From positions 1 through 64,000 of the IMG/VR virus record IMGVR_UViG_3300010391_000273: a stretch of 64,000 nucleotides of DNA; one strand, written 5' to 3'. A program made the position numbers and the translations under genes. How positions within the stretch are numbered: the first letter of the stretch is position 1; each line of letters starts with the position of its first letter. Positions 1-64,000 of this stretch are shown here, piece after piece. Source of the stretch: a virus. The notes under the pieces are model-generated. The model had not been told where the DNA came from and ran no database searches. It worked only from the letters and a program-made list of their open reading frames with translations.

Positions 1-116
1 CCCCCCCCCCCCCCCACGTCCAGATGTCCATCATGTATTAAGGGTGATCATAAGAAGTGTTCAATCGTCCACTGTAATTGTACGTGCGAGTTTAGAAAAG
101 AGGTTTAGGAGTCATT

Positions 117-272
117 ATGTCTAAACTAGGTGAACCACTCGATGTAGCTAAGGAACTAGCTGATATGAAATGTAGGCTTGAAGCATTAGAATTAAGAGTA
201 TATACCATCAATAAAAATCGTGATCCTGCTACTAAACCATTTAACATGCATGATCTGCTTAATCATACATGA
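117..272 (+). CDS. small hypothetical protein (51 aa, MSKLGEPLDVAKELADMKCRLEALE...)
   Basis: Read from sequence; AGGAG just upstream of ATG; convergent with the structural arm. Confidence 0.45.
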   Translation: MSKLGEPLDVAKELADMKCRLEALELRVYTINKNRDPATKPFNMHDLLNHT

Positions 273-297
273 TTGTTAGTCAAACCTAATTAGACAT

Positions 298-335
298 AAA
301 AAAAAGAGGCCCTAGACTTTGATGTCTGGGGCCTC
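298..335 (-). terminator. Rho-independent terminator ending the minus-strand arm
   Basis: Minus strand GAGGCCC...GGGCCTC hairpin followed by T8, overlapping the stop of 312..659. Confidence 0.65.
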
Positions 336-659
336 AGGTGTTTCTAGGGGTTCAATTTTTACTTGTTTAGGTCGTTTTAACTTAGGTTTTGTGAGATTAT
401 AGGGAGTGATGGACCTTACCATAGCTCTCGGAATAAATGATCGACCTCGAAAGACATCTTGACCATCTTGAGTAGATCGCTCGTTGGCTACACTAATTCC
501 AACTTCATCGTCTTGAATCAAGAGGCCCATGGTTACAACTCGCATAGGTTCGTGAGTTGATTTGATACCATGAGCTGTTACAAAATTCTCTTGGTCCTGC
601 CAAGCATCATCCCAAACAACAATTACAAACTGACGGGTTTCTTTCATAAACCTCGCCAC
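312..659 (-). CDS. conserved phage hypothetical protein
   Basis: ORF with VxWxDA...GxLI...IPRxMV pattern common in phage small proteins; GGAGG upstream. Confidence 0.7.
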   Translation of the reverse strand: MARFMKETRQFVIVVWDDAWQDQENFVTAHGIKSTHEPMRVVTMGLLIQDDEVGISVANERSTQDGQDVFRGRSFIPRAMVRSITPYNLTKPKLKRPKQVKIEPLETPEAPDIKV

Positions 660-676
660 CTTTCCATATGAACCTC

Positions 677-1258
677 CTATTTAGACTTAAGAAATTCTCT
701 AATTTCCTGGGCTCCACAGAGGACTCCAACGATGTCGTTCGAAGCCATGTTAATTCCAACAACCTTCCCATGAGCGTCTATAACTGGACCTCCAGACATA
801 CCTGGAATGAGTGGGCCATCAATTATGATATCTGATCCTTCTTTGGTAAATCCTGCGACATGTCGTGTTAAGACTTTCATTGTTCCCCATCCAAACCCAA
901 ACGTTTGGGTTTGATCTCCAATTGAAGGGTTGTCTTTTTGTATGTCTAAAGAAGGTCGAGACATAGGTATAATAGATAACAATGCTAGGGTCTCACCTTT
1001 CTCTATCACAAGAGAGTCTACACCATCAACTTGGACCACATCCAAATCAGCAACACAGTGGGAAGCCGTTAGGACTTGACCCTTTGCGGAATTTATAACA
1101 AAGCCTGTACAGCTCATGTGATCGTTCTCACTCTTCTCATAGGTAACACTGACAATAGAGCGTTGTACTCTATCTACGATATTTTTTGGTCCTCCAAACC
1201 CAAATAGGCTGGAAAGACTAAGGGCATATGATACGCTTGTGATGAGGATGAGATTCAT
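677..1258 (-). CDS. secreted trypsin-like (S1) serine protease
   Basis: LTASHCV (His) and GMSGGP (Ser) motifs; hydrophobic N-terminal signal. Confidence 0.85.
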   Translation of the reverse strand: MNLILITSVSYALSLSSLFGFGGPKNIVDRVQRSIVSVTYEKSENDHMSCTGFVINSAKGQVLTASHCVADLDVVQVDGVDSLVIEKGETLALLSIIPMSRPSLDIQKDNPSIGDQTQTFGFGWGTMKVLTRHVAGFTKEGSDIIIDGPLIPGMSGGPVIDAHGKVVGINMASNDIVGVLCGAQEIREFLKSK

Positions 1259-1418
1259 AATTAACTACGTTTCATAAGCTCTTTAGCTTGGAGCATAACA
1301 TACTTAGATATTGTGGGAAGTTGATGGCTATGTCCAGGGTGAGGTAAATAGCACATAATCCCTTGACATTGGCAACACCTACAAATTGGTTCTGGTGAAC
1401 ATTCGATTAGTTTATTCA

Positions 1419-2189
1419 TTATAAAACTCTAAACTTTGTTGAACCTGTTTGTCCCTTAAGGAGTCTGAACCAACCTAAACAGGATTGACATTGGAACCGT
1501 TGGTAAACCTTAGTGATGGCTCGATGAACACCCCGGCTTTGAATCCTTGTTGATCCACAGCGTGGGCAACCTGAGCCTCCAAATAATTCGCGATTAAGGT
1601 GATTAGGGATAAATGGTCTAAGTTTAAGGAATACGTCTTTTAAAAGGGTTACATCCCGTTTATTATAATCTACCATAGCTTTAATAGCAGACTTTGAACC
1701 CTTAAGTACATCTAACCACAGACCTTTCGGAGTATCCGTCTTACCACCACAACCAAGTATCTTACCAACATAGTCTAATCGATTTGCATTAAATTTAAAG
1801 TTTGCTTTAACTACTTTATACGTATCGATTGAGGCTATAGGTGGAAGAACTGGAAGACCTTTAATAATCATTCGAGTTTTTAGATACCTGAAATCGAATG
1901 CATCCCCATTGTGAGCTATAAGACAATCTGCCTCAGCTAGAACCTTAGCAAACTCCTTTAATACATAAGTATCATCAGAAGGATTCTTTGCAAACCGCTT
2001 AGGATCATCTAGAACTGAGACTGAGTGTACTTTAGATTCTCCTAACCACTGCCAACATATTGATAGAACATACCTCTCGGTAACAAGATTGTCTGGATTG
2101 ATATAATCATTGTACTTAAGATCAAAAATAGCTGCGAGTTGAAGCGATGTCTCTATATCATAAAGTAAAACTCTAGGCTTATTATTCAT
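1419..2189 (-). CDS. RNase H-fold/DnaQ-like 3'-5' exonuclease with C-terminal Zn ribbon
   Basis: YDIETS, AHNGDAFD and YNKRDV exo motifs; CPRC...CQSC. Confidence 0.85.
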   Translation of the reverse strand: MNNKPRVLLYDIETSLQLAAIFDLKYNDYINPDNLVTERYVLSICWQWLGESKVHSVSVLDDPKRFAKNPSDDTYVLKEFAKVLAEADCLIAHNGDAFDFRYLKTRMIIKGLPVLPPIASIDTYKVVKANFKFNANRLDYVGKILGCGGKTDTPKGLWLDVLKGSKSAIKAMVDYNKRDVTLLKDVFLKLRPFIPNHLNRELFGGSGCPRCGSTRIQSRGVHRAITKVYQRFQCQSCLGWFRLLKGQTGSTKFRVL

Positions 2190-2673
2190 TTGTCTCCACT
2201 AAATATTGCCCAATTTTTAAAACGGCTTGTGGTCTTGATTCAAAAAAGCCAATAACTATGTTGCAACCTTGACAAACTATGCCACGAACTTTCCCAGTAG
2301 TATGAGAATGATCTACAGAAGGGTTTTTTATAGGGGAACTATTACATAGTTTACAAGCATTATTTTGTTGGGTAAGGATCTTATTGTAATCTTCAAGAGT
2401 TATTCCATAGTCTCTGCGAAGTTGCCAATCTTTACTTTTATTTGGAAAGCGTTTCCTAAAATCTTTCCAGTACTGAGCAACTTTACTTTTATTTTGTTGG
2501 TATCTAGCTCTACCTTGAGCTAATTGTTTCTCTCTTGTTCTTCCATAACTTTTCTGACTATATCCAGGATGTTTCTTTCTCCACTCAGCTCCATAACAGT
2601 TATGGCATAACCCAAAGGCATAGTGTGGTTTATCTGAATGACAAACAGGCTTACGATTAGAATCTCCATTCAT
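2182..2673 (-). CDS. endonuclease VII-family (homing-type) nuclease
   Basis: YGITLEDY...CKLC...VDHSHTTGKVRGIVCQGCN. Confidence 0.85.
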   Translation of the reverse strand: MNGDSNRKPVCHSDKPHYAFGLCHNCYGAEWRKKHPGYSQKSYGRTREKQLAQGRARYQQNKSKVAQYWKDFRKRFPNKSKDWQLRRDYGITLEDYNKILTQQNNACKLCNSSPIKNPSVDHSHTTGKVRGIVCQGCNIVIGFFESRPQAVLKIGQYLVETNE

Positions 2674-2681
2674 AGAAGATT

Positions 2682-2710
2682 ATTATCTCTTAATCTATTG
2701 GAATTGTCAA
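2682..2710 (-). promoter_or_regulatory. sigma70-type promoter for EndoVII gene (near-leaderless)
   Basis: TTGACA-17nt-GATAAT, 8 nt before ATG. Confidence 0.6.
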
Positions 2711-2743
2711 GCTAAATTAACTTAGGAGCAATTGTTAACCTAT

Positions 2744-4042
2744 TTAGCCTACGTGTTTAACTCCCATCGATTTTAGATAAGCCCTATTAGCTTGGGTCTT
2801 AGCGACCATCCCGGCAAAGTCTGTCCCACACCGGACGGCAGCATACAGGTTGTACTCCATGGCACAATGGCCCCACGGGCCTCTAGGATTGGGTACGTTG
2901 AGATAATATCTACGGTCTGGGTCATCACCGGCCGGTTGGTCTGGTGGCCTTATATAGTCCTTCTCTAGGCGATTGAGGATTTGCCATGTAGAGTCCATAT
3001 GAATATTGTAATCGGTCCCACCATACTCCCCAAGAAGAAGGTCGTAGTCAGCCATCCGGCCTGGGTTAACTTGAATATCTTGACCAGCAGCACGGGGCTT
3101 ATAGTCGTCTCCACCCTCACCTACGGGGATATGACCTGTAGAATAATGGAGGGCAAGGGTGCCATCTGGGAACAGCTGGCGAAATCGTTGACCAAAGATC
3201 ATCACTTGTTCGAGGGGCCAACCATAGAAGACCCCATCCCAACCTGGAACGACTGCACAATACTTATAGAGAGTAAATCTATAGTCTAAGTTATTATATA
3301 GGAGGTCTAGTTGGGTAAAGGCAACCTTATAGTGGTCTCCGTCTCCATCCCCACCAAGATAAAGTAGGATCCTAAAGCCCTCTTTGATTACCTCTTGAAT
3401 GAGATCGGTAAACTTAGGGTCTATTGTGGTGTTGCCTGCTGTCCAATCTAGGGGACCAAATTTATCAGCACTGTAGGCTTGATTAGCCTCGTCATAGAGG
3501 GCTGGACCACTTGGAAGAAACACAATACAGTGGGTATCCCCAGCCTGGTGTTTAGCGGCGTAGACAGCCTGACGGTCTTGTGGGGTTAGCCATGGGAGAG
3601 CGGCCTCAAACCATGGAAGTTTACCAAATTGGGTGGTATCAACTACTAAACCTTGAAAGGTAATGTTTACCCCAATGAGTTCATCCCGACTGGGCGGAGC
3701 TGGGAGTGGAGCAACCTTGGGAATAAGTGTAAATGGAAGGTTTATATTAGTGGGTGGTAAATCAACATGCTGGTTAAAATCTAGGAAGTCTTCAACTACA
3801 ATCCACACATGAGAAGCCCCTAAACTAACTGGAACTTTAGGGAATAGGATATAACCATCTGTATTTGTGATTCCTACATGTTTAAATGGATGGTCATCTA
3901 GGGTCACCTTGGCCCCTGGAATAGGCCCAGATGGACCTAAGGCTACAACCGAGACTGCCCTCATGGGATTCGATGGGGGTGAGGGTGGGATTGGAATTGG
4001 AGGACAACCAAGGCCGAACCATCGACACCAAAATGATGACAT
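2744..4042 (-). CDS. hypothetical protein; N-terminal carboxypeptidase-regulatory-like beta domain plus possible glycoside-hydrolase-like domain
   Basis: GPIPGAKVTL...TNTDGYILF pattern; aromatic/acidic alpha-beta C-terminal region. Confidence 0.5.
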   Translation of the reverse strand: MSSFWCRWFGLGCPPIPIPPSPPSNPMRAVSVVALGPSGPIPGAKVTLDDHPFKHVGITNTDGYILFPKVPVSLGASHVWIVVEDFLDFNQHVDLPPTNINLPFTLIPKVAPLPAPPSRDELIGVNITFQGLVVDTTQFGKLPWFEAALPWLTPQDRQAVYAAKHQAGDTHCIVFLPSGPALYDEANQAYSADKFGPLDWTAGNTTIDPKFTDLIQEVIKEGFRILLYLGGDGDGDHYKVAFTQLDLLYNNLDYRFTLYKYCAVVPGWDGVFYGWPLEQVMIFGQRFRQLFPDGTLALHYSTGHIPVGEGGDDYKPRAAGQDIQVNPGRMADYDLLLGEYGGTDYNIHMDSTWQILNRLEKDYIRPPDQPAGDDPDRRYYLNVPNPRGPWGHCAMEYNLYAAVRCGTDFAGMVAKTQANRAYLKSMGVKHVG

Positions 4043-4065
4043 AATTTATCCTTATTGTAAGTTAA

Positions 4066-4632
4066 TTAAGCTGTTGGCTTGGGCTTTGGGCGGGTTCTTG
4101 TTAGGTGCTCAGCTAAAAGTTTACTACGAATGTCGTTTCGTTGATCGATAGCTTGGTCTTGGAGTGCTTGACTACGTTGCATGAGGGTATCTTGAAGGCT
4201 TGATTGTCTGTCCTGATTTCGAATGACTTGGGACTCTTGGGCCTTGTAAGCACGATCCTTCTCGGCTTCCATGGACTTATGCTGGAGTTCAACCTGCTTC
4301 ATTTCAAGCTTTTGGGCATGACTTCTTTCGAGTAATTGAGCCTTAAGGGCTTGTTCCCTGGCTTTAGCTTCGGCCTCGGCTTGGTTTTTGGCGTGTTCGA
4401 CTGCTGCCATGGCCGGGTCAATGGCTCCACCCCCTCCACGAGCTTCAGCGGCAGCGTTGTGCTCACTTGCAAGCTGGTTGATGTGGCCTGGAGGTTGAAT
4501 TTGACCGTTTGTACGATTATAGACCCCCCTATAATCAAATGAATTCTTAGGATCGTCAAAGTTATCTATATTGTGGGCTTTTGTCCAGCCCCTGAAAAGC
4601 ATCTCTTGAAGCGGGCTAAGCTGTGTGGCCAT
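4066..4632 (-). CDS. putative internal virion protein
   Basis: Coiled-coil ORF in late arm; N-terminal TQLSPLQE motif. Confidence 0.6.
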   Translation of the reverse strand: MATQLSPLQEMLFRGWTKAHNIDNFDDPKNSFDYRGVYNRTNGQIQPPGHINQLASEHNAAAEARGGGGAIDPAMAAVEHAKNQAEAEAKAREQALKAQLLERSHAQKLEMKQVELQHKSMEAEKDRAYKAQESQVIRNQDRQSSLQDTLMQRSQALQDQAIDQRNDIRSKLLAEHLTRTRPKPKPTA

Positions 4633-4683
4633 ATGTAAATTCTTTCATATAATTTGCAAAGGGACTTAATTGTGTAGGCATGA

Positions 4684-5214
4684 TTAACGACCCTGTTGTA
4701 AGAGTTCTAACAATTTGGATGAAGTACTTGAAGGATCATATCCGGTAGTACGATCACCAGCAAATGCCCCAGAGTCTTTTAAGGCTTTAACAGTGGGATT
4801 AGCTTGTTGGTACATTCGGTCCATAACTTGTCTTGTTTTGGGGTTAAGTATATCCCGAGCAGATTGGTTAGCAAGAGCTATAGTTGTAGGTGATATCACG
4901 TTTGAAGTACTCTTAGTGGCATTAGGCACTTTAGCTAAGTTGTATTTTAATACCCCTACAAGCGAGTCTGTATCACTTGCCGATGGCATTACTTGCTTGG
5001 TATGTTGCCAAGGTGATGACTCTATGATATCCATAGAAGGAGCTTGGACTATATCCTTAAATCTACCTGCAAGACGTTTAAGACCACTTGCTATTTTTCC
5101 TGGGGTCATGGGCATCATAGCAGCTGTTACAGGACCTAATTTGGATTCAAGCTCAGGTTGGGGTGAGCGGGCTAGGCTGATTCTCTTCATGAGTTCTTGA
5201 AGTAAGTTGGCCAT
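4684..5214 (-). CDS. putative internal virion protein
   Basis: ORF in late arm, co-oriented, translationally coupled to upstream mini-ORF. Confidence 0.55.
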   Translation of the reverse strand: MANLLQELMKRISLARSPQPELESKLGPVTAAMMPMTPGKIASGLKRLAGRFKDIVQAPSMDIIESSPWQHTKQVMPSASDTDSLVGVLKYNLAKVPNATKSTSNVISPTTIALANQSARDILNPKTRQVMDRMYQQANPTVKALKDSGAFAGDRTTGYDPSSTSSKLLELLQQGR

Positions 5215-5282
5215 TTAACGAGTTCTCATCATGTACTCTAACAACTGTTGTTTAGGAGAAATCCCTGGTGGAAGCAGCATAG

Positions 5283-5702
5283 TTAAAAATCTTTTCCTGT
5301 TCTAATCATAGAGGCTAAGTGTATGGCACGTATCCCGGTTTGTTGAGCAAACTTTGAGGCGAGTAGGGCGTCTGCAGCAGCATCCCAGTTTTTGGCTTGG
5401 ATGGCTGGAAGCATAGTTTTAAAATCGAGGATTTTGCCCATTAGATTAAAGGCCATGTCCGCGAGGGCTCGTTGGCGTACATCATCATTCATTCCAGCCC
5501 ACCACGGGAGATTCTTCCCTAAGAATGATACTGTGTCGTTGATGTCATCAGAGAGGATATTCCTAATTTGGGATGGGCTTAGGCCTTTTGCCGTTAGGTT
5601 GTGCCCCACTCCGATTGTTAGGTTCCCTGTTGTATCTGTATAGGGGAACTTTCTATTTCCCTCATGAATGATAAGTTGATTGGCAAGTTTGTTATAATCC
5701 AT
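5283..5702 (-). CDS. GH24 (T4-like) lysozyme
   Basis: HEG...PYTDTTGNLTIGVGHNL catalytic E-D-T motif; MAFNL; WDAAA. Confidence 0.9.
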   Translation of the reverse strand: MDYNKLANQLIIHEGNRKFPYTDTTGNLTIGVGHNLTAKGLSPSQIRNILSDDINDTVSFLGKNLPWWAGMNDDVRQRALADMAFNLMGKILDFKTMLPAIQAKNWDAAADALLASKFAQQTGIRAIHLASMIRTGKDF

Positions 5703-5731
5703 TTTAAACCTTTTTGATCGGGCGCCGCAGG

Positions 5732-5920
5732 CTAACTTAGATACTTTTTAGATGGTCCTCTACGCATAGCCATTCTTAAAATAGGGGCGCTCAACTTGGG
5801 AACAGGCGAACTAAGATTAAGTAGACGTGGTTGAGCTATTTTTTTAGATGGGGCTAGATTTTTCCCCATATTTCGCTGTACCAAGGTTTTTTCGAGTGGG
5901 GTCAGAGGTGTATTTTTCAT
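5732..5920 (-). CDS. small basic protein
   Basis: ORF; LTPLEK N-terminal motif. Confidence 0.5.
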   Translation of the reverse strand: MKNTPLTPLEKTLVQRNMGKNLAPSKKIAQPRLLNLSSPVPKLSAPILRMAMRRGPSKKYLS

Positions 5921-5940
5921 ATGGTTTTTAATTGTAAGGC

Positions 5941-6198
5941 CTAATCTTTTAAACTAGCTTGGAGTAGTACAGGATTAGGAGACCACCCTTGCCTGTAGGC
6001 TTCCATAATTTGTTGGGCGTTTGCAAATCTCTTAGCAGCTGGTGGTACCCGATTATGTGTATTGGGGGGCACGACAGGCATAGGTTGAGCGAGAGGCCTT
6101 GAAGGTCCAATTGGACCATCCTGGCCCTCTGGACGATTATCTGACGCCGTAGGCTGGGCCTGGGCTCGTTGTAGGAGGATTTGGGTTAGTGGATCCAT
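5941..6198 (-). CDS. small putative internal virion protein
   Basis: Coupled to upstream large ORF; DPLTQILL N-terminus. Confidence 0.55.
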   Translation of the reverse strand: MDPLTQILLQRAQAQPTASDNRPEGQDGPIGPSRPLAQPMPVVPPNTHNRVPPAAKRFANAQQIMEAYRQGWSPNPVLLQASLKD

Positions 6199-6200
6199 TG

Positions 6201-9200
6201 TTACTTTTTAGTTGGTCTAGCTGGTGGAGTAAAAGGTTTTCTTGTTGATCCACTAGGTTGTGGTCTGGTTGTAATTACAGGTTGGGCCGGTCTGGAATTT
6301 ATTGGTGGTTCAGATTTATCCATAAGTTGACTAATAAAACCTGGAAGAGAACCTGGACGATTTGGTCTAAAGACACCCGGAAGAAGCCCCCCAGGAAGTG
6401 ATTCCAGTGATGCCTCTTTTTCTCCAGTCAATACTTTACTTAGATTATAGACATCAACAATTGGTTGAGTTGTAGGAAGAGGTAAATCTCCTGACGAAAG
6501 CCTCTGAATAACCGCACCCGCTGGGCTTTTTTGAGAACTGTAGGCTAGACCTGCTACGAAGGCTGAGGAAACAAGGGTTCCATATTGACCTGTAGCTTCA
6601 TTAATAAACTTCCGAATAACCTTGTTAGTTGGGCTTCTCGGATCAGAACCTGGCATAGAGGCTCCTAGCAAGAACGAAGCTCCAGCTAGACCTCCTCCAA
6701 AGGTTTGTTGTGCAATTTGGGCGGACCTTGAATCTCGATCTATAACATCCTTTGCTCTTTGAGCAAAGATGCCTATAACGGGTGTACGCTCAAGTGAGCG
6801 TTCCATCTGATTTACAGCTGTTCTATAGAAAGGTAGAGCTAGATTAGCACTAATAGATTTAATTCCACCCTTTGTTTGAGCACCTTTTTTAAACTTGGCA
6901 ATACCCTGACCCCACCCTGTTAGTGGCTCTGCAGTCAATGTTATAAGACGTGCTTCTTGTTCAGAAAAGCCCGCATCCATTAGTGTGCGCCTAGCCGAGC
7001 GGTCTCCTGCAGCCATAAGTATTGCTGGAGATGAAACCAAGGCTCTAAATGATTTAGGACCAGCTTGTCCCATAACTCCTTCAGTTCGCTCAGTAACATC
7101 CGCGATAATGTGTTTAGCTTCACCTGCCATAACACCAGTTTTAACTCCAGAAAGGAATTTATTTGTAGTTAAAAGTAGTTTTAAGGCTTTTAGTCCTCTC
7201 ATATCGCCTTGCAAAGCATGTTCAATAGAACCCATGAGAGCTGATCCGTATGGACCAACAAGGACGTTAATTGGAAGATTTATTGGATCTAGGAGATAAG
7301 AAAATCTCTGCCAGTCTGGGAGCATTCTGCCAAGTGTGGTAACAGACCCTTTAACTTTATCTGCAACTTCTGAGATTTCAGTTTGGGTTGCATTTGGGTT
7401 TGAACGAACAGCATTAATGGCTGCTCTAATAGCTCCAGGAGCCAAGACTCCTGCTGTTCCACCAATCAAGGCTCCTTTCAGGGGATCCTCTGGAGTTTGT
7501 GTAGCACCTACAGCCGCTCCACCGAGACCCCCAGCGATTCTAAAGATAGCCTGATTTGCAATTTCACCCTTTTCCCCATTCTGCTTGAACTTCCTTACAA
7601 GATCAGCAAGGAGCCTATCTTGTTCAGCAGGAGAGAGTTTACTTAGTTCATCAGAGGTCGGTGAAGGAGTCTCAACAGGCGGTTCAAAAGGCTTAACTGG
7701 CTCTACTGGTATAGCAGATTTAGAGGCAGCTGCAAGTCTTTGTTTCTCACTTTGTGCAAGAGCTTGTAAGGCCTGACCAGTTTCACGTTTAATTTCAGGA
7801 GGAGTTGAAGGATTATTATAGATTGCATCGAGACGTTCTCTCTCTAAATTGGCTTCTGGTGAGAAGTTCTTTAGAGCAAAGTCTATTTGCTTTTGAATTC
7901 GTGCTGCCCGACTAGCATCAGGAGTTGAACGAATAGGCGCAGCACCTTGAGGCTCAACAGGAGCTGGGGGTGTAAATAGGTCAGGTTGTGATGAAGGAAC
8001 TGCACCTTCTCCTAGTGGACCTGGAAAACCAGCACCTTCTGGGGCTTGAGCCGGCATTCTAGGAACAAGCTTAGGCGTAGGGTTATTTGTAGGGTTTACT
8101 CCTGGAAGTGTAGGTTCAGGCTCTCCAACAGCGTTAATTTGAGGTGGAACTTGTGGTTCAACTGGGTGAGCCAGAGCACCATAAGAATCAATAAGATCTT
8201 GGGCATCAGCTGGAGACATCTTACTAGACATCTCTGGTGTGACCCCCATTTTTTCTAAAGCTGCTTGTTGAGCAGCAGAAAGTGGGGCGATAGACACACG
8301 AGTATTACCTGGGTATTGTGGATCTGGTTCCTTAAATGTTAGATCTGATGGAGGTTCAGCTGGGAATTGAACTTGAATTTTACCTTGACTTCGAGTATAG
8401 AGATCTTTCCACTCTGCTAGTTCTGCTGGAGTTCTTCTCACACCTACTCCAGGTTGAATATCCTTCATACGCAAAACTTCATCTGGTGATAGATCGCCAA
8501 AGTTAGGTTTAGGGACAGGTATTGGCTCAGAAACAATTGGTTGAGCAGGTTTAAAAGGAACTGGAGCTTCTGCTATAGGCTCAGCACTCACATCTGGGGC
8601 TACAGGGGCTTGTGAATCTAAACTCTTAAATCTAACTTCCCACTTAGTTGGGCTTACTTGTTTAACATAACTATCACCACCTAATTGCTTTACCTTAAAA
8701 AATGCCTCAGTTTTGTTAAAACGTTGACCATGAAGCCCCATCATTTCATCAGTGATAATAGGGCTGCCTGGGCCTGGGGTAGGCGGCTCTGGGGTTGGGG
8801 TAGGTTCGATTGGGCTTGTAGAAGGAACTTCAGGTGGTTTGGTGGGGACTATTTCAATGAGTCTATAGGCTCCTCCAGGTGTTTTGGCAATGTCATATTT
8901 ACCACCAAGTTTATTACTGGCGACTACAGCTTCCTTTTTAGTTTCATAGAGTATTTGTAGGGGATCTTGGGGGCCTGTCTTAGAGCCCCCACCTAAAGCT
9001 GCTGCTTCATCTACTGGGGGTTCAGCCACATGCTTGATGGATCCTGATATTGGAAGACCAGTCTCTGGATCAATACCCCTCAATGGGGTTGAAAGAGATG
9101 ATGGATCTTGCTGAATTGGAAGACCTTCTTTGATTCTATCTAGTTCAGCCTGAGCAAGTCTAGCTACTTCTTCTTTAGCCTGAGTTGCTGCAATAGCTTG

Positions 9201-10361
9201 TTGTGTTGTTCCACCTTCAGTTGTTCTGATATTTGCTACATCAGCTGCGTTTTCAGCCCCCATAGCTTGTTTAGCGGCTGCGCGATTAGCTACAATTCTC
9301 TGTGTAGTCATTCGTTGATTAGCTGAATTAGCTAATGCAGCTTGTGTAGCCTCTGAAGGACCAGCTCCAGGAACAGCACGAGCTAAAGTAGCATTTGGAT
9401 TGATTTGGAACCCTTCTGCAAGTTTCTGATCAATAAGAGCGTTGGTTTCTGGATCAGCTATGGCAGCATGTCCCTCTCCAGGAATTGGTAATCCTGTCTG
9501 AGGATCTATACCTGTATGGAGAACATTTTCTATATTTACTGGTTGTTGTGGGGTCGTTGTTGATGGACGTGAGTCTATTATAGCTTGCTTTATACTATTT
9601 ATTTTGCCCTTAGCAGCCTTTTTAACAATGGGAATGATACCTCTAGCAGCTAGATTAGCTGCATTTTCACTGGAGTTAAAATCTGAAGCAGTAATTGCTG
9701 GAGAAGTACTAGTTAAAGCTGGGGCTTCAGCTTTAATTGGTATGCCAGTTTCTGGATTGATAGCAGGCCAAGACTTTACCCCTGTTACTGGATCTACAGA
9801 TTTTGGAGTTGGAGCTGGAGGAACAGCAGTCTTAACTGCTTCGAGTGTAGGAGCAGGTGCATGTGGTTTGGAATATTTTCCAAAGGCTCCACCTGTAGCA
9901 CCGCCTACAAGCATTCCTAGAAGGTCTCCACTTGACCAATTTGTAGCAGCTGTCTTTAGATCTTCTCCTTCAGCTACTTTATTGGCAACAGTAGAGGCTC
10001 CCGAGATACCAGCACCAATTCCAGCTGAGACAAAAGGTTTACCAGCACGAATCATCCATGAACCTGGAATAGCTCCTAGTGCTCCACCTACAAGAACTCT
10101 TTTTGGATTGACTTCATGTTTAGGTTCTATATACTTTTCTACGGCAGCTTCAGATAAGGCCCCACCTAGCCCGCCTCCAACGATTGCTCCAGGTGGACCA
10201 CCAACAGCAAATCCTCCCATGGCACCTACGCCCATTCCGCCGACTCGAAGGACTCCACCACCAATAATTCGGGCATAATCCTCCCAAGTCATCTCCTCTG
10301 GTTTTGGTGGAGGAGCTTCTTCCTGTAGGGCTGGTGACGTATACGGTTTACGATTAGGCAC
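6201..10361 (-). CDS. large internal virion/DNA ejection protein
   Basis: 1386 aa, Gly-zipper hydrophobic segments, Pro-rich linker; position after tail genes as in podoviruses. Confidence 0.65.
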   Translation of the reverse strand: MPNRKPYTSPALQEEAPPPKPEEMTWEDYARIIGGGVLRVGGMGVGAMGGFAVGGPPGAIVGGGLGGALSEAAVEKYIEPKHEVNPKRVLVGGALGAIPGSWMIRAGKPFVSAGIGAGISGASTVANKVAEGEDLKTAATNWSSGDLLGMLVGGATGGAFGKYSKPHAPAPTLEAVKTAVPPAPTPKSVDPVTGVKSWPAINPETGIPIKAEAPALTSTSPAITASDFNSSENAANLAARGIIPIVKKAAKGKINSIKQAIIDSRPSTTTPQQPVNIENVLHTGIDPQTGLPIPGEGHAAIADPETNALIDQKLAEGFQINPNATLARAVPGAGPSEATQAALANSANQRMTTQRIVANRAAAKQAMGAENAADVANIRTTEGGTTQQAIAATQAKEEVARLAQAELDRIKEGLPIQQDPSSLSTPLRGIDPETGLPISGSIKHVAEPPVDEAAALGGGSKTGPQDPLQILYETKKEAVVASNKLGGKYDIAKTPGGAYRLIEIVPTKPPEVPSTSPIEPTPTPEPPTPGPGSPIITDEMMGLHGQRFNKTEAFFKVKQLGGDSYVKQVSPTKWEVRFKSLDSQAPVAPDVSAEPIAEAPVPFKPAQPIVSEPIPVPKPNFGDLSPDEVLRMKDIQPGVGVRRTPAELAEWKDLYTRSQGKIQVQFPAEPPSDLTFKEPDPQYPGNTRVSIAPLSAAQQAALEKMGVTPEMSSKMSPADAQDLIDSYGALAHPVEPQVPPQINAVGEPEPTLPGVNPTNNPTPKLVPRMPAQAPEGAGFPGPLGEGAVPSSQPDLFTPPAPVEPQGAAPIRSTPDASRAARIQKQIDFALKNFSPEANLERERLDAIYNNPSTPPEIKRETGQALQALAQSEKQRLAAASKSAIPVEPVKPFEPPVETPSPTSDELSKLSPAEQDRLLADLVRKFKQNGEKGEIANQAIFRIAGGLGGAAVGATQTPEDPLKGALIGGTAGVLAPGAIRAAINAVRSNPNATQTEISEVADKVKGSVTTLGRMLPDWQRFSYLLDPINLPINVLVGPYGSALMGSIEHALQGDMRGLKALKLLLTTNKFLSGVKTGVMAGEAKHIIADVTERTEGVMGQAGPKSFRALVSSPAILMAAGDRSARRTLMDAGFSEQEARLITLTAEPLTGWGQGIAKFKKGAQTKGGIKSISANLALPFYRTAVNQMERSLERTPVIGIFAQRAKDVIDRDSRSAQIAQQTFGGGLAGASFLLGASMPGSDPRSPTNKVIRKFINEATGQYGTLVSSAFVAGLAYSSQKSPAGAVIQRLSSGDLPLPTTQPIVDVYNLSKVLTGEKEASLESLPGGLLPGVFRPNRPGSLPGFISQLMDKSEPPINSRPAQPVITTRPQPSGSTRKPFTPPARPTKK

Positions 10362-11527
10362 TAGCGACTCCTAATCGTTTGTAGAAGTTGATATACCATA
10401 GCACGATCTTCTGGAAGGATTGATCCTTCTTCTAAACCATGAGTAATAATATCCTCATTTGAAACTCCAGCTGGAGTAGTTTTTACAATAGTTTTTACTA
10501 GGTTACTAATATCTGATGGAAATCTACCATAGAGGCTATCCTCAAATTGAAGGAATTCTGCCTTGGCCTTTTCTGTAGGTTTTTTATCTGGAAGAAATCC
10601 AGATAAACCTCCAGGTTGAGTTGTTCCTAGCCCCCTAAGTTTAGCATATTGTCTGTCGTCAGTAGGAGTAATAATAGCTTTAGATCCAGATGTCGAAGGC
10701 TTAGCTCCTAATGAACCACCACCTGGAACAGTTTCAATAGTAAGTTTACCGTTACGCATAATGTAAACTTGTGAGGGAACAGGGTTTCCTTGAGCATCCA
10801 AAACAGGTCGATCTAGAAAAGTTCCATGATCTTGTGGAGGTTGTACCCTCTTTCTATTGGCATCTTCAGTCTGATATTGTGGAAAAGTACCTTTATATCC
10901 TTCTGACTTTGCATCTAAATATTCGACATAATTTGCTGAGTGTGCAGGTTCTTTACGTCCACCAATGATGTCCATGGATGGCTCTGAACCTGTGGCGAGT
11001 CTGTAAATGGCTGCACGTTGAGCAACGGTGTACTTCTTTTCAAAGTCTGGATCTTCGAGTTTAGCTTGAGCATCTTCTTGGAGTTTAGCCTTACGAATAG
11101 CTTCAATCTGAACTGGGAAACCCCTAAACTTTTTGGGCGTAGCAGGTTGAGATGGCCCTACCTCACCTGGTCCGAGGGGAACTGTTCCTGGTTGGCCTGG
11201 AATAACGAGGTTAGGCGCTTGCTGTTCAATAAAATTAGTATCTGAACCCGGAACCATATCTTGACCTGGGGTGAGCATGCTTCCTCGACGTTGAAGCTCT
11301 TGAACTTCTCTATCGGACTTGTCAGCAACCATTTTCTCCATCGTCGCTTGACGATAGAGGGCATTTGTCTTGGCGTTCTCATCCCGATCCCGAATTTGGG
11401 ACTCAATATTTCTATTATTAATCTCGTCCATCATAGCTTGACGCTTCTCTAGACGTCTAGTAGTCAAGATTTCGTCAAGTGTAGATCCAAGTGTATAAGG
11501 ATTATTAGAGTTTGATTGAATTGGCAT
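10361..11527 (-). CDS. internal virion/ejection protein
   Basis: Position, coiled-coil N-terminus, stop/start overlap with next gene. Confidence 0.6.
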   Translation of the reverse strand: MPIQSNSNNPYTLGSTLDEILTTRRLEKRQAMMDEINNRNIESQIRDRDENAKTNALYRQATMEKMVADKSDREVQELQRRGSMLTPGQDMVPGSDTNFIEQQAPNLVIPGQPGTVPLGPGEVGPSQPATPKKFRGFPVQIEAIRKAKLQEDAQAKLEDPDFEKKYTVAQRAAIYRLATGSEPSMDIIGGRKEPAHSANYVEYLDAKSEGYKGTFPQYQTEDANRKRVQPPQDHGTFLDRPVLDAQGNPVPSQVYIMRNGKLTIETVPGGGSLGAKPSTSGSKAIITPTDDRQYAKLRGLGTTQPGGLSGFLPDKKPTEKAKAEFLQFEDSLYGRFPSDISNLVKTIVKTTPAGVSNEDIITHGLEEGSILPEDRAMVYQLLQTIRSR

Positions 11528-11530
11528 GAG

Positions 11531-12607
11531 TTATCTTCCAAAGAATCGGCTAGCTAAATCTAAGCCAGTTAAAGCTCTTGATCCCCATTGAGCAGCCTTT
11601 TCTGTCTTCCCTGGTATAGCATAACCAGTTAGAGGTTGTGGAGTATAAGAACCTCCTGGAGCGAGTCTGGCTTGAAGTTGGGCTTGGAGAGTAGCGGCCC
11701 CGGCTTTTTCAGCATCAGAGGGAGCTATAGGGCCATAACCTAGATCCATTGGAGCATAAGTTTTATTATTTAGCGTCAAGGAAGGTGGAGTAAATTTAGA
11801 ACCACCACCCATGATATAACTTGTCTGTCCTAACTTACGCATTGCATCAGATTCATTCTGGTTTCGTCCAGTTTGTGCCTGTTGCATAAGCTGATCATAC
11901 TTCTGGGTGAAGTCACCTTGAGTATTACGATTGGTAGCTGCAGTGTTAGCCTCGCTATCAAATAACTTTGCAGCATCACCAAAAGTGGTACGATCAGTAT
12001 TTGGATTGCTACCTCTACCCATAAGCCGAGACAACCAGTTTCCACTTTCTCTAGCCCCATTTAAAGCTGAGGTTCCACCTACAGAAGGTGTTAGACCTGT
12101 AGGAAGTATGGATGATCCTGCTACAGTTTGTGTAGAGGGTAGTAAACCAGCCATTGTTGAACCAGCTCCAGTTGCAGACGCACCTACAGTTCCCGCCCCA
12201 ATCGAGGTACCCGCACCAGGCAATGTGGCACTGCCCAAACCTGACGTCACCCCCGCTTCCACCCCACCAACCCCGCCAGAAAACACGCCAGCCGCCCCCA
12301 TAGTGGCAAGTGTCGCCGCCGCGAGTCCGGCCACGATCAAGGTATTGCGAAGTTTATGCCCCTTGGGATTGAAGTTTCCGTGATCATCGACTTCCATATC
12401 CCCCTCATTGACCACATACCCATTCGCCTGGGCCATCCTCAGAATCTGCTGACTCTGACTCTTCGAGATGGTCGGATGTCCCGGATCTTGTCCCCACGCA
12501 CGCATCTGCTCTTGATACCAAGGCATCGCCCGCATGGCAATATTTGCCTGGTCAATCGTCGCTTCTGATGGTTTATTATAACCTAAGTTAGGCTGAGTTG
12601 TTGGCAT
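11531..12607 (-). CDS. internal virion/pilot (ejection) protein
   Basis: Hydrophobic Gly/Ala-rich segment followed by Gln-rich helix. Confidence 0.6.
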   Translation of the reverse strand: MPTTQPNLGYNKPSEATIDQANIAMRAMPWYQEQMRAWGQDPGHPTISKSQSQQILRMAQANGYVVNEGDMEVDDHGNFNPKGHKLRNTLIVAGLAAATLATMGAAGVFSGGVGGVEAGVTSGLGSATLPGAGTSIGAGTVGASATGAGSTMAGLLPSTQTVAGSSILPTGLTPSVGGTSALNGARESGNWLSRLMGRGSNPNTDRTTFGDAAKLFDSEANTAATNRNTQGDFTQKYDQLMQQAQTGRNQNESDAMRKLGQTSYIMGGGSKFTPPSLTLNNKTYAPMDLGYGPIAPSDAEKAGAATLQAQLQARLAPGGSYTPQPLTGYAIPGKTEKAAQWGSRALTGLDLASRFFGR

Positions 12608-12681
12608 TTAACGAGTCTCCGAGTTAAATTTCATATAATTATCTCTTAAGCTTTAAGACTATACTAGACTAGGCTTGATCA

Positions 12682-13809
12682 TTAACCAGTTGGATTTCGT
12701 CTTCGATCGTCCCAATAGTTTGCATTTTGAGTTGCTTGCTGGCCAAAGTTAGCAGCGAATTGGTCATTTTGTGAATTGATTCCCTGTTGCTGTAAGCCCT
12801 GAGATCCGAGGCCTAGGGCATAGTTACGATCTGAGTTAGTGTAACCTAGACCTAAATTACCCTGACCTAGCCAGAATTGGTTATTGACTCCCTTATTTCG
12901 AATTTGAGCGTCGATAAGGCCAAGCTCCTTTTGCAAGCCAAGTTGATCTTGTTGAGAAAGGAGCGAGCCTTGCTCTGAAAGGGCATTTTGAATCTCTTGT
13001 CTACGAGCATTTAACTCATTTTGCAGGAGTTGCGATTGAAATGATGCTGTGTTCTGTCCAGCCTTCTCATAGGCTCCTCGTGTTTCAGAGCTAGGATTAC
13101 CATATGCACCGCCCTGCTCAGCCATTTGAGCCAGATAATCTCGAACCCCGCGTGTCTGTGTATCCCGAAAGGCTTCAGTTTGACCTTTGATGACTGGATC
13201 ATTGGGATTAACACTCAGACTTTGATTAGCCCTTTCCATAAGAGTTCGGAAAAGCTGCGAATCTTGAGGACTTGGTAAATATTGGCTTCCAGGATCATTA
13301 AAATTGACTGGGTTACTTAAACTAGAAAATCCACCGAAGCCCCCCGAACCAAATCCACTTGAACTTCCACCGGGTGCAGAAGCATAACCACTATCATAAT
13401 TTGAAGATCCTGGGGCTCCTTGTCCACTTGTGGACCATGGACCTGTTCCTGGTGTGCCTGTTGGTTGATCTCTACCTGTGCCTGCTAGGTCAGCCGCGAG
13501 ACGGCCATTTTGAATTTCCGAGGGATGAGCAAGCCAATAGGCACGATCGGCAAACCCGCTTCCTTGACCACCGTCGGTGATGCCATATTGCTTGTAGAGA
13601 GCATCGATGCCATAGGGATCATTGGGAGGAGGAGTTGATCCTGGAGCTGGAGGAGTTGTAGGGGGAGGTGTTGCAGGTGGTGGGATAGGTGGAGGAAGAG
13701 GTGGCCTACGTCTCGATCCATCTGGCCCCACGATATCTGGATCTGGTGCCTGGATATTTGGATCAGTGTAGTCTTGATCAGCTCTGGTATTGTCGTTTAA
13801 AAATGCCAT
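12682..13809 (-). CDS. internal virion/ejection protein
   Basis: Pro-rich N-terminus, Gly/Gln/Asn-rich C-terminus. Confidence 0.6.
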   Translation of the reverse strand: MAFLNDNTRADQDYTDPNIQAPDPDIVGPDGSRRRPPLPPPIPPPATPPPTTPPAPGSTPPPNDPYGIDALYKQYGITDGGQGSGFADRAYWLAHPSEIQNGRLAADLAGTGRDQPTGTPGTGPWSTSGQGAPGSSNYDSGYASAPGGSSSGFGSGGFGGFSSLSNPVNFNDPGSQYLPSPQDSQLFRTLMERANQSLSVNPNDPVIKGQTEAFRDTQTRGVRDYLAQMAEQGGAYGNPSSETRGAYEKAGQNTASFQSQLLQNELNARRQEIQNALSEQGSLLSQQDQLGLQKELGLIDAQIRNKGVNNQFWLGQGNLGLGYTNSDRNYALGLGSQGLQQQGINSQNDQFAANFGQQATQNANYWDDRRRNPTG

Positions 13810-13989
13810 AATATTATTCCTATTCTTATACTAGTTAGATAGCCATTCCAGCATTCCATGCTAAGGCGCACTGCCGGGTAAGTTCATCCATTAGAAGACT
13901 TCGTTGCCCACACCAACTATGAAAGACGGCACCTGCACACATTAATTTTATTTATCTTCTACTGAGGATCTCGGCTTAGGAAATTGATA

Positions 13990-14607
13990 CTAAAAAACGA
14001 GAAACATCCGATTACTGGTTGAAGCCAACAGTGGTGCAAACGACGCGATGACCATATCATGATCAGCACCAACTTTTATGATACTCAAACTATAACTTCC
14101 AGCAGGTGTTTGAGCCGCGTTTGAATCAGACATTGAGAGTCCGCCTTGGGTCGTACGAATCGTCGTGTTGGCGCCTGCTGACTGTCCCCCTACGACGTTC
14201 CCTGAGACTGCGACCAGCCAACAGTTATCCAATACCGTTGTGACGGCAACAGTGATAGGGCTCCCCGTTGGAAGCGATCCGGTGTTGCTGGCATCCGGCA
14301 CACCTGTCGTTTTTGCTCCCGTATAGGACGTGGATCCTCCAGACGATGAAGCGGTTCCTCCGGTGAGAGACACCGTATTCGCGCCTGCAGTTGGATTGAC
14401 GAGATAGAACAGATACAACTCATTGGTGTGATTCGGCAAGACGATCTTGTTGATCTGGGTCATCGCCACACTGTTATAAGTGACACCCGTAATCAGATCA
14501 GTTGGGTGCTGACACCCCACGAACAACACCGAGGCTCCGGCGGCACACGTATGCGTCCAGGTTGCCCCACCATTCACGCCAGCTGTTGCATCAAAGGCAA
14601 TGGCCAT
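13990..14607 (-). CDS. tail fibre-associated beta-rich protein
   Basis: Start MAIAFD at 14607 coupled (TAATG) to upstream stop; Thr/Gly/Ala-rich. Confidence 0.6.
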   Translation of the reverse strand: MAIAFDATAGVNGGATWTHTCAAGASVLFVGCQHPTDLITGVTYNSVAMTQINKIVLPNHTNELYLFYLVNPTAGANTVSLTGGTASSSGGSTSYTGAKTTGVPDASNTGSLPTGSPITVAVTTVLDNCWLVAVSGNVVGGQSAGANTTIRTTQGGLSMSDSNAAQTPAGSYSLSIIKVGADHDMVIASFAPLLASTSNRMFLVF

Positions 14608-15521
14608 TAGAATCCCTTGGTGACTGCCACCACGTCCCAAAACGAATCGATACTACTATACACACATCCAATATAGTCGGTCTTCCCGGAGGCTGTTTGT
14701 GTCAATGCTGTGATGTCTGTTCCAAAGCGGAATCCGCCAGCTCCCGTGTTCAACGCAAGAGTTCTTGCACCCCCTGATGCAAGATGTCGAATGGTGATTT
14801 TCTGTCCATTTGTTGCATTAGACGGTACATCAATAGTACGATCTCCGGCAGCAGCAAGCGTAAAAACAGTTGCCAATGACGCATCAAGGGCAGGAGTGGC
14901 ACCATCCGAGAGTGCAACAACAATAGGAGCACCTGTTGCTACATAAGTAGGGAGAGCCGCTCCATTTGACTTGAGCAAATAACCACTAGTTCCCACACCC
15001 ACATTTTGCAGGGCTCCAGTAGCTGTGGTACCAGCTGCTACAAGTCCATAGGCGGTAGTGAGAGTTGCGAGGCCTGTTCCACCACCTACGACGCCTAGGA
15101 CCGCAAACGCGGGGTCCGCAGCCGCTCCACCGCTCACCAAAGGATGACCTGTAGTGCCAGCAGTTGTCACAACAACAGCCGCTCCAGCTTGTCCAAGGAG
15201 GACTCCATGATTCGTGAGGGTCGTGTCCCCTGTGCCACCTTGGGTGACTGGAAGGGTGCCACTGAAGGGAGGACCTGGAGGTCCCATCTCGCCCTGTTCA
15301 CCTTCTTCGCCCTCAAGTCCTTGAGGTCCTAAGCCTGGGGGACCTGTCGCGCCAGTGGATCCTGGGTTGGTATAAGACAAACCTGCCCATACCGTGGCAC
15401 CGTCGCCAATCTTGGTCTTGCCTGTATCGGTCTCGTATCCGATTTCACCGGCCAAGAGTGTGGGATCAGCTGCAGTCCATCCAGCAGCTGTGCCCCGTCG
15501 AACTTGAATTTGTACAGCCAT
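14607..15521 (-). CDS. tail fibre protein (Mtd/hyaluronidase-like N-terminus, short collagen repeat)
   Basis: IQVRRGTAAGW...GEIGYETDTGKTKIGDG; GxY repeats; LPVTQGGTG repeats. Confidence 0.8.
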   Translation of the reverse strand: MAVQIQVRRGTAAGWTAADPTLLAGEIGYETDTGKTKIGDGATVWAGLSYTNPGSTGATGPPGLGPQGLEGEEGEQGEMGPPGPPFSGTLPVTQGGTGDTTLTNHGVLLGQAGAAVVVTTAGTTGHPLVSGGAAADPAFAVLGVVGGGTGLATLTTAYGLVAAGTTATGALQNVGVGTSGYLLKSNGAALPTYVATGAPIVVALSDGATPALDASLATVFTLAAAGDRTIDVPSNATNGQKITIRHLASGGARTLALNTGAGGFRFGTDITALTQTASGKTDYIGCVYSSIDSFWDVVAVTKGF

Positions 15522-15530
15522 AGGTTACTC

Positions 15531-15869
15531 TTAGACGATGACCTTTTCACCTTCGACGGTAATCACCAGGGATGCCCCTGATCCGTCAAGACCAACAAGG
15601 AAGTCTGTGGAGAGCATTTTACACATACAGTAATAGTCAAATTCGCTGTTGGCTGCTACCGAGTGACCCTTGAAAAGTTCCGTACCAACAGTGGCCGTTC
15701 CAGTTGTGGTGCTCAAACAGAGTGTGAACGTAACCGCGCCTGCCGTTACATTCGCGACGTGGATATGCCGGATGACTGTATACTCTGTAGCGATTGCTGA
15801 GGTGTAGACGTTGGTCGCCGTCGCGGCGATGAATGCCGGTCCTGCTAGTTTCTTGATCTGTCCTGCCAT
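15531..15869 (-). CDS. small tail/virion structural protein
   Basis: Beta-rich ORF between fibre genes; AAGGA RBS. Confidence 0.65.
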   Translation of the reverse strand: MAGQIKKLAGPAFIAATATNVYTSAIATEYTVIRHIHVANVTAGAVTFTLCLSTTTGTATVGTELFKGHSVAANSEFDYYCMCKMLSTDFLVGLDGSGASLVITVEGEKVIV

Positions 15870-15923
15870 GTGTGTATTCCTTTAGTTTAAGAGTTTATGT
15901 TGGTTTACGTTTGGGATAGAGTA

Positions 15924-16814
15924 TTAGGGGGCTCCGCCGTCGAGGATATTATAACCAAAAAATGTGAAACCTGTGGGTGTACCACCATCGATCCAGACGG
16001 GATCAAGTTCACTACCGCTCCCACCACCAGTTGCTCCCGTAGGGCCTCGTGGTCCGATGGGGCCTGGGATGTAACTATCTTCTCCGTCTTCGCCATCGGG
16101 ACCCATAAGGCCCTGAAGACCCATCGGTCCTTGGAGCCCTGTGGCCCCTGTCAAACCTGTGGCACCGGGGGGACCCATCTCTCCAGGTTCGCCGTCGTCG
16201 CCATCTTGACCAGGGACGCCCATCAGCCCTTGGGGACCTGTTGCCCCCGCTACCCCAGCAGCGCCCGTTGTCCCAGCAGCTCCTGGAATCCCGATGCCAT
16301 CTTCTCCATCTTCACCAGGATCGCCAGGGAACCCCATGACGCCTTGGAGGCCCATGGGACCACGTGGACCAGGAATGATAGGAGCATCTTCTCCAGGTTC
16401 CCCATCTTGACTCATGCCATATATGTTGATGGCCGAAAGAGTTGTCCCAGATACTTGTAAACCACTTCCTATTGATAACTCTTGGAAGTCACCGGCACCA
16501 CTACTTCCACGCCCAACAATTTTGGCGCTTCCGGTGGCTGCGACGAGATTTTTGAAAGGGAGACGCCCTTTAACACCAGTTTCTAGATCTACCTGGTCCC
16601 AGAGTAGGGGATTATCTCCTGTCCCAGTGTTTGTAATCGAACGGGATTGAGGAGTAGAATCACCTTGGATGGTTCCTGGCTTGAGAAGATTTTTGTCTCC
16701 AAAGGTTTGGTTCCAGCGTTGGTTGATTGCTGATTCAATATGATCCAGATCGTCCCGGAGATAACCCCGAACACGTTCCCATGGACCATCAAGATATTTG
16801 AGTAGGCTAATCAT
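15924..16814 (-). CDS. collagen-repeat tail fibre protein
   Basis: Extended Gly-X-Y repeats in C-terminal half. Confidence 0.8.
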   Translation of the reverse strand: MISLLKYLDGPWERVRGYLRDDLDHIESAINQRWNQTFGDKNLLKPGTIQGDSTPQSRSITNTGTGDNPLLWDQVDLETGVKGRLPFKNLVAATGSAKIVGRGSSGAGDFQELSIGSGLQVSGTTLSAINIYGMSQDGEPGEDAPIIPGPRGPMGLQGVMGFPGDPGEDGEDGIGIPGAAGTTGAAGVAGATGPQGLMGVPGQDGDDGEPGEMGPPGATGLTGATGLQGPMGLQGLMGPDGEDGEDSYIPGPIGPRGPTGATGGGSGSELDPVWIDGGTPTGFTFFGYNILDGGAP

Positions 16815-16862
16815 ACTAGTTCCGCAAATGCCAAGTCAAGCCGCACGTGCGGCGAACCCAGG

Positions 16863-17849
16863 CTATGATCGTTCCTCTTCACGAGGATGAATATCTAGAC
16901 GATGAATTTGCCATCCCTCTGGGACCGACACCGTTGCAGGAGTAACATCAACGGAGCCAGAAGCAGCTAAGGCAAAACCATACACGTCCATTCCAACCGT
17001 GGCGATGATCGTTCCTAGATCTAACGTACCCACACCAAACGCACGAATGTGGCCTGACGCACTCGGAAACGTGGGATTAATGTTCGTTGACGTGTTACCC
17101 GTATGCCATGGGCCTCGCCATGCAGACTCGTTGCCTGCTGCTGTAAAAGGACGAGCGACAGCAAACGCTGGGGTAAACCCAAATCCCGAAACAGTAAGAA
17201 TTGATCCCGTGCCGGTTGTTTTATAGGTGCAAAAGAGATTACGGATTGGGTCACCCACAGGAATACTTAAAGCGACATAGTAGTGGGTAAAGCCCACCGT
17301 GTTGACGTTCGAGTCTGAGCTACAGGTAAAGGGTCCACCAAGTGACGTGATGAGATGTGTAAGCACCACAGCCGCGTTGAGCAGCACGACGGCCTGATCT
17401 GCTGTAAAGTCGTCCGAGCGCCATGCTGGCACCCCTTGGGCAAAAATCCACAGCTGGGTTAGGGGCACATAGGGACCGAGTAATCGTGTGAGATCGGCTG
17501 ATCCAACATAGGAACCCACATGCATATAGCGATTGTCACTGGTCGAGTCTCGGAGGACGATGGCTGTATACTTCGCGGCGGAAGTATTGACGAATGAGTT
17601 GGCACTATTTGTAACTGTAAAGCCGCCCGACACAAAGCTCATCACGCCGCCAAGTGTATCTGGGGTGGTTGTCGCATAGATGGTTCCTGGCATGTTGTTG
17701 GATCGAAATGTTGGAAGTTTGGTTATTTGGGGGAACACCCAAATGGCCACCACACCCGATGCCAAAGAGAAGGTGGTAGGAATCAGGCGGGCCGATGTGC
17801 CATCACCAGTCCATGTTACGATTTGTTGTTCCCATTTTCCTGTTGCCAT
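16863..17849 (-). CDS. tail-associated protein (putative receptor-binding) with C-terminal WQIHRLDIHPREEERS
   Basis: Repeated WTGDG/YVGS/TTGTG beta motifs; location in tail module. Confidence 0.6.
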   Translation of the reverse strand: MATGKWEQQIVTWTGDGTSARLIPTTFSLASGVVAIWVFPQITKLPTFRSNNMPGTIYATTTPDTLGGVMSFVSGGFTVTNSANSFVNTSAAKYTAIVLRDSTSDNRYMHVGSYVGSADLTRLLGPYVPLTQLWIFAQGVPAWRSDDFTADQAVVLLNAAVVLTHLITSLGGPFTCSSDSNVNTVGFTHYYVALSIPVGDPIRNLFCTYKTTGTGSILTVSGFGFTPAFAVARPFTAAGNESAWRGPWHTGNTSTNINPTFPSASGHIRAFGVGTLDLGTIIATVGMDVYGFALAASGSVDVTPATVSVPEGWQIHRLDIHPREEERS

Positions 17850-17932
17850 TTATCGAGTCTCCGAAATACAACCCATTTACAATAGTCCTGTGATTAAAAA
17901 TTCCATTTATTGAGTCTCCAAGGTAAATCTCA

Positions 17933-18727
17933 TTAGGATTGTTCCTCTACTCTTGGGTTAATTTCAAATCGATGGAGTTGCCACTGAGCAGGTATATTCA
18001 CGATTGTCGGTGTTGCATAGAGCAAAATGTTGTCAAGTGCCCCAAGTAGACCATAATAACCGAACCAAATTTCTCGTAATTCATTATTCGTGCGCCAGTC
18101 GATATATACGGCAAAGTTTGTGACACTAAAAACTTCTACCCCATTAATCGAGAGTTTTACCCAACCATCGGCAAGGACATCATTGAAATCTCCTACCACT
18201 GTCCCACATTGCCATGAGAGATCAAATGTGTAGGGTGTACCCGCGACGAATGGAAAGAGGATGTCTTGATCGTAGGTGGTCGTCCATCCCTGAATAACCA
18301 GGTTGATGGTGTGGGGTGGAGTTTGTGTTCGTACACCTACAACCATGGCTTGATGGTTAAATGTTCCTCGTAATTCTGTCGCAATATGATAAAAACCCAC
18401 ACCAAGAGAGGTGACATTTGGAGTATAGGTACTTGAGATGCACCCTGAAGTGGCGTTAAAGAGTGGGAAGCCATTTGGGGAGGCGACCACACTTTTAAGG
18501 GCTATACCACTTGTTTGGTAATCACCATATGTGCCACTCCAATCAGCTTGACCACTAGCGACCTTCATACTCTCAGCACCAACGATAGCCGGATATAAGG
18601 GATCATAGGCCGCAACACCTGGATTGGGACTTGTCGGCGTGTCATATACGTCCATTGAGGTGAATGTACTTGAACCCGCCGAGAAATCTTGTGAATACAA
18701 TAGAGGACCACTGCAGGGTGTTGACAT
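17933..18727 (-). CDS. tail-associated lectin/LamG-like protein with C-terminal WQLHRFEINPRVEEQS
   Basis: DGWVKLSINGVEV...LDNILL pattern of concanavalin-like fold. Confidence 0.55.
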   Translation of the reverse strand: MSTPCSGPLLYSQDFSAGSSTFTSMDVYDTPTSPNPGVAAYDPLYPAIVGAESMKVASGQADWSGTYGDYQTSGIALKSVVASPNGFPLFNATSGCISSTYTPNVTSLGVGFYHIATELRGTFNHQAMVVGVRTQTPPHTINLVIQGWTTTYDQDILFPFVAGTPYTFDLSWQCGTVVGDFNDVLADGWVKLSINGVEVFSVTNFAVYIDWRTNNELREIWFGYYGLLGALDNILLYATPTIVNIPAQWQLHRFEINPRVEEQS

Positions 18728-18768
18728 ATGAATAGGTTTCTGATGAGAGCGTGTGAAACCTTAGGTTT

Positions 18769-20653
18769 CTAGGCGTCCGTAATTTCCACTTGGAGTGTTG
18801 TAGCGTTGGACATAACTAAATCATCAAAACGCTTGATGACAAGAGATTCACTCCCGTCCGCTGCGAGATTTGTGGTAATGGAGTTTGTTTCAACCCCCAT
18901 ATCACGAATCAACTTGACCACCACGGAAAAAGAGGCATTGGCTGTGGCTAAGAGGGCTCCACGCATGGCTCCCCACCTATTTAAGAGGCCAACAGTAAAG
19001 AAGGGTCGTGTCCGAATCGTGGCCGTGTAGGCAATCGTCGCGTCGGTGGATTCCGTATCACATCTCTGAATGAAATCTGGTGATGTGAGGCCAATCCATG
19101 GACGTAGATATGATGCCGTGATCCCATTTACTGTTGTGGTCTCAGTTATAGCTGCTACAGCTTGGGCTTCTGCAATTCTTCCCGTTGCTGTAGACCACCC
19201 GCGTCCAGGACCTTCTGAAGTAGCCAGAACAATTTTTAGGTTTGGGACCAAGGCTCCATCAACAGATAACCACCAATGAACTTGGCCCTTATGGGGATAA
19301 AACATACTACGTGCGATAGGTGCGGCGAGTAGATTGACTCGTGCCCATGTTCCACGAAGACCAGGCATCGGCTCCAATCCCATGCTTCCAATCCGATAGG
19401 GACCAAGATAGGGATCAAGGAAATAAATACAGGATACACCATGCTCATCAATACCACGAACAATACTCCCAAGCACAGCTCCGATGACTTGACTCAAGGG
19501 GATGACATCATAGGCCCTATTGACATCTCCCGTGCGGACCATTTTATACACTTTATTCCATTTAAAGGCATAAAAGGTTCCAATAGCTCCAGAGGCGAGA
19601 CCTGTAAGGGGGCCTCCATCAAAATTGTCCAGATGGACCTTATTATCAATATCGACCGGGAGCCGCTCATCATTCCCAGCACCCGGATCATTGGTGACTG
19701 GCGTCCAAGAGATTGTGGATTCTGCAGCGGAATCCAAATAACTTCCTCCCATGATCAGGCGATCACCGTCTGCGATGATAAATCGTGCTCCTGGAATGAG
19801 TGCATAGGTGCCAATATCTTCAGAGAGAGTGCCCGTGGCGGCATAACCCGTGGCAAAGACGACCTCATCATTCACGGTGGTCGTAGCAATGACTGTTCGA
19901 GCAATCCGATAAAAGGTGGAGTTGTCCAGAGAGGCTTCCAGTTCCCAATGTGTTTCCCCTTCATTGATCAGACCGGGCATAGGAACCGTAAATCCTGCCC
20001 CTGTGCCGGGAGGTGTCGCGGAATGGGTGTTCCCCGGTTCACTCCGGCGTAGCACAGTCGTGCCACTCATTTCCACGAATCTGGAACGATACGTGCGTTG
20101 TCCAGAAAAGGTGCCCACACCTTCAGACGTAGGGACAGAACTGAGAAAGATGGGTTCAGCGAGTCCTGTACGCCGCAGGCTGGTTTTATCCCAGACATGA
20201 AGACGATCCAGGTCACTCCGATAAGCAAAGAATAATTTATTATTGAGGGCCTGTGAAATAACATCCTGCAGATCGGACTTGGAATAACTTCCTGTGGCCC
20301 CACCTGTGTGGAGGTGATCTTTGGGAACCACAGGAGCCCATGCAGCACCAACACGACGTGCCCACGACGAGGACGTAAAGAAGGTGGCCCCGATGGTCCA
20401 CACCTCGGGATTGGTGGTGTCGTTCCCTGGAAACCATTGGGAAAGATGAGCAATAAAGGCCTCTGTGATCAGGCCTGAACTCGTGAGATCAACTGGCGCA
20501 CATCCATTTCGGCGCTCGCCCAGCATAGAGGAAAAAAACTCCATTATTGGCAACGACACATTGATCGTTGGCCAGGGAGTTTGGTGGATCGCTATCGTTC
20601 AAACCTCCCCGCAAGGAGGTAATGGCAATGTCGTTTGATGCTCGTGAAGCCAT
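18769..20653 (-). CDS. tail nozzle/stabilisation protein (tubular protein B-like); apparent frameshift near 20535
   Basis: 596-aa ORF plus an upstream out-of-frame N-terminus MASRASNDIAITSLRGGLNDSDPP starting 7 nt after the adaptor stop. Confidence 0.7.
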
Positions 20654-20660
20654 AAATTAG

Positions 20661-21323
20661 CTATCCCTGATTCCTATTTATGTAGGGCCACCGACCAGTT
20701 TTTATCAATTTACCAGGATATAGGTCAAGGTAACCATTTTTGGCAATCCACATCCGTAGGTCTGATAGTCTACGTTCATAATTAGCTTCGGCATCTTGCA
20801 TCAAGGCGAGTTTTTCCATCTTTCGGTATTCATCAGCCATTGCACCGAAGACTAAAATGTCGTGATAGGATTCAGAAAAGTCTGGGCTCATCGTGCCAGA
20901 CAGGGTGATTAGAGAAACTTGTCCATCTGCATAAAGGGTAAAGGCAGTAGTCGGGATGCAATCTATCATGATACTCACGGAGTTAGTATGCATGTTGGTG
21001 ATGGCATAGTTACGTGGGGGCTGGCTACTCACAGGCCAAACATGCATCTCATCAGCAGTAAGTTGATTGAGCATAGTGTCCTTAGAAGTAGAGCTTAATC
21101 GTTCGAAAACTGCTAGGATCTTTTCAACACCTGGGAACGTAAGAGTATTAGACCCAACGGTGACGAGAGTAGACGTAGAAAGACGCCTGGAGGTCTCTAA
21201 GCCGATACTAGATGTGAGCCGTTTAAGGCGGTCATTCACCATCTTCCCAACACGAGTAGTAGCTGTAGTGCTAGTTAGATTTAAACGATCCATTGTCTCG
21301 CTGACAATTTCGGAAAAATTCAT
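20661..21323 (-). CDS. head-tail adaptor (tubular protein A-like)
   Basis: MNFSEIV...PDFSESYHDILVFGAMA pattern; position before nozzle. Confidence 0.75.
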   Translation of the reverse strand: MNFSEIVSETMDRLNLTSTTATTRVGKMVNDRLKRLTSSIGLETSRRLSTSTLVTVGSNTLTFPGVEKILAVFERLSSTSKDTMLNQLTADEMHVWPVSSQPPRNYAITNMHTNSVSIMIDCIPTTAFTLYADGQVSLITLSGTMSPDFSESYHDILVFGAMADEYRKMEKLALMQDAEANYERRLSDLRMWIAKNGYLDLYPGKLIKTGRWPYINRNQG

Positions 21324-21340
21324 GGATAAACCTTAAAAGT

Positions 21341-21685
21341 TTAAAAGTAGTACACGTCGATATTTTCAGAGCCACTTGCAGTGATCACGAAGGTTCCTGG
21401 TGTGACTGCAACTGAAAAAATAGATGGTTGAGTCTTGGAAAGAGGGACACCTGTATCACCTGAGTCACCTTTGAGGGTCTTGGTAATGACTGAGGTTGTA
21501 GGAGGGACTAGAACTACTACGAGTGTGGCTGCAGGAGGGGTGAACGTGACACTTCCGTTGATTAAGGCTCCTGTAATGTGTTGATATGGAGAGGCTACAT
21601 TAGGAGCGGGTACCACAAGGATGTTTGCCAAGATCCCGTCGCCCGTAATAGTTAAGTTTGCAGAACCTGTAAAAGATTTTGCCAT
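21341..21685 (-). CDS. small virion structural protein
   Basis: Beta-rich ORF preceded by start-associated motif. Confidence 0.6.
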   Translation of the reverse strand: MAKSFTGSANLTITGDGILANILVVPAPNVASPYQHITGALINGSVTFTPPAATLVVVLVPPTTSVITKTLKGDSGDTGVPLSKTQPSIFSVAVTPGTFVITASGSENIDVYYF

Positions 21686-21711
21686 TTATTGAGTCCTCGA
21701 AATAAATTTCA

Positions 21712-22041
21712 TTAGTCTACGTCTTTCTTAGGGTGATGGAATTTACCTAGATTCTTAGCCCTATTTGGATGTGCAAGCTTAATAGCATTCTTTGTAGCGT
21801 CAAGTTCGGAGCTGCCAGCGTGCATCATCGTAGCTATGTTTACATGCATGATCCCTTTTGAGTTGCCCTTAAGGAGGGGAGTCTTAGAGACGTGTTTGGG
21901 TTTGCCAGCTTCAGAACCAACTGAAAAGTCGCGGAGTTGTTTGTGGGACATAGTTTTCCTTAGTTTCTTAGCCATGGGAAAAGTTGCACCGTGGGAAGCG
22001 GCCTGCATAAGGTGTTGTTGTGCGATACTTTTTGATGGCAT
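21712..22041 (-). CDS. DUF3008-like small basic protein
   Basis: MPSKSIAQQ...MSHKQLRDF pattern. Confidence 0.6.
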   Translation of the reverse strand: MPSKSIAQQHLMQAASHGATFPMAKKLRKTMSHKQLRDFSVGSEAGKPKHVSKTPLLKGNSKGIMHVNIATMMHAGSSELDATKNAIKLAHPNRAKNLGKFHHPKKDVD

Positions 22042-22088
22042 ATTAATTTCCTTTAGGATCGCCTGGCGCTGCAGGCCCGTAGGCTAGC

Positions 22089-22619
22089 TTATTTCCGTGT
22101 GCGTCGGTCCATGAGGGCTTGTTGCAAAGGACTTAAGAGACGGATGTCACCACCCTCACGAAAACCTGGAGAAGAAAAGTTAGGCAGGCTAGTAGGTATG
22201 CGACTCTCTTTTGATGTCCGATCTGCCTCTGTTTGGAAGGCCTCTAATTCGTCTGGGTTTTGACCATAACTAAAACTGGGCATGGTATAGAGACTCTTAG
22301 CATAGGCCAAAAGTCGTGCTGGGAGGGATTTTCCACCAAACTCTCGCTTTGTTTGCCGAGCGTGGGTTAACTCGTGAGCAAGAGTGTCTTCGATTGCTGA
22401 TTGGGATTGGCCCTGCATGGCCGTGGGGTTGTAACTTATCGTGCCTGTTATGGGATTTTCAAAAGCTTGGATTGATGTATCGGGACGACTTCGTGCATTT
22501 ACAATATAGGCACCAATGGGCCCTATGGGACTTATGGCCGTGTTTGCCACATCAGGCATCTCCTGAGAAAGTTTCAGTTTGGCCTGAAGAATCTGTTGTT
22601 CGAGAGGAGTTAATGGCAT
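22089..22619 (-). CDS. zinc metallopeptidase-like protein
   Basis: TLAHELTHARQ (HExxH) and downstream ELEAF. Confidence 0.75.
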   Translation of the reverse strand: MPLTPLEQQILQAKLKLSQEMPDVANTAISPIGPIGAYIVNARSRPDTSIQAFENPITGTISYNPTAMQGQSQSAIEDTLAHELTHARQTKREFGGKSLPARLLAYAKSLYTMPSFSYGQNPDELEAFQTEADRTSKESRIPTSLPNFSSPGFREGGDIRLLSPLQQALMDRRTRK

Positions 22620-22710
22620 AGGGGCCTAAAAAAAAAGAGCCTATCTAGTTTTAGAAAGGCCCTTAACGAGAGGGAAACGTCAAATTCCGCTAAACTTGCG
22701 GCGAAAGCCC

Positions 22711-23205
22711 TTAGGCTTCGTCCAACTCTTCAACTGGACGTGGGTTAGCGGCTTCTTCGATGCAACGTTCTAGGAGGGATTTAAAGGAGTTTGCATATCT
22801 AAAGAGCTTAAGACGTTGAGAAGCTGTCTTGGCTGGATAATCGATGTCAATACCATGATCCTTACGACGGTAAACTTTGACCCAACCTTCACAGAAGCGA
22901 CCTACCTTGAGTCGGTTCATGAGCTCAATTTCCTCATTTGTATGGAAATCAGGGTCGATGAAGATACCGTGCTGGTACATCTTCCGCTTGAGCTTGAGCT
23001 TGGGGGAGCCGTCCTTGGGAGCCCATGGGGAACCATTTTTGCGATTAGCAGCGGTTTTCTTTTCGAAGGGCTTCGTGAGTTGAATGGCTTGGACGAGCGC
23101 GGCTACGAGATCCTTGGAGGAGGTGTCAGACTGAGTTGCCTGAACTTGTGTAGCTTGTACTGCTTGAGTTGCTTGATCTACGACGACCTTCTTTGGTCTT
23201 CCCAT
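22711..23205 (-). CDS. conserved phage hypothetical protein
   Basis: ORF with GAGGA RBS in late arm. Confidence 0.6.
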   Translation of the reverse strand: MGRPKKVVVDQATQAVQATQVQATQSDTSSKDLVAALVQAIQLTKPFEKKTAANRKNGSPWAPKDGSPKLKLKRKMYQHGIFIDPDFHTNEEIELMNRLKVGRFCEGWVKVYRRKDHGIDIDYPAKTASQRLKLFRYANSFKSLLERCIEEAANPRPVEELDEA

Positions 23206-23326
23206 TTTTATATTCCTCGTTTAAGCTTCTAAGTTTAAATCAATTAAGGTTACCAGAGAAGCGCCTGAACCTTAATATACGATACGAACGATTGTAAGAT
23301 TTGAGGTCTTTAGACCTCTATGAACT

Positions 23327-24079
23327 TTAGCTAGGACTATAGTAGCCTTCAATATGGATACGCCCTACACCAGTACTTGAGTGAGAGACATCCACATTGG
23401 CAAGAGCTGTAACTGGTGTGCCAGCTACACCAAAATCCCATGTGACTACTGATGGAACTCCAACAGCAGCGGTAGCATCTGTATGAGCGGCAATCACGGC
23501 ACCGGCCCCATCATCATCAATTAAATATACATCACCATTAACATGGGTTGTAATACTAAGGGTAATCTTCGTGATAAAGGATGTAAAACCAGTTTTTGCT
23601 GGGAACACATTGGCATAGGCCGCTGTGCCAGTTAAGACTTCGACATTAATTGTTTTCCATCTACGAACTTTGTCTCGATAGGCCACTGGTCCAGTGCCAA
23701 ACGCCTGGAGAGAGGTACGAGCACGATTTTCGATAGAGAATTGGGCCGCTACGAAGTTGACTGTGACACCATCGACAGTTACTGAAGCCACGACCACAGT
23801 GTAGTCGTTTCCAGCAGCAAAGAATCCGGCATCAGTATCGTTACTTAGATCGATTGAGAAGCCATGAATACCTGTGGTCAGGTCAAGATCGATGCCGTCG
23901 GTATCAAGGAGCGTGTAGCCTGCATCACTTGAGCGTTGGGTCATGCTTCCATTTTTGTAAATTTCTATGTCACTGGCAAGAAGACCAGTAAGTGTAACTG
24001 AGGCACGGGTATCATGCACAAACGTGTCAAAATAGACATAGACAGTTGCGCCTGTCGAGAAATCACCTAGATAATTCAT
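23327..24079 (-). CDS. virion structural protein (two beta domains)
   Basis: Beta-rich composition; position after capsid genes. Confidence 0.6.
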   Translation of the reverse strand: MNYLGDFSTGATVYVYFDTFVHDTRASVTLTGLLASDIEIYKNGSMTQRSSDAGYTLLDTDGIDLDLTTGIHGFSIDLSNDTDAGFFAAGNDYTVVVASVTVDGVTVNFVAAQFSIENRARTSLQAFGTGPVAYRDKVRRWKTINVEVLTGTAAYANVFPAKTGFTSFITKITLSITTHVNGDVYLIDDDGAGAVIAAHTDATAAVGVPSVVTWDFGVAGTPVTALANVDVSHSSTGVGRIHIEGYYSPS

Positions 24080-24158
24080 AGTTGGAGCCTAAAATAAAAG
24101 GGCCTCTCCACCAGGAGAGATGAAGAAGCCCTTGGGGTCATGTTAAAAAGAAAAATTA

Positions 24159-24599
24159 TTAGAGACCCGTTTTGACTCGACGATAACGGACAACATAGGT
24201 AAAGACACCTGTTGCTGTTCCTGGTTGGGTTGGAGCGCCTGAATCGATCAGGTTGAGGCCCCGACCCTTAGTGTGTGTAAGCTTTGTTGCTGCTAGAGGA
24301 ACAAGCTCCATGATGGTGTCTGAAGCTGCCGTATCGAAGCTGGCTGCGATACCTGTGAGGGCCGTTGTGCCTCCACCAATTGCGACGGCGATGTTTCCAC
24401 CACCACCGTAGGCTGCTACACCAAAGTTATTAACGATCATGCAGGAGACCAGTTGAGTAACTGTGTCGGCGTCTCCAGCTGAAACCATTTCGACACCGTT
24501 TGCGTGGCCAAGTTGGCCTGCAGCAGTGCCGACGATGTTGGCTGGTGAGATGGTCCCACGAGCTTGGAGAACATCTGAATAGAATTGTGACTTTTTCAT
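24159..24599 (-). CDS. capsid decoration-like protein, paralogous to C-terminal domain of 24612..25532
   Basis: Shared AAGQLGHAxGV and APTQPGTATG motifs. Confidence 0.65.
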   Translation of the reverse strand: MKKSQFYSDVLQARGTISPANIVGTAAGQLGHANGVEMVSAGDADTVTQLVSCMIVNNFGVAAYGGGGNIAVAIGGGTTALTGIAASFDTAASDTIMELVPLAATKLTHTKGRGLNLIDSGAPTQPGTATGVFTYVVRYRRVKTGL

Positions 24600-24611
24600 A
24601 TGTTATCCTTT

Positions 24612-25532
24612 TTAGGCTGTAATTGCGCGGTAACCAATGATCCACTTCAGGGTGCCAGTTGCTGTTCCTGGTTGGGTTGGAGCTACAGTAGAAACCAGGT
24701 TGAGCGGGTTATTTAGAACTACGACACGGTTAGCTGCTGTTAGAGGATCAAGCTCACCATAGGCCGTTGCAGCATTAGTACACCACACTGTGTTAGCTGC
24801 TACGCCTGTGATAGCTGTGCCGCCTGCACCATTGTTCACTGAGAGGTTACCACCATCGGTATAGGCCGCTGTGAGAAACAAAGATTCCCAAACCGCATAG
24901 ACTAATTGATTGTAAACTCCAACACCACCAGCAGCAACTAGGACAACACCTTGAGCATGGCCAAGTTGACCTGCGGCTGCACCTGTGATGTTAGCTGAGG
25001 TGATGGTTCCTGTGGCTGTTAGAATACTTGCGTCTACACCTGACTGAATACTTCCTGAACCGAACTTAGAAGCTGGTTGGATGTCCCAGGCAATCTGTCC
25101 TACTGAGGTTGATTTGACTGTGGTATAGCCCACGAGAACGACAACTGATGGGTTGCTTGTTGGGGCTGTTGCGGTGAATCCTCCAGCGGTTGTGTTTAGG
25201 TAAACTGGATCACCAACCGTCGTAACACCATTAGTATTTAAGTTAGCTGCTGATAGACCCCCCTTATAAACGTTTCCTGCTTTACCATTGGTAATCTTAC
25301 CAAGTGTGACATATACATCTGTTGCCAAGTTAGCAGAGTCTGCGTCCGCGAGAACAACCTTGACTAGTTTAGTTGTCACATCAAAGCCTGAAATGGCTAC
25401 AAGCGAGTCGGCGGCAATGTCGGAGCCGGTCTTATTAATAACAACCTGGCCCATTTGTCGGCGACCTCTAAATAGGAAGCCACCAGCACGAAGAACGGAT
25501 GAAAAACTACGAATATTTTTTGTTTGTGCCAT
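24612..25532 (-). CDS. capsid decoration/head fibre protein
   Basis: GDPVYL...GGFTATAP cement-like domain plus duplicated C-terminal domain. Confidence 0.65.
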   Translation of the reverse strand: MAQTKNIRSFSSVLRAGGFLFRGRRQMGQVVINKTGSDIAADSLVAISGFDVTTKLVKVVLADADSANLATDVYVTLGKITNGKAGNVYKGGLSAANLNTNGVTTVGDPVYLNTTAGGFTATAPTSNPSVVVLVGYTTVKSTSVGQIAWDIQPASKFGSGSIQSGVDASILTATGTITSANITGAAAGQLGHAQGVVLVAAGGVGVYNQLVYAVWESLFLTAAYTDGGNLSVNNGAGGTAITGVAANTVWCTNAATAYGELDPLTAANRVVVLNNPLNLVSTVAPTQPGTATGTLKWIIGYRAITA

Positions 25533-25601
25533 AGTATGGCTCCTTTAGTTGATCAGCTCCTATTGAAGATTATAATCTTCAAGCTGATCCGATTAATTGA
25601 T

Positions 25602-25637
25602 AAAAGAGTGGGAGGACAGCGAGAGCCATCCTCCCAT
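25602..25637 (-). terminator. putative intrinsic terminator after decoration gene
   Basis: TGGGAGG...CCTCCCA hairpin followed by CTCTTTT on minus strand. Confidence 0.45.
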
Positions 25638-25649
25638 TAGGAAACAGTG

Positions 25650-26087
25650 TTATGCACCGTTTACGTCATCAACGAATGGGTAACGGATCTGAACTGCTCC
25701 AGAAGCCGCTCCTGTCGTTGCCACACGCTGAACGCAGTTGTAGATTTCGTCGCCTGCTGCTCGACCATCACCAACCTTACCATCTGTGGTTTCTCGACCA
25801 ACTCTGGTATTGTCTGCACTATTTGCTACGATATTGGCTGTTGCGTTTCCAGCAATCTGATACCACCCAAACTTTGTGGAAGCGTCCACAGCAGCCATAG
25901 CAAAGGCAACAGGGCCAATAGCGTTTGCTGCTAGGAGTGTTGAGACACCTAGCTCATCGTAGGTAACTGCATCATTTGCTACTGTGCTCGTGACACCTTT
26001 GAGATAAATAAACTCGTTACCATCCTGCTTCCGAGTGGTGTTAAGCTTAAAACGCTTGCTTGTGTGAACTTGTGTAAATGCTGACAT
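25650..26087 (-). CDS. capsid cement/decoration protein
   Basis: DGNEFIYLK...FGWYQIAG pattern; directly after capsid locus. Confidence 0.7.
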   Translation of the reverse strand: MSAFTQVHTSKRFKLNTTRKQDGNEFIYLKGVTSTVANDAVTYDELGVSTLLAANAIGPVAFAMAAVDASTKFGWYQIAGNATANIVANSADNTRVGRETTDGKVGDGRAAGDEIYNCVQRVATTGAASGAVQIRYPFVDDVNGA

Positions 26088-26199
26088 TGTATTTTCCTTA
26101 TCCCTTACGGTCTGTAGAGGCTATAGCCGGATATTTCAGGGTGTGTCTACAGGTACGATTGCCCCGTTCGCTGTAGTTTGGTTGTTTAACGATTGATTG

Positions 26200-26805
26200 T
26201 TATAGGCTTAACGGAGCCACGCGACCGCTGTCTATTCTATTCTGTGTTCTTATTCGGTGACAATTGGCACAGACTAGCTCGCATTTAGCTATTTCTTCCA
26301 TAATATCTTTTATGGATCTATTTTTGTGCATATTAGCTATTGTATCTTTTTTATCATCACGAACATGGTCAAAGTCCATTACGTATACTGGAAACTGTTG
26401 ACCACAGTCCATACACGGTTTGTTTTTGAAAGAATCGATTATAGACTTCTTTTCAGCTTGTTTTGTTAACTGATAAGATAAACGCTTCTCACGATTATTG
26501 GCTGCATAAATTAGAGCTTTTTCTCGTTGACGATCCACATATTCTGGGTGGGTTGCTCTATATATTCGTTGTCGCTCGGTTTCTTTAGAAGGGTTAGCTA
26601 GTATTCGTTTTCTTGCTGCCACAGCTCTTGCTTGTCTAACTTCAGGTTTAGCTCTACGTCTAGCATCTGCAGCACGCATCAATTCTGGGTGCTTCTTCCG
26701 CCATTCGTAAAGATGTATCCTACGACATGCTTTACATCTTACTTTGTTCTTTCGAGTATAGTCTTTTTCTGGTTTATCTTCATTACAGTATTTACAAATC
26801 GACAT
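26200..26805 (-). CDS. free-standing HNH endonuclease
   Basis: CMDCG...MDFDHV...KCELVCANCHRIRT; N-terminal CxxC pairs. Confidence 0.85.
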   Translation of the reverse strand: MSICKYCNEDKPEKDYTRKNKVRCKACRRIHLYEWRKKHPELMRAADARRRAKPEVRQARAVAARKRILANPSKETERQRIYRATHPEYVDRQREKALIYAANNREKRLSYQLTKQAEKKSIIDSFKNKPCMDCGQQFPVYVMDFDHVRDDKKDTIANMHKNRSIKDIMEEIAKCELVCANCHRIRTQNRIDSGRVAPLSL

Positions 26806-26827
26806 TGTGTAATCAACCTCTATTAGA

Positions 26828-26856
26828 ATAATAACAGATTAATAACACAATGTCAA
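26828..26856 (-). promoter_or_regulatory. sigma70-type promoter for HNH gene
   Basis: TTGACA-17nt-TATTAT. Confidence 0.65.
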
Positions 26857-26924
26857 GATGATTATTTCATACAATTATTACTAATCTGTACTGAAATTCC
26901 TTTAAATAGTTGATTTTAAAGGAC

Positions 26925-28155
26925 TTATGCCGACTCACAAACGGCCAATCTGCTGCGGTTGTTAACTAGAGCTTGCAAAGCGGAGTATATTTTGAAGACA
27001 AATGCATTCTGACTGGGGATTTCGACAGTGTTGCCCTTGTCTCGGAAGTACTGCTTGGAAACTACGATGTTGTAGTTCTTTGGATTCAGGAAGTAGACAG
27101 GTGTTCCACCATATTGTGAGAATACGTATCTGGCTGTCTTGAACGCTAGGACCTTAAAGCCTGCGTTGGCTTCGTCGGTGTCTGTGAAGCGTTGAAGGGT
27201 CTGAAGTCCTGACTCATAGAGGACGTGTGGTGTCACTCCTGAAATCATGAACTTTGGTTGAAGACTGGCTCCTGAACCTTTAGCTGCCTTATTGAAGGCG
27301 GTTGTGAAGGTTGCTTCGATGTCAGATCCGTCTGCAGCGTATGTATCCGCGTAGTTCTTCCACCATGTTTCGACTGAGCTGTCAATGCCACCGACTGTAC
27401 CCGTACCTGCAGTGGAAACTAGGTCGTTGAGGCCGTTGAGTTCGTCGCCACCGGCTGTCGAAGTGACGAAGATGGACTGCTCGATTAGGTCATCGTGCGA
27501 GTTGATGCCATTTTCGAGAAGTTGCTTGACGAGGGCAATCTTCTGATTTTCCTCTGGGTTCTTAGCATCATCGCCCTTAGTCCATACGACGGGGACTGAG
27601 ATCTGGGCGACGTTGTAAGAGGCAGAGGTGCCAATTTCTGTCTTGACTAGCGAAGCTTCGTCCTGGTCAGAGGCTAGGACCGCTGCATCAGGATTTGCAC
27701 GGTAGTCGAGGGGAGCTTCGATTGTTGGTCCGAGTGCGATATGTTGGATAACGCCTTGACGTTCCATCTCACGAAGGGCTGCGTTTTCAGCCCACTGATT
27801 CTTTATTGTTACAAACGATTTTAATCGTTAGGGTTAGTCGTTTCTGTTCCGCCAACCTCCCTAGGTTTAAGTTTCACTAGGGAACAGACTATTGCATTCT
27901 CCATTAGGAGATCCCTTCGTTTAGTCGTTCACGCTGGATTTTTAATCCTTGCGCCTCGTAACCATTTCAGGCGTCCGAGTCGATTAGAGGGGATTTTCTA
28001 AAAAGTCATTACAACTTTTTAGGGCCATGTATGATACCTAGCAGTCTAATCCAGTGGTTGGATCGTTAAGCCGCCTTACGCATTTCCGCAAGGACTGCTG
28101 GGTAGCTCACCTTTTTAAGTTGGGAAGCCGCGATTTGTTCTATAGAAAGGCTCAT
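26925..28155 (-). CDS. major capsid protein, spliced: exon 28155..28069 joined to 27800..26925 (320 aa; 315 aa if 28111..28125 is also removed)
   Basis: GGAG RBS and ATG at 28155; removing 27801..28068 gives in-frame ...EMRKAA|NQWAENAALREMERQG...; HK97-like LNGL...GGID...WW and YFLN motifs. Confidence 0.85.
27801..28068 (-). ncRNA. group I self-splicing intron (268 nt, no ORF) in major capsid gene
   Basis: Exon ends in U, intron ends in G; P2 CUAAAAAGUUG/UGACUUUUUAG, P3 AUCCC/GGGAU, P4 CUCG/CGAG, P6, P7 GACUA/UAGUC, P8 UCUCC/GGAGA, P9 UCCCUAG/CUAGGGA. Confidence 0.92.
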
Positions 28156-28169
28156 AATTTAAATCTCCA

Positions 28170-28403
28170 TTAGTGAATAGTTATTGTTTCAATTGTACTA
28201 TCTGCACTTACGGAGGCAGGGACCGATTTACGAGATACCACATTGGTATTACGAGATAGCAGATATTGTTTGGCTGCTTCCAACAGGTCTATGGAGTCGC
28301 CTAACATGCCAATACCTGTATAACATGTTAAGCAGAGTAGGCCACGAACTACTCCAGAAACGTGGCAATGATCAACGTGACTCACTTTTTGTCCACTCCC
28401 CAA
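28170..28403 (-). pseudogene. endonuclease VII C-terminal fragment
   Basis: HVDHCHVSGVVRGLLCLTC...GDSIDLLEAAKQYL; no N-terminal half; catalytic Asn replaced by Tyr. Confidence 0.7.
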
Positions 28404-29038
28404 TAATAGGAAAGGGCTTGTTGAGCGAACACTTTTTGAAGACTTTTATATACTTTGAAACCAAAATATGTGAGGCCTGCGACGAGGATGACTACGACTC
28501 CTAAACCTATCATGAAGAGGTTAGACCAATTCACAACGGTGCCAAATTTCTCGGCTGTGGTGACTGTCGTCATGAGTTGTCGGGCGATGGCGCCAAGGAT
28601 GATTAGAGCGACTGGGCCTGCAACACCGAAAATGGCTACGTTTTGACGGGTGATGTGTGTTTCAGCCCGATCAAGACGACCATTCTGGGTGATCATGTGG
28701 GCTTCGACGGCTTTAACGGTGGTGTTTATAGAATTTAGTACGATGTCTTGGCCTTTAGTATGGGTTTGAATAAGATCACGAACCATTGATACCGTGGTAC
28801 TCGATTCCATTTGCTGAGCGGTTCGAATTTCTCGAATGTCATCTTGGAGACGTGGGAATTCACTTAAGGCTTTACTTGCTGTATCGGATACTATCTTCGC
28901 TGATTGAGCAGCGGCAGTGTTTAGGGTTTTTACGGCATCGGCAGCAGCAGTAGTGATTGTCGTTGTAGCTATTGCAGAAGCAGCTGCAATTATAGACGCC
29001 GCGTCTTTTTGTCTAGTAGAAGATCTTTCTAAAGCCAT
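28382..29038 (-). CDS. coiled-coil membrane protein (holin/lysis accessory-like)
   Basis: Helical region followed by two hydrophobic segments. Confidence 0.55.
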   Translation of the reverse strand: MALERSSTRQKDAASIIAAASAIATTTITTAAADAVKTLNTAAAQSAKIVSDTASKALSEFPRLQDDIREIRTAQQMESSTTVSMVRDLIQTHTKGQDIVLNSINTTVKAVEAHMITQNGRLDRAETHITRQNVAIFGVAGPVALIILGAIARQLMTTVTTAEKFGTVVNWSNLFMIGLGVVVILVAGLTYFGFKVYKSLQKVFAQQALSYYWGVDKK

Positions 29039-29126
29039 TTATTGAGTCTTCGAAATTTTTTAACTCTCACGATCAATCACTATTTATTGAGTCTTCGAAA
29101 TAAATTCTATCATCTAACGTCGTAGG

Positions 29127-29435
29127 CTAGCCAGACACCACCTGATCAATGGCTTTCAAGGTAACTGAGCCCGGCATGATCGTTGCTGAAACTGGTTGAG
29201 TCGTAATCATTCTAAGAAAGATATTGATTGCTGCTACAACTGCCATACACAGTGGAAGGTATTTGGGCGGGATCACAAAGCTGGTAATCTCGGTTGCTGA
29301 TCCTATGGCTGCGACTAAGGTCAGGAAATTGATCCAGAAAGTCTTCGAGCTAAAAAGCGATGTAGCTAGGACTAGGGTTCTGGAAGTGATGATATCAGAC
29401 ATATCAGAGCCTATGGTCAGATAGGTTAAACACAT
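29127..29435 (-). CDS. putative holin
   Basis: SKTFWIN...two TM helices...INIFLRMITTQPV. Confidence 0.65.
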   Translation of the reverse strand: MCLTYLTIGSDMSDIITSRTLVLATSLFSSKTFWINFLTLVAAIGSATEITSFVIPPKYLPLCMAVVAAINIFLRMITTQPVSATIMPGSVTLKAIDQVVSG

Positions 29436-29483
29436 CAGCCTACTCTATGGGGTCCAACCCCGTAGGGTAGGTTAGAATCGAGT

Positions 29484-29553
29484 TGGATCCCCATGGTGGG
29501 GTTGAACCACCGTCTCCTGACCGGAGCCAGGCACTCTTCTGAGCTAATGGGGA
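29484..29553 (-). tRNA. atypical tRNA (short D-loop, 6-nt anticodon loop CUCCGG; Arg-CCG- or Gly-UCC-like), CCA encoded
   Basis: Acceptor UCCCCAU/AUGGGGA-U-CCA, D arm GCUC-AGAA-GAGU, T arm GGUGG-UUCAACC-CCACC. Confidence 0.7.
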
Positions 29554-29756
29554 ATAAAAAGGGCCTTTATATTTTATATCCCATAAGGGTAGGGATAATA
29601 GATCGTAGGTTAAGCCAGGTCCGACCCCGTAGGGTAGGAGAAGGGGCCAAGAAAAACCAGCAGGAGGGTGGCTGGGTATGTACCCCTTTAAAATAAGTTT
29701 GAGATGACTAAATATAACTATAGCTATTTCTAATCATCTCAGTAAGTATCTTTAAA

Positions 29757-29786
29757 AGCATAACATGTTTTAAAGGTGATTGTCAA
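29757..29786 (-). promoter_or_regulatory. sigma70-type promoter upstream of tRNA/holin/capsid block
   Basis: TTGACA-18nt-TATGCT with extended TG. Confidence 0.5.
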
Positions 29787-29840
29787 GCTTTATTTTTAAT
29801 CATGTCAGGTGATCAGGCATGATTTGGGATGGCATGAGCC

Positions 29841-30983
29841 TTAGCCTCTTATTCCTGAGCTATCAACACTTTCCTTGATAATCTCAGTTAGAGTGCGGGG
29901 GGTTGTAGAAGTTGAGGCTACTGGTTTGGAGCTGATTCCTGGGTTTAAGGAGGTTGACTTTGGGGCCTTCTTGAGTTCGGCTAGAATTTCAGCCCGGATA
30001 GCCTCTCTATTAACCTTGACTTCACCTGACTTGGTTTCCACTTCCTTCTTGAGTTTGTCTTGCTCGGCTTGGAGCTTTGGCCAAACAATGTGTTGATAGG
30101 CCCGTTCAAGGGAGACCTGTGGGTTTTGTTGAAGAGTTTTGACAATTTCCTCTTCATTTTCGTTGAACTGGGGCCAAGTACGAGCATCTGCTATTTGAGC
30201 TTGAATCTTAGGAAGAGCGGCTTGGGTAGCTTGGAAACTTATGTAGTCCTTTTCTAGGCCCCCGTAACGTTTCTCGACTTCTCCCATGATTTCTTTGCGA
30301 GCCTGGGCTCTATTCCAGGCGTTTAGGGTCTTGAGTCCTTCTAGACTATAAACTGAGGAGCCGTCTGTGAGTTGCTGATCAGGCTGAGGCATCTCGTCTG
30401 AGGTATCGGCTAAAGGAGCCTCAACTGGGTCCGGGTTCTTAAGGTCACTGAAGATCTTTGCGTAGGCTGGAATGGTCGAGAGCATGTCAAGGAATTTTGG
30501 GGCGTCATTCATCATGACGTTTTCAAACTCACTTACTTTTGTCAGGCGCTCTGTGTAGTCCTTAGTGACGGCTTCTAACTCTTGATACTTGGCAACTGGA
30601 ACGTGAGAAGTTTCTAACTCCTTTGTCCAACCAGACTTAGCATCGGTCACGGCTCGTTCGGTGATCTTTTTGACTCGTGAATAGGGGATACGATTCTCAC
30701 GGCCTGAGCTGGATTGGGCTGGGATTCCGAACTTCTTCTCAAAGTCGTCTTGGACGGGCTTAACGGCTCCTGGGGAGGCGACCTCGGAGCTTGTAGCCCC
30801 GACTACTGGGGTCTCTGTTGTTGTGGGTTCTACGACCTCTGTAGGGGATTCTGAGGGAGTCTCAGGGGTTTCATCTACTTCATCAGCATGGGTATCGATA
30901 TCGTCGGTCTCTGGGGTCTCTTCTGGTAGGGCTGCGTCGGAAACTGCATTGGTTATGATCTCGTCGAGGTTATTATTTGACAT
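29841..30983 (-). CDS. capsid scaffolding protein
   Basis: Acidic disordered N-terminus, RIPYSRV motif, coiled coil, LERAY; lies between portal and capsid. Confidence 0.8.
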   Translation of the reverse strand: MSNNNLDEIITNAVSDAALPEETPETDDIDTHADEVDETPETPSESPTEVVEPTTTETPVVGATSSEVASPGAVKPVQDDFEKKFGIPAQSSSGRENRIPYSRVKKITERAVTDAKSGWTKELETSHVPVAKYQELEAVTKDYTERLTKVSEFENVMMNDAPKFLDMLSTIPAYAKIFSDLKNPDPVEAPLADTSDEMPQPDQQLTDGSSVYSLEGLKTLNAWNRAQARKEIMGEVEKRYGGLEKDYISFQATQAALPKIQAQIADARTWPQFNENEEEIVKTLQQNPQVSLERAYQHIVWPKLQAEQDKLKKEVETKSGEVKVNREAIRAEILAELKKAPKSTSLNPGISSKPVASTSTTPRTLTEIIKESVDSSGIRG

Positions 30984-31150
30984 TTTGTGGCTCCTGGTGA
31001 CGCTTGAGGGCGTCTATTTACGATTTGGTTTCGTGGGTTTATCTAAAGGTAAGGCATATTACATTAATCCTTGACAATTGCCTCATTATATGTTAATCTT
31101 ATAACTCATTTAGTTTTAATAGATTAACCTATATTGACAAGGAAAAGCTC

Positions 31151-31630
31151 ATGAGAAAAAAGTATTACAAGACAGAAAATCGGAAAGCGTTTTTTGCAGA
31201 GATGGTTGAAAAATTTGGTGATCAATGTATGATTTGTCATCAACATATTCGACACCTTCTTATAGACCATGATCATCAGACAGGTATCATGCGTGGACTT
31301 CTTTGTGTTCAACATAATTTTGGTCTTGGTAATTTTCAAGATAGTCCAGAACTATTAAGAAAAGCTGCTAATTATTTAGAAACGATGAATATTGCCGAGC
31401 TGACCAACGGTGCAAAGAATAATGAGATGTCAGGACCAGTTAGAAAACCTTATCTAACAAATCAAGATATTGATGACATTCTTTTAGATAAACACTACAA
31501 ATCAGATCGCCAACGTGCTAAAGAGCTAACAGTTAGATATAATATTAGTTTTAGTGCTGCCCAATCTAGAGTCTCAAGACGGGGAATGAGGCAATGCACT
31601 GCATCCTATGTAATTGCATCACCCCTTTAG
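31151..31630 (+). CDS. endonuclease VII-family nuclease, antisense to late arm
   Basis: CMIC...IDHDHQTGIMRGLLCVQHNFGLGNFQDSPELLRKAANYL; TTGACA at 31071. Confidence 0.85.
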   Translation: MRKKYYKTENRKAFFAEMVEKFGDQCMICHQHIRHLLIDHDHQTGIMRGLLCVQHNFGLGNFQDSPELLRKAANYLETMNIAELTNGAKNNEMSGPVRKPYLTNQDIDDILLDKHYKSDRQRAKELTVRYNISFSAAQSRVSRRGMRQCTASYVIASPL

Positions 31631-31912
31631 AATCAACAACTTATAAGGTTTATGCAAAAAATATGCATGTTCAAAAAATTATGCATGGAAGGCATTGATT
31701 CTAAAGGACTTAAGATCGTTTTTGACTCAAAGTTCTCCGGGAGTGTGGGAAATTTATGCATTATGCCTACCTTTTGGGGAGAGTAGGACTCCCTTTAGGA
31801 GTCCGTCCTACGTCTCCTCCCAGAGAACAAGGCAATTGAGAAAGTATAGGGTTTATCTCCGAGGCATGCATAAAAGTAAACACTATGCCTGATCGTGAGT
31901 ATAGCGGGAGCC

Positions 31913-32239
31913 TTAGTTTATGGTTGTACTTGTGGCCAGCTCTTGCCATACCTTTTGGGCTTGGAGTTGGGCTTCAGGACTAAGCTCGACGACCTCCCTA
32001 ACTCGGTGTTGGATTGAGATTATATGGGCTGTGAAGATGGTGATATCCTCAACTGGAAGAGTTTTATCTAGTTGGATCAGACTAGGCTTGGACGAAAGGT
32101 GTACCAGGATGGCTTTTTCATCGAAGGAGATTGAATCACCTTTTGCTAGATCTATTGTAAGGGGCATTAGAAATCCTGATGTAAATAAGATGTCGTAGTC
32201 ATCCAGGTATCTCTTAATTTCAGGTGTTTGAATAATCAT
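31913..32239 (-). CDS. hypothetical protein
   Basis: ORF co-oriented in late arm. Confidence 0.55.
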   Translation of the reverse strand: MIIQTPEIKRYLDDYDILFTSGFLMPLTIDLAKGDSISFDEKAILVHLSSKPSLIQLDKTLPVEDITIFTAHIISIQHRVREVVELSPEAQLQAQKVWQELATSTTIN

Positions 32240-32248
32240 AGGGTTTCT

Positions 32249-32560
32249 TTAATTAGAGTGTTTACAACCTTGAGTGGGGCTAGTTTGGCTAATTTTGTTA
32301 GCTTCACCACTTGTGAGTATTTGACCAGTTGTGTTGTATTGAAGAGATCCTGGATTATGAAAGAACGGTTGCTGCACCTCACCAGAATACCAAGGATAAG
32401 AATATCCATAGGTATAGTCTGACTTGGTAACCCATTCTTTATGACAACCCTTACAATATACCACGTAACAATGTGAACAATAGCTTACGGCTTCGTGTTT
32501 GCAAACGCATGAATGATCTGTGTGATTATGTTTGGTCATAGGTTCCTCATTTTGGGTCAT
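32249..32560 (-). CDS. Cys/His-rich small protein
   Basis: CxH...CxxC...CxxC. Confidence 0.5.
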   Translation of the reverse strand: MTQNEEPMTKHNHTDHSCVCKHEAVSYCSHCYVVYCKGCHKEWVTKSDYTYGYSYPWYSGEVQQPFFHNPGSLQYNTTGQILTSGEANKISQTSPTQGCKHSN

Positions 32561-32966
32561 GCTTGATCGTAGGTGACGTGAGCTGATCCTTTTTGTTTAA
32601 AATTCTTAAGATGGTTTTCGACGGGGTGAACTTGACGATCCTTTTTAATGGAATGGTGACGATACCGCGAGGAGGACTATGAAGGCTACGCTGACGATTC
32701 TTAGGACCACCTTCAAAATAACTGACCGATTTTTTTCTAGGGAGACGTGTATAAACTTCTAAGGTCCCAAAGCCATCTATTTTTATGGATTCACCTTTTT
32801 GTAAGGCCTCAGTCATTGTATTTATGATGATCCGCACGATTTTACGGGCCTTGCCTGTTTTAGGTTTAGAGTGAATGAGACCAAATTCCTCTATAAGATC
32901 AGAGATAGCAACAGCTAAGACCTCACCCCTAATCGTAGGTATGGTGGGAACTTTAGTCGTTTCCAT
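32547..32966 (-). CDS. HU/IHF-family DNA-binding protein (start probably 32966)
   Basis: EALQKGESIKIDGFGTLEV...IP.KRIVKFTPSK signature. Confidence 0.85.
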   Translation of the reverse strand: METTKVPTIPTIRGEVLAVAISDLIEEFGLIHSKPKTGKARKIVRIIINTMTEALQKGESIKIDGFGTLEVYTRLPRKKSVSYFEGGPKNRQRSLHSPPRGIVTIPLKRIVKFTPSKTILRILNKKDQLTSPTIKHDPK

Positions 32967-33270
32967 GCTTGTCTTCTCGTTTAGCTTGTCGTTCTTCTGA
33001 TAGACGATGGTTGGTTTTGGGGGTGTCGTTGCCTTGGAAATAACCTGTTTCATAGGCAACCCGCTTGATTTCAGACTTAGATCTAAATCTACGAGGACTT
33101 CCGTCAGGCCAGCACAGTCCATGTTTAATCATGGTATCACATTCGTCCCCGATCATGTATGGAGCCTTGTTGATTGAGCCTTTTGTTACTTGGTGGCAAT
33201 CCCAACACCATAACTGATTACCGTGAATAACAATTGAATTAACGTCTTGGTGACAATTTTGACAAGTCAT
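32953..33270 (-). CDS. Zn-ribbon protein following portal
   Basis: CQNC...CWDC; FRSKSEIKR. Confidence 0.6.
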   Translation of the reverse strand: MTCQNCHQDVNSIVIHGNQLWCWDCHQVTKGSINKAPYMIGDECDTMIKHGLCWPDGSPRRFRSKSEIKRVAYETGYFQGNDTPKTNHRLSEERQAKREDKHGND

Positions 33271-33272
33271 AC

Positions 33273-35423
33273 CTATTGTTTGCCCCCTGCTTCTGAACGT
33301 TGGTTGATCTGAGGTAGACTTGACATCTGAGGATTTGCCTCACCCGTTGCTGGCGATGGTGGTAGCGGGAGGGGGGTTCCTGGTGATGGGCCCGGAACCG
33401 GGGGAGCTAAGGGCAAACCTGAAGGAGGTATTTCGCCTGGGCCTGGGGGTGGAAGGGGTTGACCATCGGGTCCAACCTGGCCTGGGGCAGGAGTTGGAGG
33501 AACCACGGATTGTTGGATTAAAGCCTTGGCTTGTTCGATGAGATCGCCAGAGGGAGCTTGTCCTGAGTGCATAAGGAATGCCAAGGCAAGTGGGTTGAGG
33601 AGGTCTTCTACACCTGTTAGTCTTAGGCTGATGTTCGGTTCGACTGGGGGCTTGGCTTCTGGGGCCTTGATGGCTATGGATGGATCGAGACCTGATAGGG
33701 TTGCTACTTCTTGCATGACAGGTTCAAGGTTAACCCACCCAGACTTAGCATAGAGGTTGACAAATTCGTTTAGGCGTGTAAGCTTTTGAACTGAGTCAAG
33801 GAGGACTGTAGAGTCTGCTAGAATCGAATATTTGAGAATCTTGGAGACACTTGGGGTAAAACCTTCTCCGAAGGAAGCCGGATCCTCATAGAGACACATG
33901 AGACCACCTAAAACTTCTGCGATGCCTACAACAAATGAAGCGACCTTAGCACGTTCGCGGCCTGCCTTTGTGTTGAAATTGGATTTGTTTTGAGAAGGAT
34001 CACCTTTCTCTACCTCGTCTTGTTGAGTGGAGGCAAGAGCCCCAAACTCTTCAAGGAGGTCGGCTTTGGCAATCTTGTCAAACATAAAGGTTTCTTGTGG
34101 CATCTGGGCACGAGCCACTTCTCCGATGACTCTTGTGCCCTCACCTTGGACTGGGATCATGGCTTGCCATGTACCGCGCATTAGGGTTGTCTGAATGGCA
34201 GGATCAATTCGGTTTACGTCAAACCACCGAACTGGTAGAGACCTCTCACGTTGGCGAATCATCTGGGTACGAGCCTTGTTGATTTCGTCAATCTGGGGAC
34301 GACCAATAGCTGAGTCTGAAGGTGGAATTGTTTCGTCGGTTAAGTAGGCTAGAGTTAGAAGTCTGATGGGGTATTTGGTGGCGCCTGTGATTGAACCATC
34401 GTCTTCGATCTTTTGTCCCTTCCATGGTTCGTCGATAACTGGAGTGTCTTTACCATTTAGAAAGACAAGATGATGAATGGTTGAGAATGATTGAGCTGTA
34501 GAATTATATTGATACTCTTTATAAAAAAGTTCATCAAATCCTACCATCTCATCTGCTTGCGATCGATCTTTCTCGATGTCATGGGTGAGTTTATCCAGCA
34601 TGGGACGATCTTCACCTAGAACTGAGTCTTTGTCGGATTCCTTTAGTTTGAATCGCTGAACTGCATCTGCCCAAGTGATTCGACCTGAACGCCCAATCCA
34701 TGAGGCATTGTCAAAGTTTGAGCCTGTGAAGGTAATTGGCCATAGAAGATCGGCTGGAGAGAATCTTTGGGTTGAAAATCTATGATCAAGAGTATAGGGG
34801 GTAGATTCCATGGGAATAGGTTGGCCGTTAAGTTGACCTGTTTGGAGTGCTTGTGCATGAAGGGCTGGAGGAAGTTGAGACATATCGATCTTGGGGACAT
34901 CTCGATCCTCTGTGATTGAGTCATAGGAGACAATAACTCCACAAATACCAGCAGCGTTAATACAATCTGGAAGGCACTCGTCCATAGCAGCTTCGATACC
35001 CGACTCTTTTAAATAGTCATTAAGTTTATGCTCAAACTTCGAGGACCATGGGGCTTGCTTTGGGAGGAGGTCATCACCATGATTAAGACGAATTTCTGGA
35101 ACTTGGGAGAAGAGGGCTGCTTGCTTTGATTTGGTTAGACTCCAATCGAGGTTTACTGCGATTTGATCTTGATCGTTCTGGGAGGCAAAGGGCTTACCTC
35201 TCCGATAGTCGATTGATATGGTCCATTGAGCAATGAGCTTGCGTCTATAGGACTTACAAAGATCGACTCTCTGACGGAACTCATCATTACGCTTCTTGAC
35301 CTTCGGATCAACTGAAGGCTTAGGATCTTTGGGTTGGTTCTGGTCTGAAACTACCTGTTGAGCTGTTGTAGTAGGATCCGATCCTAGGGTGGAATCTGGG
35401 TTGGGGGAGATTGGTGGAAACAT
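33273..35423 (-). CDS. portal protein
   Basis: Size, position after TerL, IDEINKARTQMIRQR stem helix, Pro-rich tail. Confidence 0.85.
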   Translation of the reverse strand: MFPPISPNPDSTLGSDPTTTAQQVVSDQNQPKDPKPSVDPKVKKRNDEFRQRVDLCKSYRRKLIAQWTISIDYRRGKPFASQNDQDQIAVNLDWSLTKSKQAALFSQVPEIRLNHGDDLLPKQAPWSSKFEHKLNDYLKESGIEAAMDECLPDCINAAGICGVIVSYDSITEDRDVPKIDMSQLPPALHAQALQTGQLNGQPIPMESTPYTLDHRFSTQRFSPADLLWPITFTGSNFDNASWIGRSGRITWADAVQRFKLKESDKDSVLGEDRPMLDKLTHDIEKDRSQADEMVGFDELFYKEYQYNSTAQSFSTIHHLVFLNGKDTPVIDEPWKGQKIEDDGSITGATKYPIRLLTLAYLTDETIPPSDSAIGRPQIDEINKARTQMIRQRERSLPVRWFDVNRIDPAIQTTLMRGTWQAMIPVQGEGTRVIGEVARAQMPQETFMFDKIAKADLLEEFGALASTQQDEVEKGDPSQNKSNFNTKAGRERAKVASFVVGIAEVLGGLMCLYEDPASFGEGFTPSVSKILKYSILADSTVLLDSVQKLTRLNEFVNLYAKSGWVNLEPVMQEVATLSGLDPSIAIKAPEAKPPVEPNISLRLTGVEDLLNPLALAFLMHSGQAPSGDLIEQAKALIQQSVVPPTPAPGQVGPDGQPLPPPGPGEIPPSGLPLAPPVPGPSPGTPLPLPPSPATGEANPQMSSLPQINQRSEAGGKQ

Positions 35424-35482
35424 AGGTTATTTAGCCTTCTTTTTTACGTTAGAGTTAATAGTAGGATGATCAAACTTGATTG

Positions 35483-38053
35483 TTAATTGACCCTCGTTCG
35501 TACATTGTTGGATCCTAGGACATAACGCTCTTGGGTTTTTGGCTTCATCCAAGGTTTTGGACCCGAAAATTCAGTACTTGAACGTCTTTCGTCTGAAGCA
35601 TGGGACATGACATAGTAAGCAAGAGCTACAACCGCATGGTCGTCTTTGTGGTCTGCCATAAATTCTGGTCGCTTTTGATCATAGCGCATTTGGGGAAGGG
35701 TCCTAACTAGATAGGGACATCCCTGGTGGCCGTAAGCAAAGAACTGGATTCGTGGGAGGTTTTCTCCAGCTTCTTCGGCTAGGACATTATGGATAGCTGA
35801 TGCAAAGACATCCCGTTTGTTAATGGAGCATTCCATAGGGATACCATTAATCTCATAAATCTCTTTAATGGTACGGATATCAGCTGTTGTGTTGATGTCC
35901 ATGGAAGGATCACAATAAGTGATAGCTACTTTGAAAACTCCAAGGCGGATGTCTTCGTCTTTGATATCTTCTGCAACTTGGGTGGCGGTGGTCTTGTACC
36001 AAATCTTCTCGTTGAAGACGATGTGCCTGTTTCCCAGGTGGGCTATCCATAGAACTACAGTAGGATCAGGGAACCAACCTGAATCGATAGCTCGATAGAC
36101 AGTGGCATATTTAAGTATTTTGGGTAGGTCGAGTTCAGGAGTAACATGGTAGGGCTTTCCTTCTAAAGTAGGTTTAAAGTCGAATAGAGCGTTTTCCATC
36201 GAGAATTCACCATCTACCCAAGCCTTTCTGACATGGGCTGGGAGGCCGGAGAATCTCTTTTTATACTCTATGGGGAGATAAGGGTTGTCTTCCAGGTTGG
36301 CTTTAATGGCGTACCAATCAGCTGGATTGTAGTCACGATCTTCCTCTGGGTCAACAGTTTTGTCTATAAAGTATTCTTGAATCTTCTGAGCTGACATTCC
36401 CATAGGATTTGTTAGGGCTCTAACGAGGGCACCACAATTCATGTTAACAGGGGCTCGGACTGAAGAGGCCAGTTTTCTAAAGTGTTCCCATTCAAAGGTT
36501 GAGACCTCATCAAACAGGGCCAGATAGAACTCACCTCCGAGAAGGTTTAGTACGTCTTCTTCCGTATTACAGTGGGAGAAGAAACCTGCTGAACCATTAG
36601 AATAGGTTAAAATATGTTTAGTTTGATTGTAGGAGGCCCCTAGAAGTTTAGCCTCCCTAGGGATGGCATAAAGGTGGGTATTATGAGTTGGGATAGACGT
36701 GTATCCAATAAGGTATTGATGTGAAGGATGTTCTACTGCAATACACTTACAAATAGTGTCCTCGACTTGTTCACACCCTATGATATAATGATTGCTTGTC
36801 GTTAATCTAGTAATTCTAGTTGATTTATAAGTCTCTAGATTTTTTAGTTTTCTAGGAAGTCTAAAAAGAGGTAAAGAACTTGTCCATTCAACTTTATAGG
36901 CTAATTGACAAACTGACCCATTTAACTTTGGTTGGTATTCTGTAATATTTGGTTTAAATCCAAGAGAAGACACTAATATAAGAACTTGATAAGCAAGGTT
37001 TTTATTCGAATTATAGAAACCAATTAATCCATCTTTTCTTCCATGTCCATCTGTATCTAAAAGTCCTTGTAATAGAGCAAGCCTATTGTCATAACTACTT
37101 ATAAGATAAGCTGCTGGAATATGCTTTTTATTTAAAAGCCCTTGAAGACGAAGTTGTTTTTGTAACCTTAGAATACCATAACCATATTGATTTGATGGTT
37201 GTTTTCTAACTGTGTAACCAAGTTCCACAACGTGTTCAAATATCTCTGGGTCATTTGACGTGATTGCTCCACAGTCTGAAGAACCGTCACCAAGCCATAC
37301 CCCTAGTACATAAGGATTTATAGGAAGGGGTTGATTATTCTGTGTTTGCCATGGTTTTGCAATAGGAATAGAGTGATTGGCTCGTAAACCATCTTCAACT
37401 TTTAATGTATTAAAAATCTCTTGAGTAGTTCGTATTTTTGGTGATGAGTTAATATAGGTTCTGGATTGGGCACCAGACTGTATTCTCTGTTGGCCCGACC
37501 TTTCTCGATGATTTGAGGTGACCCACAAATGACCAGCACTTACAATAAAACTTTCTTTGTTGTCAAACGTTATTTTGTAGGTTCCTTGTACATCAACTTT
37601 AGGAACCGACATACCAATAATTGTCGTGGGAGATCCATCTGGAGCAAAAACTTGATCGCCAATTTCTAAGGTACCCATGGTTTTCATACCATTTGGTGTA
37701 GGAATTAGGGTGTCCAAACTACAGGCTTTTTCAAGCTCGGGGAAAGTCCTTCTTAGAATGACATACTTATAATCTGGAATAGAGAGAGCCCTAATATGAG
37801 CATCCCACCTACCAGTTGTGGACTTGGCAGAACCTCGACCACCATAGAAAAGGACGTTTTCTTCGGTACGTTGGTGATATTCTACACCTTTTTCGGTGGG
37901 AACATAAAGAACCTCATTACCAACGATAACACTACCAACATTACACCATTCACAATTAATAGATGGAGGAATAAACTTATGCCTACCATCTGGAGAAGGC
38001 TTACAAATTTTAACTAGGGGGATTGTAGTAGGATAATATAGCTCGTTAGACAA
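35483..38053 (-). CDS. terL: terminase large subunit (intein-containing)
   Basis: Walker A GGRGSAKS, LRRTFPEL, Walker B LFDE, TNP, nuclease AIDSG and DHAVVAL. Confidence 0.92.
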   Translation of the reverse strand: MSNELYYPTTIPLVKICKPSPDGRHKFIPPSINCEWCNVGSVIVGNEVLYVPTEKGVEYHQRTEENVLFYGGRGSAKSTTGRWDAHIRALSIPDYKYVILRRTFPELEKACSLDTLIPTPNGMKTMGTLEIGDQVFAPDGSPTTIIGMSVPKVDVQGTYKITFDNKESFIVSAGHLWVTSNHRERSGQQRIQSGAQSRTYINSSPKIRTTQEIFNTLKVEDGLRANHSIPIAKPWQTQNNQPLPINPYVLGVWLGDGSSDCGAITSNDPEIFEHVVELGYTVRKQPSNQYGYGILRLQKQLRLQGLLNKKHIPAAYLISSYDNRLALLQGLLDTDGHGRKDGLIGFYNSNKNLAYQVLILVSSLGFKPNITEYQPKLNGSVCQLAYKVEWTSSLPLFRLPRKLKNLETYKSTRITRLTTSNHYIIGCEQVEDTICKCIAVEHPSHQYLIGYTSIPTHNTHLYAIPREAKLLGASYNQTKHILTYSNGSAGFFSHCNTEEDVLNLLGGEFYLALFDEVSTFEWEHFRKLASSVRAPVNMNCGALVRALTNPMGMSAQKIQEYFIDKTVDPEEDRDYNPADWYAIKANLEDNPYLPIEYKKRFSGLPAHVRKAWVDGEFSMENALFDFKPTLEGKPYHVTPELDLPKILKYATVYRAIDSGWFPDPTVVLWIAHLGNRHIVFNEKIWYKTTATQVAEDIKDEDIRLGVFKVAITYCDPSMDINTTADIRTIKEIYEINGIPMECSINKRDVFASAIHNVLAEEAGENLPRIQFFAYGHQGCPYLVRTLPQMRYDQKRPEFMADHKDDHAVVALAYYVMSHASDERRSSTEFSGPKPWMKPKTQERYVLGSNNVRTRVN
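36680..37726 (-). mobile_element. 349-aa class-3 intein with LAGLIDADG endonuclease in TerL
   Basis: Starts Ala (ACSLDTLIPTP), block B HLW, block F Cys (CIAV), ends PTHN before Thr; LGVWLGDG and LQGLLDTDG; excision restores RRTFPELEK|THL. Confidence 0.88.
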
Positions 38054-38396
38054 CCTTTAGAACCTCAGCTTCAATAACGTGGGGAGGGAGTTCTTTTGGT
38101 ATGTTTTTATTGGGGCCTAATTGAATTCCTATTTGGATTACAGGCACTTGTTTACCCTCAATTTCCTTAGGTTTGGCAGCTGAGGAGTCGATCATGCGAT
38201 CCCCCTCTTCATGTGGCATATGCTCGATGAGCTTCCATAGGACTTCTTCAGCGACCTCTAACTTACCTTCTGACTTAGCTTGGGCTGCTAACTCCATATA
38301 GGCTTCAAAAATCTCTTCAGCTCTCTCCCTTAGGAGTTCTCTAGCCACTTTAACTTTAGGGAAGTATTCACGTTTTTCACCCTTTTTAGTTAGCAT
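38046..38396 (-). CDS. terminase small subunit (putative)
   Basis: Helical ORF overlapping TerL start, ends VIEAEV. Confidence 0.6.
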   Translation of the reverse strand: MLTKKGEKREYFPKVKVARELLRERAEEIFEAYMELAAQAKSEGKLEVAEEVLWKLIEHMPHEEGDRMIDSSAAKPKEIEGKQVPVIQIGIQLGPNKNIPKELPPHVIEAEVLKVV

Positions 38397-38917
38397 TGGT
38401 TTCCGCTCCCCTTACGATCATGCATGATCATTAGGAATTTTGCATGATCAGGTTTATGACTATACATTCTTAACCTTTTTGACCTTTATCTCTTGACTAT
38501 TAAGATTAGGCTTTCTGGGACCTGTAGCGTGGCCCTCGGGCTTTCGAGAGATACGATCGAGTTGAATGAGAAGAAAGGTGGCTAGGGTCATTGCTTACAA
38601 TCATGCACTTACGATTATGGGGAGCTCCCGCCATATTTGCGATCAAGCGCCGCAGGCTATGAGGTTTGGTTATAAGCCCTTTGACAATCTCAGGCTTATA
38701 TAAAGAGCCTCAATAATGTAGTTTCCGTCCATACTTAAATGGTACCAAACTATACCGACTCAACCACCCTACGGGGTCGGACTGTAGGGCACCCGACAAG
38801 CCATGTTTACGATCATGCTCCTACGATCAGGCCTATGATCATGCTTAATCATTAGGTATCTTGCATAATAGTTGAAAAAGGGATTGTCAAGGGAAAAGTA
38901 GTCTATCTATAAACAAT

Positions 38918-38946
38918 ATAGTACATAGATAAACCTTCATTGTCAA
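38918..38946 (-). promoter_or_regulatory. sigma70-type promoter heading the packaging/structural arm
   Basis: TTGACA-17nt-TACTAT in AT-rich intergenic region. Confidence 0.6.
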
Positions 38947-39613
38947 GTTTTATTTATTTTTTTTTAGTTTATATGTGGACAAAGCTTCTCGTAGGATCCT
39001 ATTTTTAGTTTAGGTTTGGTCTTAAAGGGCTTAGAATCAACAAGTTAGCTATATGGGCTACTGTCACTTTAGATCCTAAAACTTGAGAAACAGGATCACG
39101 CTTCTACCCCCAGCGGACTCGAACGTACTCTAACGTACTCCAACGACACGCCCGAAAGTGGCGCACGCAAGGCTCCCGCCCATAGAGTACCTAAGAGTCA
39201 TATCAAACCCTAGCCCTTCCGAGGGTGTCAACACTACAAATAGTCCTTTAGAGTCGTATGGCCCCGCCTGGTCGGCTAGGTCGAGGGCAAAGCGATCACC
39301 CAATCACGCACCCTTCGGCACGCAGCACCTGGCCCTTGGGGGGCAAAGCAAAAGGGGCCGACGAGCTCCAAGGCCCATCGACCCCCTCTCCAGACCGCCG
39401 GCGTAACCCGTTACCTCGTTACCTACTCAGTTATCGATTGCACGACGGCCCGCAGCGCGAAACTGACCAGGGTCATTGCTGCGAACCAACAGCCCAGGAC
39501 AAACGGAACCGCAATCAACCACGCAACGACCGTTGTCATTCGTTCGCCCATAGATCCCTCTCGCCACACCCGTTGTTGCTCAGCCCAAAACACCGCATCA
39601 TCGACTTGTTCGC

Positions 39614-39805
39614 TCACGACTGACCCCCTTCTCTCCGAACCCGCTTCACTTCGAGCAGCGCGACCTTGAATCGTAATAGCTCGCGACCCTGCAACCATCG
39701 ATACAGCAGCCTCGCAACCTCGCACGCTTCATCCGCCCGACCCAGCTTGATCTCCCTTCTCACACGCCCGACGAGAAACCAAAACATCATATCCTCTATC
39801 ATCAT
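39614..39805 (-). CDS. small hypothetical protein
   Basis: GGGGGGA RBS; downstream of DUF3631 gene. Confidence 0.45.
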   Translation of the reverse strand: MMIEDMMFWFLVGRVRREIKLGRADEACEVARLLYRWLQGRELLRFKVALLEVKRVRREGGQS

Positions 39806-39905
39806 TCCCCCCTGTCAAACCATCGCGGATTGATCGTCACGTTCCCGAGCCAACCAAATTTTTCCAGCCTTGCCCGCCACCAGCCGACCCAATCACACAT
39901 ACCAG

Positions 39906-41042
39906 TCATCGTCCGCCCCCCGCACCGTCTAGCCCCAATCCCTCAAACGCCCGCACGACATCGGCCCGCTGATACCCCTTCAGCGCCTTTCCCGCCACCT
40001 TGACGGTCCTCGGAGCTAACCCATGACGCGATACCAAAGACGCCAGCATTTCAGCCGTCAGCCCACCCCGGAACACACCCCACGGCGACATCGCCCGCAA
40101 CCGACCGACGATATCTGCACTGAACATCGCCCGCCCGACGAACAGCGCCATGACATCACGCACAGCCCGCTCGCCATACGCCAGCGTAACCACCGCTTGC
40201 TCGTCTTCGTGGATTTCATTGCGCCTACGCGGCTCAGTCTTGACCGCCGCCTGATTGATCGCCCAATTTTCAAGGCGCGCCATCATCGCGACATCACACC
40301 CAAGCCAATTCGCAAGCCCGAGCATCGATCCCCAAATCTCCCGATCCCGCGCATCCAACCGTTCCGAGAACACCGGGCCGATAGCGTGCTCGCCAGTCGA
40401 GAGCACCGCCTGTATCTGCCCGCTCAACACCTGCCCCTCATGCTCTGCTACCTCCGGCAGATATTCCCGCGCCGGTCGCCCACGCTCAAGCGTCATCACA
40501 ATCGACCGCCCCCGCGCAGTCTCATCAAGATCACCAATCAACGCAAAAGCCCACACGCTGTAGCTCCGGTATTCGACCGTGCCACTGGCCCCACTTGCGC
40601 GGCCAATCGTATCGCCACGCCGATAGCCGCTATTGATCACTTCTGAAAAAAACTTGTTCCCCCTCGTTTCCGCTTCATCCCATAGCTGACTACAACGCCC
40701 ATCGGCCTCAGCAATCCGACGCAGAATGAACGCCGGAGACGGTCCAACACCTTTCCACGGCCTACGAACCAGTAACCGAACCAATTCCAAAACACGCGAC
40801 TTGCCCGCACCCTTGACCGCTGCCGTAACCGCGAGAAACGGCCACGCATAGAACCGGTCGAAAACCCAAGACCCCACACACCACAACGCCAGCACCAACG
40901 GCAGATCCTTATCGCCGGTCGCTACATACCCGCTGATCCACGACGCCACAGCTTCAAGCAACTTTTGACCGTTCGATTTTTCCACTTCAGCCCCCAAACT
41001 TGACACAATCGCCACTGATAACAGGAGCAAACAGCATACCAC
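39906..41042 (-). CDS. DUF3631-family P-loop protein (start may be near 40986)
   Basis: LALW...GAGKSRVLELV...DEAE...INSGYRRG...R.IV; C-terminal wHTH-like KGY. Confidence 0.75.
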   Translation of the reverse strand: MVCCLLLLSVAIVSSLGAEVEKSNGQKLLEAVASWISGYVATGDKDLPLVLALWCVGSWVFDRFYAWPFLAVTAAVKGAGKSRVLELVRLLVRRPWKGVGPSPAFILRRIAEADGRCSQLWDEAETRGNKFFSEVINSGYRRGDTIGRASGASGTVEYRSYSVWAFALIGDLDETARGRSIVMTLERGRPAREYLPEVAEHEGQVLSGQIQAVLSTGEHAIGPVFSERLDARDREIWGSMLGLANWLGCDVAMMARLENWAINQAAVKTEPRRRNEIHEDEQAVVTLAYGERAVRDVMALFVGRAMFSADIVGRLRAMSPWGVFRGGLTAEMLASLVSRHGLAPRTVKVAGKALKGYQRADVVRAFEGLGLDGAGGGR

Positions 41043-41496
41043 ACAAAACCCCTGCTAACCCCTTGCATAATCGCCCTTAGACCCCTCTCATTGTGTCCTG
41101 TTTTTCACCCTATGTCCCAAAATAGCCCAGCAAGCAAACTGCATACCGGAACCAAAGCGAACACATAGCGAAAATTCCCCGCCCACAGCTCACAAAAAAC
41201 TGACCAAAAACAGCCCAATTTCCACCAGCTCACAAGACCGACCGAACGTCCGTAAACCATTGCATATCGACCAAGCACCCAGACCAGAACCCTACTCGCA
41301 CGAGCGCCGGCAGAACCTCGCGCCTACCCGCCGCGCCACCCGATACCCCGTTACCTTTGGTCGCTTGCCGAAGCTTTTCCCCCCTCGCGCCCGGACGCCA
41401 CACAACCCCGGCAAGGCGTCTAGCTGGCCCGCTACGCCCCGAACGCAGGCCGAGCGCCCCATCAGTCGGACCCCAAAAAAAAATCGTTAAAACCCC

Positions 41497-41525
41497 TTGA
41501 CAGCCCATTTCGCAAGGCGCATACT
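41497..41525 (+). promoter_or_regulatory. strong early sigma70-type promoter
   Basis: TTGACA-17nt-CATACT with upstream A-tract (UP element). Confidence 0.75.
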
Positions 41526-41667
41526 CCGTGAGTCAGTTCGGAACGGGGCGACGAAACGCCAAAGACGCCAGCGGCAAGACAGCGCGGCAACCTAAGCGAA
41601 GCTATACCCCAAACCGAATCATCTCAACAAACCGGGCTAACAGCCCAAACATCAGGAGAACATCACC

Positions 41668-42174
41668 ATGATCGACGGAAACAACGACGAGACTCTGACA
41701 ATCGGTGCCGCGCCGACGCCCCTGCACACTATCGCGGATCTCTTCTCTGGCGTGATCTTCATGACGCCCGCACGCCCCGAACCCTATACTTTCACCAACG
41801 GCACGAAGAGAACGCCGCTGGCCGATGTGCTGTTCGAACTCGGAAACACCGGGATCACCCTGAGCGGTGCTCAGATCGTGGACGAGCAGAACCCGAAGCG
41901 CGGACGCTCGATTCAACTCCGACTCCCGAACAAGGGCAAGGTCGGCGGTTATGATCCGCTGTTCATGGCGGAATCAGAACGGGACAAGGCGGCATTCATC
42001 GCGTTTCACAAGGACGTAGTTTCCAAGTGGGCTACGTGGCGCCGTGAGCAGGTTCTCGCCGGAACGACCGTTCGACCGAGCGAAATCAAGGCTGACGCCG
42101 TGGTTTACTCTGACGACGACCTGATCAGCCTTGGACTGATGGAGGCAAACACACCCAAGCCGGCAGCCGTCTAA
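41668..42174 (+). CDS. SpoVG/PC4-like nucleic-acid-binding protein (tentative)
   Basis: AGGAG RBS; LADV.F...ITLSGAQIV...LRLP.K...YDPLF...VVSKW resembles SpoVG pattern. Confidence 0.5.
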   Translation: MIDGNNDETLTIGAAPTPLHTIADLFSGVIFMTPARPEPYTFTNGTKRTPLADVLFELGNTGITLSGAQIVDEQNPKRGRSIQLRLPNKGKVGGYDPLFMAESERDKAAFIAFHKDVVSKWATWRREQVLAGTTVRPSEIKADAVVYSDDDLISLGLMEANTPKPAAV

Positions 42175-42246
42175 AGACCGTCGAAAGGTGGACCGGAGCT
42201 TAGGTTCCGGTCTATCTTTGGACACGTCTTAGACAAGGTTTCCCTT

Positions 42247-42867
42247 ATGGCTAACCCCTTTAACGGATCAGCACATGGCAAGCGCGACGGTTCAGTCTAT
42301 CGAGCTTCCAAGACTGCCGACCGTGTGTTAGACATGCGTCCCGCTGCCACCCGCAAGGCTCACCCATTGTACCAGCCTGATAGCGCCCCCTCGACTTGGA
42401 CGGCAACCGAAAGCGCCGGTCTAGCATGGCAGTGCAATCAAGAAATCGAGGAAACCCGCGAAACACATGGCGACATTCGACGCCGCAGCCTAACCGAGTC
42501 AGCACACCTCGAACAGCGAACCGAGCAGCTAGACTTTGGTGTCAGGCGCGAACGTCGTATCGTCCGCAGGTGGAACGGCTACAAAGCCGAGTGGGAACCA
42601 GTTTTCAACGCCGACGGTTCCCCATGTTGGGTTAAAGGTATGCCCGAGGCGGAAGGTTGGATTGAAAACCCGCGCCTACTATGGAAGTCTGACAAAACCC
42701 TGTTACGTCAAGGACATCCAGACCAAGCACCCAAAGACATCAAACGTATCGACCCCTACACCAAACAAATCATTCGAGACGAACAAGAACGGTCCGCAGT
42801 CGAAGAAGTGCCGATCATGGACAACCTCGAAATCGACCGCTTGAACCTCGACTACAACGACCTTTAG
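42247..42867 (+). CDS. hypothetical early protein
   Basis: ORF in early arm. Confidence 0.6.
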   Translation: MANPFNGSAHGKRDGSVYRASKTADRVLDMRPAATRKAHPLYQPDSAPSTWTATESAGLAWQCNQEIEETRETHGDIRRRSLTESAHLEQRTEQLDFGVRRERRIVRRWNGYKAEWEPVFNADGSPCWVKGMPEAEGWIENPRLLWKSDKTLLRQGHPDQAPKDIKRIDPYTKQIIRDEQERSAVEEVPIMDNLEIDRLNLDYNDL

Positions 42868-42896
42868 CCGTTACCCCGTTACCATTTCGGTTCAAA

Positions 42897-43520
42897 ATGA
42901 CCAAAACACCACTATTGCTGTACTCAAGGGAAGTAGGCTTTTCCCGCTCCCGCGATGAGGCGATGCGTAATGAGGTGAAGTCAGTCCATAACCATAGTGG
43001 ACTAACTAACACGACATCAGCAATCAAAACCAGAATCGCTAAGGTGACTGAATCGTTAGCAACTGGCGAGCGTCTATATGCGAAGGACGCAGACACACCA
43101 ACAGCCGATCAGGGTGGACTACTCGCGGATCGCAAGGTTCAGGCCGAAGCTAGATTGAGAGAAGTAGAGATCAGAAGCGATCAGGAATTTTCCGAGCTAG
43201 TCTCAAAGTGGGAAGAGAAATTTCCCCCGGTAAACACGTTAGGACCAATCACGCCCGGCCTAATCAACGATTTAGGATTGGATCCGACAATCGTTTTCCC
43301 GGCTGGCCCATGTTGCACATTCTGCGGTAAGTCGGTCGAAGAAGTGCATGCAACACATGGCCGCCGACCCCTTCGTAAGGTCAGTGTGACCGAAGAAATT
43401 ATCGTCGCGGGCAAGCTGATCACAACGACTAAAATCGTCCACACGACCGATAAACAGCTTGCTTGCCCCGATTGTTGCCTGAAGATCACCGATACCATGT
43501 TCAAAAGTCAAAGGACATAA
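42897..43520 (+). CDS. hypothetical protein with Zn finger
   Basis: CTFCG...CPDC. Confidence 0.6.
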   Translation: MTKTPLLLYSREVGFSRSRDEAMRNEVKSVHNHSGLTNTTSAIKTRIAKVTESLATGERLYAKDADTPTADQGGLLADRKVQAEARLREVEIRSDQEFSELVSKWEEKFPPVNTLGPITPGLINDLGLDPTIVFPAGPCCTFCGKSVEEVHATHGRRPLRKVSVTEEIIVAGKLITTTKIVHTTDKQLACPDCCLKITDTMFKSQRT

Positions 43521-43676
43521 CGCTCATGGATCAACCACACTGTTACTACTGCCACTCCACCCATACCACGTGGAATGATCGGTTCCGTTGTTACCTCTGC
43601 CACCATTGCTATCTCAAACTGGAAGATGATCGAAGACGACCAGGAATAGTAGACATGAGGTAACACCCAAGTAATC

Positions 43677-43868
43677 ATGACAATTTACAGAATGGGGCCT
43701 AAAGTGAACGAGAAGACCTTTCCAGTAAACATCGGCCAGGACGAGCGGGACATGATCACGTCAATCCAGAACAAGATTGAGGTGAACATGGGCTACAAGG
43801 TCACTCAGCGAGCCGTGGTCACTCGTGCGATTCGCAAGATGCACGAAGAGATTTTTCAGAAAACTTGA
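43677..43868 (+). CDS. ribbon-helix-helix-like regulator
   Basis: Beta-helix-helix pattern, VTQRAVVTRAI. Confidence 0.5.
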   Translation: MTIYRMGPKVNEKTFPVNIGQDERDMITSIQNKIEVNMGYKVTQRAVVTRAIRKMHEEIFQKT

Positions 43869-44149
43869 TTGTCGTACCACAGTCTCTGAAGATGGCGGAC
43901 CTCATGTGTACGACCCACAAGGATTACGTCATCGCGCCGTTTGATTGCCCAGGATGCACCCATGAGGCGCTCGCGCGCATGCAGACCCTTGCACCACACG
44001 ATGCGGTGGACGACCTCGCAGAGACAGTCGCGGTGCCCACTATCTGTTGCTGTGATGAGGACGTCACGGAACCAGATGGGTCGTACATAGGCACCAAGGG
44101 GTGCATGCACGATCCGCCAGCACCCTTCTCCTTAAAACACGACGATTAA
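43865..44149 (+). CDS. Cys-rich hypothetical protein
   Basis: ORF with several CxxC/CxH motifs. Confidence 0.45.
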   Translation: MIVVPQSLKMADLMCTTHKDYVIAPFDCPGCTHEALARMQTLAPHDAVDDLAETVAVPTICCCDEDVTEPDGSYIGTKGCMHDPPAPFSLKHDD

Positions 44150-44303
44150 GCCAACGGATGAGGTCAAGTCATGCTGTGGCGAAAGATGAAGGATCGCGGC
44201 GGGAAAATGTCCTCGGTGTGGAGATGCCCCAAGTGTAAACAGTGGAAAGTCGAGCTTCTAGCTGAGGCCTGTCACGCTTTGATAGAGTTCGACAAGGGGA
44301 TAG

Positions 44304-44564
44304 ATGAGAACAACCCTCTACCTAAGTAGGAGTACAAGGATGATCATCGAACTTGCGAACGGTGTAAAGGTTGCTACTAAAAGAGCTTCCAAGATCACAT
44401 TTAGGAAGATCGGGCTTCCCGGTTGGTGGCGGTGGTATCTCATCTACGATGCAAAGGGTGGGCAAAGCCGCAGTTTAGTAACCGTTCGTAGTATACAATC
44501 AATCAAAGGAGGAACTGATTATAGTCATTTCTTGGGAAGAAAAGAAAGTTCCTGTAAGTCGTAA
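44304..44564 (+). CDS. hypothetical protein
   Basis: ORF; AGGAG before internal ATG. Confidence 0.45.
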   Translation: MRTTLYLSRSTRMIIELANGVKVATKRASKITFRKIGLPGWWRWYLIYDAKGGQSRSLVTVRSIQSIKGGTDYSHFLGRKESSCKS

Positions 44565-44591
44565 ACGTAGGGGTTACATAGACTTAGAACT

Positions 44592-44801
44592 ATGAAACTC
44601 TCAAAAGATCACGCCATTCGAATTGCTGTCTCTCATCTCAAGGGAGTTGATCGAGACGCCGAGATACTTCGCTTGTGTAAACACCCCAGGCAAATCATGC
44701 GGGCAGCCCAGATCAAGATCATCTTGATTCGTCGGATGAAGGGTGTAAGAAAAGAGCACAAGCATAACCTTAACCCTTCGCATAAGTCATTGAGGTCTTA
44801 A
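44592..44801 (+). CDS. small basic protein
   Basis: ORF. Confidence 0.45.
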   Translation: MKLSKDHAIRIAVSHLKGVDRDAEILRLCKHPRQIMRAAQIKIILIRRMKGVRKEHKHNLNPSHKSLRS

Positions 44802-45205
44802 GCTATGTGGACACTACTTAATCAAAGTGGAACCTTGACATGTGGCATCTTTGAAACTGAGGAAGATGCCATCGACTGGTCAGAGAGGTTCCTTCCCAGT
44901 TTAGGTTTGATCCCAGTTGAACTCCTTATCTCAAAAGAGATGAAAATGAACATCACCATAACTACATGGGAAGGGCAAGCCCATACTTTCCCCACACCCC
45001 TGAGCATTAACTAGGATCAGGCTACAAGAGAGAACAAATCGCAAAGAGGAAGCAGGTTAGATCATGATTCTTCCAGGCTGGTCCTTTCCTATATCTCCAG
45101 AATTAGAGAAAGCCATCAACGATGGGATAGTCACGACTGAGTAGAACGCGAAGGAAAAGTTTACCTACGTAAAAGGTAAGTATGTAAATGCTCATGGGAT
45201 CGTGA

Positions 45206-45406
45206 TTGAGTTTCAATATGGAATATGAAGTAGTCGAGAGCGACTTCGAACCTGGTGTATGGAAAGTTGAAGTCCATGACCATAGGAGCGGTGATTGCTA
45301 TATCACAAACTTCTACGGTCCCAAGTCAAAGGAACGCGCCGTGGAGTATCTGGTGTTCAAAATAAAAACCTCCGCGCCATCTGACGTATTCCACGCTGTC
45401 ATGTGA
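45206..45406 (+). CDS. hypothetical protein
   Basis: W.VE......GDCY...F.GP...ERA.EY pattern. Confidence 0.55.
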   Translation: MSFNMEYEVVESDFEPGVWKVEVHDHRSGDCYITNFYGPKSKERAVEYLVFKIKTSAPSDVFHAVM

Positions 45407-45421
45407 AAGAGGCTATTCTAA

Positions 45422-45712
45422 GTGCCTAACAAGTATGAACTAGGTAATGGTCTCATTCCACTTGGTGCTAAACATGGCAGGTACCTCTATATCAAGTATA
45501 AGTGCAAGTGTGTAGTGTGTCGTAAAGCGGCTTCAGTCTACCAAGTCGAGAGGGTCAAAGCACTCGTAGCCCAAGGTAAGTGTAAGTCATGTGGGAAACC
45601 TCATGTTGATGGCCTTCAGTATAGGTGCAAGGCTTGCAATGAGAAGTCTACCATCTACAATAGGAAGATGAGGGAGACTAACAAGCTTTTAAAGACTCTT
45701 GGGGTTTTTTAA
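45422..45712 (+). CDS. Zn-finger protein
   Basis: HG...Y...CKCVVC, CKSC, CKAC. Confidence 0.55.
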   Translation: MPNKYELGNGLIPLGAKHGRYLYIKYKCKCVVCRKAASVYQVERVKALVAQGKCKSCGKPHVDGLQYRCKACNEKSTIYNRKMRETNKLLKTLGVF

Positions 45713-45800
45713 TCATGGAGTTCGGCAACACGGAGATGCCGTGGACGTACAATAAGGCGAAGAAGACGCTCACGCTGGACGAAGAGGCGTAGGACACATC

Positions 45801-45870
45801 GCGGGGATAGGATGACGTGTTATCCATCGGGCCGCGCCCGAGAGGCTGGTGTGACACCCAGTTCCCCGCA
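45801..45870 (+). ncRNA. tRNA-like element copy 1 (6-bp D stem, no CCA)
   Basis: GCGGGGA/UCCCCGC acceptor; GGAUGA-CGUG-UUAUCC; UCGGG/CCCGA; GCUGG/CCAGU. Confidence 0.7.
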
Positions 45871-46099
45871 CAGTTTGCCGGTTAGTTCAAAATTGGAGAT
45901 CGAGTTTGGATAACAAGTAGAAACAAGAAAGCTACTATTGTCCATCTCACTAGTAGTGGATGAAGATTGGAGGGTTTCTGGCCATTTGCCCTCGCTCATG
46001 GCGGGTCGGACTGGGGATCGCGCTGTGGAATACCAGTGCAGGGCTCCTGCCGATGATGGTCCGCTGATTGCACACCCAACAACTCAGGAGAAACGAATC

Positions 46100-46969
46100 A
46101 TGAAACGATTGACATGGGGATTTCTTGCACTCGTGTGTGTCTACAGTCTGCTCGTCGGCGGGTGTTCGTTGGACAAGGGGTCCACAGGGCCCTCGGCAGT
46201 CGAATTGGGGACTCCGGTGTCGCCAGGATCACAGCTGTACACCCTCGTGGGGAGTCAGTTTTTGGGGACATTGACCGCCAATGTGGGTGGCACCAGTGGA
46301 ACATTGGGCATCCTGTTTACCTCAGAAGGGGGCACCGCTGTGACCGCAACGGTGACGTTCAACGATGGCCAGGGCTATGTGGGCGATGCCGTAGGGACAC
46401 TGAGCAACCTCCATACACTCGCGCGCAACGGATTATCGGGTGGCGGGTGTACGGCATGGGAGAGTCAGGGAACGGTGACGTTGGCTGTGCCGCCTGCTCG
46501 CGACACCTACACAGGCTCGTACTACGCCACATGCCACAACAGTCCTTCAGCGGTGTTTGGTGATAGCGGGACGTTTGCTCTTTCCCGTACAGGGACATTG
46601 GGACTTCCGATTCCGCCGCCTCCAGTGATTGTAGACGTGTGTCCTAATCTTGAAGGGACACAGCTTGTCGTGCCAGCGGGATACGTCCTCACAAATGGGC
46701 AGTGTGTCCTGATTCCCCCTCCGCCACCGCCCCCGCTGCTCTGCTCCACGTCCTACTGGAGGATGAACAATGGGAACACGAACGCCAAACAGAACAAGTG
46801 CGTGAACAACGGTGGTACGTGGCTCGGAGAGTTTGACGTGCCGGGATCAGCAGCCGGTATCGAGCACGACGTATGCAAGTTCCAACCGAATCCACCGGGC
46901 GCACCAGGGAACGATGAGACATTGATCACGCCGCCTGGATTGACGCCGATTGCGTGTCCGATCTCGTAG
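46100..46969 (+). CDS. lipoprotein, beta-rich with Pro/Cys-rich C-terminus
   Basis: AGGAG RBS, MKR + hydrophobic stretch + VGGC lipobox; DVCPN repeat. Confidence 0.7.
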   Translation: MKRLTWGFLALVCVYSLLVGGCSLDKGSTGPSAVELGTPVSPGSQLYTLVGSQFLGTLTANVGGTSGTLGILFTSEGGTAVTATVTFNDGQGYVGDAVGTLSNLHTLARNGLSGGGCTAWESQGTVTLAVPPARDTYTGSYYATCHNSPSAVFGDSGTFALSRTGTLGLPIPPPPVIVDVCPNLEGTQLVVPAGYVLTNGQCVLIPPPPPPPLLCSTSYWRMNNGNTNAKQNKCVNNGGTWLGEFDVPGSAAGIEHDVCKFQPNPPGAPGNDETLITPPGLTPIACPIS

Positions 46970-47036
46970 GCGACAACTAACTACTAGTGAATGACGTGGA
47001 TTTCACTGCTAGATACTACCCAGATAGGCCTTTAAC

Positions 47037-47255
47037 ATGAGGTATTACACATACAACGAGCCTCCAATCGTACCCGGTGGTACACCCACTCAACCTATTC
47101 TTTCAGAGGCCCAGATCCTAGCGATCTACTTCCCATGTTGGTCTAAACAGATGAGGAAGGCAGGCAAACAGAATCTCATCAGCTTCGAGAATTGCATAAA
47201 GGATTGGGTTGTAGTCCATTGGGCTTGGGAAGTCCTTAAGCCATTAGATGTATAA
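47037..47255 (+). CDS. conserved phage hypothetical protein
   Basis: SE..IL..YF..W...M...ENCIKDWVVVHWAW. Confidence 0.6.
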   Translation: MRYYTYNEPPIVPGGTPTQPILSEAQILAIYFPCWSKQMRKAGKQNLISFENCIKDWVVVHWAWEVLKPLDV

Positions 47256-47462
47256 TCGTGCATGATCGTAACAGGAAAAAATTAACCATGATCTCAATCA
47301 TTCTCGGCTTTACGTTAGGTGGCCTAATCCCGGCCTATATCCTTAAGCATTACCAGGCCTATACATGCCTCGTTAACCTAAATTGTAATTGTAAATATGA
47401 TGAGGATTGGTTAGATTAAGTCTTCTAACAATCATGCAATGATCATCAGTCATGCAATGATC

Positions 47463-47585
47463 GGTAGTAGGTTGAAAAAGTCTCTCTAAGAACAAGTTAA
47501 ATCCTCAACCGTGCTGGGAGCTAGGTTGAACTCACTTGTCTATGATCTACTGATCATGTTAGAGAGACCTTTTGAGCCTACTGCC
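47463..47585 (+). ncRNA. putative structured ncRNA (~123 nt, long closing stem with branched interior)
   Basis: GGUAGUAGGUU/AGCCUACUGCC and GUCUCUCUAA/UUAGAGAGAC stems; inner ACAAGU/ACUUGU, UCAACC/GGUUGA, AUGAUC/GAUCAU. Confidence 0.6.
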
Positions 47586-47647
47586 CGGTCAAACCTCAAG
47601 GTAATAGGGTGTGAGGTGCCTTCACCTACCATCTTTCTCCCAACCCA

Positions 47648-48286
47648 TTGGTGGTAGGCTCAACTTTATCATTGCATAATGATATGCATGATTATTCTAA
47701 GGTGTTTAACATGATCGCGGCTAAAGTCGTCGTCGTCGTGAAGGATCCGTTTGAAGTCAGTCTCTTAACGAGTGAGGATGCGAACCTCCTTGTTCGTGGG
47801 TCAGGGCGTTTGCAAGATCATGCTGCTCGTCAACTCAAACCTGAGTCTGATCCTTTAGGGCTCCCTGTGAATGAGTGGCAATGTGTTCATGTGGAGACCA
47901 CCTACAAACAACAGGATGGAGCACCGAAAGGTGTCACCATTCCACAAAGTTTCCGGTGTACCCACTCTATCGATAATGGTGGGTTCCTTTGCTCGTACCA
48001 TGATCGACACCTTCTCTCAATCAAACTGAGCCCGGTTGACCAAGCCCAGTTCAAACTTTGGTATGAGACTCATGCCGCTGATATCGTGGTCGATGGCGTG
48101 ATCAAGGCTGACCAGCGTGAACTTAGGAACTACACCATCCAGAAGCGGTGGGGTCTCAAGATCCACACTTGCCCAACGCCGCCACAGCTTGTCAACTCCA
48201 AGACTGGAAAGACAAGAGAGATCGCTGTTGACCCTGAATGGGAGAAGGTGGAGCTTGTAGGGGCTGGTCAATCCGATGAAGTCTGA
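47648..48286 (+). CDS. hypothetical protein (start likely 47711)
   Basis: ORF with C...C...C..H ligands. Confidence 0.55.
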   Translation: MVVGSTLSLHNDMHDYSKVFNMIAAKVVVVVKDPFEVSLLTSEDANLLVRGSGRLQDHAARQLKPESDPLGLPVNEWQCVHVETTYKQQDGAPKGVTIPQSFRCTHSIDNGGFLCSYHDRHLLSIKLSPVDQAQFKLWYETHAADIVVDGVIKADQRELRNYTIQKRWGLKIHTCPTPPQLVNSKTGKTREIAVDPEWEKVELVGAGQSDEV

Positions 48287-48671
48287 GGACTACCTGAACG
48301 ACATACGGCTTAGCTCATTCAAGCCGCTGAAGACTCTTCCTAAGGAGTCTAAGAAGATTCTCTACATGACTCTCTTTAATGAGGGTAACAAGGTTCTTAA
48401 AGCTTATAACCCATGTCAAATTAAGGATGGGACGTGCGCCGGAAGCTATAAGGATGATATAGGCTTATGCTGTAATGGTTGTAAGCACCTTGGACCTCTT
48501 GGCTGTACTGTTGAAAGCCTAATGTGTAAGCTTTGGCTTTGTCAAGGTATCATACAAACACCAGCTGGTAAAAGTGCTATCTTAAGACTGATTCAACTTC
48601 ACCATGTAGCACGAGCATCTGGTGTACCTCTCGTAATGAGATCTTCATTTGAGGCATCTTTCAATGAATGA
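48276..48671 (+). CDS. Cys-rich putative Fe-S/Zn cluster protein
   Basis: PC...C...CCNGCKHL...GC......CKLWLC. Confidence 0.6.
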   Translation: MKSEDYLNDIRLSSFKPLKTLPKESKKILYMTLFNEGNKVLKAYNPCQIKDGTCAGSYKDDIGLCCNGCKHLGPLGCTVESLMCKLWLCQGIIQTPAGKSAILRLIQLHHVARASGVPLVMRSSFEASFNE

Positions 48672-48731
48672 CTACCTAGGAGAGCTGGCTCCACTCAAGA
48701 CTAAGCTTAAAATCTTCTATAAGTGTTTTGA

Positions 48732-49271
48732 GTGTGGACTCATTCGGCGAAGCCTTTTGGAGACCTAAATATGCGTGATTTTATCAAAGTGCCAGCTATG
48801 TTTTTTACCTATGGTTTTCTCTGGATCGCGATTCAAGACCGTAGTGTTGATGCTCTCGTGGCGATGATCTTACCTATAGTTATCTGGGTCTGGGCAGGCA
48901 CGACTGGTGAATATCCAACCTTTGATTGCACCTCGTGGGAAAAGAAGCTTGCAAAAGAGATTGAATATGGGATTGAGCAGACTCAAAAACAAGCAGATGA
49001 GCAAGAAAATGATCGACAGAGCGGTATACGGTGGTTCAGAGTTACTACTGGTAAACCATCAGTCCTTGCTCAAGCGTTCTATGTTCAGGGATCAGCCTAT
49101 GGACCTCAACGATATTTCAGGGCGAAAAGTTATTCTATTAACTGTGGGGCTCTTGTATTAGAAGGGCCGGTTTTACCAAAACGGAGCATTTCTGTTTTTT
49201 CTTCTGTATGGTTAGAGGATGCTCCACAGTGTATGTCAGCAGGATCTTGGTGCTCTATAGAAGAAATGTAA
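48732..49271 (+). CDS. membrane-anchored hypothetical protein
   Basis: Two hydrophobic segments followed by soluble domain. Confidence 0.5.
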   Translation: MWTHSAKPFGDLNMRDFIKVPAMFFTYGFLWIAIQDRSVDALVAMILPIVIWVWAGTTGEYPTFDCTSWEKKLAKEIEYGIEQTQKQADEQENDRQSGIRWFRVTTGKPSVLAQAFYVQGSAYGPQRYFRAKSYSINCGALVLEGPVLPKRSISVFSSVWLEDAPQCMSAGSWCSIEEM

Positions 49272-49324
49272 GGACTGTAATAGAAGGAAATCAGGAAAAT
49301 AGTATGACCCTTTGGTTCATCTCT

Positions 49325-49438
49325 GATAGATACAACGGGAGCACGATAAATATCTCCTTTGTTTCCATAACTCATTGTAACACACCCTTCACCATCGAAT
49401 AATCCGGCTAGATATTGAATAGAAACAGTCTTTTTCAT
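49325..49438 (-). pseudogene. truncated LAGLIDADG homing endonuclease
   Basis: IQYLAGLFDGEGCV...PVVSI, then the pattern is lost; own TTGACA-18nt-TAGACT promoter upstream. Confidence 0.7.
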
Positions 49439-49519
49439 TTTTAAATACTCCCAATAAGTTACAAACTTATAGTCTACTAGATAATAAAGAAGATTGTCAA
49501 CAAGATTAAACTGTTGAAG

Positions 49520-49775
49520 ATCAACAAACCGCCATTCGGACGGGGCTGCAATGCCCCCGACTCCACCATAACAAATTTAATGAGTATGGGGTCGACTTAG
49601 TTTCGACGGGTAGCTTAGTAGTTGATTGGAGGTTTAGTCGTAAGACCCACGAAACGGGTCAACCGATAGTCAACGACTATCAAATGGCAGCGTAAGCTGC
49701 AATCGACTTATAAGGTCTAATCACCTTTAGGTCCGGGTTTTGTGGGTTGTCCTCGGAACAGAATCAACCCTCTTT
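49520..49775 (+). ncRNA. ssrA: circularly permuted (two-piece) tmRNA; tag (A)NDYQMAA
   Basis: 3' acceptor half CGACUCC-A-CCA (49558-49568) precedes 5' half GGGGUCG (49588-49594) with G3:U70; pseudoknot UCGU/ACGA + GACCC/GGGUC; AUAGUC then tag 49672-49695. Confidence 0.88.
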
Positions 49776-49791
49776 CAAACAAGTTTTAAGT

Positions 49792-49913
49792 TTGTGGTGT
49801 CCAGACTCCTTAGAGGAAGAGGAGACACTCCTCACTTAAGCGGCTTAGGCTAGCAGGCTGACAGACGCTGGATGAGAGACCCCTTTGGCGTAATAGCACA
49901 CTAGGCACCACAA
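49792..49913 (+). ncRNA. putative structured ncRNA (Y-RNA-like candidate) upstream of TROVE-like/TerD gene
   Basis: 10-bp terminal stem UUGUGGUGUC/GGCACCACAA, inner GAGGAG/CUCCUC hairpin, UCCUUA near 5' stem. Confidence 0.55.
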
Positions 49914-49927
49914 TCAATAAGGTTAGA

Positions 49928-51667
49928 GTGTATATGATGAATCCAACTCTAGCTACGATTGACCTGTTCAATGTGGTAGTTGCCTCTGAGACTGGCTTGA
50001 ACCTAAGCCATGCTCCCTATGGGTTTGTGACCAACTTCCAGCCCACTCAGGAGCAGATTGAGGTTCTGAGGGAACGTTTCAAGGCTCTCTCCATCATCAC
50101 CCTGTTTTCGGTGAGGGAGCGGGAAACCGCAAGCCTTGACCAACTCCTTCTCAAGCAGCTGCTCCACTATGTCGAGGTATATGGGTTGGAGAGCCCAGGA
50201 TTGTTCAATCTTGAGGTGATAGGTGGGAGGGTTCAGACCATCTCCTATGTCAAAGCCATCTCGATAGGTGAGCTAGACAAAAAGATAACTGAACTACTCT
50301 ATGCCAATCGCCCCATAGATGATATCGCCCCTGTGCTTGAGATCATCTCACACTACAAGATCCTCTATGACTTTAACAAGATCAAGAATAACGAGCTAAA
50401 GGTCGCTCTCTTTGATATCTGTAGGGATACATTTGTATCTGGAGATGATGCAGTTCGTTATATCTGCTACAAAGCTACTAAGAGTACACTCCTTATCAAG
50501 AGCAAAGATGTCATTCAAAAGGTAGCAGTCAGTCAGCCTTCTGATGAGTTTCTATCCAAGCATGTAAAGCCATTAGCGCAGGTATTCAATCGACATAAGA
50601 GGATCATCCTCGCCTGTAAGAACAAGCTGAATCGTGGAGTGATTAACCGGATCTCAAAGCTGAGTAAAAAGGCTCATGTTCCTATTCATGAGGCAGTTTC
50701 CAAGAGATTCATCTCATCAGCAGTTAACGGAAAGGTTCCAACCAATCTTCTCGATACTGAGGCCATCACCCTTCGTGACAAGCTAAAGTATCTAAACTTG
50801 ATCGAGTATAGGCTCCTTGAGCTCCCCTTTGATACGTTCCTGATCAGGAATGGAAAGGTGTGGGCTGAGACAGAGCGAGCCATTCTCGATCCATCTAAGT
50901 TGACCACTCTTCGGGAACTTATTCTCAAGTCAATTTGCAAAGATTTGAGTGAACTGAGGGGTAAGTCCATCCTCCTCGATCCTGCCGTTGATTATGGCTT
51001 GCCTACCTCCCGGAAACAAGTTGTAGGACGACTTCCCTTCGGGACACGGGTTGAGGTTGATCCTCATGATGAGGTACTTTCAGCTGGAATCTACTGGCAT
51101 AACGACTCATGGGAGGGTCAATCAATCGATCTAGACCTCTCCGCCATAAGCTCAAGTGGTGGTCGTACTGGGTGGGGACATTACTCAAGCTTCACATCTA
51201 AAGATATCGTGTTCTCTGGAGACATCACGAGTGCTCCTGAGGGCGCTATGGAATTCATGATGGTTCATCCAAATGAGACCAATCGCTATGGTCTCATGGT
51301 GAATGTCTACAAGGGTCCAGATGAGTGTCCTATGGAGATTGTGGTGGGATCTTCTAACAAAAAGGATTGGCTTGATCTTGCTATCATTCGTGAGAAGATT
51401 GTTCTCAAGTCTAAGCAGAGCATCATTGGCTTCCTAAAGGACGATACCTTTGTCGTGTACACTGGGAGACTCAGCAATTCAAGGGTCTCGGCTGGAAAGC
51501 ATCCAGTTATCGACAAGGGCTTAGGCAATCTGTGGACGATCAAGACACTTTTGGATGAGTGTAAGGTCAAGTATGATTTTGTTCCCAAGGCGGGATTAGT
51601 CTACGACTTCGATCTGACCTATCAAAACTTCTCGCTTGACAAGCTAGAAATCCTCTTGGGCGTCTAA
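49928..51667 (+). CDS. ROT/TROVE-like helical domain fused to C-terminal TerD-like domain
   Basis: QLLHY, F.S.DD..RY, FNRHK, INRISKLSKKAH.P; AGIYW...IDLDLSA...FSGDITSAPEGAMEF. Confidence 0.72.
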   Translation: MYMMNPTLATIDLFNVVVASETGLNLSHAPYGFVTNFQPTQEQIEVLRERFKALSIITLFSVRERETASLDQLLLKQLLHYVEVYGLESPGLFNLEVIGGRVQTISYVKAISIGELDKKITELLYANRPIDDIAPVLEIISHYKILYDFNKIKNNELKVALFDICRDTFVSGDDAVRYICYKATKSTLLIKSKDVIQKVAVSQPSDEFLSKHVKPLAQVFNRHKRIILACKNKLNRGVINRISKLSKKAHVPIHEAVSKRFISSAVNGKVPTNLLDTEAITLRDKLKYLNLIEYRLLELPFDTFLIRNGKVWAETERAILDPSKLTTLRELILKSICKDLSELRGKSILLDPAVDYGLPTSRKQVVGRLPFGTRVEVDPHDEVLSAGIYWHNDSWEGQSIDLDLSAISSSGGRTGWGHYSSFTSKDIVFSGDITSAPEGAMEFMMVHPNETNRYGLMVNVYKGPDECPMEIVVGSSNKKDWLDLAIIREKIVLKSKQSIIGFLKDDTFVVYTGRLSNSRVSAGKHPVIDKGLGNLWTIKTLLDECKVKYDFVPKAGLVYDFDLTYQNFSLDKLEILLGV

Positions 51668-51676
51668 TTAGCTCTT

Positions 51677-51859
51677 GAAGCCAATAGAGTTCCTTAAAAT
51701 TTAATGCAAATTACTCTACGCTTCTAATTAAAAATATGGTTTAACTGGTCTGTATGAGCAAATAGGGTTCCTTAAACTTGGTTATTACCCTACGCCCTTA
51801 ACCTTTTCTCGACAAACAGAGTTCCTTAAAATTTTATACAAATTACTCTGCGTCGGGAA
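51677..51859 (+). repeat. array of three covarying hairpin RNA units (51677-51724, 51756-51797, 51806-51859)
   Basis: stem-MAA-YAGRGU-UCCUUAAA..AUU-ACYCUR-C-stem' with compensatory changes. Confidence 0.85.
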
Positions 51860-51904
51860 TCTCTACTAGGCCTATTAGAATAACTCGTCAGATAGGAGCC
51901 GCCC

Positions 51905-52429
51905 TTGTTTATTTGTGATGTATGTTCGAAGCCTGTCGGCCCTGGGGTCAAGCCCCTTATGCTCATCCTTCCGACTGATATGAGGCAGACTTCCTATCAT
52001 AATGTGATAGTCGATCCCGAGACTGAGGAGAAGTTTACCAAGGTCTCAAGTGGAAGTGAGTTCATCATCGAGTATAAAACGTGTGGTGCGTGTGCTGGAG
52101 TGGAAGCGAAGATTCCAACCAAGCCCAACCATACAGGCCACATCAACATCATGAGAGGTATGCAAGCTCATGCTAAGCTGTGTAAGAAGAAGTTTGACGA
52201 GTGTGGTCATTGTCAGGAGAATGTGGAGTTTTTCAAGTCGATTCCACTCGTGACCATAAATTTGGGTCTAACCGATCCTATGACAAAGCCTATGAAGGTT
52301 AGCATGGCCTACACAGTCGTGGAGAACATGCTCAGAAGGTCTAAGCACACCTCCATGCGGTCCAAGGCAGACTTTAACGTATCTTACCCCATTCTCAAAC
52401 AGTATGAGGAACGTGGAGGAAGTCTCTAA
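51905..52429 (+). CDS. Zn-binding hypothetical protein
   Basis: AGGAG RBS; CDVC, CGAC, H..LC...CGHC. Confidence 0.6.
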   Translation: MFICDVCSKPVGPGVKPLMLILPTDMRQTSYHNVIVDPETEEKFTKVSSGSEFIIEYKTCGACAGVEAKIPTKPNHTGHINIMRGMQAHAKLCKKKFDECGHCQENVEFFKSIPLVTINLGLTDPMTKPMKVSMAYTVVENMLRRSKHTSMRSKADFNVSYPILKQYEERGGSL

Positions 52430-52432
52430 AAT

Positions 52433-52503
52433 TTCGGGGATAGGATGACGTGTTATCCAACAGGTCGCAACTGTTAGGCCGGTTTCACACCCGGCTCCCC
52501 GAA
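52433..52503 (+). ncRNA. tRNA-like element copy 2
   Basis: UUCGGGGA/UCCCCGAA; D arm identical to copy 1; AACAG-GUCGCAA-CUGUU; GCCGG/CCGGC. Confidence 0.7.
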
Positions 52504-52599
52504 CAATAAGTCCGGTCAATATGCAATTTGGAACACGGGGCCACAAACGTTGAGTCCCATCACCTGTGTGTTTAAACCGTTGGTGCATCAGGAGTTACA

Positions 52600-52884
52600 A
52601 TGTTTACCTTGAAACCGAGCGACCTGTCTATCCTTTCAGAAATCAACGAGCTTTCTCATAGATATGGCGACATTTCTGGGGCGTACCTATTCAAATTAGG
52701 AGAGACGTTTCAATGGATGCCCCTCAAAGACTATCAAAGACGAATAATCAGGCTTGTAGACAACAAATACATCGATATTAAAGGCAACTTAGCCTTCCTA
52801 ACACCTCTTGGGACACGTGCCGTAGGGGGTGTCCTAACGAGGTCGGATGTAGTTGGAGTAGAGACAGAAGCCGAGCAGGCATAG
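52600..52884 (+). CDS. winged-helix-like protein
   Basis: IIRLVDNKYI...LTPLG. Confidence 0.55.
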   Translation: MFTLKPSDLSILSEINELSHRYGDISGAYLFKLGETFQWMPLKDYQRRIIRLVDNKYIDIKGNLAFLTPLGTRAVGGVLTRSDVVGVETEAEQA

Positions 52885-53088
52885 GCTGCTACTTTTTTAC
52901 CATTTTCCATTGTCCAGCTCATTAGAGGTTCAACCTGTAGCCTATGGTTTCGTCGTTTGACTATACCTAATTTTGAGTGGTCCTTTAGGTTTAGTTATGT
53001 TTATCTTTCCACTACTCCTCGTTTTATGTGCTGTTTGGGGTTTTGGAATTTAGGAAACTTGGAAAAGCTATGCAAAATTATTGTAATC

Positions 53089-53316
53089 ATGACTAATCCC
53101 ATTCAAAGGATGAGAGAGCGTGTTTGGAACTACATGAACGAAGACTATGATATTGACGACTCTTATGCTGTCGATATCATGGAAGACTTCTTGAAGATGT
53201 TAGGGACAACGCTACCACACTCAGAGAACGATTTTAATAGAGCCTCCATTTTAGACGATCCTAAGATGGAGGAGTTCCTACTCAATGTCGAGATGAACTT
53301 GAGTGGTGGCGGTTAG
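53089..53316 (+). CDS. small acidic protein
   Basis: 3' part of ORF 52957..53316 from ATG 53089. Confidence 0.5.
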   Translation: MTNPIQRMRERVWNYMNEDYDIDDSYAVDIMEDFLKMLGTTLPHSENDFNRASILDDPKMEEFLLNVEMNLSGGG

Positions 53317-53353
53317 AGGTTAATCATGCATGATCGTAAGCGGGGTGTAAGTT

Positions 53354-54232
53354 ATGAAGAAGATCATCATGGTAACCCTAGGCATGTTGAGTGCTGGCCT
53401 TCTGTGTGCCCAAACGGGGAAACTGTATATTGGTCCAGAGAACCCCACAGATACCCGGTGGGCTACTAAAGCAGACTTTGATGGCTCCATTATCTTTTGC
53501 CGTGGGTTCTATACGAGTGATCGACAAGAGGCTAATGGGGGTGGATGGTGGACCGATTACCCAGGCGGTGATAACAATTTCCTTGTGAGACTCTCTGAGT
53601 TGACGGAGACTCGGGTAAGGTTCTCCAAGGATCGAATTCCCTTCTTTGTAGTTGTGCATCTGGACGATCCGCTTCTGTTCAAATGTCCGATCCTGTTTAT
53701 GGAGGATGTAGGGACAGTACGATTCACCGATCGGCAAGTGGAGATGCTCACACGATATTTTGCTCAAGGTGGCTTCTTGTGGGTTGATGACTTCTGGGGC
53801 TCACAAGCTTGGGAGCAGTGGGAGTATGAGATTCGACGGGTCTTACCATCGGGAACCCATCCGATGTTTGACATCCCTACCGACCACCCGATTATGCACA
53901 TGCTGTATGAGGTGCCAAAGATTCATCAGCAGCCCACAATTGGGTTATGGAACACAAGTTGCTCGGGCGATGAGTTTGACTCTGACGCCACAGTCATTCC
54001 ATGCCTTGATCAACGCTGGCCCACCTCCGAACGTGGGGCCGACAGCGCAGAAGTCCACTTTAGAGGCATTCAAGATGAGAATGGCCACCTCCAAGTCGTC
54101 ATGACACATAACACAGACATCGCGGATGGCTGGGAAGAGGAAAAGCCCAATAACATGGCCTACATCCATGAGTTTTCCGCTAAGTGCTACGCGATTGGCG
54201 TCAACATCTTTTTATATGCGCTTACCCATTAA
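53354..54232 (+). CDS. DUF4159-family exported protein
   Basis: WWTDYP, GGFLWVDDFWG, HNTDIADGWE, IGVN...YALTH; signal peptide. Confidence 0.85.
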   Translation: MKKIIMVTLGMLSAGLLCAQTGKLYIGPENPTDTRWATKADFDGSIIFCRGFYTSDRQEANGGGWWTDYPGGDNNFLVRLSELTETRVRFSKDRIPFFVVVHLDDPLLFKCPILFMEDVGTVRFTDRQVEMLTRYFAQGGFLWVDDFWGSQAWEQWEYEIRRVLPSGTHPMFDIPTDHPIMHMLYEVPKIHQQPTIGLWNTSCSGDEFDSDATVIPCLDQRWPTSERGADSAEVHFRGIQDENGHLQVVMTHNTDIADGWEEEKPNNMAYIHEFSAKCYAIGVNIFLYALTH

Positions 54233-54425
54233 CAACCGTTTTAGAGGTCTAAATTGAAAGCTACCGAAAAGCGCAAGATTATTCGGCTGCGTTGGGCACA
54301 GAAGATGAAAGAGGGTGACACGAACGATGCTTCAAGTGGCAATTGGGGCAAGGCCGCCAACGCCACCACTGAACACCACAATACTTGGGGATCTAGCCAC
54401 GGAAGATAGTTACTGAGGTCATCTC

Positions 54426-54833
54426 ATGTTATTCCTGGTCTTACAACTTTGGACTTCCCTAATGAGTCCCTACGATCGTCAGCATGAGGTAAAGCTCTTC
54501 GGGAATTGGCAAAGTTGTTTGCAGGATGATAACACGTATGGTGAGAGGATTTATGATCATGTAGTTGGTAGTAAGTTCCTTTGGACCTTTCATATGGGAC
54601 CCATGGATGAGCTTGCCTTTTATAGTGGGTCTGGTCCCGAAGATGATCTCCATGATCATGATAATACACTAAACTTGCTCATGCCTGCCTATAGAGTATT
54701 TAGCGTCTCAACTTGGAAAGGCAAGCGTAATTGGTCTATCCCATCTTTTAAGCTTCATATCAGCGTGGTAAGTGCAGGCGGGAGCCGAGATGAGTGTGAG
54801 AGCTTCATTGTTAAGATCGAGGGGACACGATGA
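54426..54833 (+). CDS. exported hypothetical protein
   Basis: Hydrophobic N-terminus, beta-rich body. Confidence 0.5.
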   Translation: MLFLVLQLWTSLMSPYDRQHEVKLFGNWQSCLQDDNTYGERIYDHVVGSKFLWTFHMGPMDELAFYSGSGPEDDLHDHDNTLNLLMPAYRVFSVSTWKGKRNWSIPSFKLHISVVSAGGSRDECESFIVKIEGTR

Positions 54834-55036
54834 TCATAACCTACATTACCATCCTTGCCGTGAGCTTTCTAGTAGGCTTTATATTTACCTTTATTAATCG
54901 TAAAGGATTAAGCATGAAACTTCCCCCCTATTGGGATGCCAAAACTATCTTAACCTTTGAACTTGTCATGGTTGGTTTAATCTCATCCCTTTTTGTGTGG
55001 TTGATTACTAATACATACAATACTAGTGCATACTAG
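54830..55036 (+). CDS. small two-TM membrane protein
   Basis: Two hydrophobic segments. Confidence 0.5.
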   Translation: MIITYITILAVSFLVGFIFTFINRKGLSMKLPPYWDAKTILTFELVMVGLISSLFVWLITNTYNTSAY

Positions 55037-55059
55037 GATTATATGGTGGCGGGAGTCTT

Positions 55060-55848
55060 ATGTTAAAAGGTAAAGAGTGGTATGACGATCATCTGAAGAG
55101 TTTCGTTATACCTGTCTTAGGTAAGATTCCAAAGCTTCTTAACAATAACTATCTTACAACTAATCAATCTCTAAAAATGTTAAAGGTTGAGGTTAATCTT
55201 AAGGCTCTTCTAGAGTTGTGGGCCGAAGCTAAAAAGAGAGCCCAAGGTAGGATTATCCTCCTACCTGGGAGAGATGTATGGCTATTCGAAGTTTTAGCCA
55301 GGCTTGATGGTACGAAGACCATCTTTAGACCTGAGATTTCTTCAGACACTTGGAAATGGGTAGCGGCACATGATCCTGAGAGGGAACTCTTTAAGAATTG
55401 TTATTGTGTAGACTCAGGAAATGCTGGGTCCATCCCTAAAGGATTGAGTTGTGTTGATTGGGGCTTGGTTTACTACTCTATGGGTCATCATCCACTCCAC
55501 CAACTGATTCAATTTAACCCTAATTTTAAAGGTCCCTACTACGATTGCTATTGCATCTTGGAGAGTATCCCAAAGTATTGGGTGAGAGGTGCTTTAACTA
55601 CTGGTCCTTACAATGTTCAGAAGATTGCTCCGACTAGTTTGAATGGTATTGGTACCTTTACGGTTGCTGTTTTAGGTACGATGCTTGTAGCAAACTATTG
55701 GTTCAAAGTTAATGAGACTAAGGTAGCTTCACGTATAAGGTTAACAGGACTAAGATTGAAAAGGCTTAAGCCTAGAATCCTCAAGAGACCTAGAATAAGG
55801 TATGTGGATGGTCATTCTATCCCGACTAAGTTAAAAAGGATAAGATAA
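55060..55848 (+). CDS. hypothetical protein with PRTase-like motifs
   Basis: LPGRD and VDSGNAGSI resemble the xRD / VDxGxxGSI motif pair. Confidence 0.45.
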   Translation: MLKGKEWYDDHLKSFVIPVLGKIPKLLNNNYLTTNQSLKMLKVEVNLKALLELWAEAKKRAQGRIILLPGRDVWLFEVLARLDGTKTIFRPEISSDTWKWVAAHDPERELFKNCYCVDSGNAGSIPKGLSCVDWGLVYYSMGHHPLHQLIQFNPNFKGPYYDCYCILESIPKYWVRGALTTGPYNVQKIAPTSLNGIGTFTVAVLGTMLVANYWFKVNETKVASRIRLTGLRLKRLKPRILKRPRIRYVDGHSIPTKLKRIR

Positions 55849-55876
55849 CAAACTTTCCATTCTAAATAGGAACTAA

Positions 55877-56620
55877 ATGAGTTTACCTAAGGTAGTTACG
55901 TTTACGGGGGCCGACGATTCAGTCAAGGCCAAAGACATCCTAAAAGTTTCTAAGGCCTATCCTGATACCGAATGGGGAATCTTATTTGGTGGACCAACAA
56001 ACGGAGCCCCCAGATATCCTTCTAGGCTATGGCTGGCTAGTGAGCTTCCTAAGTTAAAGGGACTCAATCTCACAGCTCATTTGTGTGGGAACTGGGTGTA
56101 TGACCTGGTTCTTAGAGGTGATTTCACATGGCTTTATGCCTTTAGTGGGATTACCACACTATTCCAGCGGATTCAACTGAACTTCCATGGCATGGAGTTC
56201 CCGCCTGCTGCGAGGAGTTTCCACCCTAGAATCCAAGATGAACCATTTCAGTTCATCTTTCAAGACGATGAAGTCAATGGTCATCTCATGCAACATGGTA
56301 CTATTAATGAGGTAAGGTTGTTTGATGTGTCACACGGGGCTGGAGTCCTTCCAGGTGAAGAGGGTGAAACTAATCCATGGCCTAAGCGTACCAAGTATGA
56401 ATACATGGGCTATGCTGGTGGCTTAGGTCCTGATAACATTGTAGAGCAACTTAAACTGATTACAGAGTCGGCTAATCCGGCATCGTATGGGAACTTTTGG
56501 ATCGACATGGAATCAAAAGTTAGAAGCAAGGTTCCTGTTGTGGATGGGCTTATTAATCAGGTTGAAGACATCTTCGACCTAAAGAAGGTTAGACAAGTCT
56601 GTAAGAAGGTGTGGGGCTAA
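55877..56620 (+). CDS. TrpF-like (PRAI-like) TIM-barrel protein
   Basis: TFTGAD, EWGIL, AHLCG, RIQLNF, LFD.S.G.G, GYAGGLGPDN, WIDMES.VR. Confidence 0.75.
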   Translation: MSLPKVVTFTGADDSVKAKDILKVSKAYPDTEWGILFGGPTNGAPRYPSRLWLASELPKLKGLNLTAHLCGNWVYDLVLRGDFTWLYAFSGITTLFQRIQLNFHGMEFPPAARSFHPRIQDEPFQFIFQDDEVNGHLMQHGTINEVRLFDVSHGAGVLPGEEGETNPWPKRTKYEYMGYAGGLGPDNIVEQLKLITESANPASYGNFWIDMESKVRSKVPVVDGLINQVEDIFDLKKVRQVCKKVWG

Positions 56621-56980
56621 TTGTCAGCCTTACTAAAAGCCTTAGCATTCAGATGGTGTCGGGATTATGGGGACAGGACCCATAAAGACTTCCACTATAA
56701 GGGAGGCGAATGTCAAAACATCTTCAATCTGTTTTGCCCCAATTGTAATGATGGCTATAACTTTGCAAAAGATGTGATCGAGTGTGTTAAAAAGAGGTTA
56801 GCATAATGAATGCAAAACGTAGTAATAAAATCATTCTCACTCTAACCCAGAGTGAGGCTGATAAAATCGTGGAAGAACTTAGTGACTTTGGCTTCGATGC
56901 CGATGACATGTCTGGGAAGAAGCAGCCCAACCAGAAGTGGCCTACTTTATTTGAGCTATATGAGGAGTTAGGTTACTAAG

Positions 56981-57427
56981 ATGAGACTTGAACCAACAAA
57001 CTCAGGCTCACTACGCTGGTTCATTTTGGAAGATGAGGCTTATACTGATGCGGGCTATGACAACCCACCTAGATCAACTCTCTTAAAGATTCTAGGACGC
57101 CATAATCTAACAGTCGCACTCAGTTCTGATGAGGCTAAGCTTAAATTTGATCCTAGAGCTTGTTATACGCACATGATCATCGATTTTGATATGCACGGGT
57201 TCCCCAATCCCGATTTGACCTTTCCTAACACTGGATTAAACTTCATTCAGTGGATGGTAGCTAGACATAAGCTTCTAATTCCAACCCCAGAGATTTTCCT
57301 CCATTCTCAAAACGTTAGAGGCCGAGAAGCTATGGCTAAACTTCTAAAGGTCTCAGGTTATAAGAAGGTAAGTCAACACTACTTTGGTAGAGACTATTTG
57401 GCGATGTTGAGTGAGAGGTTCCTATGA
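56981..57427 (+). CDS. cyclic-phosphate-processing receiver-like domain protein
   Basis: ILED, IDFDM, TG..FIQW, HSQN..G...M. Confidence 0.6.
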   Translation: MRLEPTNSGSLRWFILEDEAYTDAGYDNPPRSTLLKILGRHNLTVALSSDEAKLKFDPRACYTHMIIDFDMHGFPNPDLTFPNTGLNFIQWMVARHKLLIPTPEIFLHSQNVRGREAMAKLLKVSGYKKVSQHYFGRDYLAMLSERFL

Positions 57428-57557
57428 AGTTCCTTTGTAGACTCTTCGGGCATAAGCGGCCCAAGTTCAAGCTTCGGCGAGGTTTCCATTGTCGTCGATG
57501 TATGACTTGGGTAAATATCCTTCCTCCTAAGTATGATCGTAAGGATGGCGAGAGCTT

Positions 57558-57773
57558 ATGAAAGACCCCCTTTGTGAAGGTGGAGAGGCTGAAATCTTCA
57601 AGGGCTTCATTCATCTGGGCCTATTCGGGCTCGGTGTGACCTGTGCGGCCTATAATGCGATGGCTTGGAGTCAACGCCGCGAGAACCACTTGCTAAAGAA
57701 CGTGATCGTCTACGGCGCCCTCGCATGGTATGAGGGAGTACAGATCTCCCGACATCTCATAGGGACTAAGTGA
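57558..57773 (+). CDS. small membrane protein
   Basis: AAYNA.AW..RRE.HL..N..VY pattern, hydrophobic. Confidence 0.55.
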   Translation: MKDPLCEGGEAEIFKGFIHLGLFGLGVTCAAYNAMAWSQRRENHLLKNVIVYGALAWYEGVQISRHLIGTK

Positions 57774-57979
57774 TGTGGAATAAACTTAAGTGCCTACTTG
57801 GCTTTCATGACTATGTTCCAAGTTTAAATGCCAAGTATGACTATTGCACTCGTTGCCCCAAATACATTAAGGTAGTTTAAAATGAACGAAACTATTGTGC
57901 CCCTGCTCGGTTGGATACCTATCATCTATTGCGTAGTGATGTTGGGGATTCACGCAGGCAAACCAAGTGGCGGTTTTCG

Positions 57980-58321
57980 ATGAAATTCCTAATCCTACTT
58001 TTGCTCACTCTTACTCCACTTGAGGCGAAGGAATTGAAGATTAGTGTGAAGGTGACACCCACGATCTGTCTGGCTCCCTGCACGGTGCGGGTCGAGTTGG
58101 TGATTCCTCAACAAGAAGACAACCGATGGGCTGTTGTTGAAGTGAGTGGAGATATGTTTCGCTCCACACAAGTTCAGCTTGATGGACTCTCTGCCCCAAA
58201 ACGCTTCACCTTCACCTACAAAGATCTTCCTGAAGACAACTACGACGTTAAGGGTATGTTATACAATAGCGTCCGAGAAATTGGTCGCTCACAGCAAACC
58301 CTAATTGTCAAAGGCTTTTAA
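57980..58321 (+). CDS. secreted Ig/PKD-like protein
   Basis: MKFLILLLL signal; VTP....APCTV; FTY..LP...Y.V. Confidence 0.55.
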   Translation: MKFLILLLLTLTPLEAKELKISVKVTPTICLAPCTVRVELVIPQQEDNRWAVVEVSGDMFRSTQVQLDGLSAPKRFTFTYKDLPEDNYDVKGMLYNSVREIGRSQQTLIVKGF

Positions 58322-58341
58322 GCTATAGATGATTATAAAAA

Positions 58342-58614
58342 ATGTCTAAAGGCCGGAGAAGTTACAGGCATCTTAGTGAAAAATGGGTTGCAATCTTAAG
58401 AAAAGACCCTTGCTCATTTTGTGGAGTGAGAGCCTCTATCACGATTGACCACATTTTCCCTTTGAGCAAGTTTAATGAACTTAAGACTTATTCTACGTTT
58501 GGTCCCAATAATTGGGAGAACCTTACTGGAGTCTGTTGGGATTGCAATGAATTTAAAGGAACAACTAAATTGTTAAGATTCCTTGTGGAGGCTCATGAAA
58601 ATCTACTTCATTAA
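58342..58614 (+). CDS. HNH endonuclease
   Basis: CSFCG...TIDHIFP...NWENL...CWDCN..KG. Confidence 0.85.
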   Translation: MSKGRRSYRHLSEKWVAILRKDPCSFCGVRASITIDHIFPLSKFNELKTYSTFGPNNWENLTGVCWDCNEFKGTTKLLRFLVEAHENLLH

Positions 58615-58794
58615 ACATGAGACTGATTATGGTCCCTTCTTTTCCTCTAGAGCGAAAGCCCTAGACTATCTCAAAGAAGATTCTGAGTGGTGGAAGGTAT
58701 GGGGAGCTGGGATAGAGACTGATAAAGACGCCTATATAACAGTTCAAGAAGTCGAACTCGATGATGAAAATGTTAGATTTGATGGTTAATCTTT

Positions 58795-59682
58795 ATGAGT
58801 TACATGCACATAGACCTACTTTACAAGTGCCCAGACATCTTAGCTTTTAAACAACTCTTTGCCTTAGAGAAGATTCATGGGACGAGTGCTCACCTTAGAC
58901 TTAAGCTTGGGGAGATTACCTACTTCTCAGGTGGGGAAAGTCTAGGTAAGTTTAGAGCCTTGTTTGATGATGACAAGCTTCATGAGGCCTTTAAGACTAA
59001 GTTTGGTGAGGCCGATGTAGTTACCATCTATGGTGAGGCCTACGGAGGTAAACAACAGGGCATGAGCCATACCTATGGGCCTGACCTGAAGTTTGTGGCC
59101 TTCGAGGTCAACCTGAACGAGATGTGGCTGAGTGTTCCTCAAGCTCACGACTTCTGTACGAGTTTTGGAATTGAGTTTGTAAGTTATAATCTTGTAAGCT
59201 CAGACTTAGAGACTCTTAATGCTGAGCGTGATTTGCCTTCTGTGCAAGCCGTGAGAAACGGAATTACTGAGCCTAAGCTCCGAGAAGGCATCGTTCTGAG
59301 ACCTCCCTTCGAATGTAAGACTAATAGGGGTAGGCTCATCTCTAAGCATAAGGGTGAGGCTTTTGACGAGCGCGATAAGCCTGTTCACCCTGTCGATCCA
59401 GCAAAAGCTGATGAACAGGTTAAAGCCGAAGCCATCGCCTTTGAATGGGTAACACCTAATAGGCTTGAACATGTAATCGACCATATGGTTGCCATGCGGG
59501 AGGATAAAGAGGTTGGTATGGAAGATGCAACAGCCCTTATTGCTGATATGGTTGAAGACATCACCCGAGAAGGTGCAGGTGAGGTTGAAATGACTCCCAA
59601 ACTCAATAGGAAGGCCATAGGAGCCCAAACAGTGAAGCTTCTTAAGGCTAGACTCCAAGCAAGACTAGAACAAGCATCATGA
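58795..59682 (+). CDS. RNA ligase, Rnl2-like family
   Basis: Motif I EKIHGT, IYGE, FVAFE, REGIVLR, KHK...F.E. Confidence 0.8.
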   Translation: MSYMHIDLLYKCPDILAFKQLFALEKIHGTSAHLRLKLGEITYFSGGESLGKFRALFDDDKLHEAFKTKFGEADVVTIYGEAYGGKQQGMSHTYGPDLKFVAFEVNLNEMWLSVPQAHDFCTSFGIEFVSYNLVSSDLETLNAERDLPSVQAVRNGITEPKLREGIVLRPPFECKTNRGRLISKHKGEAFDERDKPVHPVDPAKADEQVKAEAIAFEWVTPNRLEHVIDHMVAMREDKEVGMEDATALIADMVEDITREGAGEVEMTPKLNRKAIGAQTVKLLKARLQARLEQAS

Positions 59683-60824
59683 CTTTAGATCCTGAGCTAT
59701 TCGATGTCCATGAGAAAGACGGCCTTAGACTTATCATTCCAGCTAGGAATGGGTCTGTAGCCAACGCCCCATGGTCTAAAGAAACTGTTATGTATCGGTC
59801 TAGAGTGGAAACTTTAGAAGGATTAGTTGTTTCTCAAGGCTTTGGTAAGTTCTTCAATTTGGCGACTGGGCCTGATGGTCTAAGGGTCGAGCTTGATGAC
59901 TTGATCAAGGCAACTGAGAAAAGTGATGCTATAGCAACCCTTAAGATCGATGGCTCACTCCTGATTAGGTCGGTTTATAATGGCAAGATCATGCTCAGGA
60001 CTAGGGGCAGCTTTGGGTATGAGTTCTTAGATAACGCCGATGAGATCGACCTCTTTAGAGCTAAGTATCCACTTGTCTTTGATCCTAGCTTATTTGTGGG
60101 TTATAGTCTCCTATTTGAGTGGGTAAGCCCGAGGAACGTAATAGTTCTTAAGTATCCTGAGCCTAACATCATCCTAATTGGGGGTGTGCAGCATACTCCA
60201 GACTTACCATACCTGACGTTTGCCCATAGTCAGTTGGACTTCATTGCAAAACGTTTAAATGTGCCGCTTGTTACCTCCTTTGATTTGACTTCTGAGGGCT
60301 GGGCTGAACTTCATGCAAACTTGGAGTCTAACCAAGAGATTGAGGGTTATGTTATCAGGCTTCATAATGAGCAAGTCTTAGTCAAGGTGAAGTGTGCCCC
60401 ATATTTGACTAAGCATGGGCTTAAATCGACCTTGACAACCGAGAAACTCATCGACATGTGGTTCCAGCAGGGATCACCTGATTATCAAGCTTTTTGTGCA
60501 ACTTTCCTTGCAAGTTTTGACGAGGAAACCTTTATGTGGACCTTGGGGGCTATCTCAAGTCTCTTTGATGGGATTAGAACCCTAACCAAGATCATGAACC
60601 ATATGGGCGGTAAAGTCGAGGTTAGGAAGAATTGGCCTAGAAAAGAAGCTGCCCTAGCTGGGCTAGCCGAGTACGGTCAAACTAAGAGATTCTCGGCTTA
60701 CATGAACTTGTGGGAAGGTAAACAGCCTAGCTTTGATTTGCTTAAATCGCTTCTGTTGCAAAATACCAAGCAGGTCGAAATTGAAATGTTCAAGGCTACA
60801 GGCCCAGCTATTTTAGGAGATTAA
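59679..60824 (+). CDS. RNA ligase, T4 Rnl1-like family
   Basis: KFFN, motif I KIDGSL, TRGS, FEWVSP.N.IV..Y, EGYV, KVK...Y. Confidence 0.85.
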   Translation: MTLDPELFDVHEKDGLRLIIPARNGSVANAPWSKETVMYRSRVETLEGLVVSQGFGKFFNLATGPDGLRVELDDLIKATEKSDAIATLKIDGSLLIRSVYNGKIMLRTRGSFGYEFLDNADEIDLFRAKYPLVFDPSLFVGYSLLFEWVSPRNVIVLKYPEPNIILIGGVQHTPDLPYLTFAHSQLDFIAKRLNVPLVTSFDLTSEGWAELHANLESNQEIEGYVIRLHNEQVLVKVKCAPYLTKHGLKSTLTTEKLIDMWFQQGSPDYQAFCATFLASFDEETFMWTLGAISSLFDGIRTLTKIMNHMGGKVEVRKNWPRKEAALAGLAEYGQTKRFSAYMNLWEGKQPSFDLLKSLLLQNTKQVEIEMFKATGPAILGD

Positions 60825-60826
60825 AG

Positions 60827-61606
60827 ATGCCTAGTGTGAATCTAAAGATTGCCAAAGTCGCTCTGACCCCGACGAACTATGAGACAGGCCACTTACTGCG
60901 GGAGCTTATGATCGAGAGAGGGATTACCTTAGACAAGAATAGCCCTATCACAATCTGCTATGGATTACCTTCTGAAGCCTCTAAGTGTCTAAACGGCAAT
61001 GTGGGTGGGGGAGATAAGATTTTAAGATTGAAACAGATGGAAGAGGGTGGAGTACGAACCATTCCGTGGTTTGATGGAAGGAATCTTTCAACAACTGGCG
61101 TACCCATGAGCTTTAAGTTTCCAGCCCTCGCAAGAGCTATCTCAGGTCATGGTGGAGAAGATATCATGCCTGTCTTTCAGGCTCAAGAGATCCCATGGCG
61201 AGTTGCTGCGGGGTTTGCATGGTTCTCAAGTTATGTACCCTTTACGACTGAATATAGGGTGTGGACCTTTAGGGGTAAGATCCTGGATGTGTACGAGAAG
61301 ACAATGGCTCGGCCGGATGAATATAAGTTCGTAGCTGGTAGGAACTTTAGACAGGGATTTGAGTTTACAAAGGTCACTAATTTCCCTGAGGAAGAAGTTA
61401 AGATTCAAGCTGGAAGGGTCTTGAAGGCCTGTAAGTTTGACTTCGCAGCTATTGATATGCTTCATGGTGAAGACGAGAAGGTCTATGTCCTCGAAGCTAA
61501 CACAGCCCCAGGAGTCATCCGGTCAGGTTGCAAGCCTACGCTTGAAAAGCTTGTTGACTGTATGGCGGGTTGGGTTCATGACGGATGCCCAGTGCGAGGT
61601 TACTAG
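60827..61606 (+). CDS. ATP-grasp (RimK-like) peptide ligase
   Basis: EYRVW, FAAID, VLEANTAPG. Confidence 0.8.
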   Translation: MPSVNLKIAKVALTPTNYETGHLLRELMIERGITLDKNSPITICYGLPSEASKCLNGNVGGGDKILRLKQMEEGGVRTIPWFDGRNLSTTGVPMSFKFPALARAISGHGGEDIMPVFQAQEIPWRVAAGFAWFSSYVPFTTEYRVWTFRGKILDVYEKTMARPDEYKFVAGRNFRQGFEFTKVTNFPEEEVKIQAGRVLKACKFDFAAIDMLHGEDEKVYVLEANTAPGVIRSGCKPTLEKLVDCMAGWVHDGCPVRGY

Positions 61607-61607
61607 A

Positions 61608-61799
61608 ATGATCATCCTTACTAAAAAAGATTTAGTAGAGGCATTATCCAAGTATCCAGATGACGCTGTAGTTTCAATCAGCGATGCTGATACTGGCTGG
61701 GACATGAATATTGATACTATAGTAAAAGAAGAAAGAGAACAAAAAACCTTGCTATCTTTTATTCCTTCTGGCTATAATGCAGACTTTCGAATGGAATAA
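61608..61799 (+). CDS. small hypothetical protein
   Basis: T.KDLVEALSKYPDDA.V pattern. Confidence 0.55.
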   Translation: MIILTKKDLVEALSKYPDDAVVSISDADTGWDMNIDTIVKEEREQKTLLSFIPSGYNADFRME

Positions 61800-61802
61800 A
61801 CC

Positions 61803-62534
61803 ATGGTTACACTTCTATATCATTCTAAACAGATTGGGTACATTTGCAAGCGGATCGCAGATACTAATCCTGAGAAGCTCCGGGCGGTCTGTGACAAGAC
61901 ACTTCCAAATGCTATGATGGATTATGGCACCATCGTTCGATGGGACTCAGTTCACCCACTAGGTGCTCATAAGACGATTAACACGGCTGAAGCTGTAACC
62001 CTATCTAGAAACAAGCACGATTCAAGATTTAAGCTTCTAGACTTGTGTCCTACAACTTGGGATGATGCTAGTTATCTTGAATACCCATGCCTAATTCGGC
62101 CTAAAAAGCATTTTGCAGCCCATAAGTTCTTTGTAGTCAAGACTAAGCTTGAAGCTAAGCGGGCTATCAAGCGGTGTGGGCGTGGTTGGTATGCGAGCCC
62201 TTTAATCGACAAGAAGCTTGAGTATAGAGTGTTTGTCCTGAATGGCAAGGCTTTCAAGATGGTTAGGCGATTCCACACCGATCCTAATCAGGTTGCTTGG
62301 AACATTGCCAACGGTGGGACGAGTGTTAGGATTATGAAGGAATCTTGGCCAGCGAACGTTGCTACGATTGCTGTTGAGGCTGGGAAGCTTCTAGGACTTG
62401 ATTGGTATGCTGCTGATGTGATTGTTGATCAAGCTGGTAAGCCCTATGTCCTCGAACTTAACACGGCCCCAGGCCTAGCTCGCGATCTTACGATTACTAA
62501 CCTTGCAAAACTGTTTGTAAAGTGTGGAGCCTAA
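61803..62534 (+). CDS. ATP-grasp (RimK-like) peptide ligase
   Basis: YPCLIRP, EYRVFV, N..NGG, AADVI, VLELNTAPG. Confidence 0.85.
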   Translation: MVTLLYHSKQIGYICKRIADTNPEKLRAVCDKTLPNAMMDYGTIVRWDSVHPLGAHKTINTAEAVTLSRNKHDSRFKLLDLCPTTWDDASYLEYPCLIRPKKHFAAHKFFVVKTKLEAKRAIKRCGRGWYASPLIDKKLEYRVFVLNGKAFKMVRRFHTDPNQVAWNIANGGTSVRIMKESWPANVATIAVEAGKLLGLDWYAADVIVDQAGKPYVLELNTAPGLARDLTITNLAKLFVKCGA

Positions 62535-63540
62535 TCTAATGCCACTAGATCCTACAACTATTGTAACCCCAAGTATACCTAGTCTAACAATAGATGCCCA
62601 TCTTGACACTCCTTGGATTGGGACCAAGGTGAGAGCTGCTAATAATGGAATAGGGTTCTATTTGCGTGAGGGTCATGAACAGTCATTGTTTACAATCGAT
62701 GCGGCTCATGAAGGTGGGCTCAAAGCTGCTATCTTTGCCCTTTATCTTTCGGATGTGTGGCAAGATGCACATACTGAAGCTGAAGCATTTGAGGAACTCC
62801 GTATCCAACGAAATAGGTTGATAAATGGTTTTCGTGTTTTGTTTCCGAATCCCAATCATAATTTTAACTTAGAGCATTTTCTACAAGATGTAAATGATGC
62901 TCCTGATTGGTTCCCAGTACTTCTTGGTTTGGAAGGTGGAAGACTCATTCATAATAGTCTTGATAGACTTAAGACTTATGCTGAATGGGGTATAAGATAT
63001 CTTACACTCACACACAATAGAAATACAAATTGGGCTGACTCAGCTACCGATTTTGAACATATTGGTGGTCTCTCCGGTTTTGGAAGAGACGTTATTAAGA
63101 AGTGTAATGAGCTTAATATTCTAGTTGATGTATCTCATGCTTCGGATCATACAGCTTATGATGCTATAGATATTTCTACTAAGCCTGTGATTGCTTCACA
63201 CTCAGGTGTTAGAAGTCTTGTTAAGCAACCTAGAAATCTTTCAGACTCCTTAATTAAGCGAATTGCTCAAACAGGCGGGATTATATGTGTGCCATTTGCG
63301 AAGCGGTTTATGGGTCACTATAAGGTAAGTGACCATATCAACTATATCGTGGATTTGGTTGGGGTTAATCATGTAGGGATTGGGTCTGACATTGATGGGG
63401 CCGTGTTGATTCCTGGGTTCACTAGTATCACTCAATGGAAAGATACTATTGTTCCAGACTTAATGGGTGCAGGTTGGAGTCAAGTTGACATCGACAAGAT
63501 CCTAGGTGGGAACCTCTTGAGAGTCTTAAAGAATGCCTAA
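62524..63540 (+). CDS. membrane dipeptidase (peptidase M19)
   Basis: IDAHLD, LEGG, LTLTHN, VDVSH, ASHS, RNL.D, GIGSD.DG, KILGGN. Confidence 0.9.
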   Translation: MEPNLMPLDPTTIVTPSIPSLTIDAHLDTPWIGTKVRAANNGIGFYLREGHEQSLFTIDAAHEGGLKAAIFALYLSDVWQDAHTEAEAFEELRIQRNRLINGFRVLFPNPNHNFNLEHFLQDVNDAPDWFPVLLGLEGGRLIHNSLDRLKTYAEWGIRYLTLTHNRNTNWADSATDFEHIGGLSGFGRDVIKKCNELNILVDVSHASDHTAYDAIDISTKPVIASHSGVRSLVKQPRNLSDSLIKRIAQTGGIICVPFAKRFMGHYKVSDHINYIVDLVGVNHVGIGSDIDGAVLIPGFTSITQWKDTIVPDLMGAGWSQVDIDKILGGNLLRVLKNA

Positions 63541-64000
63541 CATGATTAAGCCCAAGTGTGATCATAGAGTTAAACCAACTCCCTCAGGATATGTATGTAT
63601 AAAATGTGGGAGATTTGCATGATAAAGCCTATGATCGAAAGGCTAAGAGCTGCTATTAAGGATGCTGAGGCTTGTAGTCCTAAGCATGGAGTGATCATCT
63701 CTCAGACTGATGCAAAACGATTGCTTTATAGACTATTGAAAGAGGAGAACCATGATAGGAAAAAATACATACCCTTTTCTGTGTAAACACCCCTTCCATA
63801 GCCTAAAACGAGTTGATGATGGAGACTATGGAACCCACTTCATTTGTAAGAGGTGTGGCGCTAAATTAGACATGCTTGGAAGACCATGGCAAGAACAATA
63901 AAATCTTTCTTTAGGGTTACCAAGCCTTCTAAAAGGTTCTTTTATCTTATGTTGTGGATTTTAACCTTTGAGATTGTTACTATCCTAATGGGTGGTGGGA

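What the first reader, a model, noticed from the sequence alone, without database searches (positions are those of the whole stretch)
27801..28155. Group I intron with two tandem guide sequences, one fitting excision of a separate upstream 15-nt micro-intron
Seen (minus strand): the capsid gene reads exon A ...AUC GCG GCU | UCCCAACUUAAAAAG (28125-28111, encodes SQLKK) | exon B GUG AGC UAC CCA GCA GUC...AAG GCG GCU | 268-nt intron | exon C AAU CAG UGG. Exon A and exon B end in the identical GCGGCU, and the 15-mer and the intron both end in AAAG (omega-G-like). The intron 5' leader holds two guide sets. Set 1: CCACUGGAUU (28057-28048) pairs with the exon C start, followed by G-ACUGC, an imperfect P1. 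Set 2: GACUGCUAGGUAUCAU (28046-28031) gives ~15 bp with the start of exon B, followed by CAU-G-GCC (GGCC at 28026-28023). That GGCC sits at the canonical IGS position next to P2; it makes a U.G-terminated P1 with GGCU, and its adjacent CAU pairs with exon B's GUG but not with exon C's AAU. The 15-mer is also complementary to both P2 strands (CAACUU/AAGUUG; UUAAAAAG/CUUUUUAG). Established: group I ribozymes can perform trans excision-splicing in vitro using P1/P10/omega-G. Inference: one ribozyme core processes two introns (its own and a coreless micro-intron), or can skip or back-splice the 42-nt exon B, giving alternative capsid N-termini.
Basis: partly seen in the sequence, partly recalled or inferred. 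Interest (0 to 1): 0.93.

Follow-up and report, generated by a model that had tools for sequence, protein, structure and literature searches.

The report
Capsid intron with spare splice guide
A self-splicing intron in a sediment phage's capsid gene carries two sets of exon-matching guide sequences; the second fits the removal of a separate 15-base insert upstream that no related phage has and that carries a stop codon in two assemblies, so one ribozyme may be splicing out two pieces, which has not been shown in nature.

Summary
On the minus strand the major capsid gene reads exon A (28155-28126), a 15-nt insert (28125-28111), exon B (28110-28069), a 268-nt group I intron (28068-27801) and exon C (27800-26925).

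Rfam does not recognise the intron. Its P3-P8 core aligns with 16 other phage introns: 98.6% of cells pair, against 38-52% when the partners are slid.

About 190 homologous N-termini were examined, and all join IAA directly to VSYPAV.

Leader nt 21-48 binds the ligated A|B junction better than any other site in the mature mRNA (-26.4 kcal/mol, z -4.7). Leader nt 9-30 does the same for the B|C junction (-22.4, z -5.0).

New here: two Logan assemblies of this phage read 28116 as U on the coding strand, which gives an in-frame UAA inside the insert.

Also new: same-lineage introns (IGS GGCC) sit at several sites in related capsid genes, at least three of them directly after GGCU.

Best reading, at about 0.45: the 15-mer is the stump of a second intron copy, excised with the help of the downstream ribozyme. 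The main rival is a fossil guide plus an unspliced scar. No RNA data exist, so splicing itself is untested.

The parts
28126..28155 (-). Exon A of the major capsid gene (MSLSIEQIAA). It ends GCGGCU; the SD GGAG lies upstream.
   Evidence: The peptide is identical to the N-terminus of homologue P0005. GGCU at this position occurs in only 2 of 30 intronless alleles.
28111..28125 (-). The 15-nt insert UCCCAACUUAAAAAG (SQLKK if translated), the candidate coreless micro-intron or intron stump. It starts with U after GGCU and ends AAAG, as the intron does.
   Evidence: It is absent from all of about 190 homologous N-termini. It shares CAACUUA with the 3' tail of the L009 intron.
28116..28116 (-). 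Polymorphic base: A in the window and U in two Logan assemblies. The U turns AAA into an in-frame UAA inside the insert.
   Evidence: table 3. X1 (a 98,591-nt contig, depth 23.8) and X2 (depth 5.4) both show it, and it is the only difference in 651 nt.
28069..28110 (-). Exon B (VSYPAVLAEMRKAA, 42 nt). It ends GCGGCU at the true 5' splice site.
   Evidence: Homologues read ...MRKAA|NQW....
27801..28068 (-). Group I intron of 268 nt with no ORF. It starts with an in-frame UAA and ends with G (omega-G, 27801).
   Evidence: It is the only family member in the 98.6-kb genome.
28048..28057 (-). Guide set 1: CCACUGGAUU (intron nt 12-21). It is the P10 guide for the start of exon C (AAUCAGUGG) and is followed by A-GACUGC, which pairs imperfectly with GCGGCU.
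   Evidence: B|C junction -22.4 kcal/mol, z -5.0. A diverged copy, CCUGUUGGAUU, is kept in the X4 intron.
28027..28046 (-). Guide set 2: GACUGCUAGGUAUCAUACAU (intron nt 23-42), antisense to the start of exon B and contiguous with the guide GGCC.
   Evidence: A|B junction -26.4 kcal/mol, z -4.7. The helix is predicted in the MFE fold of the 5' region. This segment is missing from the X4 leader.
28023..28026 (-). GGCC, the internal guide sequence in the family's canonical place directly 5' of P2. It pairs with GGCU, giving a U.G wobble at the cleavage site, at the ends of both exon A and exon B.
   Evidence: By homology: L060 pairs GGGCU| with GGCCC 3 nt before P2, L009 has GACG 2 nt before P2, and L034 has GGGCAC 2 nt before P2. 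It is kept in X3 and X4.
27998..28022 (-). P2 hairpin CUAAAAAGU-UGUAAUG-ACUUUUUAG.
27887..27993 (-). Catalytic core: P3 (27993-27988 / 27917-27912), P4 (27979-27976 / 27958-27955), P5, P6/P6a, P7 GACUA/UAGUC (27926-27922 / 27891-27887) and P8 (27910-27907 / 27902-27899).
   Evidence: 98.6% of cells paired, 15 of 26 pairs with changes on both sides, and slid controls at 38-52%.
26925..27800 (-). Exon C of the capsid gene (NQWAENAAL..., 291 aa).
   Evidence: Mx8/Mx9-type major capsid proteins; 1274 homologues.
28170..28403 (-). Truncated Endonuclease VII-type homing-endonuclease remnant directly upstream of the capsid gene.
   Evidence: PF02945, profile positions 37-81 only; 50% identity to the C-terminal third of the endonuclease encoded inside the L060 intron.
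26200..26805 (-). Free-standing HNH endonuclease gene directly downstream of the capsid gene.
   Evidence: PF01844, below the Pfam cut-off.

Best explanation
The capsid gene holds one complete group I intron at KAA|NQW. Upstream, at IAA|VSY, it holds the 15-nt stump of a second copy of the same intron lineage.

This lineage uses the guide GGCC and settles directly after GGCU. It occupies several sites in this gene in different phages: after GGCU at the two seen whole (KAA|, WA|), likely at LA|, after other exon ends at two more.

The stump keeps what a group I ribozyme needs in a substrate: a U that forms a wobble pair with the guide at its 5' edge, and a terminal ...AAAG at its 3' edge. It has no core of its own.

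The downstream ribozyme supplies the core. GGCC pairs with the GGCU of exon A (P1). The adjacent leader CAU...GACUGC pairs with the start of exon B (P10). The terminal G of the stump enters the G-binding site, exons A and B are joined, and the 15 nt leave. This could happen in cis in the precursor, or through the excised intron acting on the mRNA as engineered trans-excision-splicing ribozymes do.

The same RNA removes itself using the CCACUGGAUU guide for exon C. The mature mRNA then encodes the family-standard N-terminus MSLSIEQIAAVSYPAVLAEMRKAANQW.

Shown: the anatomy, the absence of the insert from homologues, the group I core, the two junction-specific guides, the nonsense variant, and the multi-site lineage. 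Inferred: the origin as a stump, and the excision itself.
For: (1) All homologous N-termini lack the insert.

(2) Logan assemblies from two samples of one study (one perhaps the window's source) carry an in-frame UAA inside the insert. It is the only difference in 651 nt. A decoded insert in an essential, N-terminally conserved capsid gene should not tolerate this.

(3) Exon A is intact, has an SD, and is identical to the N-terminus of homologue P0005.

(4) The leader next to the canonical guide binds the ligated A|B junction at -26.4 kcal/mol (z -4.7). This is the best site in the whole mRNA, and P1 and P10 are contiguous. The guide is antisense to VSYPAV-coding DNA in general.

(5) GGCC holds the guide position established in L060, L009 and L034.

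(6) GGCU at the end of exon A is rare among intronless alleles (2 of 30).

(7) The insert starts with U and ends AAAG, like the intron. It shares CAACUUA with the L009 intron tail.

(8) Same-lineage introns lie at WA| (L060) and KAA| (window, X3, P0013) after GGCU, at LA| (X4; its 5' exon end was not seen), at MALTV| (L009, after CGUU) and at WT| (L021, after GGACU).

(9) Engineered group I ribozymes excise internal segments that end in G by using P1 and P10 (PMC2532722; PMC4094466).
Against: There is no RNA evidence of any kind. No natural precedent is known to me.

The insert is in frame and, in the window's allele, free of stops, as a tolerated coding insertion would be.

The exon-B guide has 3 mismatches in 18 and cannot pair perfectly with any VSYPAV-coding sequence, because its complement reads UGA and CUA. 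It is missing from the X4 intron and from L009 and L060.

The X4 leader also keeps a diverged guide for a junction it no longer flanks, which shows that fossil guides persist in this lineage.

The stable exon-B/leader helix and the shared GACUGCU stretch would have to be remodelled between the two splicing events.

The 7-mer match to the L009 tail is weak evidence (about 3% by chance, in A-rich sequence).

Allele frequencies at 28116 are known only from assembled contigs.
Confidence: 0.45

Rival explanations
1. Fossil guide plus an unspliced scar. The intron lineage once sat at IAA|VSY and moved, or was copied, to KAA|NQW. The exon-B guide and the 15 nt are leftovers and the RNA keeps the 15 nt. 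The window allele makes a capsid protein with five extra residues. The UAA allele ends a 13-codon leader ORF, and ribosomes restart at the GUG three bases later (UAA AAG GUG), giving a protein that lacks the first ten residues.
For: The insert is 15 nt, in frame, and open in the window. X4 keeps a diverged anti-NQW guide although its 3' splice site lies 18 nt upstream, so fossil guides do persist. The exon-B guide is imperfect. The spacing UAA AAG GUG suits termination-reinitiation (sequence; established knowledge of translational coupling).
Against: The first 24 residues are conserved down to about 50% identity, so both a 5-residue insertion and a 10-residue truncation would have to be tolerated in the same population. 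No SD lies at a usable distance from the GUG. A major capsid protein needs high output. Exon A remains perfect.
Confidence: 0.3
2. The exon-B guide is an exon tether or folding and timing device for the main intron only. It would hold the cleaved 5' exon, which the 4-bp P1 binds weakly, or couple splicing to translation. On this reading the 15-mer is an unrelated recent insertion.
For: P1 is only 4-6 weak pairs (-5.6 to -6.6 kcal/mol). The exon-B/leader helix closes a multiloop in the MFE fold. X3 carries the same leader in a different phage background. Engineered trans-splicing ribozymes gain from extended antisense guides (PMC6155759).
Against: It does not explain why the helix starts at the first base after the insert and runs straight into the guide. 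It does not explain why exon A ends in the rare GGCU, nor the UAA allele. In a gene without the insert the helix would tie up GGCC with the wrong GGCU.
Confidence: 0.12
3. Alternative products are the point. Using the GGCU of exon A as the 5' splice site with the main 3' splice site would skip exon B, giving A-C in frame and 14 residues shorter. Using the end of exon B with the 3' edge of the 15-mer would circularise exon B. Either would give regulated capsid isoforms.
For: Both GGCU sites match GGCC equally. The A-C junction is in frame and binds the leader at -21.2 kcal/mol (z -3.2).
Against: VSYPAVLAEMRKAA is nearly invariant in all homologues. No homologue lacks it.
Confidence: 0.05
4. The UAA allele is an assembly artefact or belongs to defective genomes, and the 15-mer is simply translated.
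For: Only contigs were seen, not reads. The site borders a T/A homopolymer run.
Against: The same base appears in two samples, at depth 23.8 and 5.4, in assemblies independent of the window record.
Confidence: 0.08

Closest known systems
Phage group I introns (T4 td/nrdB/sunY, Twort orf142, SPO1; reviewed in PMC3984707)
   Same: A small self-splicing-type intron in an essential phage gene. A stop codon lies right after the 5' splice site, there is a U.G wobble at the 5' splice site and a terminal G, and homing-endonuclease genes lie nearby.
   Different: The P1 loop is 40 nt and carries two junction-specific guide sets. There is no intron ORF. Rfam RF00028 does not score it. A second, coreless insert sits 42 nt upstream.
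Trans-excision-splicing ribozymes (Pneumocystis, Tetrahymena, Candida constructs; PMC2532722) and 'spliceozymes' (PMC4094466)
   Same: A group I core excises an internal segment that follows a U and ends in G. It uses P1 with the upstream flank and P10 with the downstream flank.
   Different: Those are laboratory constructs that act in trans. Here the substrate and ribozyme lie in one natural transcript, and the ribozyme must also remove itself.
Ectopic spread of group I introns by reverse splicing (PMC1299323)
   Same: One lineage with a short guide (GGCC) is found after matching GGCU tetramers at several sites.
   Different: Here the sites lie within about 100 nt of one phage protein-coding gene, not in rDNA. 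The route (RNA or DNA) is not shown.
Fragmented or helper-dependent organellar introns (trans-spliced group I introns with micro-exons; degenerate group II/III introns) - from my own knowledge
   Same: A piece that cannot splice by itself depends on catalytic RNA encoded elsewhere.
   Different: Those cases split one intron into complementary halves. Here a complete intron would serve a second, coreless one.
Intron plus free-standing homing endonuclease ('collaborative homing' in T7-like phages) - from my own knowledge
   Same: An ORF-less intron is flanked by free-standing HNH and EndoVII-type endonuclease genes.
   Different: No cleavage-site data exist. One flanking endonuclease gene is truncated.

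Membership tests
Group I intron | Conserved core: P3/P7 pseudoknot, P4-P6 and P8 in the canonical order | tested here: met
   on alignment A3 of 17 introns. 98.6% of cells are paired against 38-52% in slid controls. 15 of 26 pairs change on both sides, and all pairs of P3 and P8 covary.
Group I intron | 5' splice site after a U that forms a wobble pair with G of an internal guide sequence (P1) | tested here: met
   The exon ends GGCU. GGCC lies at the family's guide position next to P2. An alternative P1 with GACUGC is also possible, so the choice of guide is not settled.
Group I intron | Terminal G (omega-G) at the 3' splice site, and P10 with the 3' exon | tested here: met
   The intron ends ...AAAG at 27801. 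The boundaries are fixed uniquely by the homologues' KAA-NQW. The P10 guide CCACUGGAUU is present.
Group I intron | Match to the curated covariance model (Rfam RF00028) | tested here: not met
   There is no hit at the gathering threshold or at E<=10. The model misses this phage lineage. Membership rests on the structure test.
Group I intron | Guanosine-dependent self-splicing | not testable with these tools
   This needs in vitro transcription with GTP and Mg.
Excision-splicing substrate (TES-like micro-intron) | U at the end of the upstream flank, paired to the guide | tested here: met
   GGCU of exon A pairs with GGCC at -5.3 kcal/mol.
Excision-splicing substrate (TES-like micro-intron) | G as the last base of the excised segment | tested here: met
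   G28111. The context AAAG is the same as at the intron's own 3' end.
Excision-splicing substrate (TES-like micro-intron) | P10 between the downstream flank and a guide directly 5' of the P1 guide | tested here: met
   GUG...GCAGUC of exon B pairs with GACUGC...CAU, contiguous with GGCC.
Excision-splicing substrate (TES-like micro-intron) | The segment is absent from the mature RNA | not testable with these tools
   No RNA run holds this phage. Indirect evidence only: the UAA allele and the homologues.
Mobile intron with its own homing endonuclease | An endonuclease ORF inside the intron | tested here: not met
   There is no ORF of 30 aa or more on the intron strand within 27801-28068. The relatives L060 and L021 do carry one.

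The most novel reading that the evidence does not exclude
This would be a natural, helper-dependent 'micro-intron'. A 15-nt coreless remnant of a group I intron would be spliced out of a phage capsid mRNA by the complete sister intron 42 nt downstream. That intron carries a dedicated second guide set (P1 GGCC plus a P10 for exon B) besides the guide it uses for itself. It would be the first natural counterpart of trans-excision-splicing, and a non-autonomous form of a group I intron.
Probability: 0.45. Interest if true: 0.9.

Novelty: new variant of a known kind. Interest (0 to 1): 0.78.

Why it matters
Group I introns are thought to excise only themselves. Excision of a foreign internal segment is known only from engineered ribozymes.

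A natural case would show that intron cores can be shared. A decayed copy could then survive as a tiny non-autonomous intron, much as MITEs depend on full transposons. Short in-frame 'insertions' next to introns in phage genes could be RNA-level features that annotation misreads, here even as a nonsense mutation in the capsid gene.

Independently of that, the locus gives an unusually clean picture of one intron lineage hopping among GGCU sites within about 100 nt of a single gene. This bears on the long-debated role of reverse splicing in intron spread.

The proposal is directly testable with one in vitro transcript.

Tried and rejected
**Searches that gave nothing**
- Rfam at the gathering threshold and at E<=10 found no group I hit.
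The DNA of the intron-bearing homologues known only as proteins (the 295-, 279- and 307-aa forms) could therefore not be fetched.
- The one metagenome-contig scan (core 19-mer) returned only two unrelated introns, L052 and L053.
- The capsid search in genome contigs found no relative. A leader/P2 pattern there gave 35 chance matches, none with an intron core.
- IMG/VR scans for the window-type and X4-type leaders found nothing.
- No RNA holder is listed for this stretch, so expression and splicing could not be examined.

**Computations that were uninformative**
- RNAduplex on the full-length exon and intron was meaningless because of giant loops.
- A first script timed out.
- The global ungapped complementarity scan was not significant on its own.
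- The AlphaFold model of a full-length homologue was too poor (mean pLDDT 45) to say whether the N-terminus would tolerate an insertion or truncation.

**Ideas considered and set aside**
- Ribosomal bypassing of the gene-60 type: no matching take-off and landing codons flank the 15 nt so as to restore VSYPAV.
- An SD-driven internal start: GGUGA has no start codon at a usable distance.
- A single large intron from 28125 to 27801: it would delete 14 nearly invariant residues.
- Stop-codon reassignment: the ORFs of the window read normally under table 11.
- Repair by the phage's RNA ligases: no cleavage motif is known.

Full report
**What is there**

The window is part of a complete 98.6-kb virus record from a sediment metagenome. 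On the minus strand the major capsid gene is broken up as follows:
- exon A, 28155-28126, MSLSIEQIAA;
- a 15-nt insert, 28125-28111, UCCCAACUUAAAAAG;
- exon B, 28110-28069, VSYPAVLAEMRKAA;
- a 268-nt intervening sequence, 28068-27801;
- exon C, 27800-26925, NQWAENAAL....

The protein is a distant relative of the Mx8/Mx9-type major capsid proteins. It has more than 1200 homologues in metagenomes.

**The intron is real**

Rfam finds nothing, even at E<=10. However, the core aligns with an intron of Desulfovibrio phage SRB7757 and with 22 IMG/VR phage contigs that share GCGTGAACGACTAAANGA.

I wrote a P3-P4-P5-P6-P7-P8 structure with the P3/P7 pseudoknot onto a 17-sequence alignment. On that alignment 98.6% of cells pair, against 38-52% when the partners are slid by 1-3 columns. 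Fifteen of 26 pairs change on both sides, and every pair of P3 and P8 covaries.

The boundaries are fixed uniquely by the homologues' ...MRKAA|NQW.... They give a U before the 5' splice site and a G as the last intron base. The intron has no ORF. It is the only member of its family in this genome.

**The insert is unique to this phage**

Homologues at 75-89% identity read MSLSIEQIAA|VSYPAVLAEMRKAA|NQW. So do 45 of the 48 IMG/VR loci, down to about 50% identity (the two sets share many contigs). The other three (L009, L021, L060) are interrupted elsewhere by introns. Twelve short N-terminal ORFs read the same way. None has anything between IAA and VSY.

**New evidence 1: a stop codon inside the insert**

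Four runs were laid on 27650-28300. The 98,591-nt Logan contig of run X1, probably the source sample, and a contig of a second sample, X2, are identical to the window except at 28116. There the coding strand has U instead of A. This turns UCC CAA CUU AAA AAG into UCC CAA CUU UAA AAG.

A random SNP has about a 2% chance of falling in these 15 nt, and 3 of the 45 possible changes make a stop. The N-terminal 24 residues of this essential gene are conserved across the whole family. A nonsense allele that reaches consensus in two assemblies therefore argues that the insert is not decoded as part of the capsid protein.

If the insert is a micro-intron, a stop just inside it would also keep ribosomes off the unspliced RNA. 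The UAA at the start of the main intron would do the same. This last point is inference.

**New evidence 2: one lineage, many sites**

Related capsid genes carry introns of the same lineage, recognisable by the shared tail ...GACUAACCC...GUAACAA...AG, at several positions:
- MALTV|EQ in L009;
- LA|EMRK in soil run X4, whose intron is about 90% identical to the window's and is followed directly by GAAAUGAGGAAAGCCGCAAACCAGUGG. This matches ten homologues whose ORFs start at MRK;
- KAA|NQW in the window, in X3 and in P0013;
- NNWA|ENAAL in L060, with an EndoVII-type endonuclease in L6;
- WT|(K)GD in L021, with an endonuclease ORF.

In L060 the 5' exon ends GGGCU and the guide GGCCC lies 3 nt before P2, with a 9-nt P1 loop. 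In L009 and L034 the guide is also 0-2 nt from P2. By homology, the window's GGCC (28026-28023), which abuts P2, is the canonical guide.

The window and L060 introns sit directly after GGCU (KAA|, WA|); X4's LA| site would fit but its 5' exon was not seen, and L009 and L021 follow CGUU and GGACU. Among 30 intronless alleles, GGCU occurs before VSY in only 2 and before NQW in none. The window has it at both places. This pattern fits spread to short guide-matching sites, as proposed for reverse splicing (PMC1299323). The route itself is not shown here.

**The two guide sets**

- Leader nt 9-30 (CCACUGGAUU-A-GACUGC...) binds the ligated B|C junction at -22.4 kcal/mol (z -5.0; 0 of 2000 shuffles as good).
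- Leader nt 21-48 (GACUGCUAGGUAUCAUACAU-GGCC) binds the ligated A|B junction, without the insert, at -26.4 kcal/mol (z -4.7; 1 of 2000).

Sliding along the 948-nt mature mRNA, each guide's best site is exactly its own junction. In the optimal A|B duplex, exon GGCU.GUG pairs contiguously with CAU.GGCC, which is the canonical P1/P10 geometry. The guide pairs 12-16 of 18 positions with the VSYPAV-coding DNA of other phages and 15 of 18 with the window's own. The exon-B/leader helix is part of the MFE fold of the 5' region.

The two sets share GACUGCU, so they cannot act at the same time. Which P1 the main intron uses is open. The candidates are GGCC (-5.6 kcal/mol, 40-nt loop) and GACUGC (-6.6 kcal/mol, but without a clean U.G wobble).

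**How I think it works (inference)**

A copy of this intron once sat at IAA|VSY as well. Two 268-nt direct repeats 42 nt apart would be unstable, because recombination between them deletes exon B. One copy lost its body and left U...CAACUUAAAAAG. The stump starts and ends like the intron and shares CAACUUA with the L009 tail (about 3% by chance).

The stump is viable because the sister ribozyme still carries the P1 and P10 guides for that junction. It excises the stump either in cis or, after its own release, in the manner of trans-excision-splicing ribozymes. Those need precisely a U, a terminal G, P1 and P10 (PMC2532722; PMC4094466). Both alleles at 28116 would then give the standard capsid protein.

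**Why I am not more confident**

- There is no RNA evidence, because no RNA run is listed for this stretch.
- The insert is in frame and open in the window allele.
- The exon-B guide is imperfect. It is missing from X4, whose leader reads UGGAUU-CGUAU-AUGGCC where the window has about 14 more bases, and from L009 and L060.
- X4 keeps a diverged copy of the anti-NQW guide (CCUGUUGGAUU) although its 3' splice site lies 18 nt upstream. Guides can therefore survive as fossils.
- The UAA allele could be rescued by restart at the GUG three bases after the stop.
- I could not see whether the X3 phage, whose intron leader is identical over 28052-28023, has the insert.
- An unchecked note of this scan (e1-6062317) says the genome encodes a release-factor-like protein with GGS in place of GGQ. 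I did not examine whether it bears on stop-codon reading.

**Verdict**

The interpretation has passed its first test and gained an independent line of support. It competes with a fossil-plus-scar history that only RNA or peptide data can exclude.

If true, it is a new variant of group I intron biology: a non-autonomous micro-intron served by a neighbouring core. If false, the locus still documents site-hopping of one intron lineage within a single phage gene.

Noticed in passing
window 28170-28403 (-), 31136-31393 (+), 2200-2424 (-): The window has three Endonuclease VII-type homing-endonuclease-like ORFs. The one directly upstream of the capsid gene matches only the C-terminal third of the endonuclease encoded in the L060 intron (50% identity). 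It overlaps the preceding ORF 28382-29038, so it looks truncated.
   Followed up: partly
window 26200-26805 (-): A free-standing HNH endonuclease gene (201 aa, PF01844 just below cut-off) lies directly downstream of the capsid gene. With the ORF-less intron this resembles intron plus free-standing endonuclease arrangements.
   Followed up: no
L021:1592-2500; L060:about 1328-2001; L009:about 2203-2444: Related capsid genes in IMG/VR carry same-lineage group I introns at three other sites (WT|GD, NNWA|ENAAL, MALTV|EQ). Two of them contain endonuclease ORFs. The first ~100 codons of this capsid family, the N-terminal ~30 above all, are an intron hotspot.
   Followed up: partly
L021:1586-1600 and 2494-2505: With U|...G| boundaries, the L021 intron would join WT directly to GD, dropping the K of the family's WTKGD. 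Its P1 appears to place U-A rather than U.G at the cleavage site. The boundaries are unresolved.
   Followed up: no
window 49463-49773 (+): Rfam finds a circularly permuted (alpha-type) tmRNA in this phage genome (69 and 55 bits, both above gathering).
   Followed up: no
L052:15-33 and 2291-2309; L053:11762-11780 and 14035-14055: Two JGI contigs each carry two copies of the intron-core 19-22-mer about 2.28 kb apart on the same strand. This suggests two related introns, or a repeat, in one gene region.
   Followed up: no
L075-L124: The motif CAGAAAYGACTAACCC, downstream of P9 in the window's intron, occurs in 50 IMG/VR contigs. Only L093, which is the same contig as L009, lies in a capsid homologue. 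It may be a conserved peripheral element of a large phage intron lineage that Rfam does not cover.
   Followed up: partly
L031:5026-5800: A family intron lies just upstream of a region with weak (29%) similarity to this capsid protein. It may be an intron in a distantly related capsid gene.
   Followed up: no
window 28062-28044 (-), intron nt 7-25: The start of the intron forms a small hairpin, GAUCCA-ACCAC-UGGAUU. It partly hides the exon-C guide, and its 5' arm mimics the start of exon C.
   Followed up: no

Follow-up and report, generated by a model that had tools for sequence, protein, structure and literature searches.

A sediment phage genome of 98,575 bp (98.6 kb) carries two dispersed copies of a tRNA-like element, and selection has maintained the cloverleaf fold that they share. 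The elements are most likely non-decoding tRNA look-alikes, known from one phage, and their function is putative. Both lie in the stretch that we analyzed, positions 1 to 64,000 of the genome (hereafter, the window). Their parts and neighbors are listed in Table 1.

Table 1. Coordinates of the two elements, their parts, and neighboring features
Feature	Position	Strand	Remarks
tRNA-like element, copy 1	45801-45870	+	structure model R2, 96 bits
Copy 1 acceptor	45801-07/45863-69	+	U8 A9 at 45808-09
Copy 1 arms	D 45810-25; anticodon-like 45826-42; T 45845-62	+
Copy 1 remainder	variable region 45843-44; A at 45870	+	variable region of 2 nt
tRNA-like element, copy 2	52434-52503	+	structure model R2, 99 bits
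Copy 2 acceptor	52434-40/52496-502	+
Copy 2 arms	D 52443-58; anticodon-like 52459-75; T 52478-95	+	anticodon-like loop GUCGCAA
Invariant 25-nt block	copy 1 45802-45826; copy 2 52435-52459	+	5' acceptor strand, U8 A9, whole D arm
3' trailer motif, CCGGT-N(10-11)-A(A/T)TTGGA	45878-45897; twin 52512-52532	+	weakly conserved, 8-9 nt past each element
Permuted (two-piece) tmRNA gene	49463-49773	+	between the elements; RF04321 69 bits, RF01849 55 bits
579-aa protein	49928-51667	+	helical N-terminal part, TerD-fold C-terminal domain
cREC receiver	56981-57427	+
Rnl2-type ligase	58795-59682	+
Rnl1-type ligase	59679-60824	+
T4-type Pnkp	genome 76769-77638		outside the window

A cloverleaf maintained by compensatory change

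The two copies align without gaps over 70-71 nt at ∼80% identity, with 15 differences, and positions 2-26 are identical, confirming the shared core in two dispersed copies that the preliminary description had pointed out. We did not find a third copy of this 25-nt core in the 98,575-bp genome, even when up to 3 mismatches were allowed. Each copy has the cloverleaf as its minimum-free-energy fold (z -2.7 and -3.8), and RNAalifold returned the same structure. Across the two copies, 45 of 46 pair cells are paired. Four pairs (1:69, 27:41, 29:39, and 47:60) have changed on both sides; one G-U pair has become G-C between the copies, and no pair is newly broken. In a chance test with 15 random substitutions, keeping at least 22 of 23 pairs had a P of about 2-5e-4, and an identical run of at least 25 positions had a P of about 0.0075. 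The fold is kept on the + strand only, as are the G-U pairs of the D and T stems. Divergence of this compensatory kind between the paralogues shows that selection acts on the fold itself. With two sequences to compare, acceptor pairs 2-7, the D arm, and the loop-loop contact proposed below are without covariation support, and the identity of the invariant parts could reflect gene conversion rather than constraint.

Several details of the preliminary description could be read directly from the sequence. The D stem has 6 bp (pairs 10:25 to 15:20, one of them G-U) and closes a 4-nt loop, CGUG; an alternative 4-bp stem gives the loop GACGUGUU. The T loops are 8 nt each, UGUGACAC and UUUCACAC, both ending in ACAC and neither containing TTC. 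The center of the anticodon loop is CGC in both copies, an agreement that is not statistically notable (P about 0.11 by our own count). The variable region is 2 nt in place of a long arm, G3-C70 (alignment pair 3:67) is found in both copies where G3:U70 might have been, and the 3' tail reads ACA instead of an encoded CCA. In both copies the 7-bp acceptor and the 5-bp T stem make a 12-bp stack; an eighth acceptor pair (U-A) can form in copy 2 only, the same position being C x A in copy 1. U8, A9, G10, G53-C61, U54, and A58 are retained as in tRNAs.

The copies differ in the soundness of the anticodon-like arm. In copy 2, a stem of 5 bp carries a 7-nt loop (GUCGCAA) with U33 and A37. In copy 1, the gapless register gives AUCGG/CCGAG with an A.G mismatch around the loop GCCGCGC (C33, G37), the alternative stem UCGGG/CCCGA leaves a loop of only 5 nt, and the minimum-free-energy fold closes the arm further, with 6 bp around a loop of 3 nt. 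The stem differences that had been called compensatory hold up in four pairs changed on both sides, but copy 1 has no clean 5-bp anticodon stem with a 7-nt loop.

Standing among tRNAs and tRNA-like RNAs

We looked for a good match to a known tRNA or Rfam family and found none. ARAGORN at default settings called neither copy; at the relaxed setting -ps80, it listed copy 2 as Ala-cgc in an output of about 70 calls, most of them false. An Rfam search with 10.5 kb and 96-nt slices as input gave no match of the elements to tRNA (RF00005), tRNA-Sec (RF01852), or any other family, at the gathering score or at E<=10; at the same lax setting, an odd tRNA elsewhere in the window scored 44.7 bits. The D loop lacks GG (G18 G19), and the T loop lacks T54-psi55-C56, with U54 and A58 remaining. 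An encoded CCA is absent from both copies, compared with its presence in all four ordinary tRNAs of the phage (at 29484, 65144, 73955, and 74287). The tRNA-Ala identity pair G3:U70 is also absent, and of the Ala codons in ten phage genes, GCG is used least (20 of 255). The earlier proposal that the elements are not decoding tRNAs but structured tRNA-like RNAs fits all of these tests: default ARAGORN and Rfam calls, the D- and T-loop signatures, and CCA are missing, the cloverleaf has strong compensatory support, and the anticodon loop of copy 1 is defective.

Global alignment to 127 ARAGORN-called tRNAs of the phage and its relatives gave no clear parent isotype, the best isotype alignments scoring 10-12 versus 40 between the two copies. 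A likeness of the copy 1 acceptor and anticodon stems to initiator tRNA (C1 x A72 register, UCGGG/CCCGA) was dropped because copy 2 does not share it. In other phages, homologues of the neighboring 579-aa protein lie inside arrays of ordinary tRNAs, which suggests that the elements descend from tRNA genes.

No homologue was found by megablast of 44000-54500 against phage records, and a "distant" blastn search of the same kind of records with copy 2 gave only chance 18-23-nt matches within protein-coding genes. Scanning IMG/VR with the exact 21-mer core, a degenerate 24-mer, and a T-arm/acceptor pattern likewise returned no homologue. The degenerate 24-mer hit seven loci in a single pattern scan of JGI metagenomes; we take these as chance because structure model R2 matched none of the seven. 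When R2 was run on loci of five distant relatives, its only hits were a real tRNA (17.5 bits) and a fragment (12.9 bits), and nothing further came up in the whole records of these relatives or, with filters off, in L017. A descriptor search for compact-D cloverleaves detected no other element with an 8-nt T loop lacking TTC, and single-protein IMG/VR scans with the 579-aa protein and with Rnl2 revealed no close relatives. The word "family" in the preliminary description is therefore too strong: as far as our sequence searches reach, it amounts to two paralogues in one phage.

The elements share with ordinary phage tRNAs (RF00005) the cloverleaf, the 7-bp acceptor, the 5-bp T stem, and the retained residues listed above. 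Like array-borne phage tRNAs, they are intergenic, lie on the early-gene strand, and sit near a tmRNA and a TerD-domain protein. Unlike ordinary tRNAs, they have an 8-nt T loop, a 2-nt variable region, and no nucleotide 26, G18 G19, T-psi-C, or CCA; they also draw no Rfam or default ARAGORN call, and the anticodon loop of copy 1 is unusable.

A 6-bp D stem with a 4-nt loop is characteristic of tRNA-Sec, which is a compact-core tRNA, as are tRNA-Pyl and mammalian mitochondrial tRNA-Ser(UCN). The elements match the tRNA-Sec geometry in this stem and loop, the Pyl and mitochondrial Ser types in their short variable region, and the compact-core group in their long D stem, small D loop, and lack of GG and T-psi-C. 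However, they differ from tRNA-Sec in having no long variable arm and no UCA, with a 13-bp acceptor/T stack possible in copy 2 only, and from tRNA-Pyl in having no CUA anticodon and no 6-bp anticodon stem in both copies. We detected no dedicated synthetase or SelB-like gene among the phage proteins scanned.

YrlA and the bacterial Y RNAs, tRNA mimics that Ro60 binds, resemble the elements as non-decoding tRNA look-alikes near RNA-repair genes in a phage or bacterial setting. YrlA has canonical loops in its T and D arms, and where a tRNA would have the anticodon arm, its 5' and 3' ends pair into a stem that Ro binds (PMC4201824; RF02553). In contrast, the two ends of each element come together in the acceptor stem, the molecule keeps an anticodon-like arm, and its loops depart from the canonical form; no TROVE gene was found in the genome, nor any Rfam match. 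A further likeness is to phage tRNAs that counter tRNA-targeting defenses (PMC10264068, PMC11555353): here too are tRNA-shaped RNAs, in a genome with Pnkp, Rnl1, Rnl2, and cREC. However, the defense-countering tRNAs are fully functional decoding tRNAs with altered anticodon loops, whereas the elements lack decoding features and are conserved in the acceptor and D arm, not in the anticodon loop.

Genomic setting and the 579-aa neighbor

Both copies lie between genes, and all the flanking genes share their strand. Copy 1 follows a TAG stop (45790-92) by 8 nt, with a likely lipoprotein gene ∼230 nt downstream. Copy 2 starts 4 nt past the TAA stop of a 174-aa Cys-rich ORF (51905-52429), for which an ESM Atlas look-up was uninformative, and an ATG at 52600 comes 96 nt after its end. 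The proteins flanking one element are not paralogous to those flanking the other. The trailer motif downstream of each copy has only these two sites in the whole genome, and its CCGG and UUGG can pair as a short hairpin. A scan for promoters and terminators near the elements gave nothing above a shuffled background. The only runs found to contain the phage are two DNA sediment metagenomes of one study, one of them probably its source, and neither contains a variant within the elements.

The genome as a whole has the setting of a tRNA conflict, with a tmRNA, cREC, Rnl2, Rnl1, and Pnkp; cREC has been described as acting together with RNA ligases when phages repair RNA (PMC7824862), and there are reports of phage tRNAs that counter tRNA-cleaving defenses (PMC10264068, PMC11555353).

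Between the copies lies the 579-aa protein, which the preliminary description had called TROVE-like. It belongs to no Pfam family and has more than 876 metagenomic homologues, the closest at about 53-59% identity and several of these on contigs of 40-350 kb. PF05731 (TROVE) had no match in the genome, while controls matched. The C-terminal domain aligned with the TerD fold (Z 7.1, rmsd 3.7, 142 residues), compared with only Z 3.1 and rmsd 5.0 for Ro/Rsr (2nvo), so a likeness to TROVE lacks support. The N-terminal part alone gave no clear match, its best Z of 6.5 falling on a small helical segment. Homologues in other phages lie within tRNA arrays, beside tmRNA or GOLLD RNA; in five IMG/VR phages the arrays are large, and in a 56%-identical relative the homologue adjoins a tRNA-Val.

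Possible roles of the elements

The overall explanation that we favor, while holding it only tentatively, is that the elements are non-decoding tRNA mimics, cut from the early transcript and bound by a specific partner. They would be paralogous, tRNA-derived structured RNAs, transcribed from the + strand as part of a long early/middle block starting near 41.7 kb. The usual elbow contacts of G18 G19 with T-psi-C are missing; the invariant GUG(U) of the D loop can pair with the invariant ACAC of the T loop, and this pairing could hold an L shape. Since a 7-bp acceptor is stacked on a 5-bp T stem, host RNase P and 3' processing enzymes would probably cut the elements out, although with a non-canonical elbow and no CCA they may be recognized less well by RNase P. 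Excision would split the polycistronic transcript at two points and free stable RNAs of ∼70 nt. With no CCA and an unsound anticodon loop, these RNAs would be neither charged nor codon-reading. As tRNA look-alikes, they could present the invariant acceptor and D-arm face to one specific partner. In the least certain step, this partner would most plausibly be a host tRNA-targeting factor, in a phage that has a full tRNA-repair kit as well; no link between the elements and a particular defense system was seen.

In its most specific form, the proposal is of a new class of phage tRNA mimic, in which a Watson-Crick kiss between D-loop GUGU and T-loop ACAC replaces the universal elbow and the acceptor/D-arm face baits a host factor that attacks or modifies tRNA. 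Two copies cut from the early transcript would then protect the tRNA pool beside Pnkp, Rnl1, Rnl2, cREC, and the tmRNA. Stated in this full form, we regard the proposal as rather unlikely.

The elements might instead act only in cis, as entry sites for RNase P/Z (or RNase E) or as 3' protection of mRNA, with the freed RNA functionless. Their starts 4-8 nt past a stop codon, in spacers of a co-directional gene block, are consistent with this, as is the background-level occurrence of promoter- and terminator-like sites nearby. Precedents are the tRNA punctuation model of mitochondria, the release of mascRNA from MALAT1, and the operon mRNAs of bacteria that RNase P cleaves. However, processing needs only the shape of an acceptor/T minihelix, which leaves unexplained both the 25 invariant nucleotides running over the D arm (P about 0.0075) and an anticodon-like arm upheld by two compensatory pairs. 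We consider a purely cis role unlikely.

It is improbable that the elements serve as an RNA ligand or cofactor of the 579-aa TerD-domain protein or of the phage RNA-repair enzymes, in an RNP like that of a Y RNA with Ro60. The two copies do bracket the gene of this protein together with the tmRNA, and in other phages its family is associated with tRNA arrays, tmRNA, and GOLLD RNA; moreover, some jumbo phages are known to have Ro60 together with a tRNA-like partner (PMC7824862). Yet the TROVE identity of the protein is unsupported, and the terminal stem by which Y RNAs bind Ro is missing from the elements. Homologues also occur with no R2-like element in the whole records of five relatives and in L017, so the 579-aa protein does not need the element RNA.

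There is a slim chance that the repeats are a DNA-level signal or a relic: an operator, the attL/attR of an inserted 6.6-kb cassette, or decaying tRNA pseudogenes. They are direct repeats with an identical 25-bp core that flank the tmRNA/TerD-protein cassette, whose key gene is mobile among phages, and the core holds a 5-bp inverted repeat with 11-bp spacing (GGATA-N11-TATCC). But pair 1:69, which reaches across the identical core, covaries, being G-C in one copy and U-A in the other; each copy thus holds together as a unit rather than being an attB/attP hybrid, and on this ground the attL/attR reading is rejected. Four compensatory pairs with none newly broken argue against decay and against a purely DNA role. 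The fold and the G-U pairs are strand-specific, and there is no third copy, which a promoter or operator set usually has.

Least probable of all, genuine decoding tRNAs with anticodon CGC and a compact core like that of tRNA-Pyl or mitochondrial tRNA-Ser(UCN) would suit the sound anticodon arm and -ps80 call of copy 2, the tRNA residues retained, and the compact tRNAs without GG or T-psi-C that function in other systems, but not the C33, G37, and 3-nt-closable loop of copy 1, the lack of G3:U70 for AlaRS, the missing CCA, the absence of an Rfam tRNA match, or the rarity of GCG.

The finding comes from the DNA sequence of one metagenomic phage. Phage-encoded tRNAs are now known as players in the conflict over host tRNA-cleaving defenses, and tRNA look-alikes that do not decode keep emerging from phage genomes; this pair offers a clean small case of compensatory divergence while the acceptor-strand/D-arm face stays frozen. 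If the elements are processing signals only, they would be a bacterial-virus counterpart of tRNA punctuation. If, as we favor, the RNAs are produced and have a binding partner, they would represent a tRNA shape whose elbow has been rewired, and would indicate a factor recognizing tRNA from its acceptor/D-arm side.

Fold and divergence of the two copies

The phage record is 98,575 bp long at its full IMG/VR length, of which the window covers the first 64 kb; it is rated complete by CheckV and has a GC content of 44.6%. Its minus strand holds the structural genes up to ~41.5 kb; beyond them, from 41,668 onward, almost every gene is on the plus strand, and both tRNA-like elements occupy intergenic spacers there. 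The phage is present in nearly identical form in two DNA metagenomes from a single sediment study, one of them probably its source, and no RNA run is among the listed ones that contain it.

Coordinates of the two elements and of other features noted in the window, the rest of the record and a relative's locus
Feature	Position	Strand	Remarks
tRNA gene	window 29484-29553	-	in structural-gene block; canonical T arm, encoded CCA, 6-nt anticodon loop; ARAGORN gives a 2-nt "anticodon" cc; alternative reading, 4-bp stem and 8-nt loop
Large terminase subunit containing a LAGLIDADG domain	window 35483-38053	-	intein-like or homing-endonuclease insertion
Copy 1	window 45801-45870	+	
Apparently non-coding spacer	window 45871-46100		~230 nt, G+C-rich; ends at probable true start (MKRL...) of next gene, with lipoprotein-type signal ending LVGGC; long TTG-started ORF from 45938 probably over-extended
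Trailer after copy 1	window 45878-45897		
Permuted tmRNA	window 49463-49773		between the two copies
579-aa ORF	window 49928-51667	+	between the two copies
Three direct repeats	window 51679-51852		directly after 579-aa gene; hairpin potential; units 23-38 nt, spaced 54-78 nt
Copy 2	window 52434-52503	+	
Trailer after copy 2	window 52512-52532		
HNH endonuclease ORF	window 58342-58614		just upstream of RNA ligases
tRNA-Ile(tat), ARAGORN	genome 65144-65239 (L018:1144-1239, outside window)		96 nt; long class II-like variable arm with encoded CCA, an unusual combination
T4-type polynucleotide kinase-phosphatase	genome 76769-77638		
PD-(D/E)XK nuclease containing a LAGLIDADG domain	genome 80905-82875	+	intein-like or homing-endonuclease insertion
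Compact-D-arm tRNA in relative's array	L014 5747-5816	+	anticodon loop centre TTA; could be an ochre suppressor

The two copies aligned without gaps over 70-71 nt at ~80% identity. Positions 2-26 were identical, forming a 25-nt block (5' acceptor strand, U8, A9 and the entire D arm) that occurred only twice in the genome with up to three mismatches tolerated; in simulation, an identical run of at least 25 positions had P ~0.0075. The minimum-free-energy fold of each copy alone was a four-arm cloverleaf (z -2.7 and -3.8 against shuffles), and RNAalifold returned the same structure. When we supplied this structure, standard pairs filled 45 of the 46 pair cells, the sole unpaired cell being A26.G42 of copy 1. 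Paired positions took ten of the 15 differences and no pair was newly broken; four pairs (1:69, 27:41, 29:39 and 47:60) had changed on both sides, and one G-U had become G-C. With 15 random substitutions, at least 22 of 23 pairs were kept with P ~2-5e-4. The cloverleaf was lost in the reverse complement, and its G-U pairs were available on the plus strand only. Given these alignment, folding, pair-change, simulation and strand results, the cloverleaf fold of both copies exceeds chance, and the preliminary description of an identical core, compensatory stem changes and tRNA-like arms was right. We refine it at the anticodon arm of copy 1, which cannot combine a 5-bp stem with a 7-nt loop and whose minimum-free-energy structure has six base pairs closing a CGC triloop.

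A trailer of weak conservation, CCGGT-N(10-11)-A(A/T)TTGGA, also follows each element at a distance of 8-9 nt and is present nowhere else in the genome. It may form a short hairpin and, as it follows both copies, the duplicated unit is ~100 nt.

Departures from decoding tRNAs

The pair had been proposed to be non-decoding, with tRNAscan-SE/Infernal scoring as a check. ARAGORN by default called neither copy; at a relaxed threshold it called copy 2 as Ala-cgc, beside ~70 mostly false calls. In Rfam the tRNA clan went unmatched at the gathering score, over 10.5 kb at E<=10, and with 96-nt slices, for which the filters are laxest. The Rfam search itself works, since the odd tRNA of the structural-gene block, missed by the whole-window gathering run, scores 44.7 bits (RF00005) under the same lax setting.

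Both copies lack GG in the D loop, have an 8-nt T loop with the T-psi-C motif reduced to U54 and A58, and have a 2-nt variable region without nucleotide 26. With G-C at 3:70, they do not have the alanine identity pair G3:U70 either. Their 3' tail is ACA; CCA is encoded, with a TTCGA-type T loop, in all four ordinary tRNAs of the phage (29484 on the minus strand, 65144, 73955 and 74287). Across ten genes of the phage, the alanine codon used least is GCG, at 20 of 255, and it is the one that a CGC anticodon would read. The failed default calls, the missing loop signatures and the lack of CCA fit the non-decoding proposal.

With their small D loop, their short variable region and neither GG nor T-psi-C, the elements are reminiscent of tRNA-Pyl and mitochondrial tRNA-Ser(UCN). 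They fall outside RF00005, tRNA-Sec and YrlA, because a defining feature of each was looked for and is lacking. Phage tRNA-like RNAs are a known kind, from whose known members this pair differs; in working, the elements would be most like tRNA mimics.

Homologues of the elements were found neither in phage records by megablast and blastn nor in IMG/VR with three DNA patterns, and one pattern scan of JGI metagenome data gave seven matches, all failing R2, our covariance model of such elements. On the phage's own genome, R2 recovered the two copies only (99 and 96 bits), and the proposed covariance search in relatives, at the fetched loci of 579-aa homologues, uncovered no such element. On these searches the term "family" thus covers two paralogues, and the elements are so far confined to one metagenomic phage.

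The 579-aa protein between the copies

The 579-aa protein represents a large, uncharacterised group outside Pfam, with >876 metagenomic homologues at ~45-59% identity. A C-terminal TerD fold is seen in the structure predicted for it (mean pLDDT 80), matching 2qz7_B (Z 7.1, rmsd 3.7, 142 residues) and, by Foldseek, 3ibz (probability 1.0); the N-terminal helical part, modelled alone, gave no clear structural match. Its earlier label, "TROVE-like", is unsupported: PF05731 matched nothing in the genome, with controls matching, and D. radiodurans Rsr reached only Z 3.1 against the predicted structure. The preliminary interpretation is supported in part, for a non-decoding structured RNA, and not for a TROVE-like partner or a family beyond one phage.

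In five of five IMG/VR phages with a homologue (43-48% identity), the gene lay inside large ordinary-tRNA arrays, with a permuted tmRNA directly downstream in two (L014 and L016); another (L015) carried GOLLD and skipping-rope RNAs nearby. In a relative at 56% identity, carried by a MAG contig of 4 kb, an ordinary tRNA-Val with CCA followed ~420 nt downstream. Every fetched phage locus placed the homologue in or beside tRNA arrays; beyond it, nothing of the region was common to this phage and those loci. This context, together with the retention of U8, A9, G10, G53-C61, U54 and A58, suggests that both elements stem from tRNA genes once part of an array of this kind, and tRNA comparison named no parent isotype.

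Proposed processing and recognition

Comparison of the copies establishes two paralogous plus-strand RNA structures with a cloverleaf kept by selection and tRNA-like geometry lacking decoding-tRNA features; that they are structured, non-decoding, tRNA-derived RNAs is probable. The invariant D-loop GUG(U) is complementary to the invariant T-loop ACAC and could stand in for the usual elbow contacts. With a 12-bp acceptor/T stack, the elements should be substrates for RNase P and 3' processing, which would sever the early transcript at sites 4-8 nt past two stop codons and free ~70-nt RNAs. In the least certain step, the frozen acceptor and D-arm face would be read by one specific partner, the RNAs acting as mimics or decoys. 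We advance the whole chain, from selected cloverleaf to partner-bound RNA, tentatively.

Pure punctuation or mRNA stability is an unlikely account, as it leaves the invariant D arm and the maintained anticodon-like arm unexplained. That the elements are ligands of the TerD-domain protein is improbable, the protein family being widespread without such an element. Still less should be expected of a DNA-level site, whether att repeats or decaying pseudogenes: the compensatory pattern contradicts decay, and att repeats were rejected since pair 1:69, which spans the identical core, covaries and so marks each copy as one coherent unit. A real tRNA with anticodon CGC, opposed by the copy 1 loop, the lack of CCA and the missing identity elements, is the least credible.

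T4 Pnkp and Rnl1 repair tRNA cut by anticodon nuclease. Besides its kinase-phosphatase and tmRNA, this phage encodes a cREC receiver and Rnl2-type and Rnl1-type ligases; a link between cREC and the RNA ligases of phage RNA repair has been described (PMC7824862). The phage evidently faces tRNA damage, and the tRNA-array-linked 579-aa family may be of more interest than the two elements.

What the first reader, a model, noticed from the sequence alone, without database searches (positions are those of the whole stretch)
49792..51859. Ro60/TROVE-like-TerD gene flanked by its own candidate small RNAs, including a triple hairpin array
Seen: directly after the stop of the 579-aa gene are three non-identical units sharing one fold: outer stem, 3-nt MAA loop opposite a single C, 6-bp inner stem, and a loop starting with invariant UCCUUAAA and ending AUU. 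The inner stem covaries (UAGAGU/ACUCUA, UAGGGU/ACCCUA, CAGAGU/ACUCUG). The rest of the loop varies (AUUUAAUGCAA, CUUGGUU, AUUUUAUACAA). Directly upstream of the gene is a ~122-nt RNA closed by a 10-bp stem that also has UCCUUA beside the stem. Established: ROT/TROVE-like+TerD proteins (the architecture described for Pfam Prok-RING_4) are predicted RNA-processing scaffolds, and Ro60 binds Y RNAs through a bulged-C helix. Inference: a phage-encoded RNP whose array supplies Y-like RNAs with a constant protein-binding stem and variable loops, for example as decoys or adaptors against host anticodon nucleases or for RNA repair.
Basis: partly seen in the sequence, partly recalled or inferred. Interest (0 to 1): 0.88.

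Follow-up and report, generated by a model that had tools for sequence, protein, structure and literature searches.

The report
Phage hairpin RNAs with TerD-fold partner
Three small folded RNAs behind an uncharacterised 577-residue phage gene belong to a widespread RNA family, absent from Rfam, that almost always lies next to this one protein family inside phage tRNA/tmRNA gene clusters. The pair is probably an undescribed RNA-protein particle that resembles Ro60 with its Y RNAs in layout but shows no detectable relation to it.

Summary
Three about 50-nt hairpins at 51677-51856 share one architecture: an outer stem, a 3-nt A-rich bulge opposite a single C, a 6-bp covarying inner stem ending G-U, and a loop starting UCCUU. 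A covariance model finds only these three in the whole 98.6-kb phage genome, at 41-52 bits; the next best match scores 10 bits.

The motif recurs on the gene's strand in about 40 of 43 homologous loci, usually starting 0-115 nt after the stop codon. It has 97.5% pairing and compensatory changes in 10 of 11 pairs. It is absent from Rfam 15 and from 150 other Pseudomonadota genomes.

The protein has no Pfam or PHROG hit. Its C-terminal domain has a TerD fold. Its N-terminal 370 residues match no solved structure and show no TROVE signal, so "Ro60/TROVE-like" is not supported.

The pair sits in tRNA/tmRNA islands of large phages. A permuted tmRNA lies directly upstream here. Copies also occur among tRNAs far from the gene, which argues for trans-acting small RNAs.

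The upstream "122-nt RNA" is weak: its fold is not better than shuffles and its closing stem is not conserved.

My best reading is a protein-plus-"handle RNA" particle. Its function is unknown and expression is untested. This scan reported the same pair earlier on other genomes.

The parts
49934..51667 (+). Partner protein gene (577 aa from ATG 49934; GTG 49928 would give 579 aa). The N-terminal ~370 aa form an alpha/beta plus helical domain with no recognised fold. Residues ~374-529 have a TerD fold, followed by short C-terminal helices.
51677..51724 (+). Hairpin RNA unit 1 (outer stem 5 bp, CAA bulge, inner stem UAGAGU/ACUCUA, 22-nt loop starting UCCUUA, bulged C).
   Evidence: Sequence. Fold. 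R1 score 50.8 bits.
51755..51798 (+). Hairpin RNA unit 2 (weak outer stem, AAA bulge, inner stem UAGGGU/ACCCUA, 18-nt loop, bulged C).
   Evidence: Sequence. R1 score 41.1 bits.
51808..51857 (+). Hairpin RNA unit 3 (outer stem 6 bp, AAA bulge, inner stem CAGAGU/ACUCUG, 22-nt loop, bulged C).
   Evidence: Sequence. Fold. R1 score 52.3 bits.
49463..49773 (+). Permuted (two-piece, alpha-type) tmRNA gene directly upstream. It belongs to the same translation-RNA island, not to the pair itself.
   Evidence: Rfam RF04321, 69 bits (cut-off 47); RF01849, 55.4 bits (cut-off 50).
49792..49917 (+). It is weakly supported; only ~49873-49917 is shared with one related locus.
   Evidence: Fold z -0.70. Partial match to L049 around 920-963.

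Best explanation
The gene and the three hairpins are one conserved module of large phages: an RNA-binding protein (unknown N-domain plus TerD-fold domain) and its cognate small "handle" RNAs.

Inferred mechanism:
1. The hairpins are transcribed on the same strand as the surrounding tRNA/tmRNA genes and released as ~50-60-nt stable RNAs by the enzymes that mature tRNAs.
2. The protein recognises the invariant core: the G-C/C-G end of the outer stem, the A-rich 3-nt bulge opposite one C, the G-C and U-A pairs closing the inner stem, and UCCUU at the start of the loop.
3. The rest of the loop is free to vary.
4. The particle then acts on tRNA-like or other translation RNAs, in surveillance, repair or protection against host RNA-targeting defence. 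This parallels Ro60 with Y RNAs in layout, but homology is not detectable.

Shown: the RNA family, its structure, its linkage to the protein, and its tRNA-island context. Inferred: transcription and processing, physical binding, and the target.
For: RNA family:
- 82 distinct units turned up by a simple stem-plus-motif scan.
- The model finds 95 matches in 53 sources, all on the gene's strand.
- 97.5% of cells are paired, 10 of 11 pairs show changes on both sides, and 0 of 500 shuffles reach this; slid controls give 28-44% pairing.
- UCCUU, the bulged C, the last A of the bulge and the U-A closing pair are invariant in 93 of 93 units; the G-C pair next to it is kept in 92 of 93.

Linkage seen from the protein side:
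- 39 of 43 loci with at least 150 nt of 3' flank have a unit starting within 150 nt of the stop codon.
- 42 of 43 have one somewhere in the locus.
- This holds down to ~25% protein identity in Synechococcus phages S-CRM01 and S-CBWM1 and in gut phage Phass-1.

Linkage seen from the RNA side:
- Of 16 true motif loci from a pattern scan of IMG/VR, 15 have the protein on the same contig. The other is a 10-kb fragment.
- There were 0 matches in 150 other Pseudomonadota genomes.
- No other protein gene recurs beside it.

Trans-acting small RNAs:
- Units sit between tRNA genes with tRNA-like spacing.
- They also occur away from the gene: 95 kb away in a second tRNA array of G006 contig 10, 2.5 kb upstream in S-CBWM1, and 1.5 kb downstream in Phass-1.
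- Sigma-70-like promoters precede units in L008.

Context:
- About 33 of 47 loci hold tRNA or tmRNA genes within 3 kb, and a permuted tmRNA abuts the units in L007, L027, L030, L033 and L037.
- The conserved N-domain residues are rich in Arg, Lys and His.
- The phage encodes an Rnl2-type RNA ligase at 58855-59340.
- Precedent: the Ro60-like gp130 of phage Bas63, upstream of its tRNAs, counters the ppl defence (PMC11482910).
Against: - There is no direct evidence that the RNAs are made or processed, or that the protein binds them.
- The N-domain has no recognisable RNA-binding fold.
- One homologous locus (L042) has no detectable unit. Distant bacterial relatives (L084, L085) have none either.
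- The first unit almost always directly follows the stop codon, which also fits a cis role on the mRNA.
- The loops show no significant complementarity to the neighbouring tmRNA, tRNA mimics or the gene's leader.
- The covariation counts come from an alignment fitted to the model.
Confidence: 0.55

Rival explanations
1. The hairpins are cis-acting elements of the gene's own transcript. They could be a 3'-end stabiliser, a processing signal that separates the mRNA from downstream tRNA/tmRNA, or an operator through which the protein regulates its own mRNA. In this reading there is no free small RNA.
For: - The first unit starts 0-30 nt after the stop codon in most loci and is always on the gene's strand.
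- No terminator or convincing promoter lies between the gene and the units in the window.
Against: - Units occur 95 kb from the gene inside another tRNA array, 2.5 kb upstream between tRNAs in S-CBWM1, and 1.5 kb downstream in Phass-1.
- There are up to six copies per locus.
- Promoter-like sites precede units in L008.
- A mere stabiliser would not need an invariant loop start and internal loop across protein identities of 25-60%.
Confidence: 0.2
2. It is a true, highly diverged Ro60/Y-RNA system: the N-domain is a TROVE-type helical ring and the hairpins are Y RNAs.
For: - The gene is adjacent to its RNAs, and the helix has a 3-nt bulge plus a single bulged C.
- The setting is tRNA-related.
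- ESM Atlas structural neighbours are Prok-RING_4 (SCO0854) proteins (TM 0.60). Pfam describes these, as I recall and could not check here, as ROT/TROVE-like plus TerD.
Against: - No TROVE hit at E up to 1 and none in the genome.
- hhalign against 7 TROVE proteins gives probability 0.1%.
- A profile search of PDB sequences finds no Ro60.
- Ro60 is not listed in four fold searches, two of them with the N-domain alone.
- The C-terminal domain is TerD, not vWA.
- The RNAs match no Y RNA or YrlA model of Rfam and lack GGUCCGA or GNCGAAN0-1G.
- The bulges face each other and lie on the opposite strands from those of Y RNA.
Confidence: 0.1
3. The RNAs act without the neighbouring protein. One option is as sponges or mimics: UCCUUA equals the last six bases of E. 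coli 16S rRNA (from memory) and could pair with UAAGGA-type ribosome-binding sites. Another is as nut/put-like antitermination sites that keep RNA polymerase going through long untranslated tRNA arrays.
For: - UCCUU is invariant and single-stranded in 93 of 93 units.
- The units are placed in long non-coding tRNA/tmRNA transcription units.
Against: - The near-exclusive co-occurrence with one protein family is unexplained.
- Large tRNA arrays upstream of the gene carry no units.
- The CCUCC anti-Shine-Dalgarno core is missing.
- The family spans phages of hosts with very different translation-start signals.
Confidence: 0.1

Closest known systems
Ro60 (Rsr; TROVE + vWA) with Y RNAs (YrlA/YrlB, Yrn1) in bacteria and phages (Chen et al. 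2014, PMC4201824)
   Same: A ~550-600-aa protein gene is flanked by one or several cognate small structured RNA genes. The recognition helix is bulged. It is linked to tRNA biology and found in phages.
   Different: - No TROVE or vWA signal by sequence, profile or fold; the second domain is TerD.
- The RNAs are single ~55-nt hairpins without a tRNA-like domain and without the Ro-binding motif.
- The 3-nt bulge and the C face each other as a 3x1 internal loop.
- The conserved sequence lies at the loop base (GU-UCCUU).
Bas63 gp130, a Ro60-like phage protein directly upstream of the phage tRNA genes that counters the ppl defence system (PhageMaP preprint, PMC11482910)
   Same: It is a phage protein placed at a tRNA array and proposed to work with tRNA-like RNAs. 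It gives a tested anti-defence phenotype as a model for function.
   Different: gp130 is reported as structurally Ro60-like. The protein here is not detectably so, and Bas63 was not among the tblastn matches in the phage collection.
MXAN_6230/SCO0854 family RING-domain proteins (NCBIfam NF041916; Pfam PF14447 Prok-RING_4)
   Same: The TerD-like region is weakly similar (E 6.8e-6; E 1e-7). The ESM Atlas model is similar over 467 residues (TM 0.60).
   Different: - There is no RING finger.
- The score is 24.5 bits against a 600-bit cut-off.
- Those proteins are bacterial (Actinomycetota) and ~840-990 aa long.
- No hairpin RNA was found beside the two distant bacterial relatives examined.
Small stable RNAs of unknown function co-transcribed and processed with the tRNA cluster of phage T4 (species 1 and 2 RNAs; from memory)
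   Same: These are non-tRNA small RNAs interleaved with phage tRNA genes on the same strand.
   Different: They share no sequence or structure, and no dedicated partner protein is known for them.
CsrB/RsmZ-type RNAs that present many copies of one loop motif to sequester a protein (from memory)
   Same: Tandem hairpins each present the same short single-stranded motif in the loop.
   Different: Here each unit is a separate bulged helix with its own closing stem. Units are interleaved with tRNAs, and the protein is unrelated to CsrA.

Membership tests
Ro60 / TROVE protein (Pfam PF05731) | TROVE domain detectable by sequence or profile | tested here: not met
   No Pfam hit at E up to 1. PF05731 has no match in the phage genome, while the controls were found. 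hhalign of A1 and A4 against 7 bacterial TROVE proteins gives probability 0.1%, E 0.65-0.78. A profile search of PDB sequences finds no Ro60.
Ro60 / TROVE protein (Pfam PF05731) | Closed ring of helical repeats (toroid) as in solved Ro60 structures | tested here: inconclusive
Ro60 / TROVE protein (Pfam PF05731) | C-terminal vWA domain | tested here: not met
Y RNA / YrlA (Rfam Y RNA families) | Match to the Rfam covariance models | tested here: not met
   No match at the gathering score or at E up to 10 over 49400-52000, nor at E up to 1 over 45700-52700.
Y RNA / YrlA (Rfam Y RNA families) | Ro-binding motif GGUCCGA (animals) or GNCGAAN0-1G (bacteria) in the 5' strand of the stem, and a tRNA-like domain in YrlA | tested here: not met
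   The units read ...GC-AAA-NNNNGU-UCCUU.... The motif definition comes from PMC4201824. The units are single hairpins, and ARAGORN finds no tRNA-like gene there.
Y RNA / YrlA (Rfam Y RNA families) | Encoded next to the partner protein gene | tested here: met
   39 of 43 loci have a unit within 150 nt of the stop codon.
TerD domain (Pfam PF02342) | TerD beta-sandwich fold | tested here: met
TerD domain (Pfam PF02342) | Match to the Pfam model | tested here: not met
   No hit at E up to 1. DLDLS and SGD motifs are present in the sequence, but the protein is too diverged for the model.
MXAN_6230/SCO0854 RING family (NF041916, PF14447) | C-terminal RING finger and a whole-protein score over the cut-off | tested here: not met
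   24.5 bits against a cut-off of 600, covering only residues 365-453. No PF14447 hit. No longer fused forms were found.
Permuted tmRNA (Rfam RF04321 / RF01849), for the upstream gene 49463-49773 | Score above the gathering cut-off over the full model | tested here: met
   69 bits (cut-off 47) and 55.4 bits (cut-off 50), models matched end to end.

The most novel reading that the evidence does not exclude
This is a widespread phage RNA-protein particle unrelated to Ro60. A constant bulged "handle" docks small RNAs onto a TerD-fold protein. The variable loops, some carrying extra hairpins, serve as exchangeable adaptors or decoys that shield phage and host tRNAs or tmRNA from host RNA-targeting defences. 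That would make it a second, independently evolved solution to the Ro60/Y-RNA design.
Probability: 0.2. Interest if true: 0.9.

Novelty: new variant of a known kind. Interest (0 to 1): 0.78.

Why it matters
- The protein family has more than 1100 clusters at 50% identity, almost all from phages, and has no name in Pfam, PHROGs or the papers searched.
- Its RNA partner is a clean, strongly covarying family missing from Rfam.
- The pair sits in the tRNA/tmRNA islands of large phages, whose non-tRNA contents are largely unexplained.
- A dedicated particle there would bear on how phages maintain or protect the translation machinery against tRNA-targeting host defences.
- It would also give a second model beside Ro60/Y RNA for protein-plus-handle-RNA designs.
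- Two cultured cyanophages, S-CRM01 and S-CBWM1, carry the pair, so it is directly testable.

Tried and rejected
Tools and papers not available:
- The Aravind-group papers that define ROT/TROVE-like + TerD + Prok-RING_4 are not held. That description therefore rests on memory.
- Read laying and complex prediction were not used. Only DNA runs were on offer, and no protein-protein claim is made.

Searches that found nothing:
- No RNA holder is listed among public runs; the two holders are sediment-metagenome DNA runs of one study.
- There is no Ro60 or other convincing fold match for the N-domain.
- The botulinum-toxin rows have rmsd 24-34 and are noise.
- There are no longer fused forms of the protein and no PADLOC family.
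- Nine of the ten neighbouring ORFs have no Pfam or PHROG family.
- No protein neighbour recurs across loci. The antisense ORF clusters there are artefacts.
- The loops are not significantly complementary to the tmRNA, the tRNA mimics, the odd tRNA or the gene's leader.
- The two cloverleaf tRNA mimics of this phage are not found in the other loci, so they are not a general partner.

Leads not checked or set aside:
- The RtcB adjacency in Bacteroidota claimed by earlier notes could not be checked: no handle into that phylum was available. This phage has no RtcB.
- In 400 other Pseudomonadota genomes, none had a clear homologue and two had distant relatives.
- The pattern hit L076 lies inside an ORF and scores only 16 bits, so I treated it as chance.
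- Literature searches found no description of the pair.

Full report
**What is in the window**

The window comes from an IMG/VR virus record of 98,575 bases that CheckV rates as complete. It was assembled from a sediment metagenome.

The gene runs from ATG 49934 (or GTG 49928) to the stop at 51665-51667. Ten bases later the three units begin:
- U1, 51677-51724
- U2, 51755-51798
- U3, 51808-51857

Each unit has:
- an outer stem
- a 3-nt bulge (CAA, AAA, AAA) facing a single C
- a 6-bp inner stem that differs between units by compensatory changes
- a loop that begins UCCUUAAA and ends AUU

The minimum-free-energy fold of the region forms the U1 and U3 hairpins as described and the inner stem of U2; the outer stem of U2 is poor.

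It scores 69 and 55 bits, both above the Rfam cut-offs.

**Is the array more than chance?**

Yes. I first saw the same architecture by eye behind homologues of the gene in two IMG/VR loci whose proteins are 46-48% identical.
- A simple scan asked for UCCUUA preceded by six bases whose complement follows within 70 nt. After requiring GU before the motif, AC after the loop and the C, it gave 82 distinct units in about 50 loci.
- A covariance model built from 55 of them (R1) scores the window's units at 52.3, 50.8 and 41.1 bits. The next best match in the window scores 10 bits.
- The model finds no other copy in the whole phage genome.
- It finds none in 150 other Pseudomonadota genomes.
- Over 53 sources it finds 95 matches, every one on the strand of the protein gene.
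- On that alignment 97.5% of cells are paired and 10 of 11 pairs carry changes on both sides. No shuffle reaches this, and sliding the partner drops pairing to 28-44%. The alignment is fitted to the model, which favours the structure, but the margin is large.

These positions are invariant in all 93 distinct units:
- UCCUU at the loop start
- the bulged C
- the last A of the bulge
- the closing U-A pair

The G-C pair next to the closing pair is kept in 92 of 93. Loops range from 18 to 62 nt and sometimes hold an extra hairpin.

No Rfam 15 family matches, even at E up to 10.

**Linkage to the protein**

From the protein side:
- 39 of 43 loci with at least 150 nt after the stop codon have a unit starting within 150 nt.
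- 42 of 43 have one somewhere in the locus.
- There are one to six units per locus.
- The linkage holds in the cultured Synechococcus phages S-CRM01 (units at -100 and +5 of g174) and S-CBWM1 (unit at -10 of gp22). It also holds in gut phage Phass-1, all at about 25% protein identity.

From the RNA side:
- A pattern scan of IMG/VR gave 16 true motif loci.
- 15 of them have the protein on the same contig.
- The remaining one is a 10-kb fragment with the motif at its end.

No other protein gene recurs next to the pair.

**Context**

About 33 of 47 loci have tRNA or tmRNA genes within 3 kb, nearly always on the same strand.
- A permuted tmRNA abuts the units in L007, L027, L030, L033 and L037.
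- GOLLD RNAs lie about 1 kb downstream in L008 and L026.
- Units are also found away from the gene among tRNAs. Three lie in a second tRNA array 95 kb from the gene on the 201-kb contig of G006. One lies between tRNA-Pro and tRNA-Glu in S-CBWM1.
- In L008, sigma-70-like promoter sequences precede units.

These points favour free small RNAs matured with tRNAs over a purely cis role. No expression data could be found.

**The protein**

The protein has no Pfam or PHROG family. Its relatives number 1172 clusters at 50% identity, unnamed and mostly viral.

The AlphaFold model is confident (pLDDT 86.6, pTM 0.84).

TROVE is not detectable by any route I tried:
- the Pfam scan of the protein and of the whole genome
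- a profile search of PDB sequences
- hhalign against seven bacterial TROVE proteins fetched here, probability 0.1%

What does exist is a distant tie to the MXAN_6230/SCO0854 RING family:
- a weak NCBIfam hit on the TerD part
- ESM Atlas structural similarity of TM 0.60 over 467 residues

A 704-aa bacterial protein aligns over residues 70-466 at 75% probability.

BFVD shows full-length look-alikes in Lactobacillus phage LpeD and Campylobacter phages IBB35 and CP21.

The conserved residues of the N-domain are rich in Arg, Lys and His, with a few acidic motifs (NNE, GDD). This fits nucleic-acid binding and leaves an enzymatic role open.

**The upstream 122-nt element**

The closing stem and the UCCUUA are there, but:
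- the fold is not better than shuffles
- no Rfam family matches
- only its 3' ~45 nt recur, in one related locus and downstream of the units there, without the closing stem

I do not count it as a partner RNA.

**Reading**

The best-supported explanation is a protein with cognate handle RNAs, analogous to Ro60 with Y RNAs in its layout. Physical binding, processing and function are all inferred.

The tRNA/tmRNA setting points towards RNA surveillance, repair or counter-defence. So do the phage's own Rnl2-type ligase 7 kb away and the reported anti-defence role of a Ro60-like protein at the tRNA array of phage Bas63 (PMC11482910). None of this is shown here.

I considered three rivals, scored in the report sections:
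- cis elements of the mRNA
- a true but diverged Ro60/Y system
- protein-independent RNAs

**Earlier notes of this scan**

The same RNA-protein pair has been reported on at least eight other genomes.
- I reached the pair independently before reading those notes.
- Their claim of RtcB adjacency in Bacteroidota could not be tested here.
- One note's reading of the protein as Ro60-like is not borne out by my tests on this member.

Noticed in passing
window 49463-49773 (+): Phage-encoded permuted (two-piece, alpha-type) tmRNA. The tag frame, read from the Rfam alignment, ends ...NDYQMAA-stop. ARAGORN did not call it. Permuted tmRNAs also follow the hairpin units in L007, L027, L030, L033 and L037.
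   Followed up: partly
window 45798-45875 and 52431-52508 (+): Two ~80% identical 72-78-nt cloverleaf tRNA mimics flank the locus. They have a 7-bp acceptor stem, a 6-bp D-like stem with a 4-nt loop, a 4-bp anticodon-like stem and an 8-nt T-like loop, with 4 compensatory pairs between the copies. Neither ARAGORN nor Rfam calls them. They were not found in the other loci. The lead came from earlier notes of this scan.
   Followed up: partly
window 49873-49917 and L049 ~920-963: A ~45-nt element (GCUGGAU...CCCUUUGGCGUARUAGCACAC) is shared between this phage and one relative. In each it lies directly upstream of a different ORF. With only two sequences there is no covariation test.
   Followed up: partly
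window 58855-59340 (+): An Rnl2-type RNA ligase domain (PF09414, 41 bits, over the cut-off) lies in a 299-aa ORF about 7 kb downstream. No RtcB is present in the genome.
   Followed up: no
window 29484-29553 (-): This is the only ARAGORN call in the window: a tRNA-like gene with an irregular, 2-base "anticodon".
   Followed up: no
window 53354-54232 (+): A 292-aa protein with DUF4159 (E 4e-35) is the only neighbour of ten with any Pfam family.
   Followed up: no
L008 5669-6131, L026 5933-6394; L008 135-226: GOLLD RNAs (187-192 bits) lie about 1 kb downstream of the pair in two large phage contigs. One of them also holds a skipping-rope RNA.
   Followed up: no
G006 contig 10, 166682-168948 (-) (L086-L088): Three strong hairpin units (47-49 bits) sit inside a second tRNA array, 95 kb from the single copy of the protein gene on the same 201-kb contig of a Cellvibrionaceae MAG. 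The contig is probably a binned jumbo phage.
   Followed up: partly
L084 (G248 contig 19) 2642-5290 (+) and 6178-7941 (-): A distant 882-aa bacterial protein sharing only the TerD-like region lies about 0.9 kb from, and convergent with, the polynucleotide phosphorylase gene. This may be coincidence.
   Followed up: no
L034 1775-1850: ARAGORN calls a tRNA with anticodon CUA (an amber-reading "tRNA-Pyl") near the pair. Phass-1, another carrier, belongs to a clade that uses genetic code 15.
   Followed up: no
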